A stretch of DNA of 64,000 bases from an uncultured Actinomycetes bacterium (GTDB lineage Bacteria; Actinomycetota; Thermoleophilia; UBA2241). The stretch lies in the NCBI GenBank assembly GCA_963767005.1, contig CAVYCN010000004.1, positions 320,001 to 384,000 of the forward strand, in the 5' to 3' direction. The translations under genes were made by a program, and so were the position numbers. The notes beneath the pieces were generated by a model, which had not been told where the DNA came from, made no database searches, and worked only from the letters and a program-made list of their open reading frames with translations. Every line of letters begins with the position of its first letter. Position 1 is the first letter of the stretch. This document shows positions 1-64,000 of this stretch, in pieces.

Positions 1-1
1 G

Positions 2-370
2 AGTCAGGCGGCGCTCTACATGGCGCTCGCCCCTAAGAGCAACGCGGCCTACAAGGCGATCGACGCCGCCATGGCCGACGTCGAACGGCGCGGCAACGAG
101 CCGCCGCCGCCGCATCTGCGCGACGCCAACTACCGCGGCGCGCGCAAGCTGGGTCACGGCGAGGGTTACCTCTATCCGCACGCGTTCGGCGGCTGGGTCG
201 AGCAGCAGTACCTGCCCGACGCGCTGCGCGGCGCCACCTACTTCACGGCGCAGCGCGGCCTCGAGCTCGAGCGCGCGCGCCGGCTCGACGAGATCAGGCG
301 CGCGGGGCTTGAGAAGCGGCCCGCGACAGCCGAAAACGATGACGTGCGCGCGCCGGACGAGCCCACCTGA
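2..370 (+). CDS. rarA: Replication-associated recombination protein A (MgsA/RarA), C-terminal part, 5'-truncated by the window
   Basis: YMALAPKSNA...PPHLRDA.Y.GA..LGHG.GY.YPH...WV.QQYLPD is the MgsA C-terminal signature; frame is open to the window edge. Confidence 0.9.
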   Translation, partial: SQAALYMALAPKSNAAYKAIDAAMADVERRGNEPPPPHLRDANYRGARKLGHGEGYLYPHAFGGWVEQQYLPDALRGATYFTAQRGLELERARRLDEIRRAGLEKRPATAENDDVRAPDEPT

Positions 371-486
371 GGGGCGGCCGTCCGTGAGGGCGGGGGCCGG
401 CGAGCAGAGACGCCCCCGCAAGAGGGGCGTCGTGGGGCCGGCGTGCGACGAGGCGTCACGCCTGAAACGGGGCAAGGGAGGTCTCG

Positions 487-888
487 ATGAGCTGGGCGTT
501 GGCGATCATCATGATCGTGACGATCGTGCTGATCGTCCTGATCTCGGCGCTGTACTGGTACGCGTCGCGGCTCAAGCGCTCGTTCGAGGCCCCGTCGCCG
601 GCGGCGCTCGCCGCCCAGCCGCCGCTCGTCTTCACCCTGTCTCAGACGAGCGCCGACAGCCTGGCCCACCTCTCGCGCGAGCCGATCCTCATCCGCCAGG
701 CGCAGGATGGCCTGCGGGTGCAGCTCGACAATCGCCCTCTCGTGCCGATCGCGATCCTCACCGACCGCGCGGCGGCCGCGGCGCTGCGCGAGATCGTCGC
801 GCACGCGAGCCAGCGCTACGGGGCACAGTGGACCGCCCTGGTCATGCCGGGCGGCAACGGGTCCGTCTCGGTGCAGCGGCTGGCCTAG
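487..888 (+). CDS. Hypothetical protein with an N-terminal transmembrane helix
   Basis: GGGAGG RBS before ATG; hydrophobic first 25 aa; strong GC3 codon bias. Confidence 0.75.
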   Translation: MSWALAIIMIVTIVLIVLISALYWYASRLKRSFEAPSPAALAAQPPLVFTLSQTSADSLAHLSREPILIRQAQDGLRVQLDNRPLVPIAILTDRAAAAALREIVAHASQRYGAQWTALVMPGGNGSVSVQRLA

Positions 889-1048
889 GGCAGCCGTCGG
901 CGAGCGCCTGAGCCCTTCCGCAGGCCCGCTGCGCCGCATCCTCTCCCTTCACGGCGACGGCGGCGAGCCGCCGTCGCCGCGCGGCCTGTCCGGCGTCGGC
1001 TGCCCGATGTCCCTCCCGACGATGCTCCGCGGCGTTCTCTGTCGGGGG

Positions 1049-1101
1049 TGTATACAGAGTTGTACACTGTTAAAGGAACCTTTCTGTTCTGTCGAAGAAC
1101 A
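1049..1101. promoter_or_regulatory. AT-rich promoter/operator island
   Basis: Palindromes TGTATACA (1049-1056) and TGTACA (1061-1066) and inverted repeat TGTTCT-N5-AGAACA (1085-1101) in otherwise very GC-rich DNA. Confidence 0.4.
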
Positions 1102-1163
1102 CTTGCGCCGGTCCGCTCCGCGTGCGCGGGCGGCGACACGCTCGGGGGCTCAAGGAGGCTTCA

Positions 1164-3209
1164 ATGGGACGGCTCTTCAAATTCCTCTTCGGTATGGCCG
1201 TTGGCGCGGGCGCCGCGCTGCTCGTGACGCCCAAGACGGGGCACGAGATGCGCGAGATGCTCTCCGGGCCGCAGGTCCGCAGCCTCATGCCGACCCGCCT
1301 CGCCGAGCTCGCACGACCACACGACGTCGCCGAGCCCTACGCGGGCGGCGCGACAGCCGTGGCCGAGCCGCCCGCCCCGACCTGGTCGGTACCCGTGGCT
1401 GAACCGGTCGCCGAGCCCGAACCTGAGCCCCTCGCCGAGCCCGAACCCGAACCGGTCGCCGAGGTCGTTCCCGAGCCGGTCGCCGAGCCCGAACCTGAGC
1501 CCCTCGCCGAGGCAGAGCCCGAACCGGTCGCCGAGCCCGAACCCGAACCGGTCGCCGAGGTCGTTCCCGAGCCGGTCGCCGAGCCCGAACCTGAGCCCCT
1601 CGCCGAGGCAGAGCCCGAACCGGTCGCCGAGCCCGAACCCGAACCGGTCGCCGAGGTCGTTCCCGAGCCGGTCGCCGAGCCCGAACCTGAGCCCCTCGCC
1701 GAGGCAGAGCCCGAGCCGGTCGCCGAGCCCGAACCCGAACCGGTCGCCGAGGTCGTTCCCGAGCCGGTCGCCGAGCCCGAACCTGAGCCCCTCGCCGAGG
1801 CAGAGCCCGAACCGGTCGCCGAGCCCGAACCCGAACCGGTCGCCGAGGCAGAGCCCATCGCCGAGCCCGCTGTGTCGAGCGACGACCTGCGGGCCCGCAT
1901 CGAGGAGACCAAGGCCGCGCTGCTGTCGGAGATTCAGCGGCCGTTCCAGGGCGTCCCCGAGCCGGAGCCCATCGCCGAGCCCGCCGCCGAGCAAGAACCC
2001 GCCGCCGAGCAAGAACCCGCCGCCGAGCAAGAGCCCGCTCCCGAGGAGACCACGTGGGCGGGGTACCCGGCGTCCGCAGAGCCCGTGGCGCCCGCGGCCG
2101 AGACCGAGCTCGTCGCACGAGCCGAGCCCGACCCAGACGCCGAGGGCGGTCATGCGACGCTCGAAGCCGAGCTCGGCGGCGCAGCCGGCGTGTCGGCGCT
2201 CGGCACCGACGAGCTCGACTCAGGCGCCCCCCTCGGCGTTGCCGAGGAGACCGCCGCGGAGCCCGCCCCCACCGAGACCGAGATCGAGCCGATCGAGGCT
2301 GAGCCCCCGGTCGCCGAGACGCCCGTGGAGCCCACGGCCGTCGAGGCACCGGTCGAAGCACCGGCCGCTGAAGTCGCGGACACGCCGTTCGCGGCGCCCG
2401 GCGAAGAGCCGGTCGCGGCCGGACCCGCCGAGGCGGCGGAGCCCGTCGGCTACGAGGCGCCACTGGCCGCGCCGGCGCCCCCCGAGGTCCCGCCGGCTCC
2501 CGAAGCCACCGCGTTCCCCGCACCTCCGGCGCCCGTGGTGGCAGCCGAGACGCCGCACGACATCTGGACCGCCGATCCGGTGCCGGCTACCTTCGAGTCG
2601 CAGATCGCCGAGCCCGCCGTGACGGCCGCGCCGCCGCAGGAGGCGCCCGAGACCGCGCCGGTCGAGCCCGAGGCCGCACCGCTCGAAGCCGCACCGGTCG
2701 AAGCCGCTCCTGCAGAGGCCTCCGCGGCCGAGCCGTTCGCCCCCGAGGCCGTGGCAACCGAGTCGCTCGAGAGGCCGGTCGAGTCCGAGGCGCCTGCCGC
2801 ACCGCTCGAGGTCGCGCCACCGGTCGTCGAGGCCGCGCCCGAGCCGGTCGTCGCGGAGACGGCCACGCCGGCCGAGCCCGCCGCGGCGCTCGAGGGGCCG
2901 GCCGAGACCGACGAGTTCGCGGCCGCTCCGGTCGCCGACGCCCCGGCCGCCGAGGCTCCCGCAGCCGACGCCGCCGCGCCGGCCGAGGAACCCGCCCCGG
3001 CGTCGATCGATCAGGCCGAGATGCGGCGGCGCATCGAGGAGACCCGCGCCCGGCTCAAGGCCAAGGCCTTCGACGCGATGATGAGTGGCGAAGCCGCCCT
3101 GCTTGCCCGCGACTCCGGCGAGAAGCCGGTGCCGCGCGCGGTCGACGTCCCGGTCGACCACGACATCGCCGAGACGCTCGACGAGTCGCTGTCGCAGGAC
3201 GACGAGTAG
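1164..3209 (+). CDS. YtxH-like membrane-anchored protein with a long acidic Pro/Glu/Ala-rich disordered region
   Basis: AAGGAGG RBS then ATG 1164; [23 protein letters not shown] is the YtxH N-terminus; two RxRIEET helices. Confidence 0.75.
1401..1868 (+). repeat. In-frame 96-bp tandem repeat (32-aa unit [32 protein letters not shown]), about four near-identical copies plus a shorter first unit
   Basis: GAGGTCGTTCCC recurs at 1461, 1557, 1653 and 1749 (period 96). Confidence 0.95.
1980..2033 (+). repeat. 18-bp tandem repeat x3 (PAAEQE)
   Basis: CCCGCCGCCGAGCAAGAR repeated three times in frame. Confidence 0.9.
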
Positions 3210-3217
3210 ACGCACGA

Positions 3218-3261
3218 ACGCGGACGGGCCGGCCGCCGACAGGCGGCCGGCCCGTCCGCGT
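3218..3261. terminator. Perfect 20-bp hairpin between convergent genes (putative bidirectional terminator)
   Basis: ACGCGGACGGGCCGGCCGCC-gaca-GGCGGCCGGCCCGTCCGCGT; no U tract. Confidence 0.7.
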
Positions 3262-3269
3262 CTCTGGAC

Positions 3270-5048
3270 TCAGTGCGGCGGCTCCTCCGTCGCTCGCGGA
3301 CGCTCACGGAGACGCCACCCGGCCGCGGCGTGCCTGGCCCGCTGCGGCCGTCGCGCGCGATCGGCCGCTCCGTGCTCGGCCGCCCGCGGCACGTGGAGCT
3401 CGTGGCTGAGCAGGGTGGCCGACGCCACGAAGACGACGGCGAGGACGACCGCCGCGACCGGGATCGTGCGCGTCTCGAGGAGCAGGAAGAAGTACCACCA
3501 GACGTCCCAGCCCAGGTGGAGCCGGTCGCCCAGGTAGACGAGCGACGCCCCGATCACCGCGAGGCCGGCCCACACCGGCAGGGCCGAGCGCAGCCACGGA
3601 CCGCGACGAGCGATGGGCCAGAGCAGCGCGGCCGGCAGGACGAGGGCGAGCGAGAAGGGGTTGATGGTCAGCATGACGAGGGCCACCAGAAGCAGGGCAA
3701 GATGGGCGACCGTCACGACCGCCTCGGTGTCGACGGGGAAGTGCCGCGCGAGGCGGTGCTCGATCGCCATGGCGTAGTGGTACGTGACGGCCAGGAACAG
3801 CAGGATGAGGACCACGCGCAGGTAACGCGGCGCGTGGCTCACGAGCGCGTCGGGTGACACCGCGGCGCCGAAGCCGCCCGGGAGCAGGTCGAGCAGGCCG
3901 GCGAGGTACACGAGCGCGAGCGTGAGCAGCCAGGGCGCCACGCGCAGCGCCAGGCGCACCACGGCGTGGCGCAGCGGCAGGCGGCGGTGCACCGCGTGGG
4001 TCGCCAGCACGACCGACACGACGGCCAGCGGCATCGTGAGGACGATCAGGATCCAGACCACGAAGCCGCCCGATAGCTGGCGGAACCGGGAGAAGAAGAC
4101 GGTGTGGCCGCTGCCGGCCAGCGGCACCGGCGCGACGTCGAGGCTGGCGATCAGCAGCTCGGCCGTGCGCCCGCTGCGCAGCAGCGTGTCGGTAGAGACG
4201 GTGTCGAGCGTGTCGGCGACGGCGGGCACCGTCGCTCCCGGCGCCGATATCTCGATGGCCGGCAAGCCCGCGGCGACGAACGGGGCCTGGCTGCCGCCGC
4301 CGCTCGGCACCGCGAGCCGTACGATCTGGGTGGTCACCGGCGGCAGCGGCGTGCGCAGACCGGCGCCGAGCCGCCCGGAGGCTTGAGCGAGCCCCCACAG
4401 CCAGGGCGGGGCGAGCCTGGGCTGGGCGCTCCAGCCGTTGAGCGTGATGCTGTGGACGTCGCGGCCCGCCATGCGGCGCAGCGCCACGACGGCGAGGATC
4501 CCGAGGTCGCGATGGCGCGCGAGGAACGCGTGCGCGCCCAGGGCGCCGTTCGTGTCGCCGTCGGTCGAGACGAAGACGATGGGGTGGAGGTGGGCGCTGC
4601 CGGCGAACAGCGACGCCAGCTCGAGCAGGCAGGCGGTGCCCGAAGCGTCGTCGTTGGCGCCCTGCGTGGCGAGCGGCGGTGAGTCGCGGGGGGCGATCAC
4701 GACGATGGTCCCCGCGGCCGTCCCGTTGGAGGTCGCCCAGACGTTCGCGAGACCGACGCGGCGGCCGGCGACCTCGCCGGCGAACGCGTCGATGTGCGTC
4801 GTGAGGCCGTCCGCGGCCAGTTGACCCGCGACCCAGCCGGCCGCCCGGCGGTCGGCGGACGAGCCGGCCACGCGCCCGGGGAAGCCGTTCGCCAGAGTCC
4901 TGAGGTCGCCGGCGGCCGCCTGCGGGTCGAACACCGTGGGCTGGGTCGAGACGGTGATCGCCTGGGGCGGTCTCAGGGCCACGAGCGCGCCGGCGGCGAG
5001 GACCACGGCGACGAGCAGGGCCACGCGGTAGATCCTCAGGTCGGGCAT
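3270..5048 (-). CDS. M28-family peptidase-like domain (degenerate) with N-terminal anchor and C-terminal multi-TM region
   Basis: GANDDASG..LLELA motif; GGGAGG RBS before ATG 5048; about 7 hydrophobic C-terminal segments. Confidence 0.75.
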   Translation of the reverse strand: MPDLRIYRVALLVAVVLAAGALVALRPPQAITVSTQPTVFDPQAAAGDLRTLANGFPGRVAGSSADRRAAGWVAGQLAADGLTTHIDAFAGEVAGRRVGLANVWATSNGTAAGTIVVIAPRDSPPLATQGANDDASGTACLLELASLFAGSAHLHPIVFVSTDGDTNGALGAHAFLARHRDLGILAVVALRRMAGRDVHSITLNGWSAQPRLAPPWLWGLAQASGRLGAGLRTPLPPVTTQIVRLAVPSGGGSQAPFVAAGLPAIEISAPGATVPAVADTLDTVSTDTLLRSGRTAELLIASLDVAPVPLAGSGHTVFFSRFRQLSGGFVVWILIVLTMPLAVVSVVLATHAVHRRLPLRHAVVRLALRVAPWLLTLALVYLAGLLDLLPGGFGAAVSPDALVSHAPRYLRVVLILLFLAVTYHYAMAIEHRLARHFPVDTEAVVTVAHLALLLVALVMLTINPFSLALVLPAALLWPIARRGPWLRSALPVWAGLAVIGASLVYLGDRLHLGWDVWWYFFLLLETRTIPVAAVVLAVVFVASATLLSHELHVPRAAEHGAADRARRPQRARHAAAGWRLRERPRATEEPPH

Positions 5049-5136
5049 GGCCTCCCTGTCCACGAGTCCGCGACGGTCGGACGGCACGAGCGGTGGACGC
5101 CATCGCCGCACACACCTATGCCTCGAGGATGGTACC

Positions 5137-5175
5137 AAAAGCCGGCGGGGGGCGCTTGCGCGCCCCCCGCCGGCT
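5137..5175 (-). terminator. Intrinsic terminator of trpB2
   Basis: Minus strand AGCCGGCGGGGGGCGC-GCAA-GCGCCCCCCGCCGGCT followed by TTT. Confidence 0.85.
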
Positions 5176-5196
5176 CGTGCGTCCGCTCGACGACCG

Positions 5197-6555
5197 TCAG
5201 GCCGACGGCACGTGCGTCATCGCGACCTTGATCGCCTCCTCGGGGTGATCGTAGTCCTCGAGCTTGCCGGCGAGGAACTGCTCGTAGGCGCCGAGGTCGA
5301 GGAGGCCGTGACCGGTGAGGTTGAACAGGATGGTCCTCGGCTTGCCCTCGGCCTTGGCCGCGAGCGCTTCGTTCTGCGCCGCGAGGATCGCGTGCGCCGA
5401 CTCGGGCGCCGGCACGATGCCCTCGGTCTGCGTGAACACGCGGGCCGCTCCGAAGACCTTGGTCTGCGGCAGCGCGACGGCCTCCATGAGGCCGAGGTGG
5501 TAGGCGTGGCTGATCAGCGGCGCCATGGCGTGGTAGCGCAGCCCGCCGGCGTGGATGCCGGCCGGCATGAAGTCGTGGCCCAGCGTGTACATCTTGAGCA
5601 GCGGCGTGCTCTTGGCAACGTCGCCGAAGTCGTACGTGAACACGCCCTTCGTGAGCGACGGGCAGGCCGTGGGCTCGACTCCGACGAAGCGCGTCTTGGC
5701 TCTGCCGGCCATGGTCTCGCGCATGAAGGGGAAGGCGATGCCGGCGAAGCTCGAGCCGCCGCCGACGCAGCCGATCACGACGTCGGGATAGGCGTCGGCG
5801 TCGGCGACCTGCTCGAGCGCCTCCTCGCCGATCACGGTCTGGTGCAGCAGCACATGGTTGAGCACGCTGCCGAGCGAGTACTTCGAGCCGGGGTGACCGA
5901 CGACGTCCTCGACCGCCTCGGAGATGGCGAGACCCAGGCTGCCGGGGCTGTCGGGATCGGCCGCGAGGGCGTTGCGACCGGCGTTGGTGAGGTCGGTCGG
6001 ACTGGCGAAGACGGTGGCGCCGTTCAGCTCCATGAGCACGCGGCGGTAGGGCTTCTGGAAGTAGCTCACCTTGACCATGTAGACGGTGAGATCGATGCCG
6101 AAGATCTGGCAGGCCATCGACAGCGCGCTGCCCCACTGGCCGGCGCCGGTCTCGGTGGCCAGCCGCTTGATGCCGGCCTCACGGTTGTAGTAGGCCTGCG
6201 CGACGGCCGTGTTGGACTTGTGCGAGCCCGATGGGCTCACGCCCTCGAACTTGAAGAAGATGCGCACGTCGTCGGGCAGCCCCAGGGCCTTCTCGAAGCC
6301 GTTCGCCCTGACCAACGGCGTCGGTCTCCAGATCCGGTAGATGTCACGGATCTCCTCGGGGATGTCGATGTACTGGTCCATCGACGCTTCCTGCGCGATC
6401 AGGCCCATGGGGAAGATCGCCGCCAGGTCGTCGGGTCCGGCCGGCTGTCCGGTGCCGGGGTGCAGCGGCGGTGCGGGCGGCTCCGGGAAGTCCGGCGCGA
6501 TGTTGTACCAGCGCCGCGGGATCCTCTCTTCGCCCAACAGGTACTTCTTCTGCAT
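5197..6555 (-). CDS. trpB2: TrpB-like PLP enzyme (TrpB2, tryptophan synthase beta chain type 2)
   Basis: WRPTPL.RA, EGVSPSGSHK.N, TETGAGQWG, GSVLNHVL.HQ, HAGGLRYH, PAPESAHA; AAGGAGG RBS. Confidence 0.93.
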   Translation of the reverse strand: MQKKYLLGEERIPRRWYNIAPDFPEPPAPPLHPGTGQPAGPDDLAAIFPMGLIAQEASMDQYIDIPEEIRDIYRIWRPTPLVRANGFEKALGLPDDVRIFFKFEGVSPSGSHKSNTAVAQAYYNREAGIKRLATETGAGQWGSALSMACQIFGIDLTVYMVKVSYFQKPYRRVLMELNGATVFASPTDLTNAGRNALAADPDSPGSLGLAISEAVEDVVGHPGSKYSLGSVLNHVLLHQTVIGEEALEQVADADAYPDVVIGCVGGGSSFAGIAFPFMRETMAGRAKTRFVGVEPTACPSLTKGVFTYDFGDVAKSTPLLKMYTLGHDFMPAGIHAGGLRYHAMAPLISHAYHLGLMEAVALPQTKVFGAARVFTQTEGIVPAPESAHAILAAQNEALAAKAEGKPRTILFNLTGHGLLDLGAYEQFLAGKLEDYDHPEEAIKVAMTHVPSA

Positions 6556-6706
6556 GACGCACCTCCTTACGTTCCGTGAGCGGCATTGGGCCGGTCGTTT
6601 CGATCCTCGGGTGAGGGTTCAGTGCCACGGGTCGGGGCATGCCGAAACGGTGGCGCTGATCGGGGCGAGGCGGGGGTTGCCCGCAGGGGATGTCAGAGAG
6701 GGCGCG

Positions 6707-6754
6707 CTAGGCGCGCCAGAGCCAGGCCGTCGTAGTGACGTTCGTCTCCGTCAT
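6707..6754 (-). CDS. trpL: Putative Trp attenuator leader peptide MTETNVTTTAWLWRA
   Basis: 15-codon ORF with two TGG codons near its end, about 150 nt upstream of trpB2 and just downstream of a -10 box. Confidence 0.75.
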   Translation of the reverse strand: MTETNVTTTAWLWRA

Positions 6755-6764
6755 CGTGCCGGGG

Positions 6765-6773
6765 ATTCTACCA
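6765..6773 (-). promoter_or_regulatory. Extended -10 promoter for trpL-trpB2
   Basis: TGGTAGAAT on the minus strand, 10 nt before the leader ATG. Confidence 0.6.
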
Positions 6774-6885
6774 TGGAAGTCAAGCGCGCCCTTCCGCCCG
6801 GCGTTGCCGGTCGTGCATACTGGACGGCGGCGCCCGAGCTGCGAGCCTCGCCGCCGTCCAGTATGCACCCGAGAGGAGTGGCCTT

Positions 6886-7701
6886 GTGAGGGTCGCCTGC
6901 GTGCAGATGAACTCGCGGTCCGACAGGGCCGACAACGTCGCCACGGCGACGCGCCTCGTGCGTCGCGCGGCGGTCGCCGGCGCCCGCCTCGTCGTGCTGC
7001 CCGAGACGTGGGCGTTCAAGGGCGGGCGGATCGAGTCGGCCGCCGCCGCCGAGCCGCTCGACGGGCCCAGCAACAGCGCGCTCGCCGGGCTCGCCGCCGA
7101 GCTCGGCGTCTACCTGCTGGCCGGCTCGATCTACGAGGCCCGCGAGGGGGCGGACCTGCCCTTCAACGCGAGCGTGCTCTTCGACCCGGACGGTGCGGCG
7201 GTCGCCGTGTATCGCAAGATCCACCTGTTCGACGCGGTCGCCGGGGAGCAGGTGTACCGCGAGTCCGACGACCTCGCCGCCGGCGCCGACCTCGTGACGG
7301 CGGCGGTCGACGACGTCAGGGTCGGCCTCACGATCTGCTACGACCTGCGCTTTCCCGAGCTGTACCGGGCGCTTGCCGCGCACGGTGCGCAGATGCTGCT
7401 CGTGCCGTCCGCCTTCACCGAGGCCACCGGCCGCGACCACTGGGAGGTCCTGCTGCGGGCGCGCGCCGTCGAGAACGGCTGCTTCGTCGTCGCCGCGGGC
7501 CAGTGGGGCGAGTACGCCAAGGGCCGTCGCTGCCACGGGCGCAGCATGATCGTCGATCCCTGGGGGGTCGTCCTCGCGGTCGCGCCCGACGGCGTGGGGC
7601 TCTGCGCGGCCGACCTCGACCTCGGCGCGGTCGCGCGCGTCAGACGGCAGCTGCCGGCGCTGACGCACCGGCGCCCCGATCTCTACGGGAGCTGGGAGTA
7701 G
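6886..7701 (+). CDS. Carbon-nitrogen hydrolase (Nit1-like amidase)
   Basis: E-K-C triad motifs [20 protein letters not shown]; RARAVEN; GAGGAG RBS. Confidence 0.92.
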
Positions 7702-7704
7702 GAC

Positions 7705-8574
7705 TTACGCCGGGGCGGCGTCGCGGCGGCGGCGCTCGAGCACCGCCGCCGCGATCAAGCCGACCAGCACACCGACGACAAAGCCGACGGCGGCGTGCAG
7801 ATGCAGGGCCTTGGGCTGCGCCGCCGCCGGCGCGGCCGCGCGGGCGACGATCGCCGGCGTCTCGACGTCGTGGGCGACGAGCAAGTCGAGCGTGGCGGTG
7901 CGCTTGTCGTCGAGCAGGCTCTGGATCTCCGTCGAGGTCGACTGGGTGATAGCGAGGTAGGGCGCGCTCGCCATGGCCCGTTCCGCCGCCGAGCCGCCCG
8001 ACGTGGCGATCGACGTGAGAGCCCGCTCGGCCTGATCGTTGCTCTTCTGCAGCTCCGCCAGGCGTCGTGTGTCGCTCGTCACCTCCTCGGTGAGCGCGGC
8101 GATCTTCGCCTGTACGTAGACGGCCAGCTTGGCGACGACGACCTCGGCGATCGCGTTGGCGGCCGCCGCGGCGCGCGCCGGCTTCGAGTCGGTCACGTCG
8201 ACATTGACGAGGTTGATGGGCCCCGTGGCGCTCTTGGTCGCGGGCGGCACGATGATCGTGAGGCCTTCTCTCAGATTGCGCGCGGTCTCGCCCATGCCGA
8301 CACTGGGCACGACGGCGCGGATCGTGCTGTCGGCGCCGCCGATCGACGAGGCCGCTCTCGGATCGGTGTTGAGGGCGCTGATCGAGGTGCCGGTGGCGTC
8401 GGTGGGCTGACCGAGATAGAGGGAGCTCGTCGCGGTGTAGGTGGTCTTCTGGGCCACAGTGAGCCCGGCGCCGAGGATCACGCCCAGCAACGCCAGGGCC
8501 ACGACGACCCACCACCAGCGCAGCAGTCCGCGCAGGTACTCGCCGAGCTCGATGTCGTACGTGTCGTCTGCCAC
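7705..8574 (-). CDS. Wzz/CpsC-like polysaccharide chain-length determinant
   Basis: DIEL.EYL..L.RWWW N-terminus, two TM helices flanking a coiled coil; GGAGG RBS before GTG 8574. Confidence 0.75.
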   Translation of the reverse strand: MADDTYDIELGEYLRGLLRWWWVVVALALLGVILGAGLTVAQKTTYTATSSLYLGQPTDATGTSISALNTDPRAASSIGGADSTIRAVVPSVGMGETARNLREGLTIIVPPATKSATGPINLVNVDVTDSKPARAAAAANAIAEVVVAKLAVYVQAKIAALTEEVTSDTRRLAELQKSNDQAERALTSIATSGGSAAERAMASAPYLAITQSTSTEIQSLLDDKRTATLDLLVAHDVETPAIVARAAAPAAAQPKALHLHAAVGFVVGVLVGLIAAAVLERRRRDAAPA

Positions 8575-8629
8575 TGCTTCCTCCGTCGGGGCGATCAGCG
8601 CCGACCGCGCGGCCGGTGCCGTGCCGCCA

Positions 8630-9817
8630 TCAGGTCGCCTCGAGCGTCCGCCGCACGCGGGGTGCCTGCTCGTGCACGGCAATCATACATGCGGCGATGC
8701 GCTCGACGTGGCCCGACTCGAGGCGGCCGTAGGCCGGCAGCGTGATCACTTCGTCGCACAGCCGGGCGGTCTCGGGCAGGCGCTCCCCGAACATCGGTCC
8801 GCTCGCGGCGAAGGCCGTCAGGCGGTGCACCGGCGGCACGTAGTAGGCGCGCGTGTCGATCCCCTCGGCGTCGAGCGCCGCCGCGAGCTGATCGCGCGTG
8901 AGGCCGAACTGGGCGGCGCGCACGCGCAGCGAGAAGTCCTTGAACGACGAGCGGTCCTGGGGACGCAGCCGCTGGAAGGCGACCCCCGGCAGGTCGCCGA
9001 GCAGGCTGCGGTAGACGGCGGCGAGCTCGTTGCGGCGCGCGGCCTCGGCCTCGAGCAGGCCGAGGCCCTCGAGCCCGAGCAGCGCGCTGGCCTCGGGCAG
9101 GCGCGCGTTGAGGCCCGGGAAGAGCGCGTCGTAGTTGCCGGGGTTGCCGTACTCGCGACCGACGACGACGCGCTCGGCGAGCGCGTCGTCGTCGGTCGCG
9201 ACGACCCCGCCCTCGCCGGTGATCAGGAGCTTCGTGGGCGACGTGCTGAAGACCTGAGCAAGACCCTGGCGGCCGACCGGGAAGCCGTCGCGCCGCGCGC
9301 CGAAGCCGTGGGCAGCGTCGTAGACGACGTCGACGCCACGCCGCCGCCCGAGGTCGTCGAAGGCGTCGGTGTCGGCCGGGGCGCCGAACACGTGGACCGG
9401 CGCGACCAGGGCCGTGTCGCTCGTGAGCGCCGCCTCGGCCGCCGCCGGGCTCAGACACCAGGTCTCGGGGTCGATGTCGGCGAAGACCGGCTCGAGGCCG
9501 GCCCAGACCGCCGCCATGGCGGTCGCCATGAACGTGAAGCTCGGCAGCACGATGCGGGCGCCGCGGTAGCGGTCGAACACGAGCATGAGGCCGGCGGTGC
9601 ACGACGACACGCCCAGCGCGTGGCGCACGCCGAGGTGCTCGGCGAGCGCCTGCTCGTACTCGGCGAGCACATGTCCCTTGGTGACGAGGCCCGATGAGTA
9701 GATCTCTCGCAGGGTCGGCTCGAGCCGCTCGAACGGAGCCAGGGTCGGGCGCAGCAGGTGGACGCGCTCGGCGAAGGCGGCCTCGCCGCCGAGGATGGCC
9801 GGGGTGCGGGCGATCAT
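8630..9817 (-). CDS. DegT/DnrJ/EryC1 nucleotide-sugar aminotransferase
   Basis: VSSCTAGL, PSFTF.AT, DAAHGFG, STSPTK...GEGG. Confidence 0.92.
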   Translation of the reverse strand: MIARTPAILGGEAAFAERVHLLRPTLAPFERLEPTLREIYSSGLVTKGHVLAEYEQALAEHLGVRHALGVSSCTAGLMLVFDRYRGARIVLPSFTFMATAMAAVWAGLEPVFADIDPETWCLSPAAAEAALTSDTALVAPVHVFGAPADTDAFDDLGRRRGVDVVYDAAHGFGARRDGFPVGRQGLAQVFSTSPTKLLITGEGGVVATDDDALAERVVVGREYGNPGNYDALFPGLNARLPEASALLGLEGLGLLEAEAARRNELAAVYRSLLGDLPGVAFQRLRPQDRSSFKDFSLRVRAAQFGLTRDQLAAALDAEGIDTRAYYVPPVHRLTAFAASGPMFGERLPETARLCDEVITLPAYGRLESGHVERIAACMIAVHEQAPRVRRTLEAT

Positions 9818-9879
9818 CGGCGCATCCTACCCCACGCGCGGGGCCGGCGCGACCGGGCGGAGGCGTCTCGCGGCTGCGC

Positions 9880-10569
9880 TCAGGGCCGGTCGGCGGCCGC
9901 GAGGTCTTCGAGGAACTCGCGCGGCGCGTCGTTGGTCGAGCCCCTCCGCAGCACCACGGTCGGGATGGTGCGCAGGATGATGCCGAGGTCGGTGCGCAGA
10001 CCGAGCGTCGCGACGTAGCGTTCGTCCCAGTCGAGCATCTGCGAGCGCCGCAGGCGGTTGCGGCCGTTGATCGCCACGAGGCCGGTCAGCCCCGGCTTGA
10101 CCTGGAGGATGCGCGCGAAGCGCTCCCGGTGCTCGACCACGACCGTGGGCACGTTGGGACGCGGTCCGACCACGCTCATGTCGCCCTTCAGCACGTTGAG
10201 GAGCTGAGGCAGCTCGTCGAGGCTGAAGGCGCGCATCCAGCGGCCGGCCCAGGTGATGCGCTCGTCGCCCTCCTCGACGTACAGGCCGGCGCCGTGGTCG
10301 ACCGCGTCGGGGATCATCGAGCGGAACTTGACCATGCCGAAGAGGACGCCGCCTTTGCCGGCCCGGTCCTGCACGAAGAACACCGGCCGCCCGCTCGTCG
10401 CGTAGACGGTCGCCGCCAGGGTGGCCAGGATCGGCGCCGCCACCAGGGTGGCGGTACCGGCCACCGCCAGGTCGAGCAGGCGCTTGCCGCGGCGCTCGTA
10501 GAAGCCGTCGGGATGCGGCGTGACCGCGAGCGGCGGGAACGGCGGGAGGGGCGGCGATGACGGCGTCAT
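9880..10569 (-). CDS. Priming phosphoglycosyl transferase (PglC/WcaJ-like bacterial sugar transferase)
   Basis: KRLLD, KFRSM, SLDELPQLLNVLKGDMSVVGPRP, VKPGLTG; ATGA overlap with the upstream GT. Confidence 0.93.
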   Translation of the reverse strand: MTPSSPPLPPFPPLAVTPHPDGFYERRGKRLLDLAVAGTATLVAAPILATLAATVYATSGRPVFFVQDRAGKGGVLFGMVKFRSMIPDAVDHGAGLYVEEGDERITWAGRWMRAFSLDELPQLLNVLKGDMSVVGPRPNVPTVVVEHRERFARILQVKPGLTGLVAINGRNRLRRSQMLDWDERYVATLGLRTDLGIILRTIPTVVLRRGSTNDAPREFLEDLAAADRP

Positions 10570-11831
10570 CGCCGCCCCTCCCGCCCGGCGCCGCTCGCGG
10601 TCACGCCGGCGCCGTCGCGCACGGCGCCTTCGAGCGCTCGGCACAGCCGCGCCGCCATCTCGTCGCGGCTGAAGTCGCGCTCGGCCAGGCGGCGAGCGTT
10701 CGCGCCCATCGCGACGACGAGGTCGGGCTCGTCGGCGAGGGCCGCCAGTGTAGCGGCGAGCGCCGCGCCGTCGCCGGCCGGCACCCAGGCGCCGGCACGG
10801 TCGCGCTCGACCACACGGCGCAGCCAGCCGTCGAGGTTGACGATCACCGCCCGCCCGGCGGCCAGCGAGTCGAAGAACTTGTTGGGCGAGTTGGTCTCGA
10901 AGGCCGGGTGCGGCGCGAACAGGGTGAGCGTGACGTCGGCCGCGCCCACCACGCCGGCGAGGCGGGCCTTGGGCAGCGGCGGCAGGACGAGGACGTTGTC
11001 GAGCCCGAGCTTGCGGACGCGCTCCTCGAGGTGGGGTCGTCGGCCGCCGTCGCCGATCGCGACGATCGCTACGTCGTCGCGTCCGGCGGTGCGCAGACAG
11101 GCGGCCGCGTCGACGAGCTGGTCCAGACCGTTGGCACGCCCCATCGCGCCGCTGTAGAGCGCGACGAACCTGCCCTCAAGGCCGTGGCGGGCGCGAAACT
11201 CGCGGTCGACGTTGTCGGGCGAGAAGAGGTCGAGGTCGCAGGCGTTCGGCACGAAGACGAGGCGCGCGGGCGGCACGCCCATGGCGAGCAGCGCGTCGCG
11301 GCTCGCCTCGCTCAGCACGACGATGCGTCGCGCGCCACGGTAGAGCAGGCGCTCGAGCGCCTGCGAGGCGAGGACCAGTGGCGGCGAGCGCAGAGCCCCG
11401 ATGGCGATCGGCACGTCGGGCCACAGGTCGCGCAGCTCGAAGACGAACGGCACGCGTCGCAGGCGCGCGGTGAGCAGTCCCGGCAGGCCGATGGTGAGCG
11501 GTGTCGACGAGGCGAACACCACGTCGGGGCGGGGCAGGAGCGGACCGGCCAGGCAGGCGCCGGCGGTGAAGGCGACGAAGGCGGCGAGGCGGCGCGGCGT
11601 CGAGAAGTAGTTCGAGTAGGGCACGTTCAGCAGGACGAGGTCGATGCCGTCGATGCGGTCGCGCCCGAACAGGCGCAGGCCGCGGCCGCCGTCGGGCGGG
11701 AGCTGGGCCACGCTGCTGACGATGGTGACCTCGTGGCCGCGCGCCACGAAGCGCCGGGCCAGCTCGAGCGAACGGGTGCCGGTCGCGCTGTCGCGGGTGG
11801 CGAAGTACTGGTGGAAGTAGAGGATCCTCAC
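10566..11831 (-). CDS. Glycosyltransferase family 4 (WbuB/WcaI-like)
   Basis: RILYFHQYF, FELRDLWP, YSGAMGRANGL, SPNKFFDSLAAG; GTGA overlap. Confidence 0.9.
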   Translation of the reverse strand: MRILYFHQYFATRDSATGTRSLELARRFVARGHEVTIVSSVAQLPPDGGRGLRLFGRDRIDGIDLVLLNVPYSNYFSTPRRLAAFVAFTAGACLAGPLLPRPDVVFASSTPLTIGLPGLLTARLRRVPFVFELRDLWPDVPIAIGALRSPPLVLASQALERLLYRGARRIVVLSEASRDALLAMGVPPARLVFVPNACDLDLFSPDNVDREFRARHGLEGRFVALYSGAMGRANGLDQLVDAAACLRTAGRDDVAIVAIGDGGRRPHLEERVRKLGLDNVLVLPPLPKARLAGVVGAADVTLTLFAPHPAFETNSPNKFFDSLAAGRAVIVNLDGWLRRVVERDRAGAWVPAGDGAALAATLAALADEPDLVVAMGANARRLAERDFSRDEMAARLCRALEGAVRDGAGVTASGAGREGRR

Positions 11832-12982
11832 GCCCGTGCCGCCTCGTCGCGCGTCGGCGCGCAGACCCGCGCGTAGAAGTCGAGGAACCGCTCGCCGAGC
11901 GCCTCCCACGAGTAGGTGCGCCGCACCGCCGCGCGCCCGCGCGCGCCCATGGCGGCCGTGCCGGCACGGTCGGCCATCAACCGGCGTACGCCGTCGAGGT
12001 GACCCTCGACGTTCGCCGGGACGAGGATGCCGAAGCCCTCGTCACGGATGACCTCGCGCCCGGGCAGGTCGCTGGCGAGCGCGGCAAGCCCGACCGCGGC
12101 TCCCTCGAAGACCTTGGTGGCGACGGTCGGCCGCGAGTACTGGACGCTCGGCCAGCTGGCCGTCCAGACGACGTCGGCCGATGCCAGGTAGCGAGGGACG
12201 TCGGCGCGCGACACACGCCCGAGGAACCGGACTCTGTCGTCGAGTCCGGCCCGCAAACGGGCCATCGTCTCCGCCTCGAACTCGGCCGACCCGAAGCTGC
12301 CGCCGAGCAGGAGCAGGGCCTTGCTGGAATCGAGCTGCTCCATGACATCGAGCATGAGCCCGACGCCACGGATGCGTGACAGCGCTCCGATGTACACGAG
12401 ACGAAGGCGCGGGTCGGCGGCGAGATCGACGAACGGTTCGGCTCCCTCGAACTGCGCGAGGCGCGGGTAGTTGGGAGCGACGAGGCAAGGGATCCGCTGC
12501 GGGCCGAAGTCGTCGAGCACCGCGTCGGCGGCGGCGACGATGCCATCGGCGAGAAGCGTGAGGCCGCGCTGTGCGTACCCGCTCGCCGCTGCGACGTACG
12601 GTCGCAGACGGGCGGCGATGTACTCCTTGGACGCCACCTGCTCACGCACGAACTCATGCACGTCGACCACGAGGCGCGGCACGAACGGGCGCAGCAGCGG
12701 GTAGAGGGTGAGCAGCTCGGGGTCGTGCGTATGGACGACGAAGGGTCGGATGCCGCGCAAGGCTGCGATCACGTCGGGCGCACTCAGGAAGCGTCGGGAG
12801 CGGCGCCGCACCGGCAGCGGCGCGAGGCGGACGCCGTGCTCGTCGATCCGGGGCGTGGCGCCCGGCGCGAGGTAGGTCACGTCGTAGCCGGCGTCGGCGA
12901 GCGTGCGGCACTCGCGCTCGTAGATGCGGGCGTCGTCGGGCCGGTGGACGACGGTCAAGTGGACCACTTTGAGGCCGCTCAC
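11828..12982 (-). CDS. Glycosyltransferase family 4
   Basis: VHLTVVHRPDDARI..REC..LA.AGY, HTHDPEL, DVHE, TKVFE; GTGA overlap. Confidence 0.88.
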   Translation of the reverse strand: MSGLKVVHLTVVHRPDDARIYERECRTLADAGYDVTYLAPGATPRIDEHGVRLAPLPVRRRSRRFLSAPDVIAALRGIRPFVVHTHDPELLTLYPLLRPFVPRLVVDVHEFVREQVASKEYIAARLRPYVAAASGYAQRGLTLLADGIVAAADAVLDDFGPQRIPCLVAPNYPRLAQFEGAEPFVDLAADPRLRLVYIGALSRIRGVGLMLDVMEQLDSSKALLLLGGSFGSAEFEAETMARLRAGLDDRVRFLGRVSRADVPRYLASADVVWTASWPSVQYSRPTVATKVFEGAAVGLAALASDLPGREVIRDEGFGILVPANVEGHLDGVRRLMADRAGTAAMGARGRAAVRRTYSWEALGERFLDFYARVCAPTRDEAARA

Positions 12983-14139
12983 GCGACCTCCTCGTAGATC
13001 TCGATCTGGCGGGCCGCGTTGCGCTCCCAGGTGAGGTCGAGGATCGCGCGACGGCCGGCCGCAGCCAGCCGCCTCGCAGCGTCTGGATCGTCGAGCAGCC
13101 GGGCGATGGCGGCCGTCACCGCGGCCTCGTCGCCGGGTGGCACAAGCAGACCGCTCTCGCCGTCGACGACGAAGTCGGCGGGGCCCTCGCCGCGGCAGGC
13201 GACGACCGGTGCGCCCTGTGCCATCGCTTCGGCGTAGACCACGCCGAAGCCCTCCGGTGCGCTCGGCAGGACGAACGCGTCGGCTCGCGCCATCAGGCCG
13301 AGCACCTCGTCGTGAGGTCGCCAACCGAGAAACAGGGTACGTTCGGCCATACCCAGCTCGCGCGCCCGCGCCGCAAGACGGCGGTGCTCGGGACCGTCCC
13401 CGACGACGACCCAGGCCACATCGGCATAGGGAGTGCCGAGACGGGCGAGAGCGGCTAGCACCGCGGCGTGGCCCTTCGACGCAAACAGGTTGCCGACCGA
13501 CAGCACGACGCGGTGGCCGGGCAGGATCGTGCTCGGCGTCGCCCGATGGTGCACCCCGACGCCGTTTGGCACGACGTGCAGACGGTGCGCCGGCACGACC
13601 GCGGCGAGGCGCCGCGCGACCGCGCCGCTCACCGCCATGACCGCGGCGGCATCGTCGAGCGCCTGCACCGTGCGGCGGCGCACCGGGCCGTCTCCGGCGA
13701 GGTTCACGTTCACGTCGGCGCCGTGCACGGTGACGACGTACTGGAGGCCCAGGTCAGCGGCGAGCAGGCGGACGGCCGCGCCGTCGGGGAACGCCTGATG
13801 GGCGTGGATCATGTCGATGCCCGCACCGCGCAGGCGAGGCACGAACGCACGCAGCCCCCGGTAGAACAGCTCGACCTGGCGCTGCCGCAGGATACGCCGC
13901 GGTGGCACCACGACACGCGGGTAGTCGATCGCAACGGCATCGATCACCGCGGCGGCCGGGGTGGCGGCCCGGGCACGAAGGCGGTCGTTCAGGCGCAGGA
14001 GGCGGGGTGTGCAGGCCGTCGGCGACACGACGCTCACGTCGACGCCGAGCTCGCGCAGCGCCACGACCTGGTCGTGCACGAACAGCGACGAGGCGCGCGC
14101 CGGCGTCGGGTACAGGTGGGAGACGACGAGGATCCTCAC
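12979..14139 (-). CDS. Glycosyltransferase family 4 (TuaC-like)
   Basis: ILVVSHLYP, IHAH...PDG, VTVHGAD, EGFGVVYAEAMA.G.PVV. Confidence 0.9.
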   Translation of the reverse strand: MRILVVSHLYPTPARASSLFVHDQVVALRELGVDVSVVSPTACTPRLLRLNDRLRARAATPAAAVIDAVAIDYPRVVVPPRRILRQRQVELFYRGLRAFVPRLRGAGIDMIHAHQAFPDGAAVRLLAADLGLQYVVTVHGADVNVNLAGDGPVRRRTVQALDDAAAVMAVSGAVARRLAAVVPAHRLHVVPNGVGVHHRATPSTILPGHRVVLSVGNLFASKGHAAVLAALARLGTPYADVAWVVVGDGPEHRRLAARARELGMAERTLFLGWRPHDEVLGLMARADAFVLPSAPEGFGVVYAEAMAQGAPVVACRGEGPADFVVDGESGLLVPPGDEAAVTAAIARLLDDPDAARRLAAAGRRAILDLTWERNAARQIEIYEEVA

Positions 14140-14221
14140 GGCCGCGGGAGGTCTCGAACGGCGGCGTGTGCCGCCGACGCGCCGTCGGATCGCGCTCCGC
14201 GGTCGGCCTGTCCGCGGCCGG

Positions 14222-14857
14222 CTACAGGATCCATCGGTAGACCTCGAAGACCTCGGCGTACTCGCAGCCGACGTCGATCGCGCGCGTGAGTGCCACGTTG
14301 CGGATGTAGTCTTCGCGCACGTAATTGCGGTGCTGCTGAGAGTGGTAGCAGGCGAGGGCGTCGACCTTCTTCTGCACGTGGCGCTCCTGCAGGCTCACAT
14401 AGGCCTGGTGCGAGAAGTTGAGGTTGTTCCAGGGGATCTCGTAGGCGAGCACTGTGGTGCGCTTGAAGGCGCGCAAACCCTCTTCGGCGATCGTCTTGTG
14501 ATCCTGGTGCAGATCGATCAGGGCGGGCATGAAGACGCAGTCCGGACGCAGCTCCTGCTGCAGGACGATCATCTCGTCGAGGATCTCCTGACGGGCGGTG
14601 GGGAACGTGCGCACCTCGAAGTCGTAGACCTTCAGGTGCGCCTTGTCGATGCCGATGATGGCGGTCGCCTCACGGACTTCGCGCTTCAGGATGTCACGGG
14701 GAAAGCCGGCCGGCACGGACTTCGCGGCGGTGCTGAAGGCCACGTAGGTGACCTCGACCCCGCCCTCGATGAGTCGCGCCATGGTGCCCCCGCAGCCGAA
14801 CTCGCCGTCGTCTGTGTGCGGAGCAAGCACGAGCGCCGTACGGAGCTGATCGATCAT
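14222..14857 (-). CDS. PIG-L/LmbE family deacetylase
   Basis: APHTDDGEFGCGG and DLHQDH metal-binding motifs. Confidence 0.92.
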   Translation of the reverse strand: MIDQLRTALVLAPHTDDGEFGCGGTMARLIEGGVEVTYVAFSTAAKSVPAGFPRDILKREVREATAIIGIDKAHLKVYDFEVRTFPTARQEILDEMIVLQQELRPDCVFMPALIDLHQDHKTIAEEGLRAFKRTTVLAYEIPWNNLNFSHQAYVSLQERHVQKKVDALACYHSQQHRNYVREDYIRNVALTRAIDVGCEYAEVFEVYRWIL

Positions 14858-16449
14858 CTGTCTTCCCCCTCAAGGCGCTGGTCGGGCTCGAGACGCTCGG
14901 CTGTGGCGCCGCCCGCTGCGTGGCCGGCCGGGACAGCCCGTGAGTCTAGCAAATCGGTGCGACCCGCAGGCGGGCTCGGTCCGCCGGCCGCCGCCGGCCC
15001 CGCCTGTTCGCGCTGAGCGCGGATGAGGACCGCGATCGCGAGGCCGAGGAGCACCGCCATCGGTGGAAAGAGGATCGCGGTGCTCGGTCCCACGATGGAG
15101 ATGCTGAAGCCGACCAGCGCCACGCCCGTCGCCGCCCCGAGGTACCGCAGCAACGGGTCGCGAGCCTGCCGCACGACGCGTGCCATGGCCTGCAGGAGCA
15201 GCGCCCAGATCGCGAGGAAGATGAGCAGGGCCGGCAGACCGCCGTCGACCAGCACCTCGAGCCACCAGTCGTGGAGGTTGACGATAACGAACGACGGGTT
15301 CTGGGCGGCCACGAGCGGCTCGGCGTTGCCGGGCCCTACGCCCAGGAACCAGCGCGTGGCGGCGGCCTGCAGGCCCGCCGCCTGCAGCTCGGAGCGTACG
15401 CCGCCGCTGCCTGTGCCGCTCTGCACCTGGTTCACCAGGTTGGTCGCGCTGAGCGCGCTGCCGAACCCTCCGGCCAGCGCCACGCCGACGGCGACCAGGG
15501 CGATCACGACGAGGACGCCGGCGGCGATCCGCAGGTGTCGCCCTGTCTTCCGGGCCACCGCGAGGGCGACGACGACGGTCTCGAACCCGACGGCGAGCAC
15601 GCTGGTGCGCGAGGTCGTGTAGCGCACCACGACGAGGGTTACGAGCAGGGCCACCACGGTGACGACGACGGCCGCGCGGCGGCGCCGCAGGTAGGGCAGG
15701 AGCAGCACGAACGGCCAGCAGAAGGCGAGGTACGTGCCGAAGTCGTTGGTGTTGAAGAAGTAGCCGGCCGCCTTGCCGTGGTGAGCGTAGGTCGGCGAGG
15801 CGCTCGGCAGGTGCAGGTGCAGCCGCCATTCGGCGAGACCGATCAGCAGGGACAGGCCGTAGACGGCCGCCAGCGCGAGCATGAGCCAGGCGAGCCGGCA
15901 CCGGCTCACGCCACAGCTTGCCGTGGCGGCCGCGAGGATGCCGAGGGTGACGAACTGGAGCAGGTAGCGAGGGGCCGCGTCGGGGTAGGGCGCCCACGCC
16001 AGCGTGATGAGCAGCCAGCTCAGCCAGGCGCCGTACAACGCGGCGAAGGTGTGCGCACCGACGTGCAGCCGGCGTTGCGTGAGGATGAGCCACAGCAGGC
16101 CCGAGAAGCCGACCAGCGCCATCACGAAGCGCGCGGCGTAGAGTTCGCGGAGGTGTGGGACCGCCAGGACCGGCCCGATGATGGCAAGACCCGGCAGGGC
16201 GACCAGCCCGAGCACGAGGAGGCGGCTCACCCGCACGCGCGCCAGACGGTGGCGTGCGACGATCAGCAGCAGCACGACACCGACCGTCAGAGGCAGGCCC
16301 ACGGCGACCGCCGCATGCGAAAGCGGGGCGCGGCCGCGCAGGGCGAAGTCGGTGAGAGCCGCAGTCGCGGCAACGGCGACGGCGAGCACGGTCGCCCCGG
16401 TCAGACGGTCCTTGCCGCGTGGCGCGGTCGTCAGGGCGTGATCGGTCAC
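14854..16449 (-). CDS. O-antigen ligase/Wzy-family membrane protein (TuaE-like)
   Basis: Multi-TM; FFNTNDF, TTSRT, GVGPG and NLHDWWLEVL.DGG; GTG start inferred. Confidence 0.82.
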   Translation of the reverse strand: MTDHALTTAPRGKDRLTGATVLAVAVAATAALTDFALRGRAPLSHAAVAVGLPLTVGVVLLLIVARHRLARVRVSRLLVLGLVALPGLAIIGPVLAVPHLRELYAARFVMALVGFSGLLWLILTQRRLHVGAHTFAALYGAWLSWLLITLAWAPYPDAAPRYLLQFVTLGILAAATASCGVSRCRLAWLMLALAAVYGLSLLIGLAEWRLHLHLPSASPTYAHHGKAAGYFFNTNDFGTYLAFCWPFVLLLPYLRRRRAAVVVTVVALLVTLVVVRYTTSRTSVLAVGFETVVVALAVARKTGRHLRIAAGVLVVIALVAVGVALAGGFGSALSATNLVNQVQSGTGSGGVRSELQAAGLQAAATRWFLGVGPGNAEPLVAAQNPSFVIVNLHDWWLEVLVDGGLPALLIFLAIWALLLQAMARVVRQARDPLLRYLGAATGVALVGFSISIVGPSTAILFPPMAVLLGLAIAVLIRAQREQAGPAAAGGPSPPAGRTDLLDSRAVPAGHAAGGATAERLEPDQRLEGEDR

Positions 16450-16469
16450 GGCGCGACAAGGAGCTTCAT
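16446..16469 (-). other. Putative leaderless 7-aa uORF (MKLLVAP) coupled to the wzy start
   Basis: TACAAT (16482-16477), 7 nt, then ATG...CCG TGA whose stop overlaps GTG 16449 as GTGA. Confidence 0.45.
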
Positions 16470-16609
16470 GGGGCCCATTGTACCTGCTCGAGGGGGCGCC
16501 TCCGGGTCGCGTGGCGCCGTCGCGGTTGCCGGTCCGGGCGTACGGGCGGCATAATCGGGGCAGACACGGCCGGGCCGGGCCGGTGCACCACGACCGCGAA
16601 GGGAGCCGG

Positions 16610-17728
16610 GTGACGTCGGGACCACATGCGACTGGGCGGGCGCCGCGCTCACGGCGACCGCACGGCGTGCTCGCGCCGGCTCGGGCGATCGTGGCCGCGC
16701 CGATCGTGGCCGCCCTGGTGCTCGGCGCGCTCCTCCTGACCGCCCCCGGCGCGGCGCGAGCCGCCGCCACCACGAACGGCGCGGCGGCGACGACGCCGGC
16801 CGCCGCGACCCTCACCCCGCCGGCGACCATCAAGGTCGCCCGGCGGTTCCCCGCGGGCGACCCGAGCGGCGTGATCGTGGGCGTCGACACGGTCGACTTT
16901 CGCACGTACTGCGTGCGCGTGCTGTCGCACGAGTGGGCGCCGCCGTCCGCCTTCTCGGACCAGGCCCTCCAGGCCGGCGCCCTGGCCGTGAAGGAGTACG
17001 CCTGGTACTGGGCGACCCATCCGACCAAGCTGCCCGACGTCGCCGCCTGGGGCGCCGACGTCGACGACACGACCAACTACCAGGTCTACATGGACTGGGA
17101 CTACGGGCAGCGCTACTGGAACGCCGTCGACAGCACCTGGGGCACGGCCATGACCCGGAGCGGCCAGATCTTCGAGGCCTCCTATTATGCCGGCGACTAT
17201 TCCGGGGCGTCGACCGACGGCGACCACATGACGCAGTGGGGCTCGCAGTACTGGGCCGCGCACGGCATGAGCGCCGCCTCGATCATCGACTTCTACTACC
17301 CGGGCACCCAGTTCGTGGCCGTGGCGGGGGGCACGGCGATCGGCGCCGGCACCGCGACCGGCTGGAACGGCCCCGACGCGCCCAAGGGGACGGCCAAGCT
17401 CGACGTGATCGGCCCGGTGCAGCTCACACCGGGCCCCCATCACAAGGGGCAGTTCCTGAAGGTCTCGTTCACCCTGCGCAACGACGGCGCTCAGACGGGC
17501 CGCTGGGCGATCGTCACACTGGTCGTACGCGGGCCGGGCGACCAGCCTCGTGACGTGGGCTCGGTCACCGGCCTCACGCTCGGGCCCGGCGCCTACCGGC
17601 TGTTCACCGGGAGGCTGCGGCTCGACCTCGTCGGCCGCTGGCACGGCTGGCTGATCGTCGGCGACGGCACGAGCCTGTCGCTGCTCGACGGCGGCGCTCC
17701 GTTCCAGTTCGTGGTCGGTCGGCGCTAG
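16610..17728 (+). CDS. Secreted SpoIID/LytB-domain protein (lytic transglycosylase-like) with a C-terminal beta-rich domain
   Basis: Y...V...EW...AL.A.A.A...YA, DDTTNYQVY, MTQWGS..WA..G......FYYPG; signal-like segment; exact start uncertain. Confidence 0.8.
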   Translation: MTSGPHATGRAPRSRRPHGVLAPARAIVAAPIVAALVLGALLLTAPGAARAAATTNGAAATTPAAATLTPPATIKVARRFPAGDPSGVIVGVDTVDFRTYCVRVLSHEWAPPSAFSDQALQAGALAVKEYAWYWATHPTKLPDVAAWGADVDDTTNYQVYMDWDYGQRYWNAVDSTWGTAMTRSGQIFEASYYAGDYSGASTDGDHMTQWGSQYWAAHGMSAASIIDFYYPGTQFVAVAGGTAIGAGTATGWNGPDAPKGTAKLDVIGPVQLTPGPHHKGQFLKVSFTLRNDGAQTGRWAIVTLVVRGPGDQPRDVGSVTGLTLGPGAYRLFTGRLRLDLVGRWHGWLIVGDGTSLSLLDGGAPFQFVVGRR

Positions 17729-17741
17729 CAGGGCCTACGTC

Positions 17742-17855
17742 GTAAGAGACCTCTGTGCCGCCTTCGAGCAGGCGGGCCATGGTGGCGCCGCAGCCGAACT
17801 CACCGTCGTCGGTGTGCCGCGCGAGCACGAGCGCTCTCCCGAGCTGCTCGATCAT
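17742..17855 (-). pseudogene. Truncated 5' duplicate of the PIG-L deacetylase gene
   Basis: MIEQLGRALVLARHTDDGEFGCGATMARLLEGGTEVSY matches 30 of the first 38 aa of 14857-14222, keeps a GAGGAG RBS, then similarity stops. Confidence 0.85.
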
Positions 17856-17985
17856 CGCCCGTCTCCTCGGCGACCGCCGCGGTGATCGGGCCGCATCGTC
17901 GTCACCGCCGTCGACGCCAGCGTCCGGCAGAGCGTGGTGCCGGCCGGACGCGCGGCGCGCCGCCGGCGCCCCCATGCGCCGTCGC

Positions 17986-18399
17986 CTAGTCGAGCTCGAG
18001 ACCGGCGTGGGGTCCCGGGCTCATGTCCCAGACCGACTCGACCTCGATCTTCACCACGTACTTGACCGGCGGCAGGTTGAGCTTGGCCGACAACCCGGCG
18101 AGGCGCTCGCCGACCTGGTCGAACTCAGGGCCGTGGTCGATGAGCTCGGCGCGGCCCTTGACCTGCACAGCGACCTTGCGCTCGGGGTCGTGGACGCCGA
18201 CGGCGACGCGGACGTCGTGCTCGAGGTTCTCGCGGGTCTTGTGCGAGAACATGTCCGCAAAGTAGAGGTGACCGTCGTCGAGCAGAGCTCCGGAGCCCTT
18301 GATCGAGATGTTCGGCGTGCCGTCGGGCGCGACGGTCGCGACCCAGATGTTGTGGCCGCCCTGGAGCAGGTCGAGGAGCTGGTCGGGAAGCTTCTTCAC
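17986..18399 (-). CDS. Pyridoxamine 5'-phosphate oxidase-like FMN-binding protein
   Basis: VATV..DG.PNIS.KG, FAD.F..KT.ENL, PG near the C-terminus; AGGAGG RBS before GTG 18399. Confidence 0.88.
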   Translation of the reverse strand: MKKLPDQLLDLLQGGHNIWVATVAPDGTPNISIKGSGALLDDGHLYFADMFSHKTRENLEHDVRVAVGVHDPERKVAVQVKGRAELIDHGPEFDQVGERLAGLSAKLNLPPVKYVVKIEVESVWDMSPGPHAGLELD

Positions 18400-18595
18400 A
18401 TGGCCCTCCTTGAGGCGTCGGGCGTCGGTCGGGCGCCCTCTTGGGCGGCCACCTTGTACCCACGCAGGAGGCCGGTCACACCTCGCCGGGCCGGTGCCGC
18501 CGGCGTAGAATCGCGACTGCCCACGAAGCCGCCGACGTCGAGCCGGCGAGGACGAGCGCGAACGGCGGCAATGTCTCGGCGAGAGGAGCACTCAA

Positions 18596-19429
18596 ATGGA
18601 GAGCATCGATTTTCGTGTCCGCTTGAGGACCGCAGAGATGCTGAAGCCCTGGAATCCCGAGCATCCGGCTCCCCATTTTGCGCAGTATATCGAGCTGTAC
18701 AAGATGAGGGACCGGCTCACGCCGATGGCCATGCCGGAGTTCGTCGACCACATGATGGCGGGCGGCGTGCAGAAGGGCGTCGTGTGCGGCGGTTCGATCG
18801 ACGACAACGACCACCTCATCGACATCATGCGCTCCCCGCAGGGCGGTAGCTTCTTCTATATCGCGGGGGTCCACCCGAGCTGCGGCATTCGGCGCAACCT
18901 CGAGGAGCTCGAGCGCTGCCGCGTGGCCGGGTTCCTCGGCGTCAACATCAGCCCCTACATCTGGGGCGTGCCCGCCAACGCAGGCCTGCTCTTTCCGATC
19001 TACGCCTACTGTGAGCAGAACGGCATGGTTGCGATCGTGCACGGCAGCCTGCACTACAACCGCTTCCAGAGCATGTGGCTCGGCGACCCCCAGTACATGG
19101 ATGAGATCGCGATCAACTTCCCCGAGCTGAAGTTGGTCATCTCGCACGCCGGCAACGGCTTCGGCGTCCTTGCCCTGGCCGTGGCCCAGAAGCACCCCAA
19201 CATCTTCCTCGAGTTCAGCGCCCTCTGGCCCAACTACCTGCCTGAGGCGACCATTCAGGCGGTCAACACGTACCTGAGCGACCGCTGCCTGTTCGGCACC
19301 GACTACCCGCTCGTCGAGTTCGAGCAAGCGATCGCCGCGTGGGACGCCGTGCTCAGGCCCGAGGTCAAGCAGCGATTTTTCGGCGGGAACGCTGCGCGGT
19401 GCCTGTTCGAGGGGCCACGTCCGATCTGA
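18596..19429 (+). CDS. Amidohydrolase_2 family protein
   Basis: PIY..C......IVH, FPELK.VI.HAG, HPNIFLEFS, LFGTDYP, GGNA; GAGGAG RBS. Confidence 0.88.
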   Translation: MESIDFRVRLRTAEMLKPWNPEHPAPHFAQYIELYKMRDRLTPMAMPEFVDHMMAGGVQKGVVCGGSIDDNDHLIDIMRSPQGGSFFYIAGVHPSCGIRRNLEELERCRVAGFLGVNISPYIWGVPANAGLLFPIYAYCEQNGMVAIVHGSLHYNRFQSMWLGDPQYMDEIAINFPELKLVISHAGNGFGVLALAVAQKHPNIFLEFSALWPNYLPEATIQAVNTYLSDRCLFGTDYPLVEFEQAIAAWDAVLRPEVKQRFFGGNAARCLFEGPRPI

Positions 19430-19450
19430 GGCGGCCGCCGGTCCGCCAGT

Positions 19451-20026
19451 TCACCGCGGCCCGTCTCCCCAGCGTCGGCCCCAGACCACGAGCTCGCGGA
19501 GCTGTGCCGCCACGAGTTCCCGGGCGGTCTCGTCGACGAGCTCCCCCGCGTCGTCGAAGCGTTCGGCCGCGCGAAAGACGAGGACCTCGGGCTTCAGCAG
19601 CACGGGCGACTCCACGAAGAGCAACGTCTGGCGCAGCGCGAGCTGAGCGCGGACGGTGCCGAAGTTGCCCGTGCTGGCGCCCATCAGGGCGACGGGCTTG
19701 TGCCGTAGCGGCGTCTCGGCTGGCGGGCGCGAGACCCAGTCCAGGGCGTTCTTCAGCAAGCCGGGCGGTCCGTAGTTGTACTCGGGGGTGGCGATGAGCA
19801 GCGCGTCGGCGTCGTCGATCTCGCGCCAGAGCGCGGCGACCGGCGCGGGCAGGCCGCGCAGGCGCGCGTCGTCGTCGTAGGGCGGGATCTCGCCGAGCCG
19901 GTCGAAGGTGTGCAGGCCGGCGCCGGGCGGCACGAGCGCCGCGGCCGCGCGCAGCAGGGCGCGGTTGTACGACTCGCGTCGCAGGCTCCCGCAGAGCCCC
20001 AGGATCGAGAAGCTCGGATGCGTCAC
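19451..20026 (-). CDS. NAD(P)H-dependent FMN reductase (ChrR/YieF-like)
   Basis: GSLR..SYN, ATPEYNY..PG.LKNALDW.SRP, GAS.G.FG..RAQ. Confidence 0.92.
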   Translation of the reverse strand: MTHPSFSILGLCGSLRRESYNRALLRAAAALVPPGAGLHTFDRLGEIPPYDDDARLRGLPAPVAALWREIDDADALLIATPEYNYGPPGLLKNALDWVSRPPAETPLRHKPVALMGASTGNFGTVRAQLALRQTLLFVESPVLLKPEVLVFRAAERFDDAGELVDETARELVAAQLRELVVWGRRWGDGPR

Positions 20027-20217
20027 GTCGTCCCTCCCCCGTCGCGCCTTCGGCCGTGTGGCGGCCACGGGGCGGGCGGCGGCGGGGCCGGGACGGCCCC
20101 GCCGCCGCCCGCCGTATCGCTAGCCTACGCCCCGGCGAGGTCAACGGGGTCGGATCGTCGCGCCCGGGAACCGTCAGGTGGCCTCACGTGACGCGAAGCA
20201 AGCAGAGGAGGACCCGC

Positions 20218-20793
20218 ATGTCAGACGAGTTGCACGACAAGCGCATCGCCATCCTGTTCACCGACGGCGTCGAGCGCGCCGAGCTCATGCGACCGCTCGA
20301 GGCCCTGCGCGAGGCCGGCGCCCGCATCGACCTGCTCTCGATCCACGATGGCCCCGTGCAGACGATGGAGCACGCCGACAAGGCGGAGACGGTGATGGTC
20401 GATGGCACGGTGGAGAGGGCCGACCCCGGTAGCTACGAAGGTCTCGTGCTCCCCGGTGGCGTCTCCAACCCCGACAAGCTGCGTATGAACGGCGCGGCGG
20501 TGGCCTTCGTCCGCGCCGCCTTCACCGCCGGCGTCCCCATCGCGGTCATCTGTCACGGCCCCTGGACGATGGTCGAGGCCGGTGTCGTGAAGGGGCTCAC
20601 GATGACCTCGTATCCAAGTCTGAAGACCGACATCCGCAACGCGGGCGGCACCTGGGTCGACCGGGAGGCGGTGGTCGACCGCGCCGTCGTCTCGAGTCGC
20701 GACCCGCACGACCTGCCCGCGTTCTGCTCGCAAATGATCCGTCTGTTCGCCGCCGGCCGCCAGCGCACGGAGCGCGGCAGCCTCGCCGCCTAA
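20218..20793 (+). CDS. PfpI/DJ-1 family protein (YhbO-like)
   Basis: DGVE..EL, LPGG..NPD.LR, ICHGPW, SR.P.DL.AF; GAGGAGG RBS. Confidence 0.92.
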   Translation: MSDELHDKRIAILFTDGVERAELMRPLEALREAGARIDLLSIHDGPVQTMEHADKAETVMVDGTVERADPGSYEGLVLPGGVSNPDKLRMNGAAVAFVRAAFTAGVPIAVICHGPWTMVEAGVVKGLTMTSYPSLKTDIRNAGGTWVDREAVVDRAVVSSRDPHDLPAFCSQMIRLFAAGRQRTERGSLAA

Positions 20794-20819
20794 AGCTGCC
20801 CGGACGCCGTGCGCCGGCG

Positions 20820-22487
20820 CTAGGGCGCGGGCGCGGCGGCGGGCGACTGGGTGTCGTCGGCGGCGGCCGTCGCCGATGTGGTCGCCGGCGGCGCTCCCGC
20901 CGGCAGGGCCGCCGGCATGGCGGCCGTCGGGCCGGTCGCCAGGCGCACGGCGGCGGCCGACGCCAGAGCGGCGAAGAGCCACAGGTAAGGGTCTTCGAAG
21001 AAGGCGTTGTAGGTCATGCTGTGCACGAGGATAGAGACGACGCACGCCACGAGACCGGCTTGCAAGAGGTAGAGGCGCCGGTCGGCGCCGAAGCGGCGCC
21101 GGCCGGCGGTGGTCGCGAAGAAGGTGGCAAGCAGCGCGGCGAAGGCCAGCAGCCCGATCGTGCCCTGCTCGGCGGCGACGGTGAGGACCGTCGTGTGGCT
21201 GTCGCGCACGGCGAGGCTGGCCGCGTGCGTGTGGCGGAAGTGCGGGTAGGCGAGCGGGAACTGGGCCAGCCCGAGGCCGTCCAGCGGGTGCTTCTCGAAC
21301 ATGAAGATGCCCGCCTCCATGAGGTAGACGCGCCCTCCGGTGATCTTGTTCCAGCCCCTGGTCGTCGTCAGCTTGTTGCGGACGTCCTGAGGGTGCCTCA
21401 CGGCGGTGAGGCCGGTGAGGCCGGCCGCAAGCACGAGCACGGTGAGCAGCACGGCGACCGCCCCGCGTCGCCGCCCGAGCCACCCGAGCTCGAGCACGAC
21501 GGCGCCGAGCAGCAGGCCGGCGACGCTCGAGCGCGAGAAGGTCACGACCAGGGCGATCGCCGCGAGCACGACGGCGCCGCCCGTGAGCCACAGGCCGCGG
21601 GTGCGCTCGCGGCCGGGCTCGCGCAAGCGGATGGCGAGGAACAAGGCGAGGCCGGCCAGCATGACGAGGCCGAGAAAGCGTCCGTAGATGTTGGGATCCC
21701 AGAACACCGAGTTCGAGCGGAACGTATGTTGCAGGGCGAGGTCGTGCTCGATGCCGGCGCGATTCACGATGATGAGGTGCGTCGGGTACTGGACGATGCC
21801 GACCACGGCGAGGACGGCGCCGGCGCCGACGAAGGTGACGAGCAGCCGCCACAGGCGGCGCGCGTCGGTCACGTAGCGGTAGACGAGGTAGTAGAGCACG
21901 CCGAACGGCAGGTAGAAGGCAAAGAGCTTGACGAGCGCGTCGGCGAAGCCCTTGTCGAGGGATGCGTAGCGCGGCCCGATCCACAAGGTCGACAGGCCGA
22001 TCACGGCGATCATGACGGCGAACGCGAGGCGCAGCGGGTCGCGGCGGCGCTCGTCGGGCACGCGCAGCCGGTCACGCACGAGCAGCTCGGCGATGGCGAC
22101 CGCGAGCAGCACGAGGTAGAGCGGGATCAGCAGGTCGCTCGTGGTGGAGCCGAGCGGCAGCTCGATGCGCAGCGGGGCGAGGACGAGCACGACCGGCATG
22201 GCCCAGTCGGGGTAGCGCCAGGCGAGCCACGTCGCCGCGGTCAGAAAGACGGTGAGCGCGAGGCCGCCGGCGGCGAGCAGGGGCAGATGATGAGAGACGC
22301 GGGCCGCGGTCCCGCCCGCGGTGCTGAGCGCGTCGAGGGTCGAGACGGCGAGCAGCACGGTGCACGCGATGAGGGCGGCGAAGACCACGCGCCGCGCCAG
22401 CGCGCCGCGCGGGACGTCGACGAACAGCGCCAGGTACGTGGCCAGCAGGCCGACGAGGCTGAGCTTGGCGACGAGGAGGCCGGACAG
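20820..22487 (-). CDS. O-antigen ligase/Wzy-family membrane protein; probable non-canonical CTG start
   Basis: SVFWDPN..G, TFSRS, HP..G.GL..F, SHT......AEQG..G; coding-like codons extend 33 codons above the first GTG (22388). Confidence 0.82.
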   Translation of the reverse strand: MSGLLVAKLSLVGLLATYLALFVDVPRGALARRVVFAALIACTVLLAVSTLDALSTAGGTAARVSHHLPLLAAGGLALTVFLTAATWLAWRYPDWAMPVVLVLAPLRIELPLGSTTSDLLIPLYLVLLAVAIAELLVRDRLRVPDERRRDPLRLAFAVMIAVIGLSTLWIGPRYASLDKGFADALVKLFAFYLPFGVLYYLVYRYVTDARRLWRLLVTFVGAGAVLAVVGIVQYPTHLIIVNRAGIEHDLALQHTFRSNSVFWDPNIYGRFLGLVMLAGLALFLAIRLREPGRERTRGLWLTGGAVVLAAIALVVTFSRSSVAGLLLGAVVLELGWLGRRRGAVAVLLTVLVLAAGLTGLTAVRHPQDVRNKLTTTRGWNKITGGRVYLMEAGIFMFEKHPLDGLGLAQFPLAYPHFRHTHAASLAVRDSHTTVLTVAAEQGTIGLLAFAALLATFFATTAGRRRFGADRRLYLLQAGLVACVVSILVHSMTYNAFFEDPYLWLFAALASAAAVRLATGPTAAMPAALPAGAPPATTSATAAADDTQSPAAAPAP

Positions 22488-22494
22488 GGGAGGC

Positions 22495-24489
<1,995 letters not shown>

Positions 24490-24556
24490 CGGGTCTCCCG
24501 GTCCCGGTGACCCTGGCGGCGCGACGGCCGGCGAAGCCGCCGGCCGGCGTGACCCA

Positions 24557-25603
24557 TCATAGCACCGGCTCCAGAGGCCGGCGCAGGAGCCGGCGACGGG
24601 CGACGTCGAGGATCTCGTCGACGAACAGCTGGGGGTCGCGGCGTTCGGCCTGTAGCGCGTGACGGCCCTTCTTCTTGAGCTGCACGTCGTCGGCCGACGA
24701 GGCGCGGCGCAGGCGGCCCTCGGCGATGAGCCGCTCGTCGACGGCGCCGAGGCGGCCGGCGAACATCGTGTAGGCCGGCGTGCCCAGCGCGACGGCCTCG
24801 CGGTTCATGGTGCCGCCGGCGCCGATCACGAAGTCGGCGGCGGCGATCAGGCTGAGGCCGTCGATCGCGCGCTCGGGGACGACGACGTTGCCGAGGTCGA
24901 GCGCGCCGTAGTGGCGGCGCTGCTCGTCGGTGCGCGGGATGATCACGAGCGTCACGTTGCGGCGCGCCGCGAGGTCGCGCACGACGCTGTCGAACAGCGG
25001 GTTCTCGTGGCGGTGGTAGAGCGTCACGTGGGGCGCCGGGCGCAGCACACCGATGACGCGGCGCGCGTCGAGGTCGAGCTGCTCGAGGATCGTGGCATCG
25101 GGCTGGAAGTCATAGAGGTAGTACTCCTCCTTGAGCCCCGGGTAGCGGAACACCTTCCCCGACTTTGCCCCGTACGGCGCGAGACGATCCAGGGGGATGG
25201 CCTCGGGCACGACGATCTCGTCGACGAGGCGCACGTTCAGGTGGTGCGACACCGTCGCGTACTCGTAGTCGAACATCGTGAGCTGCGGTATGCCGAGGGT
25301 CCAGGCGGCGAGGGCGAGGTCGTTCGAGTTGTGGCCGACCGCCACGTGGAAGCCGGCGGAACGAGCCTGGGCGACGAGGTGCGCCGAACGATTGAACAGG
25401 CCGATCGCCTTGGCCGGCACGCTGCGTCCCATGTGCTGGCCGGTGATCACCGCGGCCAGGCCGTAGCGCGACAGGAGCTGCTCGGTCTGCGCGTACTTGC
25501 GCGCGGTGAGCGTGACCGTGTGGCCCTGCGCCTCGAGCCGCCGGATGATCGGCGCGAAGAACAGCACGTGCGGTGAGTTCGTGATGTCGATCCAGACGCG
25601 CAC
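24557..25603 (-). CDS. DUF354 family GT-B-fold protein
   Basis: VWIDI.N.PHV.FF, DYE, YPG.KE, GGTMNREA..LG.P. Confidence 0.85.
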   Translation of the reverse strand: MRVWIDITNSPHVLFFAPIIRRLEAQGHTVTLTARKYAQTEQLLSRYGLAAVITGQHMGRSVPAKAIGLFNRSAHLVAQARSAGFHVAVGHNSNDLALAAWTLGIPQLTMFDYEYATVSHHLNVRLVDEIVVPEAIPLDRLAPYGAKSGKVFRYPGLKEEYYLYDFQPDATILEQLDLDARRVIGVLRPAPHVTLYHRHENPLFDSVVRDLAARRNVTLVIIPRTDEQRRHYGALDLGNVVVPERAIDGLSLIAAADFVIGAGGTMNREAVALGTPAYTMFAGRLGAVDERLIAEGRLRRASSADDVQLKKKGRHALQAERRDPQLFVDEILDVARRRLLRRPLEPVL

Positions 25604-25615
25604 GGCGCCGCTGCC

Positions 25616-26713
25616 CTAGGCGAGCACCCCGGCGAGGACCTCGGCGACCGCGGCGACCTGTTCCCGTCCGAGATGCGGATGCATGGGCAGGGCGAGGTTG
25701 GTGCGGGCCGCCTCTTCGGTCGCCGGGAAGTCGCCCTGCCTGTGGCCCAGGAACGCGAGCGCGGGCTGCAGGTGGAGCGGCGTCGTGTAGTAGGCGGCGC
25801 AGGCCACGCCGGCCTCTTTCAGGGCTGTCGCGGCCGCGTCGCGCTGGGCGAGGCGGGCGACGTAGAGGTGGTAGACGTGGGTGAGGCCGGCGGGCACGGC
25901 CGGGCGCCGGACGGCGGCCGGGAGGCCCTCGTCGTACCAGGCCGCGACCTGGGCGCGCCATGCGTTCCAGGCGTCGACCTTCGTGAGGCCGACGCGCAGC
26001 ACGGCCGCCTGGATCTCGTCGAGCCGCGAGTTGTAGCCGACGTAGTCGAAGTCCACCTTGTCGCGGCTGCCGTGGAAGCGCAGCAGGCGGGCCATGTCGA
26101 CGAACTCGGCGATGCGACCGGTGACGAGGCCGCCGTCGCCGTAGCCGCCCAGGTTCTTGGTCGGGAAGAAGCTGAAGACGCCGAGGTCGCCGAGACCGCC
26201 GGCGCGGCGCCCTTTGTAGCTCGCGCCGAATGCCTGGCAGGCGTCCTCGACGACCGTGAGGCCGTGCTCGCTGGCCACCGCGCTCAGGGCGTCGGCGTCG
26301 GCCGGCAGGCCGAACAGGTCGACCGGCACGATCGCCTTGGTCATGGCGGTGACGGCGCCGGGGACGGCGGCGGGGTCGATGTTGAGGGTCTCGGGGTCGA
26401 TGTCGACGAACACGGGGCGGGCGCCGGCCTGCACGATGGCCTCGGCCGTGGCGTAGAAGGTGAACGGCGTGGTGATCACCTCGTCGCCCTCGCCGACGCC
26501 GGCCGCTCGCAGGGCGATCGTCAGGCCATCGGTGCCGTTCGCCACGCCGACCGCGCCGACGGTGCCGAGGTACGCGGCGAGCTCGGCCTCGAGGGCCTTT
26601 ACGTTGGGCCCGAGGATGAACTGCCCGCCGCGCAGGACCGCGAGGACGGCGGCTTCGACCTCGTCCTGTACGTCGGCGATCTGCCCCTTGATGTCCATCA
26701 GACCGATCGGCAC
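25616..26713 (-). CDS. DegT/DnrJ/EryC1 aminotransferase (WbpE-like)
   Basis: VANGTD, PFTF.AT.E, EDACQA.G, SFFPTKNLG.YGDGG, NSRLDEIQA. Confidence 0.94.
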   Translation of the reverse strand: MPIGLMDIKGQIADVQDEVEAAVLAVLRGGQFILGPNVKALEAELAAYLGTVGAVGVANGTDGLTIALRAAGVGEGDEVITTPFTFYATAEAIVQAGARPVFVDIDPETLNIDPAAVPGAVTAMTKAIVPVDLFGLPADADALSAVASEHGLTVVEDACQAFGASYKGRRAGGLGDLGVFSFFPTKNLGGYGDGGLVTGRIAEFVDMARLLRFHGSRDKVDFDYVGYNSRLDEIQAAVLRVGLTKVDAWNAWRAQVAAWYDEGLPAAVRRPAVPAGLTHVYHLYVARLAQRDAAATALKEAGVACAAYYTTPLHLQPALAFLGHRQGDFPATEEAARTNLALPMHPHLGREQVAAVAEVLAGVLA

Positions 26714-26863
26714 GTCAAACGCCTCCCGTAAGCTCGTCGCAGACCCGCACGCGGGCGCGCGCGGTCGCGCTGAACGCTAGCACAGCGCGCGGCGGCCGAC
26801 CAAACGACGGCCCGGGTCGCAGCCGGTCGGGGCAAGTCGGCCTGTGGTAGTGTACGGCCCGTC

Positions 26864-27502
26864 ATGCAGCACGTCATCGACCCCATCGTCACCTGGTGCA
26901 CCCACCTGATCGGCAATTGGGGACTGCCCGCGGTCTTCGTCTTGATGCTCCTCGAGAGCGCCTGCATCCCGATCCCGAGCGAGGCGATCATGCCCTTTGC
27001 CGGCTTCGCCGTCAGCCAGGGTCACATGAGCCTCGCGGGGATCGTCGTGGCGGGCGTGGTCGGCAACCTGTGCGGCTCGTGGGTGAGCTACGGCGTCGGC
27101 TACCGCGGCGGCCGGCCGTTCGTCGAACGCTACGGTCGCTACGTGCTCCTGCGCACGCATCATCTCGCCCTGGCCGAACGCTTCTTCGCCCGCTACGGAC
27201 CGATCACGGTGTTCTTCGCGCGCATGGTGCCGATCGTGTGCACTTTCATCTCGCTGCCGGCCGGCTTCGGCCGCATGCGGTTCTGGAAGTTCACGCTGTA
27301 CACCGTCATGGGATCCGTGCCCTGGGTGCTGATGCTTGGCTTCGTCGGCGAGAAGCTCGGCGGCAACTGGAAGAAGATCGACCCGCTGCTGCACTACCTC
27401 GACTACGCGGTCGTCGTCGCCGCCATTGGGCTCATCGTCTGGGTCGTGCTGCGCCGGCGCGGCTCGCGGGGAGCGGCGGGCGACGCCGCCGGCGGCTCGT
27501 GA
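26864..27502 (+). CDS. DedA family membrane protein (YngC/UptA-like)
   Basis: LM.LESACIPIPSE.IMPFAG, GGRP...YG.Y, FISLPAG. Confidence 0.9.
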   Translation: MQHVIDPIVTWCTHLIGNWGLPAVFVLMLLESACIPIPSEAIMPFAGFAVSQGHMSLAGIVVAGVVGNLCGSWVSYGVGYRGGRPFVERYGRYVLLRTHHLALAERFFARYGPITVFFARMVPIVCTFISLPAGFGRMRFWKFTLYTVMGSVPWVLMLGFVGEKLGGNWKKIDPLLHYLDYAVVVAAIGLIVWVVLRRRGSRGAAGDAAGGS

Positions 27503-27539
27503 ACGCCGCGCCCGCAGCCGCGTGCACGAGGCGGCGGCC

Positions 27540-28928
27540 ATGACGTCGCTGTCGCTGCCCTCGGCCGCCCGCGTGGTCGCGCCGGCGACCACCGCCAACC
27601 TCGGGCCGGGCTTCGACTGCCTGGGGCTCACGCTCGACCTGTGGAACGCGGCGACCTTCTCGCTCGTCGGCGACGGCGTCGCGGTGCACGTGCGCGGCGA
27701 GGGCAGCGAGGTGCTGCCGGACGGCGCCACAAACATGGTCGCGCGCGCGTTCCAGCGTCTGTACGACGAGGCCGGCGCGCCCCTGCCGGCCGGGCTCACG
27801 ATCGACTGCGACGTCGCCGTCCCGCTGTCGTCGGGCCTGGGCTCGAGCGCCGCGGCGATCGTGAGTGGGCTGCTCGGCGCCAACGAGCTCCTCGGCCGGC
27901 CGCTCGACGCGGCCGGCATCCTCGCCCTGGCCACCGAGATCGAGGGCCACCCCGACAACGTCGCGGCCACGCTCGACGGCGGCCTCGTGATCGTCGTGAA
28001 CGGCGAGGAGGGCCTGCTCACCGAGCGCATCGAGGTGCGGCCCGTGCTCGTGGCGCTCGCCGTGTCGCAGATCGAGTACTCGACGAGCGCGGCGCGGGCC
28101 GAGCTGCCCACCTACGTGGCGCTGGCCGACGCCGTCTACAACATGGGTCGCGCCGCCCTCGTGGTCGAGGCCTTGCGCCGCGGCGACCTCGAGCTGCTCG
28201 GCAAGGCGATGGACGACCGCCTGCATCAGGCGCAGCGCCTCGAGCACATGCCCGGTGGCCCGGCGGCCATGGCGGCGGCACGCGCCGCGGGCGCGGCCGC
28301 GGTCGCCGTCTCCGGGTCCGGGCCGAGCCTGATCGCGTTCCCGGCGCCCGGCGCGTCGGTCGACGACGTCGCCGCGGCCATGGTCGAGGCGCTCGCCGGC
28401 GTGGGCGTGCGCGCCCGCCCGTTCACGCTCGCGACGAGCGACCGGGGAGCGTCCTCGCGGCCGCTGCTCGTGGGCGGGCAGCGGCCGGCATCGCGGGTGG
28501 GCGAGACCGCCGGCTTCGAGCTCACCGACCACACCGCCGACGTCGGCCTGCGCGTCTGGGGACCGTCGGAGCCGGGGCTCTTCGAGCAGGCCGCCCTCGG
28601 CCTCGCGTCGCTGCTGTGCGACCCCGCCGGCGTCGAGCCGCGCGAGACCTACAGCGTGATCGCCGAGGCTCCGGCTGGCGCGCCCGACGCGCTGCTCGTG
28701 GCCTGGCTCAACGAGCTGCTCTACCGGATCGACACCGACGGCATCGTCTTTAGCGAGGTCGCCGTCGAGGGCCTCACCCACCGCTACGTGTCGGCCCGGT
28801 TGCGCGGCGAACCGCTCGACCGGACTCGCCACCGCACCCGGCTCGACGTGAAGGCGGCCACCTACCACGGTCTGTCGGTGAGCCACGGCGACCAGGGCTG
28901 GGAGGCCACGGTCGTCCTCGACGTCTGA
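27540..28928 (+). CDS. thrB: Homoserine kinase fused in frame to a C-terminal archease domain
   Basis: PATTANLGPGFD, PLSSGLGSSAA, EGHPDNV, SGSGPS (ThrB); DHTAD, LLV.WLNELLY, VKAATYH, terminal VVLDV (archease, from about 28497); no stop between them. Confidence 0.88.
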   Translation: MTSLSLPSAARVVAPATTANLGPGFDCLGLTLDLWNAATFSLVGDGVAVHVRGEGSEVLPDGATNMVARAFQRLYDEAGAPLPAGLTIDCDVAVPLSSGLGSSAAAIVSGLLGANELLGRPLDAAGILALATEIEGHPDNVAATLDGGLVIVVNGEEGLLTERIEVRPVLVALAVSQIEYSTSAARAELPTYVALADAVYNMGRAALVVEALRRGDLELLGKAMDDRLHQAQRLEHMPGGPAAMAAARAAGAAAVAVSGSGPSLIAFPAPGASVDDVAAAMVEALAGVGVRARPFTLATSDRGASSRPLLVGGQRPASRVGETAGFELTDHTADVGLRVWGPSEPGLFEQAALGLASLLCDPAGVEPRETYSVIAEAPAGAPDALLVAWLNELLYRIDTDGIVFSEVAVEGLTHRYVSARLRGEPLDRTRHRTRLDVKAATYHGLSVSHGDQGWEATVVLDV

Positions 28929-29142
28929 CGGGGCCGGCGCGCCTCGCGCGGCGCGAGGCCAGCTGCCGGCGCTCGTGCGATCCGGCGCTTCCGCGATCCG
29001 GCGCTTCCGCGACACGGGCACCTGGGCTGCCGGCGCCCTGGTCTCTCGCGCGCGGGCGCGTCGTGAAACAGCGCGAGGACGGGAAAGCGCGAGAACGGGC
29101 ACAACCGCGGCAGACGCTGTCCGGTGGATCGGCAGGTGGCCC

Positions 29143-30597
29143 ATGGAGGGCGTGAACGCCGGCGGACTTGAGATCCGCCGCCTCGATGAGTACGTGTGGG
29201 AGATCCCGGCGCAGGGCGACATGCGCGTGCCGGGGATCGTCTACGCCGGGGCCGAGCTCTTCGACCAGACCGGCTCCGACGAGGCGCTGCGGCAGGTGGC
29301 CAACGTGGCCACGCTGCCCGGTGTGCTGAAAGCCAGCTTCGCCATGCCCGACATCCACTGGGGGTACGGCCTTCCGATCGGCGGCGTGGCGGCGACCGAC
29401 GAGCGCGACGGCGTGGTCTCACCCGGCGGCGTCGGCTTCGACATCAACTGCGGCGTGCGGCTCGTGCGCACGAATCTGCGCCTGACCGACGTGGCGCCGC
29501 GGCTCGAGGAGCTGCTCCACGAGCTCGAGCGGCGGGTGCCGCGGGGCACCGGCGCCCGCGGGGCGCTGCGCCTGACCCCCCGCGATCTGCACCGCCTGGT
29601 CGAGGAGGGCGTGCCGTTCCTCGCGGAGCTGGGCCTGGCGACCGAGGACGACCTCGCCCACACCGAGGAGGGCGGCGCCGTGCCGGGCGCCGACCCCGAC
29701 ACAGTCACGCAGAAGGCGCTCGCTCGCGGCCTGCCCCAGGTGGGCAGCCTGGGCGCCGGCAACCACTTCCTCGAGGTGCAGGCCGTCGACGAGGTGGTCG
29801 ACGTCGAAGCTGCCGAGGCCTTCGGCGTCGCCGCCGGACAGGTCGTCGTCATGATCCACTCCGGTTCCCGCGGCTTCGGCCACCAGACCTGCACCGACCA
29901 CCTGGCGCGCATGAACGCACCCAACCGCTTCGGCTTCGAGTTGCCCGACCGGCAGCTCGCCTGCGCGCCGGTCGGCTCGCCCGAGGGGCGCGACTACCTG
30001 GCCGCCATGGCCTGCGCCTGCAACTTCGCCTTCGCCAACCGGCAGGTGATGATGAACGAGGTGCGCGGCGCGCTGGAACAGGTCTTCCGGGCGAGCCACG
30101 AGCGCCTGGGGGTCGAGCTCGTCTACGACGTGGCCCACAACATCGCCAAGCGCGAGACGCACGTGGTCGACGGGGTCGAGCGCGCCGTCCTCGTGCACCG
30201 CAAGGGGGCGACCCGGGCCTTCGGCCCGGGTCGCCCCGACGTGCCGGCCGACTATCGCAACGTCGGCCAGCCGGTGATCATCCCGGGCGACATGGGCCGC
30301 GAGAGCTGGCTGCTGGCCGGCACCGACACGGCCATGCGCGAGACGTTCGGCTCGACCTGCCACGGTGCCGGCCGCCTGCTGTCGCGCGGCGCGGCGCGCA
30401 AGGTACGCAGCGGGCCCGAGGTGCGCCGCGAGCTCGAAGAGCAGGGCATCCTGGTGCACGCCGCCTCGACCGGGCTGCTCGCCGAAGAGGCGCCGTACGC
30501 CTACAAGGACGTCGCCCGGGTAGTGGCCATCGTCGAGGCGGTCGGCCTGTCGCGGCGCGTGGCCCGCCTCAAGCCGCTCGGCGTGCTCAAGGGCTAG
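29143..30597 (+). CDS. rtcB: RNA ligase RtcB (long, archease-associated type)
   Basis: MPDIHWGYG, GVGFDINCG, GNHFLE, HSGSRG, HNIAK, HRKGA, HGAGR, EEAP.AYKD. Confidence 0.95.
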   Translation: MEGVNAGGLEIRRLDEYVWEIPAQGDMRVPGIVYAGAELFDQTGSDEALRQVANVATLPGVLKASFAMPDIHWGYGLPIGGVAATDERDGVVSPGGVGFDINCGVRLVRTNLRLTDVAPRLEELLHELERRVPRGTGARGALRLTPRDLHRLVEEGVPFLAELGLATEDDLAHTEEGGAVPGADPDTVTQKALARGLPQVGSLGAGNHFLEVQAVDEVVDVEAAEAFGVAAGQVVVMIHSGSRGFGHQTCTDHLARMNAPNRFGFELPDRQLACAPVGSPEGRDYLAAMACACNFAFANRQVMMNEVRGALEQVFRASHERLGVELVYDVAHNIAKRETHVVDGVERAVLVHRKGATRAFGPGRPDVPADYRNVGQPVIIPGDMGRESWLLAGTDTAMRETFGSTCHGAGRLLSRGAARKVRSGPEVRRELEEQGILVHAASTGLLAEEAPYAYKDVARVVAIVEAVGLSRRVARLKPLGVLKG

Positions 30598-30661
30598 CAC
30601 GCGGCCGGCGAACGACTTCGTCGCCGGCTCTCAGGCAGGCGTGACCTCGTCGCGCGCCTCG

Positions 30662-31600
30662 TCAGGCGGCGCGCTCCCGAGTCTCGCCGGCCAGCCTGAG
30701 CTCGAGACCGGCGACCTCTTCGTAGAGGCGCACCGGCGACATCTCGCCGGCACCGTCGCCGAAGGCGGCCCGCGCCCGCCGGAACACCTGCTCGACCAGG
30801 GCGCTGAGCTCGACCGGCACGCCCTGGGCGCGCGCCAGGTCGACGGCGAGGCCGAGGTCCTTGCAGGCCAGGGCGACGGCGAAGCCGGGCTCGTAGTCGC
30901 CGTGACGCAGCAGCGGCAGCAGGTCGCGCTCGAGCAGCACGCTGTTCGCGGGGCTCGCGACGAGCGCGTCGTGGAGCACGGCCAGGTCGACGCCGGCGCG
31001 GGTCCCCACCGTCAGGACCTCGGTCACGGCGACGAGCGACGAGAACCAGAGCAGGTTGAGCAGGAGCTTCACGGTGTAGCCGGCCCCGTGGCCGCCGACG
31101 TGGCGGATGCCGGCGGGGTCACCGATCACCTCGAGGACCGGACGGACCCGCTCGAGGTCGTCCGCCTCGCCGCCCACGTAGATCGAGAGCGTGCCGGCAG
31201 CGGCACCCTTGCTCATGCCCGCGACGGGCGCGTCGAGCGTGCGGATGCCGCGCGCCGCGGCGCGGGAGCGCACCTGTTCGGCCACCGCCGGCGTCGACGT
31301 CGACAGGTCGACCCAGAGGGCACTGGCGGGCAGCGCCTCGAGCACGCGGCCCTCGCCGAGCAGGACGTCGGCGACCGCGGCGGGCGTGGGCAGGCTCGTG
31401 AGCAGCACCTCGGCGCCGCCGGCCGCGGCCGCGGCGGAGCGCGCACCACGCGCGCCGGCCGCGACGACCGGCGCCATCCGCCGCGCGTCGATGTCGAACA
31501 CGGTGAGGTCGAAGCCGGCCTGCGCGAGCCGCCGGCTCATGTGGCCGCCCATGCTGCCGAGGCCGACGAAGGCGAGGCGGCTGGTCGTGGCGCCGCTCAT
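30662..31600 (-). CDS. 3-hydroxyisobutyrate/6-phosphogluconate dehydrogenase-family NAD-dependent oxidoreductase
   Basis: FVGLG.MG..M, DAPV.G...A..GTL, G.G..VKL..N, KDL.LA. Confidence 0.9.
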   Translation of the reverse strand: MSGATTSRLAFVGLGSMGGHMSRRLAQAGFDLTVFDIDARRMAPVVAAGARGARSAAAAAGGAEVLLTSLPTPAAVADVLLGEGRVLEALPASALWVDLSTSTPAVAEQVRSRAAARGIRTLDAPVAGMSKGAAAGTLSIYVGGEADDLERVRPVLEVIGDPAGIRHVGGHGAGYTVKLLLNLLWFSSLVAVTEVLTVGTRAGVDLAVLHDALVASPANSVLLERDLLPLLRHGDYEPGFAVALACKDLGLAVDLARAQGVPVELSALVEQVFRRARAAFGDGAGEMSPVRLYEEVAGLELRLAGETRERAA

Positions 31601-32100
31601 GAGCGGCGGAAGAACGGGTTGACGGGTGTCTCGCCGGCGGCGAGGACGTCGTCGAGCGCCGGGAGCCCGGCGCTCGCGTTGCGCAGCGCGGCGAGCGTGG
31701 CCGCGCGGTTGTTGCGGTAGACGGCCTCCTCGTCGCTCGCAGCCGGGTTTACCCAGACGGCGGCGATCAGCAGCAGGTCGTCGGCGGCCGTGCGGGCGAT
31801 CGCGCCCTCGGCCACGGCGTCGGCGACGCCCCCGGCGACGCCGGCCTGCGCGGCGCCCCAGGTGAGGTCGCCGTGGCGCTCCGAGCCGATGGCCGCCTTG
31901 TTGACGAACAGGGTGAGCGGCTTGACGGCCAGGCCCGGCCGCACGACCGCCACGAACGGCACATGGCCGGCCCGGGGCGTGGCGAGCGCCGTCGCCCAGG
32001 CGGTCGCCACCGGCCCCTCGCGCGGCCCCAGCACCGTGTTCACGTGGGCGGCGTCGACGCCCTCGCCCACGAACGCCTCACCGATCAGCATCTCGTCCAT
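31597..32100 (-). CDS. fae: Formaldehyde-activating enzyme homolog
   Basis: IGE.FVGEG..AAH, GH.PF..V..P...VKP.TL.VNK, G.AQAGVA.GVAD.V; AAGGAG RBS before ATG 32100. Confidence 0.85.
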   Translation of the reverse strand: MDEMLIGEAFVGEGVDAAHVNTVLGPREGPVATAWATALATPRAGHVPFVAVVRPGLAVKPLTLFVNKAAIGSERHGDLTWGAAQAGVAGGVADAVAEGAIARTAADDLLLIAAVWVNPAASDEEAVYRNNRAATLAALRNASAGLPALDDVLAAGETPVNPFFRRS

Positions 32101-32262
32101 GCCTGCGCTCTCCTTCGCGACGACGGCGCGCCGGCACTGCGCCGGCGCAGTCCCACTCGTCGCCGCTCGGGGCCCGCACCAAACCGTGGAGGCCCGCTTG
32201 ACCCGACGATGAGGCCACCGGCCGATGTGGAGAGTTCGGAGCGCCACGATAGGCCTGTGCGG

Positions 32263-32305
32263 TAGAATATTCGTCGGTCGTCTTGACGGGCAGAACTTCT
32301 TGCTG
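32263..32305. promoter_or_regulatory. Divergent promoter region with possible Lrp-family boxes
   Basis: TAGAATATTCGTCGG (32263) and CAGAACTTCTTGCTG (32291) resemble the YAG-N9-CTR Lrp site; TTGACG at 32283. Confidence 0.35.
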
Positions 32306-32345
32306 GAACATTGAGGTCGGCCTGCATCTGAGTTGAGGAGGAGGC

Positions 32346-32810
32346 GTGGACCAGCTCGACCGCGAGATCCTCGTCGCGCTGCAGCACGAGGGGCGCAAGT
32401 CCAATCTGGCGCTCGCGCGCGAGCTCGACCTGTCGCCGTCGGCCATGCTGGGGCGCGTGCGCCGTCTCGAGCAGTCGGGCGCGATCCGCGGCTACCGCGC
32501 CGAGGTCGACCCCGCCGCCCTCGGCATCAGCGTGCAGGCGCTCACCGTGGTCAAGCTGCGCGAGCACAGCGAGCAGGCCATCCGCCAGTTCGAAGCCGCG
32601 GTCAAGGACGTCGTCGGGGTGCGCGCCTGCTACCACGTCACCGGGCAGTTCGACATGGTGATGGTGCTCGCCCTCCGCGACCTCGATCATCTCGCTCAGA
32701 TGATCCGGGTCGACCTGGCCCGCATCCCGGGCGTCATGCAGCTCGAGACCATGCTCATCATGGCGGAATCCGTGGCCGACCAGGGCTGGCCGGTCTTCAG
32801 CGAGGAATGA
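32346..32810 (+). CDS. Lrp/AsnC family transcriptional regulator
   Basis: D.LD..IL..LQ..GR.S...LA..L.LS......RV.RLE..G.I.GY; CYHVTG.FD. Confidence 0.93.
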   Translation: MDQLDREILVALQHEGRKSNLALARELDLSPSAMLGRVRRLEQSGAIRGYRAEVDPAALGISVQALTVVKLREHSEQAIRQFEAAVKDVVGVRACYHVTGQFDMVMVLALRDLDHLAQMIRVDLARIPGVMQLETMLIMAESVADQGWPVFSEE

Positions 32811-32856
32811 GACGAGCCGGCGCCTTCGGCGCCGGCTCGGCGCGAAGGAGGTACCG

Positions 32857-33708
32857 ATGCCGAAGAAGGGCGTCCTCGAGCTCACCGCGATGAAGCGTGC
32901 CGGCCAGAAGATCACCTGGCTGACCGCCTACGACTACCCCACAGCGTCGTTCGAGCAGGCCGCCGGCGTCGACATGATCCTGGTCGGCGACTCGCTCGGC
33001 ATGTGCGTGTACGGCTACCCGGGCACCGTGCCTGTCACCATGGACCAGTGCATCGTGCACTCAGAAGCCGTGCGCCGTGCCGCGCCCGACTGCTTCGTGG
33101 TCGGCGACATGCCGTTCATGAGCTATCAGGCGTCCGACGAAGACGCCGTGCGCAACGCCGGCCGCTTCTTGAAAGAGGCCGCCGTCGATGCCATCAAGCT
33201 CGAGGGCGGTGTGCGCATCGTCTCGCGCGTGCGGGCGATCCTCGACGCCGGCATCGTGGTCTGCGGCCACATCGGCCTGACGCCGCAGAGCTCTGGTCAG
33301 CTCGGCGGGCACAAGGCGCAGGGTCGCACGCTCGAGTCGGCCAAGCTCGTGGTCGACGACGCCCGCGCGCTCGCCGAGGCCGGCGTGCAGCTGCTGCTGC
33401 TCGAGGCCGTGCCGCCCGAGGTCGCGGCCTTCATCACCGCCGAGCTGACGATCCCGGTGCTCGGCATCGGCGCCGGTGAGGCGGTCGACGGCCAGCTCCT
33501 CATCGTGAGCGACGTGCTCGGCACCTTCCAGGCCTTCACGCCGAAGTTCGTGAAGAAGTACGCGGATCTCGCCGGCGTGGCGACGGCCGCCCTCACGGAG
33601 TACGTGACCGACGTGCGCGCCGGGCGCTTCCCCGAGGAGCAGCACTGCTACCGCATGCTCGAGGGCGAGCACGACCGCTTCCTGGAGTTCACGCGGCAGA
33701 AGGTCTGA
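32857..33708 (+). CDS. panB: 3-methyl-2-oxobutanoate hydroxymethyltransferase (PanB family)
   Basis: LTAYDYP, ILVGDSLGM, DMPFMSY, KLEGG, GHIGLTPQ, GIGAG, PKFVK.Y. Confidence 0.95.
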   Translation: MPKKGVLELTAMKRAGQKITWLTAYDYPTASFEQAAGVDMILVGDSLGMCVYGYPGTVPVTMDQCIVHSEAVRRAAPDCFVVGDMPFMSYQASDEDAVRNAGRFLKEAAVDAIKLEGGVRIVSRVRAILDAGIVVCGHIGLTPQSSGQLGGHKAQGRTLESAKLVVDDARALAEAGVQLLLLEAVPPEVAAFITAELTIPVLGIGAGEAVDGQLLIVSDVLGTFQAFTPKFVKKYADLAGVATAALTEYVTDVRAGRFPEEQHCYRMLEGEHDRFLEFTRQKV

Positions 33709-33711
33709 CGC

Positions 33712-34977
33712 TTGAACGCCGCCAACCTTCCCCCCAGCTCCCCCCGGCGCCGATTGGCGGGCGCCCGCGCAGCCGGCGCCCCGGGCGCCGCCCGCGTCGA
33801 CGACCTCGGCACCGAGACGGTGTTCGCGGTCGCGGCCGACTGTGCGGCGCTGGCCGCCACCGGTCGCACCGTCTATCCGTTCCACCTCGGCGACCTCAAC
33901 ATCCCGACCCCCGCCAACATCACCGAGGCGGCCTTCCGCGCGATCGCCGAGGGCAAGACCGGCTACTGCCCGAACGGCGGCATCGCGCCGCTGCGCGAGG
34001 CGATCGCCGCCGACGTCGGCGGCGCACGCGGCATCGCCTACGGCCCCGAGCACGTGAGCGTGCAGCCCGGCGGCAAGCCGGTGATTGGCAAGTTCCTGCT
34101 TACCCTCATGGACCCCGGCGACGAGGTGCTCTACCCGAACCCGGGCTTTCCCATCTACAGCTCGCTGATCGAGTTCTTCGGCGGCCGCGCGGTGCCCTAC
34201 ACCTACGTCGAGGGGCCGGAAGGCTTCGCCCTCGACCTCGAGCAGATCGAGCGCCTGATCACGCCGGCCACGCGGCTGCTCATCCTGAACGACCTGCACA
34301 ACCCCACCGGCGTGCAGTGCGCGCCGCGCGAGCTCGAACGCGTCGCCGACCTCGCCCGGCGCCACGACCTCTTCGTGCTCTCCGACGAGGCCTACTTCGA
34401 CGTACGGTACGCTGCTCCGAGCCGCTCAATCGCCAGCCTGCCCGGCATGCAGGAGCGCACGGTCATCCTCTACACGTTCTCCAAGAAGTACGCGATGACC
34501 GGCTGGCGGCTGGGCGCGGCGATCGGGCCGGCGTGGTTCATCGACGTCTGCACTACGCTCAACACGAACGTCGAGTCGTGCACCAACCATTTCGTGCAGG
34601 CGGCCGGCGTCGAGGCGCTCACCGGCGACCAGAGCGGCGCCCAGGCGATCCTCGCCGAGCTCGTGCGCAGGCGCGACGCGGCCTGCGACGCGCTCAACGC
34701 CTGCCCCGGCATCACCTGCCTGCGACCCGAGACCACGTTCTACCTGTATCCGAACGTGACCAGGGCGATGGCGCTCACCGGCCTGACCGATTACGAGGAC
34801 TTCCGGCGCGCCATCCTGGCCGAGACCGGGGTGTCGATGTGCACGCGCCTGCACTTCGGGCCCGAGCTGCCCGGCGAGACGCAGCGCTACCTGCGCTTCG
34901 CCTACTCGGGTCTCGAGGTGGAGCGCATCGAGGAGGGCCTCGCGGCGCTGCGCACGTTCCTCGAACAGCGCGCGTGA
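33712..34977 (+). CDS. Class I/II PLP-dependent aminotransferase
   Basis: GGKP, P.PGFPIY, NPTG, SDEAY, FSKKYAMTGWRLG; start codon uncertain. Confidence 0.92.
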   Translation: MNAANLPPSSPRRRLAGARAAGAPGAARVDDLGTETVFAVAADCAALAATGRTVYPFHLGDLNIPTPANITEAAFRAIAEGKTGYCPNGGIAPLREAIAADVGGARGIAYGPEHVSVQPGGKPVIGKFLLTLMDPGDEVLYPNPGFPIYSSLIEFFGGRAVPYTYVEGPEGFALDLEQIERLITPATRLLILNDLHNPTGVQCAPRELERVADLARRHDLFVLSDEAYFDVRYAAPSRSIASLPGMQERTVILYTFSKKYAMTGWRLGAAIGPAWFIDVCTTLNTNVESCTNHFVQAAGVEALTGDQSGAQAILAELVRRRDAACDALNACPGITCLRPETTFYLYPNVTRAMALTGLTDYEDFRRAILAETGVSMCTRLHFGPELPGETQRYLRFAYSGLEVERIEEGLAALRTFLEQRA

Positions 34978-35095
34978 CGCCGCGCTCCCCGACAAGACCA
35001 CGCGTGACGGCGCCCGAACGACGGGCGGTGCTACGCTGCCAGGTGACCGGAACGGTCGTCGACCAGTCCATGACCATGCGGAGGAGACAAGGACG

Positions 35096-36547
35096 ATGAA
35101 AGAGGTTCGTGACCCGGCGATCACCGGTCGACTGACCGTGCTGAGCCAACAGGGCAAGCAGGACATCTACGCCGCCGCCGTGCGCATCGTGAGCGAGATC
35201 GGCATGCGCGTGCCGCACCAGACCTCGCGCGACATGCTGCTCGCCGCGGGTGCGACCGTCGCAGACGGCGACCTCGTGCGTCTCACGCCCGCCATGGTCG
35301 AGCAGGCGCGCGCGACGGCGCCCGCGTCGTTCAGCGTCTACGACCGCAACGGCGAGCCGGCCATGGAAGTCGGCAGGTACCACAGCTACTTCGGCACGGG
35401 CTCCGACCTGATGGAGATCTACGACCTCGAGACCGGTGAGCCGCGCGAGAGCGGTCTAGCCGATGTGGCGCGCGCCGCGCACCTTTGCGACGGCCTGCCG
35501 AACATCGACTTCATCATGTCGTGCGCCTACCCGCACGACGTGCAGCCCGCCTCGCGCGCCTACCTCGAGAGCTTCCGCGCGATGATCACCAGCACCACCA
35601 AGCCGATGGTCATGACGGCCGAGGGCGCCGGCGACCTCGAGGTCATGTGGCGCATCGCCTGCGCGCTGCGCGGCGGCGAGGACGAGCTGCGCGCCAAGCC
35701 GTACTTCATCATGTACGGCGAGCCGGTCAGCCCGCTCAAGCACGCGGTCGAGGTGCTCGACAAGCTCCTCTTCTGCGCCGACAAGGGCATCCCGGCGATC
35801 TACTCGCCGGCGCCGAGCGCCGGGGCGACCGCACCGATCACGCAGGCCGGCCACATCGTGCTGGCCGTCGCCGAGTCCCTCTTCGGCCTCGTCATCCACC
35901 AGCTCCGCGTGCCGGGCGCGCCCTTCATCTTCGGCATGGGCCCGGTCAAGATCGACATGTCGACGCTCCAGGCCCTCTACAACTCGGCCGAGTACTACAC
36001 GACCATCCTCGGCATCTGCGAGATGGCCAAGTGGCTCGACCTGCCCAACTGGGGCTATGCCGGCTCGAGCGATTCGCACGTGGTCGACGCCCAGGCCGGC
36101 ATGGACGCGGCCGAGCTCACCATGCTGTCGATGCAGGCCGGCTCCAACCTGAACCACGACATCGGCTACCTCGCCTTTGGCCTGATCGGCGCCCTCGAGC
36201 TCGTGGTGATCACCGACGAGATCGTGTCGCTCAACCGTCGCACGTTCGAGGGCATCGAGGTGAGCCCCGAGACGCTCGGCTACGACGTCATCGCCAAGGT
36301 CGGCCCGGGCGGCAACTTCCTGCGCGAGAAGCACACCGCCAAGTACGTGCGCGGCCAGCAGTGGATGCCGACGATCCTGAACCGCAAGACGCGCGAGAAC
36401 TGGAAGGCCGACGGCGCCCCCGACCTGCGCGAGCGGGCCCGCCGGCGGGCGCTCGACATCCTCGCCGATCACAAGCCCGAGCCCATCCCCGCCGCCCTCA
36501 TGGAGAAGGTCGACGCGCTGACCGACTCCTACCAGCCGGTGGCGTGA
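35096..36547 (+). CDS. MttB-superfamily (non-pyrrolysine) corrinoid methyltransferase 1
   Basis: PVSPL, GATAP.T.AG, Q...PGAP.IFG, D...DAQAG; Ser at the position equivalent to Pyl; no in-frame TAG. Confidence 0.9.
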   Translation: MKEVRDPAITGRLTVLSQQGKQDIYAAAVRIVSEIGMRVPHQTSRDMLLAAGATVADGDLVRLTPAMVEQARATAPASFSVYDRNGEPAMEVGRYHSYFGTGSDLMEIYDLETGEPRESGLADVARAAHLCDGLPNIDFIMSCAYPHDVQPASRAYLESFRAMITSTTKPMVMTAEGAGDLEVMWRIACALRGGEDELRAKPYFIMYGEPVSPLKHAVEVLDKLLFCADKGIPAIYSPAPSAGATAPITQAGHIVLAVAESLFGLVIHQLRVPGAPFIFGMGPVKIDMSTLQALYNSAEYYTTILGICEMAKWLDLPNWGYAGSSDSHVVDAQAGMDAAELTMLSMQAGSNLNHDIGYLAFGLIGALELVVITDEIVSLNRRTFEGIEVSPETLGYDVIAKVGPGGNFLREKHTAKYVRGQQWMPTILNRKTRENWKADGAPDLRERARRRALDILADHKPEPIPAALMEKVDALTDSYQPVA

Positions 36548-36583
36548 CGGGGCGAGGCGACCGCGCGTCGCGCGGGTGACGCG

Positions 36584-37966
36584 GTGATCGACGAGGCGGG
36601 TCTCGAGGCGATCCACGCGGGTGCGCTGCGCCTGCTGTCCGACGTTGGGTGCGCGGTGCTCTCGTCCGAGGCGCTCGCGCTGTTCGCCGCCGCCGGTGCG
36701 GCGGTCGACGGTCGCCGCGTGCGTATCGGCGAGCGGCTCGTGGAGCGCGCGCTCGCGACGGCGCCGGCCGGCTACACCGTAGCCGGCCGGCGCCCCGAGC
36801 TCGACCGCGCTGTCGGCGCCGGCGCCGCGCCGGTGCTGTGCTCGGCTTCGGGCCCGGCCTTCGTGCTCGAGCGCGGTGAGCGGCGTCACGGCACGCTGGC
36901 CGACATGCGTGAGGCCGTGGCGCTGTTCCACCAGTCGGCCAACCTCGACGTCTACGGCATCGCCATCACGCCGCTCGACGTGCCCGAGGAGCGCCGGCCG
37001 CAGGTGGTCGGCCACGCGATCGCGACGGGCACCGACAGGCCGTCGCGCGTCGACGTCACGACCGAGCTCGAGCTGCAGGTCGCCATCGACGTCGCCGAGA
37101 TCGTCCACGGCGCCGACTGGCACTTGCGTCCGCGCCTGTGGATCGTGATCAACTCGACCTCACCGCTGCAGCTCTCGGCCGAGGCCTGCCGGGCCGTGCT
37201 GCGCCTCGCCCGCCTGGGCCAGCCCGTCTGCCTGACCGCCTGCGCGATGGCCGGCACCACGGCGCCGGTCACGCCGGCCGGCCTGCTCGCCGTGCAGCAC
37301 GCCGAGCTGCTCGCCGGCCTCGTGCTCACCCAGCTCGCGGCTCCGGGCGCTCCGTTCCTGTACGGCGGCACGTCGTCGGTGTCGTCCATGCACAGCGGCG
37401 CGCTGCTCATGGGCGCGCCCGAGTTCTGGCCGCTCGTCGAGGCCACGGTCGCGTTGGGCCACCGGCTCGGGCTGCCGGTGCGGGCCGGCGGCGCGCTCAC
37501 CGACTCCCACCTGCCCGACGCCCAGGCCGGCATCGAGTCGGCCCTCGCCCTCGACGCGGCCCTGCGCGCCGGCGTCGACTTCGTGCTGCACGCCGCGGGC
37601 ATCCTCTCGTCGTTCAACTCGTTCTCCAAGACGAAGCTCGTGACCGACGACGAGCTGATCGGGCTCCTGCGCCGCGCGCATCGCCCGATCGTGGTCGACG
37701 ACGAGACGCTGGCCCTCGACGTCGTGGCGGCGGCGGGGCCGGGCGGCACGCTGCTCGGCCAGTCCCACACGCGCCGCCACGCCCACGAGGCCGGGCCCGA
37801 CGGCCTCATGAACCGCGATCCTTACGAGACCTGGAGCGCTCAGGGTGGCTCCGACCTCGCCGCGCGCGCCGAGCGGCGCGTGGCCGAGCTGCTCGAATCG
37901 TACCGGCCGCCCGACGACCTCGACCCGGTCACCCGCCGCCAGCTCGACGAGTACTGCCTGGGGTAG
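36584..37966 (+). CDS. MttB-superfamily (non-pyrrolysine) corrinoid methyltransferase 2
   Basis: IN.TSPL, MAG.TAPVT.AG, PGAP.LYG, GAPE, RAGGALTDS..PDAQAG.ES, HAAG.L. Confidence 0.9.
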   Translation: MIDEAGLEAIHAGALRLLSDVGCAVLSSEALALFAAAGAAVDGRRVRIGERLVERALATAPAGYTVAGRRPELDRAVGAGAAPVLCSASGPAFVLERGERRHGTLADMREAVALFHQSANLDVYGIAITPLDVPEERRPQVVGHAIATGTDRPSRVDVTTELELQVAIDVAEIVHGADWHLRPRLWIVINSTSPLQLSAEACRAVLRLARLGQPVCLTACAMAGTTAPVTPAGLLAVQHAELLAGLVLTQLAAPGAPFLYGGTSSVSSMHSGALLMGAPEFWPLVEATVALGHRLGLPVRAGGALTDSHLPDAQAGIESALALDAALRAGVDFVLHAAGILSSFNSFSKTKLVTDDELIGLLRRAHRPIVVDDETLALDVVAAAGPGGTLLGQSHTRRHAHEAGPDGLMNRDPYETWSAQGGSDLAARAERRVAELLESYRPPDDLDPVTRRQLDEYCLG

Positions 37967-37982
37967 ACCGGCTCAGGCGAAG

Positions 37983-38022
37983 GGCGCGGGCGCCGGCGGC
38001 CAGGGTCGCCGGCGCCCGCGCC
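37983..38022 (+). other. Long intra-operon hairpin before the corrinoid gene
   Basis: GGCGCGGGCGCCGGCGGCC...GTCGCCGGCGCCCGCGCC. Confidence 0.55.
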
Positions 38023-38081
38023 GCGACAGACAGACGACTACGAACGCGACGAGAGATCGCTTTGACACGAAGGAGGACCTG

Positions 38082-38732
38082 GTGAGCGACGAACTCTACG
38101 CAAAGATGGCCCAGGCGGTGATCGACGGCGAAGACGACAGCGCCGCCGCCTTGGCCCAGCAGGGCCTCGACGCCGGCCTCAGTGCGGCCGACATCCTGGA
38201 CAAGGGCTTCGTCAAGGGCATCGAGACCGTCGGCGAGCTGTTCGGCAAGGGCGAGTTCTTCCTGCCCGAGCTGGTCCAGGGGGCCGAGGCCATGAAGGCC
38301 GCGGTGAAGGTCCTGCAGCCCGCCCTGGATGCCTCCAAGGAGGGCCGCAAGGCGACCGGCATCGCGGTCGCCGGCACGGTGGCCGGCGACATCCACGAGA
38401 TCGGCAAGACGATCGTCTGCTCCATGCTCAGCGCGGCCGGCTTTGAGGTCACCGACGTGGGCTGCGACGTGGCCCCCGAGACCTTCGTCGCCACCTGCCA
38501 GTCCGTCAAGCCCGACCTGCTGCTGCTCAGTGCCCTGCTGACCACCACCATGCCCAACCAGCAAAAGACGATCGAGGCCCTGAAGGCCGCCGGTCTGCGC
38601 GAGTCGATCAAGGTGATGATCGGCGGCGCCCCGACGACGCGCGCCTGGGCCGATGAGATCGGCGCCGACGGCTACGCCGAGGACGCCATCGAGGCCGTGA
38701 GTGCCGCCAAGGGCCTGCTCGGCGTGGCCTGA
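38082..38732 (+). CDS. Methyltransferase cognate corrinoid (B12-binding) protein
   Basis: GE.FLPEL...AEAM, GTV.GDIHEIGK, LSALLTTTM, IGGAP.....A..IGADGY; AAGGAGG RBS before GTG. Confidence 0.94.
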   Translation: MSDELYAKMAQAVIDGEDDSAAALAQQGLDAGLSAADILDKGFVKGIETVGELFGKGEFFLPELVQGAEAMKAAVKVLQPALDASKEGRKATGIAVAGTVAGDIHEIGKTIVCSMLSAAGFEVTDVGCDVAPETFVATCQSVKPDLLLLSALLTTTMPNQQKTIEALKAAGLRESIKVMIGGAPTTRAWADEIGADGYAEDAIEAVSAAKGLLGVA

Positions 38733-38901
38733 GCCGACAGCCGGCTCACCCGCTTTTCGTCGCCCACAGCGACGGACCCGGTGAGGGCGGGGGCGGGCGG
38801 CGCGCACGTGCGCGCCGCCCGCCCCCGCCGTCTTCGTGCCGCCGGCCCGGCGTGGCTCGGCGCGAGCATTGTCGGCGGCGGCGGCGTAGACTGCACTGGC
38901 C

Positions 38902-40170
38902 ATGGCCGAGCACGACGACATCAGAGCGCGCCTGCGCATCGAACCCGCCGACCTCGAGGCGGTCAACGCCTTCTTGAGCGACCCCGACAACCCCTTCGTC
39001 ACGAGCCTGCTCGAGGTCGTCGACCGGTACGGCGGCGTCGACGCGGTCAATCGCGCGGCCGACGAGGCCGGCCGCCTCGAGAACCGGCTCGCGCGCCTGC
39101 GCGAGGAGCACTCCACCTACCTTGCGGACGTCGAGTGGCTGGCCGAGCAGCGCGACGCGGGCCGCTTCGTCAAGCTGGCCGACTACCGCGACGCCGTGCT
39201 GGCCGACGCCCCGGGCGCCGCGGCGGGCGGCGACGCGAACGCCGTGACGCTCGAGATCAGCGCCCTGCAGTTCTTCCCCTGGCTGATCGCCGAGGCCCGC
39301 GAGGCGATCGAGCGCCGCGAGCTCATGCCGGGGCGCTTCATCCGCGAGCGCAACATGGCCGAGCAGTCGCGCCCCGGCGGCGACCTGCTCGCGGTGTGCG
39401 CGGCCATGCAGGTGATCGGTGCGACGCATGTCGAGAGCCTCGACACGCGCGGCATCGACGGCGCCAACCTGATGGTCGGAGTCGAGACGATCGCCGGGTA
39501 CTTCGGCGGCATCGGCGAGCCCAACGAGCACGTCCTGCGCTGGGTCGACGAGCACCTGCACTACCTCACCGAGTTCGGCGTGCGCGAGGTCCTCAACTTC
39601 AACATGGGCACCATCCTCGCGGCCTTCGTGCTGCGCAAGCTGGGCGTGCGCAACCACTTCAAGATCTCGGTCTTCATGGGCGTCGACAACCCCTGGTCGG
39701 TGCTCTGGCTGCTCATGGGCGCGCGCCTGCTGGGCGGCGGCGCCGGCGGCACGAGCCTGAGCGGCATCAACTTCTCGAACTCGGCCGACTCCGACACGCT
39801 GCGCGGTGCGTCGGCGGCGCGCGAGGCCCTGGGCCTGCGCGACGCCGTGCGCTTCGAGCACCACGTGACCGAGGCCTACAAGTCGATCGTGCGCCAGCCC
39901 TACGAGCGCCGCGCCGAGGTCGTCGAGATCGCCGCCGACGTGCCCAACATCTCGGCAGAGCACGAGGGCGGCGACCCCGCGGTCGAAGCCGGTCGCAAGC
40001 ACCGCAGCGACATCCTCGACTACTTCATCTCCGAGAACGTGATCGTCGCCGCCGGCGCCATGGAGGCGCTGCAGCGCAACTACTTGGATAAGCACGCCGC
40101 GCTCAACCACACCGCCGCCGACCTCATCCGGGCCGGCATCGGGGTCAAGCCGGCGAGCCTGTTGCACTAG
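38902..40170 (+). CDS. Uncharacterised 422-aa soluble enzyme-like protein
   Basis: Long ORF with strong GC3 bias; polar motifs ESLDTRG.DG.N, FKISVFMG.DN, RFEHH.TE, A.HEG; family not recognised. Confidence 0.8.
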   Translation: MAEHDDIRARLRIEPADLEAVNAFLSDPDNPFVTSLLEVVDRYGGVDAVNRAADEAGRLENRLARLREEHSTYLADVEWLAEQRDAGRFVKLADYRDAVLADAPGAAAGGDANAVTLEISALQFFPWLIAEAREAIERRELMPGRFIRERNMAEQSRPGGDLLAVCAAMQVIGATHVESLDTRGIDGANLMVGVETIAGYFGGIGEPNEHVLRWVDEHLHYLTEFGVREVLNFNMGTILAAFVLRKLGVRNHFKISVFMGVDNPWSVLWLLMGARLLGGGAGGTSLSGINFSNSADSDTLRGASAAREALGLRDAVRFEHHVTEAYKSIVRQPYERRAEVVEIAADVPNISAEHEGGDPAVEAGRKHRSDILDYFISENVIVAAGAMEALQRNYLDKHAALNHTAADLIRAGIGVKPASLLH

Positions 40171-40197
40171 GCCCGCGACGACGTCGCAAGCGACCCG

Positions 40198-40977
40198 ATG
40201 ACCGAGACCTCAGATCCCGCCGACCACGTCGCGCGCAACGCGGCGGTCTGGAACGAGCGGGCCGCCGACTTCGTGGCGCCCGGCGAGGCCAACTGGGCGG
40301 CCGCCGAGCCGAGCTGGGGCATCTGGGGCGTTCCCGAGTCCGAAGCTCACGTGCTTTCCGACGATCTCGCCGGCCTCGACACGATCGAGCTCGGCTGCGG
40401 CACCGCCTACGTGTCGGCCTGGCTCGCGCGCCGCGGGGCGCGGCCGGTCGGCGTCGACGTCTCGACCGAGCAGCTTGCCACGGCGCGCCGGCTGCAGCAG
40501 GAGCACGGCCAGCCGTTCCCGCTGCACGAGGTGAGCGCCGAGCACCTGCCCTTCGCCGACGAGAGCTTCGACTTCGCGATCTCCGAGTACGGCGCCTGCC
40601 TGTGGGCCGACCCGCACCTGTGGGTGCCCGAGGCGGCGCGCGTGTTGCGGCCCGGCGGCCGGCTGACCTTCCTGACCAACGGCACCATCCTGATGCTCTG
40701 CATGCCCGACGCCGTCGACGAGCCGGCCGCCGACCGCCTCGTGCGCGACTACTTCGGCATGCATCGCTTCGAGTGGGTCGACTCACCCGAGGTCGAGTTC
40801 CATCTCGGCTACGGCGACTGGATCAGGCTGCTGCGCGCCAGCGGCTTCGAGATCGAGGACCTGATCGAGCTGCGGCCGGCGACGGGCGCGGCGGCGGTCT
40901 TCGCCGACATCGTCGACCTCGAGTGGGCGCGGCGCTGGCCCTGCGAGGAGGTCTGGAAGGCGCGCAAGCGCGCCTGA
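40198..40977 (+). CDS. Class I SAM-dependent methyltransferase
   Basis: IELGCGTAY, GVD.S..QL, LPF.DESFD...S, EAARVLRPGG. Confidence 0.9.
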   Translation: MTETSDPADHVARNAAVWNERAADFVAPGEANWAAAEPSWGIWGVPESEAHVLSDDLAGLDTIELGCGTAYVSAWLARRGARPVGVDVSTEQLATARRLQQEHGQPFPLHEVSAEHLPFADESFDFAISEYGACLWADPHLWVPEAARVLRPGGRLTFLTNGTILMLCMPDAVDEPAADRLVRDYFGMHRFEWVDSPEVEFHLGYGDWIRLLRASGFEIEDLIELRPATGAAAVFADIVDLEWARRWPCEEVWKARKRA

Positions 40978-41008
40978 GACCGACGCGCTCGCGACGAGTC
41001 GCTCGCGC

Positions 41009-41857
41009 CTAGCGCAGCCTGCGTGCGGGGTTGCCCACCCAGACTTCGCCGGCAGCGACGTCGGTGCGGACCATGGCCCCCATGCCGATGACCGCGTCGT
41101 CGCCGACCGTGACCCCGTTGGCGATCGCAGCGCTCTGCCAGATCACGACGCGGCGGCCGAGGCGGACGCCGCCGGCGAGCTGCGAATGACCGGTGAGGAG
41201 CGAGTCTTCGCCCACCTCGGAATTGTGCGCCACGTTCACGTGCGGACCGATCTTGGCGCCGCGGCGGATGGTCGTGTCGCCGAGCGCGCCACGCTGCACC
41301 ATCGCCTGGGCGGCGATGTGCACGTCGTCCTCGATGACCACGCCGCCGATCTGCGGGAACGGCACCAGCCGGCCGTCGCCGCCGCGCTCGTAGCCCATAC
41401 CTGAGGAGCCCACCGTTGCCAGCGCGTCGATGCGCACGTTACGGCCCACGACGGCGTTCCTTACCCAGGCGCCCACCTCGTCGACCCGGCGGGCGGTCTC
41501 GGGGTCCGCATAGACCGCGGGCCGGTCGTCGGCAAGCTGCCCGAAGAACTGCGACACCACGTGCGCCATGGCCAGCCGCGGCTGCTCGCAGACGACGATC
41601 ACCTGGTCTGGTCTCGCCGGCTCGGCGAGCTCGTCGGCCGCCTCCGGGGAGCAGACCAGCAGGGAGCCCCGGAACCGCGCGGCGGCGCCGGGACGCCTGG
41701 ACCACGCGATGTCTCCGGGAGCAGCCTGCGTGTCGGTGGCGACCGCGCCGATCGGCGCACCCGACCCGGGCGCGCCGATCAGCGCCGTCGCCAAGTCGAG
41801 CTCACGCAGGTGCGCGACGATCTCGCTGACAGTGACGGTCGCTGTGCTCAGGGTCAT
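41009..41857 (-). CDS. LpxD-like hexapeptide-repeat acyltransferase
   Basis: PRLA, G.GY, FPQIGGV.IEDDV.I, RGAL.DT.I..G.KI...V..AHN, GNPAR. Confidence 0.85.
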   Translation of the reverse strand: MTLSTATVTVSEIVAHLRELDLATALIGAPGSGAPIGAVATDTQAAPGDIAWSRRPGAAARFRGSLLVCSPEAADELAEPARPDQVIVVCEQPRLAMAHVVSQFFGQLADDRPAVYADPETARRVDEVGAWVRNAVVGRNVRIDALATVGSSGMGYERGGDGRLVPFPQIGGVVIEDDVHIAAQAMVQRGALGDTTIRRGAKIGPHVNVAHNSEVGEDSLLTGHSQLAGGVRLGRRVVIWQSAAIANGVTVGDDAVIGMGAMVRTDVAAGEVWVGNPARRLR

Positions 41858-41927
41858 CTCCTCGTGGGCGCCGGCCGGTTCGCGATGCCCGACGAGCTCG
41901 CGAGTCGTGCGCGACGGGAGGTGGACT

Positions 41928-42236
41928 TCAACGCTCGCCGGCCTCGACCGTCGCTTCCGAGGAGCGGCGCGCCTCGTGCTGGGTCACTTCGATCACGTGC
42001 CGGTAGATCTCGTGCAGGGCATCGCCCGAGATCGGGCCCTTGTTGGCCCGCGACACGTAGGTGATGAGCCAGTCTTCCTGGGCGGGCGCGTAGACGTCGA
42101 TGTCGCGCTCGCGCTTGTACTGCCAGAGCTGGCCGACCAGCTTGATGCGCTTGTTGAGCAGCTCGACGAGCTTGAGATCGTTGTCGGAGATCTTCTCGCG
42201 GAACTGCTTGATGACGGGGTCGCTCTCGACGCTCAT
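41928..42236 (-). CDS. Chorismate mutase type II (AroQ)-like protein
   Basis: R.KI...D.KLV.LLN.R..L......YK pattern and N.GP; helical. Confidence 0.7.
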   Translation of the reverse strand: MSVESDPVIKQFREKISDNDLKLVELLNKRIKLVGQLWQYKRERDIDVYAPAQEDWLITYVSRANKGPISGDALHEIYRHVIEVTQHEARRSSEATVEAGER

Positions 42237-42314
42237 GGCTCCCTTTCGGGTGGTCGGGGTCTGTCGGGGGGTGGGGAGGCGGTGCCGGCTCGCCGTGCGA
42301 GCCGCTCGACGAGC

Positions 42315-42869
42315 CTAGTCGTCGTCCTCCTCTTCGTCGTCGGCCTCCTCCTCCTCGTCGGCGGCCTCGTCGGCGGCGCTGGCGCGGAAGTCGTCGGGGG
42401 TCACCTGGTCGAGGAAGTCGCGGAAGCGCTCGACGATCTCCTCGGTGTCGTCGACCTCGTGCTCGAACTCGATCGCGTTCTCCTCGATCAGGTCCTCGGC
42501 CGCGAAGATCGGCGCGTCGGTGCGCACGGCGAGGGCAAGGGCATCGCTCGGTCGCGAGTCGACCTCGATGTCCTCGCCGTCGCGCGACAGCGTGAGCATG
42601 GCGTAGAAGGTGTTGTCGCGCAGGGCGGTGACCGTGATGCGCTTGACCTCGGCGTTGAAGCGCTCGATGAGCGCGGTCATGAGGTCGTGCGTCATGGGCC
42701 GCGGCAGCTCGGTGCCCTGCAGCTTGATAAGGATGGCGGCGGCCTCGGGGTGGCCGATCCAGATGGGCAGGAACTTGTTGCCGTCGACGGTCTTGAGCAG
42801 GACGATCGGCTGCTTGCCGATGACGTCGAAGCTCACCCCGTAGATGACCATCTCATGCACCTCGTCCAT
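42315..42869 (-). CDS. Bifunctional nuclease (DUF151) family protein
   Basis: LPIWIG..EA.AI, PRPMTHDL, DSRPSDA.ALA.R, F..FLD.VTP.DF. Confidence 0.93.
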   Translation of the reverse strand: MDEVHEMVIYGVSFDVIGKQPIVLLKTVDGNKFLPIWIGHPEAAAILIKLQGTELPRPMTHDLMTALIERFNAEVKRITVTALRDNTFYAMLTLSRDGEDIEVDSRPSDALALAVRTDAPIFAAEDLIEENAIEFEHEVDDTEEIVERFRDFLDQVTPDDFRASAADEAADEEEEADDEEEDDD

Positions 42870-42932
42870 AGGGCTAGTATACGCCGCCGCCTCGCGTTTC
42901 TGACCAGTGACGACCGCCTCGCCGAGGCTAAC

Positions 42933-42962
42933 TTGACAGCCCCCCGAGGCCGAACCTACACT
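42933..42962 (+). promoter_or_regulatory. Housekeeping-sigma promoter of tRNA-Ile
   Basis: TTGACA-N18-TACACT. Confidence 0.75.
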
Positions 42963-42973
42963 CGCTGTCCCGT

Positions 42974-43050
42974 GGGCGCATAGCTCAGTCGGTTAGAGCG
43001 CGTCTCTGATAAGGACGAGGCCCCTGGTTCGAATCCAGGTGCGCCCACCA
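42974..43050 (+). tRNA. tRNA-Ile(GAU)
   Basis: Acceptor GGGCGCA/TGCGCCC, D arm GCTC/GAGC, anticodon loop CT-GAT-AA, T arm CCTGG-TTCGAAT-CCAGG, encoded CCA. Confidence 0.97.
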
Positions 43051-43129
43051 GGCCGCCGCCCGCACCGCCCCTCGTCGCTGTCGACCGGGCGCGCGCCGTC
43101 TCTTCGGCAGCCCGTGAGCAAGGAGCGCG

Positions 43130-43783
43130 GTGGAGTTCGACGCGGTGATCTTCGACCTCGACGGCACGCTCGCCGACACGCTCGGCGACATCGCCGCCGC
43201 GATGAACACCGTGCTCACGCACCGCGGCCTGCCGGTCCACGAGCCCGCCGCGTACCGACTCATGATCGGCCTGGGCCTGCGCAATCTGGTGCACGAGGCG
43301 CTGCCGGCTGCGCGGCGCGACGACGAGACGATCGCGGGCTGTCTCGACGAGATGACGGCCGAGTACCGCCGGCACCTGCTCGACCGGACCCGGCTCTACG
43401 ACGGCGTCGCCGAGCTCGTCGCGCACCTGCGCGACGAGGAGCTCGGCCTGGCCGTGCTCTCCAACAAGGTCGACGAGCTCACGCAGCGCATCGTCGCCGC
43501 CCTGTTCGAGCCCGGCACGTTCGACGTGGTCCTCGGCGCGCGTCCCGAACTGCCGCGCAAGCCCGACCCGACGACCGCGCTGCGGGTGGCCGAGCGCCTG
43601 GGCGTGGCCCCGGCGAGGATCGCCTACCTCGGGGACTCGGCGGTCGACATGCGCACAGCCGTGGCGGCCGCCATGATCCCGGTGGGCGTGACCTGGGGGC
43701 TGCGCGATCGCGCCGAGCTCGAGGCGAGCGGCGCCCGCCTGCTGCTCGACCACCCGCTCGAGCTGGTCGCTCCGTCGCGCTGA
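43130..43783 (+). CDS. HAD-family hydrolase (phosphoglycolate phosphatase-like)
   Basis: FDLDGTL.DT, LSNK, KPDP, GDS.VD, VTWG; AAGGAG RBS. Confidence 0.92.
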   Translation: MEFDAVIFDLDGTLADTLGDIAAAMNTVLTHRGLPVHEPAAYRLMIGLGLRNLVHEALPAARRDDETIAGCLDEMTAEYRRHLLDRTRLYDGVAELVAHLRDEELGLAVLSNKVDELTQRIVAALFEPGTFDVVLGARPELPRKPDPTTALRVAERLGVAPARIAYLGDSAVDMRTAVAAAMIPVGVTWGLRDRAELEASGARLLLDHPLELVAPSR

Positions 43784-43931
43784 CTCGGTCGCTGCCGGGC
43801 GTCGACGTGCGCGTGGTGGAGCGCCGACCGCACGGACAGCGCGACCACGCCTCGAGCGCAGCGGTTTTCGGCTCGGGCGCGCGGTGGTAGTGTAGCCGGC
43901 GGTAGCAACCAGATAAGCAAGCTCGAACGAC

Positions 43932-44081
43932 GGTCGCGCGAGAGCTCGCGGCGCCCCCTTTGCAGGGTGCGCCGGGCGAGCGCCGAAGGGGCAAGGCGAG
44001 CAGGTCCGCCGAATCTCTCAGGCAAGCGGAGCGCAGACCCGACGAGCCCCTGGAGCGCGTGCGGCGCACCGTCGACAGGGC
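43932..44081 (+). ncRNA. Glycine riboswitch: one full aptamer plus a 3' reduced (ghost) aptamer
   Basis: GAGAG...CGCCGAAGGGGCAA...AATCTCTCAGGCAAGCGGA; then CCCTGGAG...CACCG..GACAGGG; directly upstream of gcvH; -10-like TAGTGT at 43888. Confidence 0.88.
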
Positions 44082-44201
44082 CCGAATGGCGGCCTGTCGG
44101 ACGACCCAATCGAGGTGACGGCGACCGGTGCGCGCTGCTTGTGGCTTCGGCCAGGACGACCCCCCGTCCGCCACCTCCCACAGAAAGCAAGGAGGGGGAC
44201 G

Positions 44202-44594
44202 GTGGCCGACGAGAGCTATCCCGATGATCTGAAGTACTTCAAGGAGCACGACTGGGTGCGGGTCGCCGGCGACGAGGCGACCTTCGGCATCACCTGGTGG
44301 GCCCAGGACGCGCTCGGCGACATGGTCTACGCGAGCCTGCCCGACGCGGGCGCCGCGGTCACGGCCGGACAGCCCTACGGCGAGCTCGAGTCGGTCAAGT
44401 CGGTGGCCGAGATCTACGCGCCGGTGAGCGGCCAGGTGGTGGCCGCCAACGACGCCCTCGTGGCCGACCCCGCCCTGGTGAACGCCGATCCCTACGGCGA
44501 CGGCTGGCTCATCCGTGTGCGCCTGTCCGACCCCGCAGAGCTCGACGGACTGATGGACGCGGCCGCCTACAGGGAGCTGCTGGCGACGGCCTGA
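44202..44594 (+). CDS. gcvH: Glycine cleavage system H protein
   Basis: YP.DL.Y..EH.W, GIT..AQ..LGD, lipoyl motif ESVKSV, N.DPYG.GW. Confidence 0.95.
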   Translation: MADESYPDDLKYFKEHDWVRVAGDEATFGITWWAQDALGDMVYASLPDAGAAVTAGQPYGELESVKSVAEIYAPVSGQVVAANDALVADPALVNADPYGDGWLIRVRLSDPAELDGLMDAAAYRELLATA

Positions 44595-44634
44595 CGCCGG
44601 CCGGGCGGCCGCGAGACGAGGGAGGTACGCGCGC

Positions 44635-45994
<1,360 letters not shown>

Positions 45995-46002
<8 letters not shown>

Positions 46003-47521
46003 GATCCCGATCGCCGCCACACCGGCCGCCACCGCCTTGCACACCATCTTCGAGAAGTCGCGGCCCGGGCGCCGCGCCTTCAGTCTGCCCGACGCCGGTC
46101 TGCCGTCGACCCCGGCCGGCGAGCTCCTGCCCGGCGTCGCCCTGCGGGCGCGGCCGGCACGCCTGCCCGAGATCGCCGAGGTCGACCTGGTGCGCCACTT
46201 CGTCGAGCTGTCGTCGCGCGACTTCGGCGTCGACAAGGGCACCTATCCGCTGGGCTCGTGCACCATGAAGTACAACCCGAAGATCAATGAGCGCGTGGCC
46301 GCGCTCGAGGGCCTGCGCGGCCTGCACCCCTACGAGCCCGAGGAGCTCGTGCAGGGCGCGCTCGAGCTCATGGACACGCTCAGCCGCTGGCTCGCCGAGG
46401 TGGCCGGCCTGGCCCGCGCCACGCTGCAGCCGGCGGCCGGCGCCCACGGCGAGCTCACCGGCCTGCTGCTCGTGCGGGCCTACCACGACGACCGCGGCGA
46501 CGGTCGCCGCGTCGTGCTCATCCCCGACACGGCGCACGGCACCAACCCGGCCTCCGTCGTAATGGCCGGCTACCAGCCCGTCACGGTGTCGAGCGACGCG
46601 CGCGGCGGCATCGACCTCGAGGCCGTGCGCTCCCTGGTGACCGAGCGCGGCGCCGAGATCGCCTGCCTCATGCTCACCAACCCCAACACCCTGGGGCTGT
46701 TCGAGGCCGACATCGTCGCGGTCGCGCGCCTCGTCCACGATGCCGGTGGGCTGCTCTACTACGACGGCGCCAACTCGAACGCCGTGCTGGGGCGCTCGCG
46801 GCCCGGCGACATGGGCTTCGATATCGTCCACCTGAACACGCACAAGACGTTCTCGACGCCGCACGGCGGCGGCGGCCCGGGGGCCGGACCGCTCATCGTG
46901 CGCGACATCCTCGAGCCCTACCTGCCGGTGCCGGTGCTGCGCAAGACCGGAGAGCACGCCTTCACGCTCGACTACGACCGGCCCAGGTCGATCGGCAAGG
47001 TGCGTTCCTTCTACGGCAACTTCGGCGTGCTCGTGCGGGCCTACGCCTACATCCGCGCGCTCGGCGCCGAGGGCCTGCGCGAGGTGAGCGAGGCGGCGGT
47101 GCTCAACGCGACCTACGTCCTGGCCGGCATCCGCGACCTGTTCGAGGTGCCCTACGACCGGCCCGTCATGCACGAGTTCGTGGTGTCCGCCGAGCCCCTG
47201 CGCGCCCACGGCGTGCGCGCCCTCGACGTGGCCAAGCGCCTGCTCGATCACGGCGTCCACCCGCCGACCACCTACTTTCCGCTGATCGTCAAAGAGGCGC
47301 TCATGGTCGAGCCGACCGAGACCGAGTCGAAGGCCGACCTCGACGCCTTCGTCGCCGCGGTGCGCGCGGTCGTCGACGAGGCCCGCACCCGGCCCGAGCT
47401 GCTCACGGCGGCGCCGTACACCATGCCGGTCGGGCGTCTCGACGAGGTCGGCGCCGCGCGCAACCCCGTGCTGCGTCAGCGCTTTGCCGACGACCAGCCG
47501 GTGACGGTGACGCCCCAGTGA
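45995..47521 (+). CDS. gcvPB: Glycine dehydrogenase (decarboxylating) subunit B
   Basis: YPLGSCTMKYNP, QPAAGAHGE, AHGTNPAS, HLN.HKTFSTPHGGGGPG, EPTETES. Confidence 0.95.
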
Positions 47522-48279
47522 GCGTGACCGCCGCCGGTCTGACCAGCTTCGTCGAGCTGCCGCTGCGGGCCGACCCGGGGGCCGCCCAGATGCTGTGCGA
47601 CGAGCGCCTGCTCGCCGGGGCCGCGGAGCTCACGGTCCGGCGCTACGTGTGGGACCCGCCCGCGGTGTCGCTCGGCAAGTTCCAGGAGCTCGACGACGGC
47701 GCCCGCCGGGTGCTCGCGGCCGTCGGGATCGACGTGGTGCGCCGTCCGAGCGGTGGCCGTCTCGTGCTGCACGGCGCGGGCTTCGAGTGGTCGTTCGCCG
47801 TGGTCTGGCCGGCCGGCGCGCTGCCGTACGGCACGCAGGCGCCGTACCGTCTCGTGAGCGCCGCGATGGCCGGCGCCCTGACCGACCTCGGCGTGGCCGT
47901 CGACGCCACGCGCGAAGCGCCCTACACACGCTCCGCCCTGTGCTTCGCGAGCGCCCTCCGGCATGATCTGCTGGTGGCCGGCGACAAGACGGTCGCCGTG
48001 GCCCAGGCCGTGCGCCGCGGACGTGCGCTCGTCCACGGCAGTGTGCTCGAACGGCGTCCGCCGGCGGTGCTCGTCAGGGCGGTCGAGAAGGCCTGCGGCG
48101 AGCCCTGGCGCGGCGAGGGGATCGCGGGCGGCGGCTCCGTCCCCGACGCGGCCGCGCTCTGGGCGGCGTTCGTCGGCCGCCTCGTGGTGACCGGTGCCGG
48201 CGACGCCGGCTGGGCCGGGCTCGACCACGACGTGGTCGGGGTGGGCGTCCCGCCAGGTTCGAGAAGGGAGATGCGCTGA
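47518..48279 (+). CDS. Lipoate-protein ligase/octanoyltransferase (LipM/LplA-like)
   Basis: M..DE.LL, Y.W.PP.VSLG..Q, VVRRPSGG..VLH, CF, G.K....AQ, HGS. Confidence 0.8.
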   Translation: MSVTAAGLTSFVELPLRADPGAAQMLCDERLLAGAAELTVRRYVWDPPAVSLGKFQELDDGARRVLAAVGIDVVRRPSGGRLVLHGAGFEWSFAVVWPAGALPYGTQAPYRLVSAAMAGALTDLGVAVDATREAPYTRSALCFASALRHDLLVAGDKTVAVAQAVRRGRALVHGSVLERRPPAVLVRAVEKACGEPWRGEGIAGGGSVPDAAALWAAFVGRLVVTGAGDAGWAGLDHDVVGVGVPPGSRREMR

Positions 48280-49664
48280 TGACGTCGATCGTGGTGCTGG
48301 GCGGTGGCCCGGCCGGCTATGTGGCGGCGCTGCGCGCCGCCCAGCTCGGGGCGGGTGTGACGCTCGTCGAGGCGCGCGAGGTCGGCGGCACCTGCCTGAA
48401 CCGTGGCTGCATCCCGACGAAGGCGCTGGTGGCCGCCACCGAGCGCCTGCGCGCGGCGCGCGGCGCGGCCGAGTTCGGCGTGCTGATCGGCGAGCCGACA
48501 GTCGACCTGTCGGCACTGCTTGCCCGCAAGGACACCGTGACGGCGCAGCAGCGTGCCGGCGTCGAGCACCTGCTCAAGGGGCGCAAGGTCGCGGTGGTCG
48601 CGGGGGCCGGACGCCTGCTCGACGCGCACACCGTGCACGTCGAGCAGGCGTCCGGCGAGCGCCGCGAGCTTGCGCCCGACGCGGTGATCGTCGCCACCGG
48701 CTCGCGACCGGCGCTGCCGGCGGTCTTCGACGTGGCCGACCCGCGAGTCGTGACGAGCGACGGCCTGCTCGCGCTGCGCGAGCTGCCCGAGAGCCTCGCG
48801 ATCGTGGGCGGCGGCGTGATCGGCTGCGAGTTCGCGTCGATCTACGCCGAGCTCGGCACGCGCGTGACGGTCGTCGAGATGCTCGACCGCCTGCTGCCCC
48901 TCGAGGACCGCCGCGCCTCGGCGGCGCTCACGCGGGCCTTCGCGGGCGCCGGCATCCAGAGCCGCGTCAAGACGCGGGTCGAGCGACTCGACCTGTCGCA
49001 GCCGGGGCAGGTGAGTCTGGAGCTGAGTGAGGGCGCGGCCGTCGAGGCGAGCCTCGTGCTCGTCAGCATCGGCCGCGCCCCGCTGAGCCGGGGGATCGGG
49101 CTCGAAGAGGCCGGCGTCGAGCTCGACGGGCAGGGCTTCATCGTGACCGATCGCCGTCAGCGCACCTCGCTTGCCGGCGTGTTCGCCGCCGGCGACGTCG
49201 CCGGGCCACCGCTGCTGGCCCACTGGGCCTACCGCCAGGGCGCCGTGGCGGCCGAGAACGCGGTCACCGGCGCGGCCGTCGAGGTCGACGCCCGTTTCGT
49301 GCCCAACTGCATCTTCAGCCACCCCGAGGTGGCGAGCTTCGGCACGAGCGAAGACCAGGCCAGGGCGGAGAACCTGCCCATCGAGGTGGCGCAGGTACGT
49401 TTCAACGCCAACTCTAAAGCCGTGATAGAGGGTGAGGCCGAAGGCTACATCCGCATCATCACGCGCGCCGACGACGGTCGCGTGATCGGCGCGAGCCTCG
49501 TCGGGCCGCGCGTGACCGAGCTCGTGCACGAGCTCGTCCTGGCGGCCCGGGCCGGCCTCACGCTCGCCGACGTGGCCGACACGATCCACGCGCACCCGAC
49601 CCTCGCCGAGGCCGTGGGCGAAGCCGCCCTCGGCGGCGTCGGTCGCGGCATGCACACGCTGTGA
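48279..49664 (+). CDS. lpdA: Dihydrolipoamide dehydrogenase
   Basis: GGGPAGY, GGTCLN.GCIPTK, GGGVIG.E, HAHPTL.E. Confidence 0.95.
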   Translation: MTSIVVLGGGPAGYVAALRAAQLGAGVTLVEAREVGGTCLNRGCIPTKALVAATERLRAARGAAEFGVLIGEPTVDLSALLARKDTVTAQQRAGVEHLLKGRKVAVVAGAGRLLDAHTVHVEQASGERRELAPDAVIVATGSRPALPAVFDVADPRVVTSDGLLALRELPESLAIVGGGVIGCEFASIYAELGTRVTVVEMLDRLLPLEDRRASAALTRAFAGAGIQSRVKTRVERLDLSQPGQVSLELSEGAAVEASLVLVSIGRAPLSRGIGLEEAGVELDGQGFIVTDRRQRTSLAGVFAAGDVAGPPLLAHWAYRQGAVAAENAVTGAAVEVDARFVPNCIFSHPEVASFGTSEDQARAENLPIEVAQVRFNANSKAVIEGEAEGYIRIITRADDGRVIGASLVGPRVTELVHELVLAARAGLTLADVADTIHAHPTLAEAVGEAALGGVGRGMHTL

Positions 49665-50638
49665 CCGGCGCCCCCGAGCGCCCGGCCGCCGCGGGCGGCA
49701 ACCTGGACGGTCGCGCCGGCGAGGCAGGCGGCGGCGCCAGCGAGGCAGGCGGCGGCGACAGGATCGGTGGTGGTGCCGGCAAGCCGGCCTGGCTGCGCGT
49801 GCGGTTGCCGCGGGCGGCGCCCTTCAGGGCGACCGCCGCCCTCCTCGACGAGCTCGAGCTCCACACCGTGTGCGAGGCGGCGCGCTGTCCCAACCGCGGC
49901 GAGTGCTTCGGGCTCGGCACGGCGACCTTCCTCATCCTCGGCGAGGCCTGCACGCGCGCGTGCGGCTTCTGCTCCATCGGCCGCGCGCCCTTGCGGCCGG
50001 CGCCGCCCGACCCCGACGAGCCGCGCCGCGTGGCGCGCGCCGCCGCCCGTCTCGGTCTGTCGCACGTGGTCGTGACGAGCGTCACGCGCGACGACCTGGG
50101 CGACGGCGGCGCGGCGCACTACGCGGCGACGATCGCCGCGGTGCGCGAGGAACTGCCGGAGACGACCGTCGAGGTCCTCGTGCCCGACTTTGACGGCGAC
50201 CCGGCGGCGCTTGCCACCGTCCTCGCGGCGCGGCCGCGGGTGCTCAATCACAACCTCGAGACCGTGCCGCGCCTGTACGGCAGGGTGCGGCCGGGCGCGT
50301 CGTATCGGCGCTCGCTCGACCTGCTGCGGGCCGCCACGTCGGCCGGCGGCGCCGGCGGTCGGCTGCTGGTGAAGAGCGGGCTCATGCTCGGCCTGGGCGA
50401 GAACGGAGACGAGGTCGCCGCCGTCCTGGCCGACTGCGCCGCGGCCGGCGTCGGCCTCGTCACGGTCGGCCAGTACCTGCGGCCGGCCGACGGCTGCCTG
50501 CCGGCCGCGCGGTACGTGCCGCCCGACGAGTTCGCCGTTCTCGTGCCGCTCGGCGAGAGTCTCGGGCTGCGGGTCGAGGCGGCCCCCTTCGTGCGCTCCT
50601 CGTACCGCGCCGCCGCGGCGCTTGCCGGCTGCGCTTGA
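49661..50638 (+). CDS. lipA: Lipoyl synthase
   Basis: CEAARCPNRGEC, CTRACGFC, NHNLETV, GQYL.P, VRSSY. Confidence 0.95.
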   Translation: MTGAPERPAAAGGNLDGRAGEAGGGASEAGGGDRIGGGAGKPAWLRVRLPRAAPFRATAALLDELELHTVCEAARCPNRGECFGLGTATFLILGEACTRACGFCSIGRAPLRPAPPDPDEPRRVARAAARLGLSHVVVTSVTRDDLGDGGAAHYAATIAAVREELPETTVEVLVPDFDGDPAALATVLAARPRVLNHNLETVPRLYGRVRPGASYRRSLDLLRAATSAGGAGGRLLVKSGLMLGLGENGDEVAAVLADCAAAGVGLVTVGQYLRPADGCLPAARYVPPDEFAVLVPLGESLGLRVEAAPFVRSSYRAAAALAGCA

Positions 50639-50668
50639 GCGGGCCGCCGGCGGCGCGGCGCCCGCGCG

Positions 50669-51910
50669 TCAGCGCGACGCGTGCCGGGGCACCATCGCGT
50701 AGAGCGTGTTCACCCCGTTCACGTACAGCGTGCGCCCGTCGGTCGTGACGGGCGAGTACCTGCCGTCGTGGAACGTCCACACCACGCGACCGGTGCGCGC
50801 GTTCAGCCCCCAGGTGCGGTGGCCGAAGCTCGAGACGTAGACGACGCCGTCGACCACGGTGGGCGAGCCCGAGATCGGGGCGCCGGCCGAGAACCGCCAG
50901 ACCAGGCGGCCGGTGGCCGCGTTCAGCGCGTAGAACGTGCCGTCGTAGCTGCCCTCGTAGACCATGCCGCGCCACACCGCTGGCGACGAGTACACGTAGC
51001 CGCTCGTGCCGTAGGACCAGCGCTTGCCGCCGTTGCTCAGGTCGAAGGCGTAGATGCCGCCGCCGGTGCCGCCGATGTAGACCGTGTCGTAGGCGAGGGC
51101 GGCGGTCGCGTAGAACTGGTTCGACGAAAGAAGGCCGCCGGTGCCGCGCGACCACAGCAGCTTCCCGTTGTAGTTCAGGCAGTACACGGCGCCGTCGTAG
51201 GCGCCGAACACGATGCGGCCGTTCAGCTCGGCGAGGGCGCCCTTCACCGAGCCGCCGGCGCGGAACCGCCAGACCAGCTTGTGGGTCTCCAGGTTGAGCG
51301 CGTACACGCTGTCGTTCTCGTCGCCGAAGAACACGCGGCCGCGCCAGACGAGCGGCGACGACTCGCTGCGGCCGATCCCCGTGAGGCCCCACTCGCGCTT
51401 GCCGGTGAAGCGGTCCAGCACGTCGAAGCGGCCGCCGAGCGAGGTGACGAAGACCGCGGTCGAGTCGACCGTGGGCGTCGAAGCGAACAGCGCGCCGTCG
51501 GGCTCGCTGTACCGCCAGAGCACCTTGTGGTCGCGCGCGCTCAGGCAGTAGACGCGGCCGTGCTCCGTGCAGAAGTACAGGTCGCCGTCGTAGATCGACG
51601 GCGGGAACTCGAGGAGCTGCCGGGCCTTGAAGTGCCAGACGATGCGAAACGGGGGTCGCAGGCCGACGGCCGGGTTGAAGCGGGTGCGGGCCGGGTCGTA
51701 GCCGTAGGTCGGCCAGTCCTCGGTGGCGAGGGCGGCGCTCGCCGAGGGCGTCGGGGTCGGCGACGGCGACGGCGAGGCGAGATCGGCGGTGGGGAACGGC
51801 GTGGGCTTGGGGCCGCTCGAATGATGGAGGGCGAGAAACGCGACGGCGCCGATGCCGCCGAGCACGACGACGGCGGCGATGATGTCGATGACGAGGAGTC
51901 TGCGATGCAC
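50669..51910 (-). CDS. Membrane-anchored PQQ-like beta-propeller repeat protein (BamB/AfsK-like)
   Basis: TM helix, SP-rich linker, WPT.G.D..RT, about 8 SSP....G.V..G..DG..YAL...TG...W repeats; start GTG 51910 inferred. Confidence 0.85.
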   Translation of the reverse strand: MHRRLLVIDIIAAVVVLGGIGAVAFLALHHSSGPKPTPFPTADLASPSPSPTPTPSASAALATEDWPTYGYDPARTRFNPAVGLRPPFRIVWHFKARQLLEFPPSIYDGDLYFCTEHGRVYCLSARDHKVLWRYSEPDGALFASTPTVDSTAVFVTSLGGRFDVLDRFTGKREWGLTGIGRSESSPLVWRGRVFFGDENDSVYALNLETHKLVWRFRAGGSVKGALAELNGRIVFGAYDGAVYCLNYNGKLLWSRGTGGLLSSNQFYATAALAYDTVYIGGTGGGIYAFDLSNGGKRWSYGTSGYVYSSPAVWRGMVYEGSYDGTFYALNAATGRLVWRFSAGAPISGSPTVVDGVVYVSSFGHRTWGLNARTGRVVWTFHDGRYSPVTTDGRTLYVNGVNTLYAMVPRHASR

Positions 51911-51992
51911 GGGGATGTAGTGTACCTCTCTCGAAACGACTCGGGGGCACCCGGCCGCGCACCGGCGTTGGCGCTCGGTATATCGTAAGGCC

Positions 51993-53020
<1,028 letters not shown>

Positions 53021-53024
<4 letters not shown>

Positions 53025-54445
53025 GCCCGGAGCGCGCCAAGGCGGGCACGGCCGGCGACGAGCCGGCCGAGGCCGCCGCGCTGCGCGGCCTCGCCGCCGT
53101 CGACCAGGTCCTGCGTGAGCCGGCCGTCGCCGCGCTCCTCGAGCGCTATCCCCGCGACGTCGTCGTGCGCGCCGTGCGCACCGTGATCGACCGTCTGCGG
53201 CGCGAGATCATCGAGGGCGGGCGAGAGGCCGACGCGGCCGGCCTCACGCCCGCCCATCTCGCGCCCTGGGTCGAGCAGCTCGTCGAGACGGCCGTCTCCC
53301 CGTCGCTGCGCCGCGTGATCAACGCGACCGGCGTTGTCGTCCACACCAACCTCGGGCGCTCCGTGCTGCCGGCCGAGGCGCTCGCCGCGGTCGTCACCGC
53401 CGCCGGCTCGTACACCGACCTCGAGATCGACCTCGCCGGCGGCGAGCGGGCCACCCGGCAGCGCCACGTGCGCGACGTGCTGTGCGCCCTCACGGGCGCC
53501 GCCGACGCGCTCGTCGTCAACAACAACGCCGCGGCGGTGCTGCTCGCCCTGGCGGCGACTTGCCGCGACGGCGAGGTGATCGTGTCGCGTGGCGAGCTCG
53601 TCGAGATCGGCGACGGGTTTCGCATCCCCGACATCCTCGCCGAGAGCGGCGCCCGCCTGGTCGAGGTGGGCACCACCAACCGCACCTACCTGCGCGACGT
53701 CGAGCGTGCCTGGACCGAGCGCACGCGCGCCGTGCTGCGCGTGCACACGAGCAACTACCGCATCGTGGGCTTCACCACGCAACCGGCGCTCGACGAGCTC
53801 GTGGGCTTCGCCCACGAGCGCGACGCGCTGGTGATCGACGATCTGGGCAGCGGCGCCCTGGCCGACCTGCCGCTGCTCGCCGAGGAGCCGGCGGCGCGCG
53901 AGTCGCTGCGCCTCGGCGTCGATCTCGTCACGTTCAGCGGCGACAAGCTGCTCGGCGGGCCGCAGGCCGGCATCGTGCTCGGCACGGCCGCCGCCGTCGA
54001 GCGTCTGCGCACCCACCCCCTGGCGCGCGCCGTGCGCATCGACAAGCTCAATCTGGCCGCGCTCGACGCGCTGCTGCGTCTCTACCTCGACCCCGCGGCC
54101 GCCGTCGAGCGCGTGCCGACGCTCGCCCTCCTCGTCCAGGCCCGCGCCGCGCTCGTGGCGCGCGCCGAGCGGCTGCGTGCCGCGCTCGGCGACGGCGAGG
54201 TCGTCGACGCCGTGGGGCGCGCCGGCGGCGGTGCGCTGCCGCTGGCCGAGGTCGCGAGCGCGGCCGTCGCCCTGGCCCCGGCACGGCTCGCTGTCGGTGA
54301 GCTGGCCGCCCGCCTGCGGCGCGGGCGCCCGGCGGTGCTCGGCTACGTCCACGACGGCCGGGTCCTGCTCGACGTGCTCGCCGTGCGCGACGACGAGGTC
54401 GACGCGCTCGCCGCGGCCGTGGGCGCCGCCCTGACCGCGGGGTAG
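53021..54445 (+). CDS. selA: L-seryl-tRNA(Sec) selenium transferase
   Basis: VINATGVV.HTNLGR, VVNNNAAA, SRGELVEIG..FRIPD, VGTTNRT, FSGDKLLGGPQAG. Confidence 0.96.
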
Positions 54446-54450
54446 GAGCC

Positions 54451-56409
<1,959 letters not shown>

Positions 56410-56477
56410 GCTTCACGCCGCAGCGAGCGGCGCATCACAGAGGATCGGCGGGCGGGGGGCTGCCCCCGAAGCGGCCC

Positions 56478-57536
56478 TTACGGCCGGCCGGAGGCGAAGT
56501 AGTCGCCGCTGAAGGCCGAGTCGTAGCGCACGTCGACGCCGGTGTAGGGCGCGTCGATCATGGAGCCGCCACCCACGTAGATGCCGACGTGGTGGATGCC
56601 GCCGGCCGAGGGGCCAAAGAAGACGAGGTCGCCGGGCTGCTCGGAGCCGTGCGCGACGGGCGTGCAGTCGGCGTACTGCATGGCGGCGTTGTGTGGCAGG
56701 GAGATGCCGACCTGCGCGTAGCAGTACATGACGAGACCCGAGCAGTCGAAGCCGGACGGGCTTGCGCCGCCCCACACGTAGGGCACGCCGAGGTAGCGCT
56801 GGGCGATCCCCACGATGCCGCCGTGCGCGCCGGCCGACGAGGTCGTGCCGCCCGGGTTCTGCTGGACGTGCGAGGCCGACTCGCGCGCGGCGGCGGCACG
56901 CTCGGCAGCCAGCTTGGCGGCGCGCGCCTGAGCGGCCTCCATGGCCTTGATCTGCTTCTGCACGCCGGCGAGCTTGCTCTGACGGTAGCTCAGGTCGGAG
57001 TAGATCTGCTGTTTGGTCGCGGCCCGCTCCGCGACGAGCGCCGTCGCCTGCTTGCCCTCGACCAGCAGCGCCTTGCGACGCTCGCTGATCTGCTTCTTGA
57101 GGGCGGTGATCGTGCTGACCGTCTGACTCTCGTTCTGGTCGACCTGCCGCATGGCGTCGACCTCGGTCACGAGCTGGTCGAACGACTTGGTCGACAGCAG
57201 CACGTCGAGCATGTCGGCCTTGTCCTGCTTGTAGAGCGACACGACGCGCTGAGTGAGGGTCTGGCGGGCGACGAGCAGGTTGTAGCGCGCGACGATGAGC
57301 TGGTGCTCGTTCGTGCTGATCCGGGCGCGGACGTCGGTGAGCTTCTGGTTGGCCGCGTCGTAGGCCTCGACCGCGATCTCCATCTTGGTGTTCAGGGCCT
57401 GGACCTCGGTGGCCAGGTTCTGAGCCTGCGCCTTCTTCTGGGCGATCGTGGTCGCCGACACCGAGCCGGGGATGAGCGAGATGGCCAGCATGGCCGTGAA
57501 GAGAAGCAGGGCGAGGGTGAGAAGCCTGCGCTGCAT
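56478..57536 (-). CDS. Secreted coiled-coil plus NlpC/P60 peptidoglycan endopeptidase (CwlO/RipA-like)
   Basis: Signal peptide, coiled coil, LGVPYVWGG..P.GFDCSG, PGDLVFF, HVGIY.G; AAGGAGG RBS. Confidence 0.93.
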   Translation of the reverse strand: MQRRLLTLALLLFTAMLAISLIPGSVSATTIAQKKAQAQNLATEVQALNTKMEIAVEAYDAANQKLTDVRARISTNEHQLIVARYNLLVARQTLTQRVVSLYKQDKADMLDVLLSTKSFDQLVTEVDAMRQVDQNESQTVSTITALKKQISERRKALLVEGKQATALVAERAATKQQIYSDLSYRQSKLAGVQKQIKAMEAAQARAAKLAAERAAAARESASHVQQNPGGTTSSAGAHGGIVGIAQRYLGVPYVWGGASPSGFDCSGLVMYCYAQVGISLPHNAAMQYADCTPVAHGSEQPGDLVFFGPSAGGIHHVGIYVGGGSMIDAPYTGVDVRYDSAFSGDYFASGRP

Positions 57537-57658
57537 GCCGTCGCCTCCTTTTGGGCCTCGCCACTCACCGCGACGAGCCCCTGAGGTGCGCCCGTTTACG
57601 TCGTGCGCTTCGTTGCCTGCCGGGCCCCCGTACCCATGACAAGGGGCGCGAGCCCGGG

Positions 57659-57688
57659 ACCTTACCACAGAGCTGCCGCCACTTTCAA
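57659..57688 (-). promoter_or_regulatory. Promoter of the NlpC/P60 gene
   Basis: TTGAAA-N18-TAAGGT with TG extension on the minus strand. Confidence 0.6.
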
Positions 57689-57936
57689 GCCGGCCCGTCC
57701 GGCCGGCACGTCCTTGATCGACCGGCGCGACCGCTGCCTGAAGCCCGCCGTGCCGGCCGCGGACGCCTCGGAGGCGCCTGCCAGAAGAAGTTCGCCCTCT
57801 GCTTCCCGTCACCTTCACGGCGCCGCCGGAGTCCCGTGCTCGTGGTCCGGGCGCCGCCGAGGTGATAGCGTGGCTAGGCCCGCCCGGGCGGGCGGGCCGC
57901 GACCCGGGCGGTCCGCGCAGGGAGTGTGAAGGGGGC

Positions 57937-58734
57937 ATGACGATGGAGCGCAGGGGACGGCTGGCCGGCAAGGTGGCGCTGATCACCGGGGTGGCCAAGC
58001 AGGACGGGATCGGCTTCGCCACGGCGCGGGTCTTCCTCGAGGAGGAGGCCGCCGGCATCGCCGTGGTCGACATCGCGGACGCCGTGCACGACTGCGCCGC
58101 CAGCCTGGGCGAGGGATGCACCGGGCACACCGCCGACCTCACAGCGGCCGCCGACGTCCAGCGCGTGGTCGACGAGGCGCTCGCCGCCCACGGGCGCATC
58201 GACGTCCTGGTCAACTGCGCTGGCATGGTCGTCTTCGGTCAGGACGAGGACTTCGCCGCCTTCCAGGACCTGAGCGAGCGGCAGTGGGACTTCGGCATCG
58301 CCATCAACCTGAAGAGCCAGTTCCTGGTGACGCGCGCCGTGGTGCCGCACATGATCGCGCGCGGCTCCGGCCGTATCGTGAACGTCTCGTCGGTCACCGG
58401 CCCGGTGGTCGCCAACCCCGAAGAGTCGGCGTACTGCGCGGCCAAGGCCGGCGTGGTGGGCCTTACCCGCGGCCTCGCGCTCGACGTCGCCAAGCACGGC
58501 ATCACGGTGAACGCCGTGGGACCGGGCTGGGTGGCCACGGGCTCGCAGGTCGAGGGCGAGGACGTGGGCGGCGACAACACGCCGCTCAAGCGCTCGGCCC
58601 GGCCCGACGAGATCGGCCGGCTGATCTGCTTCCTGGGCTCCGACGACGCGAGCTACATCACCGGGCAGCTCGTCGTGATCGACGGCGGCAACACGATCCA
58701 GGAGTACAAGGGCCCGAGCGAGCTCTACTACTAA
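57937..58734 (+). CDS. Short-chain dehydrogenase/reductase
   Basis: TG.....GIG, VNCAG, NVSS, YCAAK, VNAVGPG, ITGQ...DGG. Confidence 0.93.
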   Translation: MTMERRGRLAGKVALITGVAKQDGIGFATARVFLEEEAAGIAVVDIADAVHDCAASLGEGCTGHTADLTAAADVQRVVDEALAAHGRIDVLVNCAGMVVFGQDEDFAAFQDLSERQWDFGIAINLKSQFLVTRAVVPHMIARGSGRIVNVSSVTGPVVANPEESAYCAAKAGVVGLTRGLALDVAKHGITVNAVGPGWVATGSQVEGEDVGGDNTPLKRSARPDEIGRLICFLGSDDASYITGQLVVIDGGNTIQEYKGPSELYY

Positions 58735-58755
58735 GCGGCGCGGGGGGGATGGAAC

Positions 58756-59556
58756 GTGGCGGCGGAGTCCGAGTTCGACAACAGGGTCGTGCTGGTCACC
58801 GGCGCGGCGGGCGGCATCGGCAAGGCCGTCGCGCGGCGCTTCCTGGCTGCCGGGGCCCAGGTGTTCGCCGCCGACCTGCGGGCCGAGCCCCTGGCGGCCG
58901 CCGTCGCAGAGTTGTCGGCGTCGCCAGGCACGGCGATCTACCCCATCGAGGCCGACGTCACCGTCGTCGCCGACTGCGAGCGCATGGTGCGGGTCGCGGT
59001 GGCCGGCGGCGGGCGCCTCGACGTGCTCGTCAACAGCGCCGGCGTGTGGGTCGAGGGCCCGAGCGAGACCATGACCGAGGCCGACTGGGACGGCGTGGTC
59101 GACGTCAACCTCAAGGGCACCTTCTTCTGCTGCCGCTACGCCCTGCCGGAGCTGCGCAAGACGCAGGGCTGCATCGTCAACGTCTCGTCGGACGCCGGCG
59201 TGGTGGGCACGCCCGAGACGGCCGTCTACACGGCCTCCAAGGGCGGCGTCAGCCTGCTCACCAAAGCGCTCGCGCTCGAGCTCGCGCCCGACCTCGTGCG
59301 CGTGAACGCGGTCTGTCCCGGCGACGTGCAGACTCCCATGCTGCAGTACCAGGCCGACAACTTCGGCGGCGGCGACCCCGAGGGGTACCTGCGACGGCTG
59401 CTCGCCTCGTACCCGCAGGGCGAGCGTGCCCGCTTCATCAGGCCCGACGAGGTGGCGGAACTCATCTGCTACCTCGCCGGCGAGAAGGCGGCGCCGATCA
59501 CCGGCGCCCTCCTGTCGATCGACTTCGGGTCGAGCGCCGGCTACACGTATCAGTGA
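58756..59556 (+). CDS. Short-chain dehydrogenase/reductase
   Basis: TGAAGGIG, VNSAG, NVSS, YTASKG, VNAVCPG.V.TPM. Confidence 0.93.
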   Translation: MAAESEFDNRVVLVTGAAGGIGKAVARRFLAAGAQVFAADLRAEPLAAAVAELSASPGTAIYPIEADVTVVADCERMVRVAVAGGGRLDVLVNSAGVWVEGPSETMTEADWDGVVDVNLKGTFFCCRYALPELRKTQGCIVNVSSDAGVVGTPETAVYTASKGGVSLLTKALALELAPDLVRVNAVCPGDVQTPMLQYQADNFGGGDPEGYLRRLLASYPQGERARFIRPDEVAELICYLAGEKAAPITGALLSIDFGSSAGYTYQ

Positions 59557-59606
59557 CCGCGTCCGCGCGACCCGGCAAACCGCAAGGGAAGGAGTCCGAG
59601 TCCCCC

Positions 59607-61016
59607 ATGGCCGAGAGACCGTTCATCCACCCGTACATCCCCAACGCTGTGCCGGCCACCAAAGCGGCCATGTTGCGGGAGATCGGGCTCGACGGCGTCG
59701 AGGAGATCTACGCCGAGATCCCCGACCGCCTGCGCTTTCGGGGGCGGCTCGACATCCCCGAGCCGATCCTCGCCGAGCGCGACCTGCGGCGGCACGTCAA
59801 GGGCCTGCTCGACCGCAACACGAGCTGTGAGGACAACCTCAACTTCTGCGGCGCCGGCTGCTGGCAGCACTACGTGCCGGCCGTCGTCGACGAGGTCGTG
59901 AACAGGGCCGAGTTCCTGTCGGCGTACTGCGGCGGCAGCTACTCCGACCTGGGCAAATACCAGGCGCGCTTCGAGTTCAACAGCCAGCTCGGTGAGCTGC
60001 TCGACCTGGACGGCGTCGCCAACCCGATCTACGACTGGGGCGACGTCGCCGGGCGCAGCTTCCGCATGGCCAGGCGCATCACGGGCCGCCGCCGGGTGCT
60101 CGTGCCGCAGGCGATGAGCCCCATGCGCCTGGCCGAGGCGCGTACGCTCTGTCAGCCCGAGGTGATGCCCACCCACGTCGCGATCGAGCAGGTCGCCTAC
60201 GAACCGGCCAGCGGCCGGCTCGACCTCGCCGACATGCGCGCGAAGATGGGCGACGACGTCGCCGCCGTCTATTGGGAGAGCCCCGGTTACCTCGGTACGA
60301 TCGAGGACCAGGGCGCCGAGATCGTGCGCATCGCGCACGAGCAGGGCGCTCTCGCCATCGCCGGCGTCGACCCGATCACGCTGGGCGTGCTCGCGCCGCC
60401 CGGTGCGATCGGCGCCGACATCGCCTGCGGCGACATCCAGTGCCTGGGCGTGCACATGCACGCGGGCGCCGGCTGCTCGGGCTTCATCGCCTTCCGCGAC
60501 GACGACCCGGTGTTCGCGCAGGAGTGCCCGCTCGAGCTCTACACGCTGCTCGAGACCGAGACACCCGGCGAGTGGCAGGTCGCCGAGGCCCTGGCCGAGC
60601 GCACGAGCTACGGCGCGCGCGACCAGGGCAAGGACTGGGTCGGCACCGCCTCGGGCCTGTGGACGATCGCCGCGGCCGTGTACATGACGGTCATGGGTCC
60701 CCAGGGCTTCAAGGAGGTCGGCGAGACCTGCATCGCACGCTCGCACTACGCCGCGAAGCGCCTCGCCGAGCTGCCCGGTGTGACGATCAAGCTCTCGCCC
60801 GCCTTCTTCAAGGAGTTCGTGGTCTGCTTCGACGGCACCGGCAAGACGGTCGCCGAGATCAACCACAGGCTGCTCGACCACGCCGTCTTTGGCGGCAAGG
60901 ACCTCTCGGCCGAGTTCCCCGAGCTCGGGCAGAGCGCCCTGTACTGCGTCACCGAGTATCACAGCGAGGCCGACATCGTGGAGCTCGTGATCGCCCTCAA
61001 GGAGGTGCTGCAATGA
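59607..61016 (+). CDS. Divergent GcvPA-like (glycine dehydrogenase subunit A paralog)
   Basis: HPYIPN, ML..IG, NF.GAG...HYVPAV, RAEF..AY, G.L.PPG..GADI..G, FFKEFV, CVTE; AAGGAG RBS before ATG 59607. Confidence 0.88.
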   Translation: MAERPFIHPYIPNAVPATKAAMLREIGLDGVEEIYAEIPDRLRFRGRLDIPEPILAERDLRRHVKGLLDRNTSCEDNLNFCGAGCWQHYVPAVVDEVVNRAEFLSAYCGGSYSDLGKYQARFEFNSQLGELLDLDGVANPIYDWGDVAGRSFRMARRITGRRRVLVPQAMSPMRLAEARTLCQPEVMPTHVAIEQVAYEPASGRLDLADMRAKMGDDVAAVYWESPGYLGTIEDQGAEIVRIAHEQGALAIAGVDPITLGVLAPPGAIGADIACGDIQCLGVHMHAGAGCSGFIAFRDDDPVFAQECPLELYTLLETETPGEWQVAEALAERTSYGARDQGKDWVGTASGLWTIAAAVYMTVMGPQGFKEVGETCIARSHYAAKRLAELPGVTIKLSPAFFKEFVVCFDGTGKTVAEINHRLLDHAVFGGKDLSAEFPELGQSALYCVTEYHSEADIVELVIALKEVLQ

Positions 61017-62632
61017 GCGACCGCGTGACCGACGACGTCGCCGCCAAGCTCGAGCGCCTGGGCCGCCTGCGCCGCGACGGCGGCGCCCTGCGCGACTACC
61101 ACGCGCCGCGCTGGAACGAGCCCCTCGTCATGGAGCAGAGCGTGCCCGGCGAGCGCGGCGTGCTCGTGCCGCAGCCCGAGGCCGAGGTCAGGGCCGAGGT
61201 CGGCGACCCGCTGCAGTACGTGCCGGCCGCGACGCGCCGCCGGCAGGCGCCCGACCTGCCCGAGATCTCCCAGCACCAGGCCCTGCGTCACTACCTGCGG
61301 CTGTCGCAGATGACGCTCGGCATGGACCTCGGTTCCGACATCTCCGAGGGCACGTGCACGATGAAGTACAGCCCCAGGATGCATGAGGAGCTCGTGCGCT
61401 ACCACAAGCACGCCGAGCTGCACCCCTGGCAGGACGAGGACTCGCTGCAGGGCCTGCTGCAGATCGTGTACGACTGCGGCGAGTACCTGAAGGCGATCTC
61501 GGGCATGGACGCCATCACCCTGCAGCCGGGCGGCGGCTCGCACGCCGTCTACACCAACGCCTGCGTCATGCGCGAGTACTACCGCGAGCGTGGCGAGCTC
61601 GACCAGCGCACCGAGATGATCACCACGATCTTCTCGCACCCGTGCGACGCGGCGACACCCTCGGTGGCTGGCTTCAAGGTCATCACCGTCATGCCCGACG
61701 AGAACGGCTACCCCGACCTCGAGGCCTTCAAGGCGGCCGTGTCCGAGCGCACGGTCGGCTGCATGATCACGAACCCCGAGGACACCGGCATCTACAACCC
61801 GCAGATCGACAAGTACGTCGAGGTGCTGCACGGGGCCGGCGCCCTGGCCTTCACCGACCAGGCCAACGCCAACGGCATCCTGGGCTTTGCCCGCGCCCGC
61901 GACGCCGGCTTCGACGCCTGTCATTTCAACCTGCACAAGACCTTCTCGAGCCCCCACGGCTGCGAGGGTCCGGCGACCGGCGCCTACATGGTGACCGACG
62001 AGCTCGCCAAGTACCTGCCCGTGCCGGTGGTCACCAGGGTCGGCGAGCGCTACCACCTCGACTACGACCGGCCGCAGTCGATCGGCCGGGTGCGCGGCTT
62101 CCTGGGCAACTGGATGGGCGTGCTGCGCGCCTACGCCTGGATCCGCAGCATGGGCCCCGACGGCCTGCGCGAGGTGGCCGAGATCAGTGTGCTCAACAAC
62201 AACTACCTCGACCGCCTGCTCATGGGCGTGCGCGGCGTGAGCCGTCCGTACGCCGAGGGCCATCGCCGGCTCGACCAGGTGCGCTACAGCCTCGAGACGC
62301 TCAAAGAGGAGACGGGCGTCGGCACCGAGGAGGTGCGCGACCGCATGGTCGACTTCGGCATCCAGAGCTACTGGATGAGCCACCACCCCTGGGTGGTGGC
62401 GGAGCCCTTCACGCCGGAGCCCTGCGAGACCTATTCGAAGGCCGACCTCGACGAGTGGGCCGCCGTCATCAAGAAGGCGAGTGACGAGGCCTACGCCGAC
62501 GCCGGCACGGTCAAGTCGGCGCCCCACGCCTCGAGCTCGGGACGCATGAAGGGGCTCGAGGCCCTCGAGGACCCCGGGCGCTGGGCCCTGACCTGGCGGG
62601 CGTATCGCCGCAAGAACGGCCTGGCAGGGTAA
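61013..62632 (+). CDS. Divergent GcvPB-like (glycine dehydrogenase subunit B paralog)
   Basis: LPE.S....RHY..LSQ, G.CTMKY.P, QPGGG, ITNP, PLP-Lys motif HFNLHKTFSSPHG, VLNNNY, EP.E. Confidence 0.9.
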   Translation: MSDRVTDDVAAKLERLGRLRRDGGALRDYHAPRWNEPLVMEQSVPGERGVLVPQPEAEVRAEVGDPLQYVPAATRRRQAPDLPEISQHQALRHYLRLSQMTLGMDLGSDISEGTCTMKYSPRMHEELVRYHKHAELHPWQDEDSLQGLLQIVYDCGEYLKAISGMDAITLQPGGGSHAVYTNACVMREYYRERGELDQRTEMITTIFSHPCDAATPSVAGFKVITVMPDENGYPDLEAFKAAVSERTVGCMITNPEDTGIYNPQIDKYVEVLHGAGALAFTDQANANGILGFARARDAGFDACHFNLHKTFSSPHGCEGPATGAYMVTDELAKYLPVPVVTRVGERYHLDYDRPQSIGRVRGFLGNWMGVLRAYAWIRSMGPDGLREVAEISVLNNNYLDRLLMGVRGVSRPYAEGHRRLDQVRYSLETLKEETGVGTEEVRDRMVDFGIQSYWMSHHPWVVAEPFTPEPCETYSKADLDEWAAVIKKASDEAYADAGTVKSAPHASSSGRMKGLEALEDPGRWALTWRAYRRKNGLAG

Positions 62633-62676
62633 GCTGTGCGGCCAAGGAGCCTGAACGACTGGAAAGGGGTGCCGGC

Positions 62677-62922
62677 ATGTGCATCGTGATGGGGCCGATC
62701 CGGATGGTCAGGGGACTGATCGCCGCGATGCTGAAGATCGTCGCGACAATCGTCCTCGTGGCGATCGCGGTGGTCGCGCTGGTCCCGCTCGGCATCGCCC
62801 TGGCGGCGGTGCTCTACATCAAGCGCGACGCCTGGACGCTGCCCGCCTACCGCTGGGCGCGCGACACGAGCGGCCGCCTCGGCTTCACGCCCTGGGGCCC
62901 GGGCGACGGCGGAGCAGCCTAG
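62677..62922 (+). CDS. Small hypothetical membrane protein
   Basis: Long hydrophobic segment, GC3 bias, AAGGGG upstream. Confidence 0.55.
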   Translation: MCIVMGPIRMVRGLIAAMLKIVATIVLVAIAVVALVPLGIALAAVLYIKRDAWTLPAYRWARDTSGRLGFTPWGPGDGGAA

Positions 62923-63047
62923 GCCACGTCGCGTCGTCGTCGACCGGCGGTCGCCGCGGACCGGCGGGGGCGGCGAGGGCTGACCTTCAGCCCTCGCCGC
63001 CCCTGCTCGTCGTGCGCCGGGCGCGCGCATCCGTCAGAATGGAGCGC

Positions 63048-63605
63048 ATGAGCTCGCGAGGTTCGAACAGAGGTAAGTCGCGCGGACGGCGCCGTGTGGC
63101 GCCGGTCGCGGCAGCGGCCGGACGCGGCCTGGCCGGGGTCGCCCGCGTCGTGCTGCTGGCGATCATGGCGGCCGCGGTCGTGCAGGCGCTTGCCATCCTC
63201 GTCACATTCGCCCTACGGCGCTCGTCGTTCTCGTCGTTTCCCACGGCGCAGGCCATCGTGGCGTTCATCCTGGCGGCCGTCGCCGTGCTCGTCATGCTGG
63301 CGCTCGCCGTGAACTCGTCGTACCTGCCCGACCGCGTCGTGCCGCGGCGCTACCTGGGCGTGGCGTTCGGCGTCGTCTGGGTCGTCGGGGCGGCGGCGAT
63401 CGTCGTCGGCCTCGTGGGGTCGTTCCGTCTCGGCGCCTACGTCGCGGTCGAGATCCTGCCGGCGGCCGTGGGCTTCGTCCTCATGGGCCTGGTCACGCCC
63501 GGCCTGTACCGCCGCCCGGGTGAGGACGCAGGCGCCGGCGGCGGCGACAGCACCGCGCCGTCCCCGCGCGGCCGCCAGCGCCGCGGCGGGCGGGCGAAGC
63601 GGTGA
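63048..63605 (+). CDS. Hypothetical 4-TM membrane protein
   Basis: Four hydrophobic helices; CAGAAT 7 nt before ATG 63048 (ATG 63039 is an alternative). Confidence 0.7.
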   Translation: MSSRGSNRGKSRGRRRVAPVAAAAGRGLAGVARVVLLAIMAAAVVQALAILVTFALRRSSFSSFPTAQAIVAFILAAVAVLVMLALAVNSSYLPDRVVPRRYLGVAFGVVWVVGAAAIVVGLVGSFRLGAYVAVEILPAAVGFVLMGLVTPGLYRRPGEDAGAGGGDSTAPSPRGRQRRGGRAKR

Positions 63606-64000
63606 CCGGCGTGACCGACGTTCCGGGCGCGCCGCCGCCGGCGGCCGAACACCCCTCGCCGCCGCCCGCCGAGCCCCCCGCGCCGCCGGCCGCCGCACCA
63701 CGATCGCAGCCGACCACCGAGCCACCTCGACCATCGGCCGCTGAGCCGGCGCCGTCGCCAAGCGACACCGGCACCCGTCGGTCGCGCCGGGTGGTGAAGA
63801 CGACCTACCGGGTGGAGAAGCCGGTCAAGGCCGGTCCGCTCGCCGTCGCCGGCAAGGTCGTCGTCGCCATCGTGTTCGCCGGCACCGTGGCGCTCGCCGC
63901 CTACCGCGCCGACCGGCCGGCGGCGACGCCGCACGACCACGTGCCCGCCGTCCTCGTGACCGGCGGCTTCGTGCTCGTCGCCCTGCTCGCGGTGGTGCTC
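63602..64000 (+). CDS. Hypothetical membrane protein with a Pro-rich N-terminus, 3'-truncated
   Basis: GTGA overlap with the previous stop; frame open to the window end; TM segments after 63830. Confidence 0.65.
   Translation, partial: MTGVTDVPGAPPPAAEHPSPPPAEPPAPPAAAPRSQPTTEPPRPSAAEPAPSPSDTGTRRSRRVVKTTYRVEKPVKAGPLAVAGKVVVAIVFAGTVALAAYRADRPAATPHDHVPAVLVTGGFVLVALLAVVL

Follow-up and report, generated by a model that had tools for sequence, protein, structure and literature searches.

The PanB homologue encoded in a 64,000-nucleotide stretch of DNA from an uncultured Actinomycetes bacterium (the window; the genome that holds it is G000) probably has its main role outside pantothenate synthesis, because this copy and its clade, together termed PanB', form a separate group with distinct pocket residues and are decoupled from panC. 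PanB' is predicted to act as a 4-hydroxy-2-oxo-acid hydroxymethyltransferase or retro-aldolase, and it is reasonable to expect that the compound it cleaves is 4-hydroxy-2-oxobutanoate (HOB). More tentatively, the locus may break down N-methylated homoserine by demethylation, transamination to HOB and cleavage to pyruvate and methylene-THF. The substrate would be homoserine betaine, possibly freed from the head group of DGTS, a betaine lipid of algae and mosses whose head group is a methylated homoserine. Two pyrrolysine-free MttB proteins would strip its N-methyl groups onto a corrinoid protein, the aminotransferase would turn the demethylated product into HOB, and PanB' would split the latter. 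The product of a 422-amino-acid ORF (U422) could provide a second entry, taking off a gamma-substituent so that homoserine or HOB results. What the sequences establish is the identity of the genes, a PanB clade with a pocket of its own, its independence from panC and neighbourhoods that recur; each reaction, its direction and the substrate are predictions.

The nine genes of the locus are all real (Table 1). Their ORF positions and profile scores confirmed the order and strands given in an initial annotation of this DNA, including a panB with neither panC nor panD adjacent to it. The Fae and dehydrogenase genes overlap by 4 bases.

Table 1. Genes of the locus and a gene following it, with positions in the window.
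Gene product	Position	Strand	Evidence or predicted role
HIBADH/tartronate-semialdehyde-reductase-family NAD dehydrogenase	30662..31600	-	Scores under all equivalog cut-offs; travels with Fae, accessory here
Fae-family protein	31597..32100	-	TIGR03126 152 bits (cut-off 118)
Lrp/AsnC regulator	32346..32810	+	Conserved upstream of PanB' and/or U422
PanB'	32857..33708	+	TIGR00222 313 bits (cut-off 208); metal/catalytic residues intact; pocket L181/L214/I216
Class I/II PLP aminotransferase	33712..34977	+	Predicted homoserine:2-oxoacid transaminase
MttB1, non-pyrrolysine MttB	35096..36547	+	Predicted second demethylase
MttB2, non-pyrrolysine MttB	36584..37966	+	Predicted amino-acid-betaine demethylase
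Corrinoid protein, MtgC-like, cognate	38082..38732	+	TIGR02370 223 bits (cut-off 215)
U422, (beta/alpha)8 barrel	38902..40170	+	Predicted homoserine/HOB release from gamma-substituted precursor
Class I SAM methyltransferase	40198..40977	+	After U422 in close relatives only; probably bystander

In a tree of PanB sequences, 69 of the 90 rows fall into one clade (SH-aLRT 97), which takes in all copies adjacent to U422, an aminotransferase or MttB and 0 of the 12 copies adjacent to panC. The clade is cross-phylum and includes the clostridial corrinoid-linked copies (SH-aLRT 91). By the family tests for biosynthetic PanB the window's protein passes, scoring over the PF02548 and TIGR00222 cut-offs with metal and catalytic residues present, and the equivalents of D45/S46/D84/K112/E114/H136/E181 are kept. 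It fails the pocket test, since L181/L214/I216 replace the Val/Ile-Val set of the biosynthetic enzyme at the positions of E. coli PanB V179/I212/V214. We take V179 to be a pocket residue for the gem-dimethyl substrate. L, L and I are found in 69, 66 and 69 of the 69 clade rows; outside the clade the same positions hold V or I (20/21), V or I (21/21) and V (21/21). Position 216 is V in 21/21 and 18/18 comparison PanB copies, as it is in all 17 panC- or panG-adjacent copies of an evenly drawn Clostridia sample, whose six L/L/I copies adjoin U422 (two), an aminotransferase (one), a corrinoid gene (two) or a contig end (one). According to excerpts of two papers, I212 and V214 determine nucleophile size in the E. 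coli enzyme, KPHMT (PMC7610986), and KPHMT is promiscuous (PMC7611260). PanB' shares its fold, catalytic residue equivalents and TIGR00222 score with the PanB of E. coli (1M3U) and M. tuberculosis (1OY0) but is never beside panC, has an SGQ loop and Ser for His216, and is patchy in distribution and tied to catabolic neighbours. The pocket replacements bring in bulkier residues. That they are conservative counts against a new role, as do the promiscuity of KPHMT and one in-clade PanB (L260) whose pocket is F/A/V.

U422 had no Pfam or NCBIfam match and no PDB sequence match. Its family is widely conserved, numbers over 7,000 unnamed proteins and has an invariant set of polar active-site residues. 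Foldseek gave a best E of 1e-4 (TM 0.35). The best VIA-align match had Z 12.3 over 233 aligned positions (rmsd 4.0), and 50 unrelated barrels scored within 1.6 Z of it. The known TIM-barrel families weighed for U422 were class II aldolase, BKACE, xylose-isomerase-like and GH18. PanB lies at most 2.6 kb upstream of U422 in 45/80 loci and in 6/8 clostridial loci, and Lrp is present in 28/80. In Thermoplasmatota the gene directly downstream is a homoserine dehydrogenase (16/20 loci), followed by AOR or, in three loci, aldehyde dehydrogenase, and the polar residues of U422 are identical in this archaeal group and in the bacterial PanB-linked one. Two single observations concern DHDPS: in a genome in which no PanB was found (G082), two DHDPS-Fae fusion genes come after U422, and there is one protein in which U422 and DHDPS are fused. 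Because these alternative partners meet at homoserine and HOB, they support these compounds as the hub, in keeping with the example given in the initial annotation. Since MttB1-like genes occur in only 8/38 non-Thermoleophilia U422 genomes and U422 was found in none of the five clostridial genomes tested, two of which have an MttB-PanB' module, the MttB and U422 entries are separable, which counts against the pathway reading.

The same HOB exit could also serve a sulfur entry, in which the MttBs take the S-methyl group of methionine or S-methylmethionine, the aminotransferase gives the 2-oxo acid, and U422 eliminates the thiol and hydrates the product to HOB for cleavage by PanB'. A gamma leaving group on 2-oxobutyrate would be beta to the ketone, U422 is widespread in amino-acid-fermenting anaerobes without MttB partners, and on a Polaromonas plasmid (CP087967.1) it has, about 3 kb away, an Lrp gene and a gene of the methionine gamma-lyase family. 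We nevertheless consider this entry unlikely: the plasmid is one locus and its lyase scores under the methionine gamma-lyase cut-off, the MttB substrates named in an excerpt of PMC12155760 are trimethylamine or quaternary amines, and the BCCT betaine transporter and opine-dehydrogenase-like gene of clostridial loci point to N-alkyl chemistry.

Both MttB frames are open, with no TAG codon in frame, and where 7XCL has its pyrrolysine MttB1 carries Ser and MttB2 Leu. The pyrrolysine trimethylamine MttB was ruled out, as there is no in-frame UAG and the scores lie under the TIGR02369 cut-off. The pair, about 32% identical to each other, instead has the features of non-Pyl MttB quaternary-amine:corrinoid methyltransferases, lacking pyrrolysine and having a cognate corrinoid protein. 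At the MtgB residues Y97/R312/H348/F356, MttB2 has S/R/H/F (3/4) and MttB1 S/W/H/G (1/4), with Trp in place of the carboxylate-binding Arg; the set is incomplete in both and the glycine betaine methyltransferase MtgB was rejected as an identity. The corrinoid protein has a near-identical second copy on contig C3, which also encodes the nearest methyl-corrinoid:THF methyltransferase homologue (40% identical); no such gene and no transporter gene were found in the window's operon. Two methyl-corrinoid:THF methyltransferase genes are present at a clostridial locus (L281). Three methyl groups would have to leave a trimethyl substrate before it could be transaminated, and there are only two MttBs here; this counts against the homoserine betaine reading, as does the absence of a methyl-corrinoid:THF methyltransferase and a transporter from the window's operon.

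With 41 MttB matches in G000 an MttB neighbour by itself is unremarkable; what goes beyond chance is that one pair of MttB subtypes accompanies the PanB' clade in two phyla. Other Thermoleophilia genera also have the order Lrp-PanB'-aminotransferase-MttB1-MttB2, and the aminotransferase directly follows PanB' in 7/8 PanB-positive genomes of the same genus as well as in other genera, these relatives being kin and not independent counts. In Clostridia, 20/20 loci join an opine-dehydrogenase-like gene, PanB' and a corrinoid gene, in a module that also carries a BCCT transporter, a racemase and two MttBs. Among the MttBs of G000 the clostridial B-type best matches the window's MttB2, and the A-type best matches a 59%-identical paralogue of MttB1, which itself ranks third to fifth. 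Clostridia join PanB' to the same two subtypes independently of Thermoleophilia, and the conserved linkage expected earlier, of PanB' with the aminotransferase, both MttBs and a corrinoid protein, was supported. In the closest relative (G011) the site reads fae-lrp-panB'-U422, and the block made up of the aminotransferase, both mttBs and the corrinoid gene is missing from it, which counts against a single obligate operon; its PanB', directly upstream of U422, is 96% identical to the window's. Within the genus the stretch from panB to U422 varies: at one extreme nothing lies in it, at the other MttB arrays fill about 30 kb. Given these neighbourhoods, the MttB pair may feed HOB cleavage from homoserine betaine, a possibility that we put forward with reserve.

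Aconitase X, OCD and sarcosine-oxidase-like genes among the clostridial neighbours also suit hydroxyproline betaine. The MttB pair would then demethylate proline or hydroxyproline betaine, the ring would open, and PanB', as a pyruvate-specific class II aldolase, would release an amino-aldehyde or glyoxylate for oxidation by AOR. There are as many MttBs as N-methyls (two), the MttBs of two loci are separated by OCD-family genes, AOR follows in five Thermoleophilia loci, and E. coli KPHMT takes aldehydes besides formaldehyde (PMC7610986, in excerpt). Such a route is hardly likely, however, as the window encodes a class I aminotransferase and lacks enzymes of the proline type, and the near-identical PanB' of G011 adjoins U422, whose archaeal partner is homoserine dehydrogenase.

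The initial annotation had regarded a sole panB as an argument against its pathway, and a second, housekeeping copy was indeed looked for and not found: the single panB of the 100%-complete G000 is the window's. Its panC lies on another contig, unlinked to panB, and panD was not found in G000. As the sole panB in a panC-bearing genome, PanB' may also make ketopantoate, which counts against the pathway reading. Among 24 family relatives all have panC and 10 have PanB, leaving 14 with panC and no detected panB, and none of five near-complete panC-positive genomes had a PF02548 match. At least two PanB copies are present in 28/50 U422 genomes, 27/50 have no panC match, and the two-copy genomes retain a separate panC-adjacent PanB. 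The window's gene could still be a housekeeping copy that sits in an insertion hot spot, making ketopantoate from the 2-oxoisovalerate that the aminotransferase gives from valine, with the MttB block and fae as unrelated islands. Its being the only copy, the presence of panC, the TIGR00222 score, the abundance of MttBs and the variable panB-U422 stretch all favour this, but the panC-bearing relatives with no detected panB, the panC-adjacent second copies, the clade-specific pocket and the recurrence of the MttB pair with PanB' in Clostridia make it improbable.

Fae had been proposed as a part of the pathway, which was not borne out: it adjoins PanB' only in the window's genus, and a methanopterin pathway was not detected. 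It is present in 11/73 related genomes, and the HIBADH-like gene follows it in every Thermoleophilia Fae locus read. Like the methanopterin-pathway Fae of Methylorubrum extorquens it scores over the TIGR03126 cut-off, but it is paired with the HIBADH-like gene, and Mch and Ftr had 0 matches in G000, where positive controls matched. Fae is an accessory neighbour of the pathway. It is quite improbable that the locus runs in the assimilatory direction, with betaine methyls passing to methylene-THF, PanB' joining the latter to pyruvate to give HOB and the aminotransferase giving homoserine, a natural counterpart of the synthetic homoserine cycle: many MttBs, Fhs and no acetyl-CoA synthase match suggest that G000 may need a C1 assimilation route, and it is established that engineered cells can form HOB out of pyruvate and formaldehyde (PMC8879981, in excerpt), but the lysA-hom-thrC locus of G000, as read by eye, is ordinary, AOR or aldehyde dehydrogenase in archaeal U422 operons suggests oxidation, and transporter and opine-dehydrogenase partners suit catabolism.

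For the breakdown of homoserine betaine, relatives hint at the DGTS head group as a source. Directly upstream of Lrp-PanB', 7/8 Thermoleophilia loci read have genes for an SDR, an FGGY kinase, an FAD enzyme resembling alkyl-DHAP synthase, and ETF; downstream is a GlpD-like gene, and the set fits glyceryl-ether cleavage. In G000 the FAD enzyme is on contig C6, unlinked to the operon; it is a putative alkyl-DHAP synthase homologue, with 4BBY as its closest solved structure (E 1e-40) and the equivalents of the functional residues Arg419/Tyr578/His617 conserved in the alignment. Its separate contig in G000 and the finding of a homologue in only 9/80 genomes outside the family count against the DGTS link. 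That anaerobes degrade DGTS by ether cleavage (alkyl-DHAP-synthase-like or U422), full demethylation by the MttB pair and THF-dependent HOB retro-aldol by a neofunctionalised PanB is conceivable, if rather doubtful.

The window shares a non-pyrrolysine MttB and cognate corrinoid protein with the MtgB/MtgC/MtgA glycine betaine:THF methyltransferase system of Desulfitobacterium hafniense (2QNE/9YCE) and with MtpB, MtcB, MtyB and MthB of E. limosum, and MttB2 keeps R312, H348 and F356 of MtgB. It differs in its two divergent tandem MttBs and lack of MtgA in the operon, and it would link demethylation with a transamination step and an enzyme that cleaves C-C bonds, whereas the known role, in the excerpts available, is methyl transfer to THF. 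In the canavanine pathway of Pseudomonas canavaninivorans, as excerpted from PMC9533460, removal of the gamma-substituent gives homoserine, and Hom and aldehyde dehydrogenase are proven to lead on to aspartate. Archaeal U422 operons share this layout of the homoserine branch, but the entry enzyme there is PLP-dependent whereas U422 is an unrelated TIM barrel, and in the bacterial case the exit would be cleavage of HOB in place of oxidation. The synthetic homoserine cycle (HOB aldolase RhmA/YfaU and HOB aminotransferase) has the same HOB chemistry and aminotransferase step but, in the text excerpted, is engineered and assimilatory, uses free formaldehyde and treats HOB as a non-native metabolite. 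We found no publication on the MttB-PanB' module with U422, and among the papers listed for homoserine betaine none had a title or opening of the abstract that concerned its breakdown.

If our reading is correct, thousands of panB-annotated genes, now taken for vitamin B5 synthesis, would in fact mark a route of amino-acid catabolism, and a signature of three pocket residues would separate catabolic from biosynthetic panB. Two MttB subfamilies would gain substrates and the U422 family a function, and synthetic methylotrophy could draw on an HOB enzyme that is natural, pyruvate-specific and THF-linked. The locus would also offer a first candidate for how homoserine betaine and DGTS are broken down anaerobically. 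Should the DGTS reading hold as well, HOB would be a natural metabolite, and U422 would found a new family of homoserine-releasing enzymes common to bacteria and archaea.

All nine genes of the initial annotation were found in the window in the order and on the strands described there, with fae and a HIBADH-like gene on the minus strand, divergent from Lrp, panB, an aminotransferase, two non-pyrrolysine mttB genes (MttB1 and MttB2), a corrinoid gene and the gene of an unnamed 422-residue protein, U422. The second, housekeeping panB with panC that it had proposed to look for does not exist in the host genome (3.4 Mb, 100% complete, 4.9% contaminated), where the window copy is the sole panB. The window corresponds to C4:320001-384000 of this genome. 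The panC of this genome lies on contig C3 beside a Rossmann-type gene, which by eye we take to be DUF2520/PanG-like, with no panB between the two, and panD was not found in the genome. Sole-copy status first prompted a housekeeping reading of the window panB, but the gene content of relatives argues against it. panC is present in 24/24 family relatives and PanB in 10/24, and no PF02548 match turned up in five panC-positive family genomes that are 94-100% complete. Outside the family but within the class, panB adjoins panC and shares only 40-55% identity with the window copy (8/8 loci). From this distribution we conclude that the window PanB (PanB', with its clade) is an accessory gene and that the family does without a panC-linked panB. 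PanB' may still make some ketopantoate. Within the family (f1, G001-G024) panB is missing in 14 of 24 genomes, near-complete ones included, though all have panC; these would depend on ketopantoate or pantoate salvage or on a PanB analogue.

A set of 90 PanB rows, picked largely via U422 and hence biased, contained one clade of 69 rows (SH-aLRT 97). All copies with U422, the aminotransferase or MttB1 as a neighbour fall in this clade, and all 12 panC-adjacent copies fall outside it. Both PanB trees were quick IQ-TREE searches with support given as SH-aLRT only, and rows with fewer than 230 aligned residues or with stops were excluded from trees and residue counts. Positions 181, 214 and 216 of the window PanB' correspond to E. 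coli V179, I212 and V214 in a gap-free alignment to 1M3U. They read L, L and I in 69, 66 and 69 of the 69 clade rows, and V or I (20/21), V or I (21/21) and V (21/21) in the non-clade rows, while D45, D84, K114, E116 and H138 are invariant across all 90. V179 is presumably a pocket residue. The accessible parts of PMC7610986 and PMC7611260 describe a broadened nucleophile range of E. coli KPHMT with I202A, I212A and V214G. The bulkier L/L/I pocket of PanB' suggests, from sequence, a smaller 2-oxo acid such as pyruvate. For a less biased check 120 Clostridia were drawn evenly, of which 25 carried PanB, in 30 loci. V occupies position 216 in each of the 18 best-scoring copies, 17 of which adjoin panC or panG. 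Six copies have L/L/I, with U422 (two, one of them in the centre genome), an aminotransferase (one) or a corrinoid gene (two) as neighbour, or on a short contig (one); the remaining six are divergent, partial or fragments, among them L260 (F/A/V), which falls inside the clade. In G431 an in-clade PanB with an F/A/V pocket is flanked by an HMGL-like enzyme on one side and a class IV aminotransferase on the other (Table).

U422 is predicted (pLDDT 83) to fold as a (beta/alpha)8 barrel that carries helices at its N-terminal end, and 7,339 of the 8,000 candidates scored were homologues. It had no Pfam, NCBIfam or PDB sequence match, the structure search returned generic TIM barrels only, every ESM Atlas match was below 0.8, and no named distant relative emerged when 50% representatives were searched without a profile. 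Across 80 loci from Desulfobacterota, Spirochaetota, Chloroflexota, Thermotogota, Bacillota and Actinomycetota, PanB lies at most 2.6 kb upstream of U422 in 45; in Clostridia, where 9 of 400 genomes carry U422, PanB' adjoins it in six of eight loci read. Thermoplasmatota, the phylum of G084, have U422 in 26/251 genomes with homoserine dehydrogenase directly next in 16 of 20 loci. The gene after that is AOR in 12 and an aldehyde dehydrogenase in 3, and an aspartate-type aminotransferase is often present as well. Conversion of homoserine to aspartate via Hom and an aldehyde dehydrogenase is a demonstrated route in the available text of PMC9533460. At the mouth of the barrel, 20 archaeal and 97 bacterial rows share the same polar residues, so that one U422 reaction likely feeds both exits, for which homoserine or HOB (4-hydroxy-2-oxobutanoate) would be the simplest common intermediate. 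Invariant residues of U422 are E118, R148, R150, K254, E319, H320, H321, H354 and E355. In one member of the Anaerolineae (G082, a single case in which no PanB was found), U422 is followed closely by two DHDPS-Fae fusion genes in tandem. These fusions, which pair a class I aldolase with a protein that traps formaldehyde, agree with homoserine/HOB; one database protein, again a single case, has a DHDPS domain fused to U422. The idea that U422 stands in for panC or panD was set aside, since its archaeal partner is homoserine dehydrogenase and panC-bearing family members mostly lack it.

The host genome has a second U422, 67% identical, among cyclase, polysaccharide-deacetylase-like, glutamine-synthetase-like, amidohydrolase and M20 genes; after its orthologue in G011 comes an aminotransferase gene 76% identical to the one in the window. 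A frameshifted copy of the window aminotransferase, 68% identical, occurs on C19 with BKACE-like, threonine-dehydrogenase-like and dihydroxyacetone-kinase-like ORFs (read by eye). On a plasmid of Polaromonas, a cultured betaproteobacterium, U422 is preceded by a TyrR-like activator; genes for an SDR, OsmC, Lrp and a member of the methionine-gamma-lyase family are also found at the locus.

PanB' is linked to MttB genes in two phyla. The order PanB'-aminotransferase-MttB1 is found in six of eight PanB-positive genomes of the same genus; another contig stops after the aminotransferase, and in G011 PanB' is directly followed by U422, with no aminotransferase or MttB1 between. Lrp-PanB'-MttB1, with or without the aminotransferase, recurs in G023, G041, G042, G043, G045, G047, G048 and G051 (MttB1 identity 54-70%), often with AOR and a GlpD-like gene next; in two cases the MttBs are separated by an OCD-family gene. 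Recurrences in Thermoleophilia are those of kin, and the independent case is clostridial: in G365 and G456 two MttBs face a BCCT transporter, an opine-dehydrogenase-like gene, PanB' and a corrinoid gene, G456 having two pterin-binding methyltransferases besides and retaining a separate panC-adjacent panB. The trio of opine dehydrogenase, PanB' and corrinoid gene was intact in 20/20 loci, from 22/102 genomes of the clostridial order. The clostridial B-type MttB has window MttB2 as its top match in the host genome at about 30% identity (179 vs 156 bits; 182 vs 166), and the A-type matches best a 59%-identical MttB1 paralogue, with MttB1 third to fifth. Paired with a racemase, an opine dehydrogenase would take over from the aminotransferase by deaminating an N-methyl amino acid. 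MttB2-types retain the glycine-betaine-binding Arg, His and Phe of MtgB (accessible part of PMC13080624) and lack Y97; an aromatic residue replaces the Arg in MttB1-types. U422 was not found in five clostridial genomes tested, G365 and G456 among them, and we thus regard it as a separate entry, not a required step. The gene directly after AOR belongs to the MttB1 subfamily (49-64% identical) in 8 of 35 metagenome loci (L195, L196, L208-L213).

Our best explanation, which as a whole we hold tentatively and at somewhat less than an even chance, is that N-methylated homoserine is converted through HOB to pyruvate and methylene-THF. Judged by family and motifs, MttB2 and then MttB1 would demethylate onto the corrinoid protein, and a third methyl would fall to another enzyme or to an OCD- or opine-type dehydrogenase, a gene absent from the window operon. 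The aminotransferase would then transaminate to HOB, and PanB', by its pocket and partners, would cleave HOB to pyruvate and methylene-THF in a retro-aldol reaction. U422 may convert a gamma-substituted precursor into homoserine or HOB, and Lrp would control the operon. HOB is termed a non-native metabolite in the available text of PMC8879981, and parts of PMC7918591 and PMC12155760 provide further background. Methionine or S-methylmethionine and hydroxyproline betaine are real rivals to homoserine as the methylated substrate.

For an N-methylated homoserine, one lead comes from an SDR, an FGGY kinase, a FAD enzyme and ETF upstream of Lrp-PanB' in seven of the eight Thermoleophilia loci read; this block is near U422 in G007, G001 and G004 and on C6 in the host. 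The closest solved structure to the FAD enzyme is alkyl-DHAP synthase (E 1e-40), and the enzyme shares 64% identity with an E. coli protein, presumably YgcU. Of 19 family genomes tested, eight have both FAD enzyme and PanB', nine neither and two PanB' only, a co-occurrence that linkage alone could explain. Oxidation, phosphorylation and ether exchange are what glyceryl-trimethylhomoserine from DGTS, a betaine lipid reportedly of green algae and non-flowering plants, would need. Homoserine betaine is found free in nature according to the accessible part of PMC11166142. As a cross-phylum member of the system the alkyl-DHAP-synthase-like gene is unsupported: it occurs in 9 of 80 genomes outside the family, and we therefore treat the block as a lead only.

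The proposal that Fae belongs to the pathway was not supported. The protein passes the family cut-off; as a conserved member it fails, being present in 11/73 genomes and beside Lrp-PanB' in this genus only (four of eight PanB-positive relatives). In every Thermoleophilia Fae locus read, the HIBADH-like gene comes after Fae, and we regard the two as an accessory pair. In light of the DHDPS-Fae case, Fae may still trap leaked formaldehyde. Mch, Ftr and acetyl-CoA synthase had no match in the host genome, and Fhs is present. There are 41 MttB matches, several with in-frame TAG (MttB1 and MttB2 are open frames), and split dimethylamine-methyltransferase-like genes also occur; we read the organism as a methylamine and betaine specialist that lacks the Wood-Ljungdahl carbonyl branch and probably uses pyrrolysine. 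A promoter and terminator scan gave no signal above shuffles. The whole corrinoid gene with its flanks recurs on C3 as a 764-bp copy of 99.9% identity in unrelated context. In the window, glycine cleavage genes, read by eye, lie 4 kb downstream of the nine genes.

Coordinates of features in the window, the host genome and other genomes
Feature	Position	Reading
Alkyl-DHAP-synthase-like FAD enzyme with SDR, FGGY kinase and ETF, host genome	L324:12657-14096 = C6:61656-63095	candidate glyceryl-ether cleavage module
Corrinoid gene and flanks	window 38069-38832	
Copy of corrinoid gene and flanks	C3:214130-214893	recent duplication or assembly artefact
Glycine cleavage H and P1/P2 genes	window 44211-47521	possible sink or source of methylene-THF
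Locus of frameshifted aminotransferase copy	C19:127834-138913	
Second U422, host genome	C3:191270-192544 (L126)	
Tandem DHDPS-Fae fusions, G082	L112:6921-9813	
F/A/V-pocket PanB, G431	L284:7309-10984	possibly a further neofunctionalised PanB
U422 locus, Polaromonas plasmid CP087967.1	L183:14956-21225	

In the open-access literature we found no account of the module, of U422, of a catabolic PanB clade or of homoserine-betaine breakdown. Added here are a PanB' pocket signature, for which a control sample was drawn, a link between the U422 and MttB modules via one PanB clade, the triangulation on homoserine and the ether-enzyme lead, in a system that contains one unnamed enzyme family, U422.

Follow-up and report, generated by a model that had tools for sequence, protein, structure and literature searches.

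A remodelled pair of P-protein-like subunits, encoded near the end of the 64-kb stretch of DNA analysed here (the window), belongs to a monophyletic sister family of canonical GcvPA/GcvPB. The pair is very likely independent of lipoyl groups and directed at a substrate other than glycine. Together with a kinase-like partner, it can be read, tentatively, as a catabolic ammonia/phospho-lyase that acts on a small amino alcohol by alpha,beta-elimination.

The Remodelled Cassette and the Canonical Operon

The cassette within the window consists of four genes on the plus strand: SDR1 (57937–58734), a classical SDR placed by NCBIfam and trees in a UcpA-like clade and carrying SSVTGP ... GGNTIQE; SDR2 (58756–59556), a second classical SDR from a clade other than that of SDR1; the GcvPA-like remodelled alpha subunit (59607–61016, 469 aa); and the GcvPB-like remodelled beta subunit (61013–62632, 539 aa). 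The successive gaps are 21, 50 and -4 nt, and the translations place the two subunit genes in an ATGA overlap. Further downstream on the same strand lie three short hydrophobic ORFs (62677–62922, about 63096–63605, and about 63791 to beyond the window end). These gave no Pfam match and are lineage-specific spacers between the beta subunit and the kinase-like gene, which encodes 398 aa on the plus strand 250 bp past the window end (C4:384250–385446; L081:7251–8447). About 65 nt upstream of SDR1, the alignment of eight upstream regions of relatives contains the plus-strand element TGATAGC(A/G)T (57862..57871), possibly a candidate -10 promoter box; a sigma-70 promoter scan returned 0 sites.

A canonical operon, used as the comparator, lies outside the cassette on the plus strand (43927..49664) in the order glycine riboswitch-gcvH-gcvPA-gcvPB-lplA-like-lpd, with its gcvPA/gcvPB pair at 44635–47521. 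An earlier sequence-only reading of this DNA had observed that no riboswitch is attached to the remodelled pair, and the Rfam search agrees, since the sole glycine riboswitch (43927–44043) precedes the canonical operon. The same reading remarked on the missing T gene; this is correct for the cassette and fails as a contrast, because the canonical operon is also without an attached T and both GcvT-family matches are located on contig C2.

The Remodelled Family and Its Sequence Signature

In the phylogeny, the remodelled alpha and beta subunits each fall in a clade separate from the canonical subunits (SH-aLRT 100/100). The earlier suggestion of a non-glycine paralogue is supported. The family occurs in bacteria and archaea; at one genome per species, its size in GTDB is put at about 1,900 stretches. 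Carriers include gut Lachnospiraceae, Bathyarchaeia, Anaerolineae and Rhodococcus, and the genes are plasmid-borne in the cultured carriers Rhodococcus jostii RHA1 and Paracoccus aminophilus. A literature search found no functional study of the remodelled P-protein family among the papers listed, one of the queries being dominated by acyl-CoA oxidase papers.

The two subunits are 33% (alpha) and 37% (beta) identical to their canonical counterparts. Every motif change quoted in the sequence-only reading was found again: the canonical YTPYQAERSQG, REQHIRRENATSNIC, YPLGSCTMK, HGTNPAS and HGGGGP correspond to YCGGSYSDLG, RTSYGARDQGKDWVGT, ISEGTCTMK, HPCDAAT and HFNLHKTFSSPHGCEGP in the remodelled pair. 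Most sampled canonical copies carry the glycine-pocket motifs YTPYQ.E.SQG, REQHIRR..A.SNIC, PLGSCTMK, HG(T/S)NPA, DGAN, HGGGGP and HPPT, which are replaced throughout the remodelled family. Conservation was counted over 122 unique alpha and 143 unique beta sequences; an archaeal alpha subunit (L219) that scores as remodelled and has canonical motifs was left out of the alpha count. The PLP side of the beta subunit is kept, with the PLP Lys (K309), the stacking His (H209) and the pyridine-binding Asp (D282) each found in 143/143 sequences. New residues are E256/D257, Q283 and a cationic cluster of R419, R424, S456 and H457, each of the four present in 142/143; an alignment-based placement would put R419, R424 and H457 in the pocket. 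Two cysteines are conserved less strictly (C317 in 110/143 and C211 in 74/143). The alpha subunit is without the catalytic Lys, has lost the second Tyr of YTPY and the QT..IR docking residues, and has gained an invariant D114. Among the 11 active-site positions flagged by Farris 2020 (PMC7259800), seven are retained (Y107, T116, G175, H209, T253, H308, H315) and four altered; the C382 column aligns with G346 and the T894 column with M455. A degenerate pseudogene or drift was ruled out, the ORFs being intact and the changes near-invariant across the 122 and 143 sequences.

Both subunits exceed the NCBIfam equivalog cut-offs, with scores of 405 for GcvPA (cut-off 364) and 518 for GcvPB (cut-off 441), and automatic annotation as glycine dehydrogenase is therefore expected. 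Such labelling, anticipated by the earlier reading, appears as glycine dehydrogenase, gcvPA/gcvPB, in 8/8 annotated plasmid records examined. The NCBIfam matches of the pair are solely to GcvP and NifS-type models, which leaves it outside the class III aminotransferase family. In Foldseek, the beta-subunit model, of moderate quality (pLDDT 70), matches 9A73, 1WYU and 1WYT best, with a TM of 0.62–0.64 on the query.

Probable Independence from the Lipoylated H Protein

A supplementary table of PMC7259800 (Farris 2020, S5) flags Q366, T367, I372, R373 and K376 as the docking-predicted interface with H. The canonical copy has Q, T, I, R and N at these five positions, where the remodelled alpha subunit has A, E, G, A and Q. 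An H-like gene lies near the beta subunit in 1/165 loci, outside the operon. GcvH occurs elsewhere in about 42/50 carrier genomes and also in this window, where the remodelled pair may borrow the encoded lipoyl-H. In this and the other counts, related genomes are not independent of one another.

In the Dorea family (Lachnospiraceae), the beta subunit is present in 11 of 301 genomes, requested at a minimum completeness of 95%. Full-length GcvH was not found in six of ten Lachnospiraceae carriers tested and is encoded in the other four; one GcvH-less carrier is a 3.95-Mb contig with two copies of the beta subunit. Five of the six were searched further, and GcvT gave 0/5, LplA 0/5 and LipA 0/5 over the cut-off; the kinase was retained in all five. 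Because GcvH, GcvT, LplA and LipA were not found in some carriers that keep the kinase, the pair very likely works free of lipoyl-H, and the "cleavage system" proposed from the sequence becomes unlikely in a form that uses lipoyl-H.

The Kinase-like Partner

The SDRs are the partners named in the sequence-only reading. A kinase-like gene with a GGDGT motif is steadier, occurring in 73/87 P-anchored loci of at least 12 kb, and the cassette SDRs are drawn from several clades of the tree. An adjacent kinase is absent from the other 14 long loci, including two Lachnospiraceae copies (L114 and L117). Conversely, 44 of 80 kinase-anchored loci contain the remodelled pair. Beta-subunit and kinase distances are correlated (rho 0.73, 58 loci), the trees are congruent, and nearest neighbours across phyla coincide. 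Away from the pair, the kinase adjoins a HisC/CobD-like PLP enzyme or, in four loci, EpmC; in one operon type an omega-transaminase lies upstream of the kinase and the alpha subunit. Two apparent kinase-aminotransferase fusions (P0243, P0246) were rejected as frameshift artefacts of the operon, given out-of-frame text and, in P0246, a tail resembling the remodelled alpha subunit.

The protein belongs to the ATP-NAD-kinase family, with an NADK/DAGK-type N-domain whose GGDGT ATP-binding motif is intact in 167/167 family sequences, and has motifs of its own (GVKIHS, FGRGNQQ). Whole-protein structure comparison gave matches restricted to the N-domain (residues 6–230), the C-domain fold being unmatched. 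The best Z of 11.9 belongs to a solute-binding protein, followed by DgkB (11.0), NADK (10.9) and SphK1 (9.7). The kinase-like protein matched no NCBIfam NAD-kinase model at E<=1e-5, its profile found nothing under E 0.06 among PDB sequences, and Foldseek with its model found nothing under E 1e-3; a weak Pfam NAD_kinase_C match was seen on a relative. The label "NAD(+)/NADH kinase" is putative for this gene.

SDR Genes and Other Neighbours

Neighbour counts, with queries chosen from the loci themselves, compare 103 long loci with 245 bins of their own genomes: an SDR lies within 7 kb in 66 loci against 10 bins, M20/amidohydrolase genes occur near 18 against 7, aldehyde-handling genes near 19 against 23, class III aminotransferase-family genes near 9 loci and CoA transferases near 3. 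The SDR linkage expected from the sequence is thus conserved. SDR1 orthologues form a 17-sequence clade (SH-aLRT 99.9, the support used throughout the SDR tree) that spans Thermoleophilia, Firmicutes, Phycisphaerae, Desulfobacterales and Rhodococcus, and the 18 members of the SDR2 clade come from 17 Thermoleophilia-type loci and one Phycisphaerae locus.

The best NCBIfam match of SDR1, under the cut-off, is UcpA, and SDR1 alone among 15 SDR-like matches in the genome carries both SSVTGP and GGNTIQE. The SDR of the Gemmobacter cassette is closest to PDB 6CI9/6CI8 (227 bits), which we take to be the aminopropanol dehydrogenase of M. smegmatis. SDR1 groups with 6CI8/6CI9-like SDRs (SH-aLRT 84.9), sharing SS(I/V)TG and the C-terminal GGxx(L/I)xE, yet it is 31% identical to the Gemmobacter enzyme, and 6CI9 is absent from its 60 PDB matches at E<=1e-30. 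SDR1 is a candidate aminoketone reductase/amino-alcohol dehydrogenase. The Gemmobacter and Rhodococcus cassettes combine a regulator, an APC permease, an SDR, a kinase, the PLP pair and an acyl-CoA synthetase. Transporters, deacylases and sigma-54 activators give the wider neighbourhood a catabolic context, and Zn-dehydrogenase neighbours match threonine 3-dehydrogenase best, under the cut-off. No microcompartment shell genes were seen with the cassettes. A role in cobamide biosynthesis (PduX/CobD-like) was rejected, no cob genes occurring among annotated neighbours.

Proposed Mechanism and Alternatives

In the proposed pathway, SDR1 and SDR2 would convert an alpha-aminoketone into a 1-amino-2-ol of the right stereochemistry, and the reverse, and the kinase would transfer phosphate from ATP to a hydroxyl. 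The alpha and beta subunits would assemble as in the Thermus P-protein; Lys309 of the beta subunit, with PLP, would bind the primary amine, and R419, R424, S456 and H457 would grip the phosphate. Alpha,beta-elimination would then yield an enamine, hydrolysed to an aldehyde and NH3, with release of Pi. Candidate substrates are 1-amino-2-propanol/aminoacetone, 5-hydroxylysine, 2-hydroxyputrescine or 4-amino-3-hydroxybutyrate, and amino-polyols; the substrate probably differs between subclades. Fold-type-I enzymes are known to carry out 1,2-eliminations with amino alcohols as substrates (PMC8154272). An ancient P-protein duplicate may have shed its lipoyl redox chemistry and become, with the kinase, a two-step module that turns vicinal amino alcohols into aldehydes by deamination, a scenario held with some reserve.

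Among the points against elimination, known phospho-lyases are class III aminotransferases, outside the subfamily of the pair, and the nearest non-P-protein structural neighbours of the beta subunit are S1P lyases (first such Foldseek matches, E about 1e-12). The latter favours a retro-aldol reaction, in which the pair splits C2-C3 of a 2-amino-1,3-diol phosphorylated by the kinase at C1 (serinol, threoninol, an amino-sugar alcohol or deacylated N-acyl forms) into phosphoethanolamine and an aldehyde, and the SDR takes the role of 3-ketosphinganine reductase. An SDR, a DAGK-fold kinase and a group II PLP lyase together form the sphingolipid pattern; SphK1 and DgkB resemble the kinase N-domain, His209 is retained in all beta sequences, and deacylases and acyl-CoA synthetases recur nearby. 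The fold match is non-discriminating, because canonical P-proteins should lie just as near to S1P lyase, and the phosphoethanolamine would need another enzyme, with class III aminotransferase-family genes near so few of the loci. Retro-aldol cleavage is doubtful. A lipoyl-independent decarboxylase, cleaving Calpha-COOH of an O-phospho beta-hydroxy amino acid or amino-sugar acid and protonating the carbanion, would keep the ancestral chemistry of the fold and use all the retained PLP-side residues. PduX and CobD act in this way on threonine, by phosphorylation and then decarboxylation; a HisC/CobD-like enzyme is linked with one homologue of the kinase, and the sub-cut-off threonine 3-dehydrogenase matches point the same way. 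Against it stand the absence of cobamide genes among annotated neighbours, the catabolic context, where phosphorylation and decarboxylation alone would give a dead-end amine, and the resemblance of SDR1 to amino-alcohol rather than amino-acid dehydrogenases. The decarboxylase for another amino acid suggested from the sequence is therefore possible in this form, if unlikely, and is not favoured by the kinase partner.

A further alternative is that the pair uses PLP in another way, with an aminoketone or diamine as substrate and the kinase working on what is formed; the reaction could be thiolytic/retro-Claisen cleavage, a transamination or an epimerisation. This reading could draw on the cysteines near the pocket, on the acidic E256/D257 and D114, which could hold a second amine, and on the omega-transaminase of one operon type; C317 and C211 are not invariant and CoA transferases are scarce at the loci, which makes it improbable. 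A divergent, lipoyl-H-dependent cleavage of glycine or a close analogue, served by H, T and L encoded elsewhere, would account for the passed equivalog cut-offs and for the H, L and T genes of this genome and the GcvH of most carriers. It conflicts with carriers lacking detectable H, T, LplA and LipA, with the replacement of all pocket motifs that are near-invariant in sampled canonical copies, and with a kinase that has no role in glycine cleavage, and is highly improbable.

The gcvPA/gcvPB labels on this family can yield false calls of glycine cleavage or of the reductive glycine pathway. This is of consequence in anaerobes and archaea, whose carbon fixation is inferred from calls of this kind. 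Should the lyase reading be true, it would extend the chemistry of the P-protein fold by a new reaction, that of its first lyase, and give a first assigned function to the widespread orphan kinases of the "ATP-NAD kinase family". It would also reveal that microbes of gut and sediment release nitrogen by a pathway so far unrecognised, a new catabolic route in species of bacteria and archaea that number of the order of 1,000.

Comparison with Known Systems

With GcvPA/GcvPB (EC 1.4.4.2; Thermus thermophilus 1WYT/1WYU/1WYV; NF001696, NF003346), the remodelled pair has in common the alpha/beta gene split, the fold, the PLP Lys, the stacking His and the pyridine-binding Asp. It differs in the replacement of YTPYQ, REQHIRR, SNIC, HGTN, DGAN, HEF and HPPT, and in its partners, a kinase and SDRs instead of H/T/L and a riboswitch. 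NAD kinase (PF01513/PF20143) shares GGDGT and the N-domain with the kinase-like protein, which departs from it in a C-domain unmatched past about residue 230 and in GVKIHS/FGRGNQQ.

The beta subunit has the group II decarboxylase fold with a stacking His, a combination common to canonical P-protein and not diagnostic for S1P lyase. S1P lyase is a homodimer that acts on lipids. Its PLP fold (StSPL, 3MAF/3MAD) is related to that of the beta subunit at E about 1e-12 and 13% identity, and sphingosine kinase SphK1 (4L02) has an N-domain related to that of the kinase-like protein (Z 9.7), with a DAGK C-domain unmatched here.

The PLP enzyme of the aminopropanol and HYKK/PHYKPL/ETNPPL systems belongs to the class III aminotransferase family. 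The cassettes share a logic with the aminoacetone/1-amino-2-propanol utilisation cluster (RMM/AAU/Aut) of Rhodococcus and M. smegmatis and with the kinase/phospho-lyase pairs for hydroxylysine and ethanolamine (HYKK/PHYKPL, ETNPPL), in that an SDR, a small-molecule kinase (putative here), an APC permease and a PLP enzyme of fold type I are combined (PMC6620236, PMC8154272). The gene content of the Gemmobacter and Rhodococcus cassettes parallels the aminopropanol cluster described in PMC6620236. The kinase of these systems is of the APH family, whereas an NADK/DAGK-fold kinase and a P-protein-fold heterodimer take its place and that of the PLP enzyme here. The remodelled pair is therefore a candidate for an enzyme that would work like the amino-alcohol-phosphate phospho-lyases, by analogy with them rather than as a member of their family.

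Genes of the cassette and of the canonical pair

In translation, the cassette runs on the + strand through SDR1 (57937-58734), SDR2 (58756-59556), the GcvPA-like PA* (59607-61016) and the GcvPB-like PB* (61013-62632). A kinase-like gene follows three short hydrophobic ORFs, 250 bp beyond the window end (contig C4 of the same genome, C4:384250-385446). All motifs quoted in the sequence-only reading for the remodelled and the canonical pair were recovered from the translations. The two pairs share 33% (alpha) and 37% (beta) identity, and both remodelled subunits pass the NCBIfam cut-offs (PA*, 405 against 364 for GcvPA; PB*, 518 against 441 for GcvPB).

The one glycine riboswitch of the window, a single Rfam glycine aptamer match, lies 5′ of the canonical gcvH-PA-PB operon (43927-50638); gcvT is absent from this operon, and both GcvT-family genes of the genome are located on contig C2. 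Between the two P pairs (52050-56409), the translations contain what we take to be selD-selA-selB-like genes. Two MttB-family methyltransferases, a corrinoid protein and a 422-aa protein with no Pfam or NCBIfam match are encoded at 35096-40170, and a further MttB gene lies about 9 kb beyond PB* (own-genome locus L081:14707-16170). MttB-type demethylation could feed primary amines to the cassette. Two short elements 5′ of SDR1 are kept in relatives: 57660-57675 (CTT(G/A)ACCA..AG-like) and 57862-57871 (TGATAGC(A/G)T). Both are candidate promoters or operators, common to SDR1 and the divergent gene at 56478-57536.

The rebuilt pocket

Residues were counted over 122 unique alpha and 143 unique beta family sequences. 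The cofactor residues K309, H209, D282, H308, T116 and G175 are invariant, and new near-invariant residues have appeared in alpha (D114, G346) and beta (E/D256, D257, Q283, R419, R424, S456, H457, T467). Positions flagged in Farris 2020 (PMC7259800) were mapped by eye through printed alignments. Seven of the 11 active-site positions flagged there are retained; the four changes are loss of the second Tyr of YTPY, C382 to G346, T894 to M455 (Thr in 71 of the 143 beta sequences) and W897 to H458. The same paper flags six docking-predicted H-interface positions, of which five were mapped: the canonical copy has Q, T, I, R and N, and PA* has A, E, G, A and Q. A rebuilt pocket geometry is what we infer for PA*/PB*. 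For the AlphaFold model of PB* (pLDDT 70), the best structural matches are P-proteins, followed by S1P lyases.

Extent and phylogeny of the family

The rewritten motifs are common to the best 120 protein matches (60-100% identity). The closest named relatives belong to Thermoleophilia, which makes the host a probable member of this class. Scanning GTDB genomes with two family motifs returned at least 600 stretches, with an estimate of about 1,900. The best 80 of these at least 600 include Thermoleophilia, Bacillota, Chloroflexota, Acidobacteriota, Desulfobacterales, Spirochaetales, Bathyarchaeia, Brockarchaeota and Thermoplasmata, among others. Nine plasmid records, from cultured bacteria and one haloarchaeon, carry the pair at 48-52% identity; as anticipated from sequence, automatic annotation treats it as glycine dehydrogenase (gcvPA/gcvPB in 8/8 annotated plasmid records examined). 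Cultured carriers include Rhodococcus jostii RHA1 (plasmid pRHL1, about 436.8-440.9 kb) and Paracoccus aminophilus (pAMI4).

In phylogenetic analysis, the remodelled alpha and beta sequences each form a single clade (28/28 and 29/29, SH-aLRT 100). Since canonical beta monophyly is unsupported (SH-aLRT 3.3), the family may derive from within the canonical split P-proteins. Two or three remodelled copies are present in several of the host's relatives, a pattern suggestive of diversification in substrate. In one relative there is a tandem of two different remodelled pairs, with an SDR ahead of each (L090:8112-17224).

Probable independence from lipoyl proteins

The window's own genome encodes H, L and T, which PA*/PB* could borrow. 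One of 165 loci has an H-like gene near PB*, and there it lies outside the PB* operon. GcvH is present in most of 50 carrier genomes, these being MAGs of unstated completeness; in five, neither GcvH nor canonical PB was found, and a sixth case is doubtful. A cleaner test came from the family to which a Dorea genome belongs, for which a completeness of at least 95% was requested. PB* is present in 11 of its 301 genomes, and full-length GcvH in 4 of 10 tested carriers; the other six have at most partial matches (E about 1e-4). Among them is a 3.95-Mb contig that carries PB* twice. In five of the six, GcvT and LplA were not found (0/5 each) and LipA was not found above cut-off (0/5), the kinase was present in 5/5, and a single BPL-domain protein per genome is read as BirA. 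The family appears not to need H, L or T, and H-dependent glycine cleavage is very improbable.

The kinase-like partner

When the ORFs of 81 loci were clustered, 64 loci proved to have the kinase-like protein and 52 to have SDRs. The sequence-only reading had named the SDRs and missed the kinase-like gene. Among the 87 P-anchored loci of at least 12 kb, 73 have this gene and 14 do not. Conversely, of 80 metagenome loci anchored on the kinase, 44 contain PA*/PB*; many of the 36 without them are short. Across the 58 loci left after removal of close Thermoleophilia relatives, PB* distances correlate with those of the kinase (rho 0.73, 0/999 permutations), a value inflated by kinship. The four nearest neighbours of the own cassette, spanning three phyla, are identical in both trees.

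The GGDGT motif is intact in 167/167 kinase sequences. In the structural model (pLDDT 90), the N-domain alone matches DAGK, NADK and SphK1, a solute-binding protein sharing the top rank, and the C-domain (residues 231-398) had no structural match in the full-length comparison. The modelled product is a probable kinase.

The kinase also has other partners. In Peptoclostridium acidaminophilum, away from P*, it overlaps a 328-aa HisC/CobD-like PLP enzyme scoring below both the HisC and CobD cut-offs (EAL2_RS12605/12610, L204:8659-10735), a second pairing of kinase and PLP enzyme. EpmC hydroxylates a lysine of EF-P; at four loci without P*, kinase homologues directly follow or overlap epmC (L182:1833-2384, L198:4703-5254, L200:3090-3686, L207:4436-4975), possibly a link to hydroxylysine or mere synteny. 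In the 792-aa proteins P0241 and P0242, the kinase family is fused to PdxB (4-phosphoerythronate dehydrogenase), and in P0244/P0245 to a methyltransferase domain. At two Lachnospiraceae loci (L114, L117), neither kinase nor SDR adjoins PA*/PB*, which share their operon with genes for a peptide ABC transporter and an RraA-like aldolase; these copies are possibly a kinase-independent subclade.

SDRs and other neighbours

The SDR linkage proposed from sequence is conserved, an SDR lying within 7 kb in 66/103 long loci vs 10/245 bins of the own genome, with neighbour-gene queries chosen from the loci themselves. By the same comparison, alcohol/aldehyde dehydrogenases, CoA transferases or aldolases are weakly enriched (19/103 vs 23/245). 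Saccharopine-dehydrogenase-like genes are near 22/103 loci and downstream of the own cassette, and deacylases near 18/103. At two Firmicutes loci (L019:4486-11553, L023:3901-11620), a glycine/sarcosine/betaine reductase operon comes after the cassette.

The SDRs near P* belong to several clades. SDR1 orthologues (17 sequences, five lineages, SH-aLRT 99.9) fall inside a UcpA-like clade marked by SSVTGP and a C-terminal GGxx(L/I)xE, a combination absent from all other of the 15 SDR-like matches in the own genome. This clade also takes in the SDR of the Gemmobacter cassette (SH-aLRT 84.9), whose closest structures are PDB 6CI9/6CI8, presumably the M. smegmatis aminopropanol dehydrogenase. Against an aminopropanol link, SDR1 is only 31% identical to the Gemmobacter protein; 6CI9 was not among the PDB matches listed for SDR1. 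The Gemmobacter and Rhodococcus cassettes also contain an APC permease, an acyl-CoA synthetase, and an amine oxidase or M20 deacylase, parallel to the aminopropanol cluster described in PMC6620236.

Proposed mechanism and comparison with known systems

Kinase plus PLP enzyme is a design that recurs, and three outcomes of it are known: phosphate elimination, retro-aldol cleavage, as in S1P lyase, and decarboxylation, as in CobD. Elimination is the outcome for the kinase-paired ETNPPL/PHYKPL (PMC8154272). We tentatively favour elimination for PA*/PB* and the kinase, at somewhat less than an even chance, because no other special enzyme would be needed to arrive at an aldehyde and ammonia, in keeping with a minimal kinase/PA*/PB* module in which the SDR is optional; because the Arg/Arg/Ser/His cluster new in PB* would suit a phosphate; and because the SDR would point to 1-amino-2-ols as the substrate class. 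Retro-aldol cleavage of the S1P-lyase type and decarboxylation are less likely alternatives, of equal weight. Other PLP chemistry is less probable still.

A search of open-access literature, with subscription papers and bioRxiv supplements outside its scope, found no study of the family. Compared with the glycine-cleavage P-protein, the remodelled pair has its fold but departs from it in pocket motifs and partners; it should therefore not be filed as GcvP.
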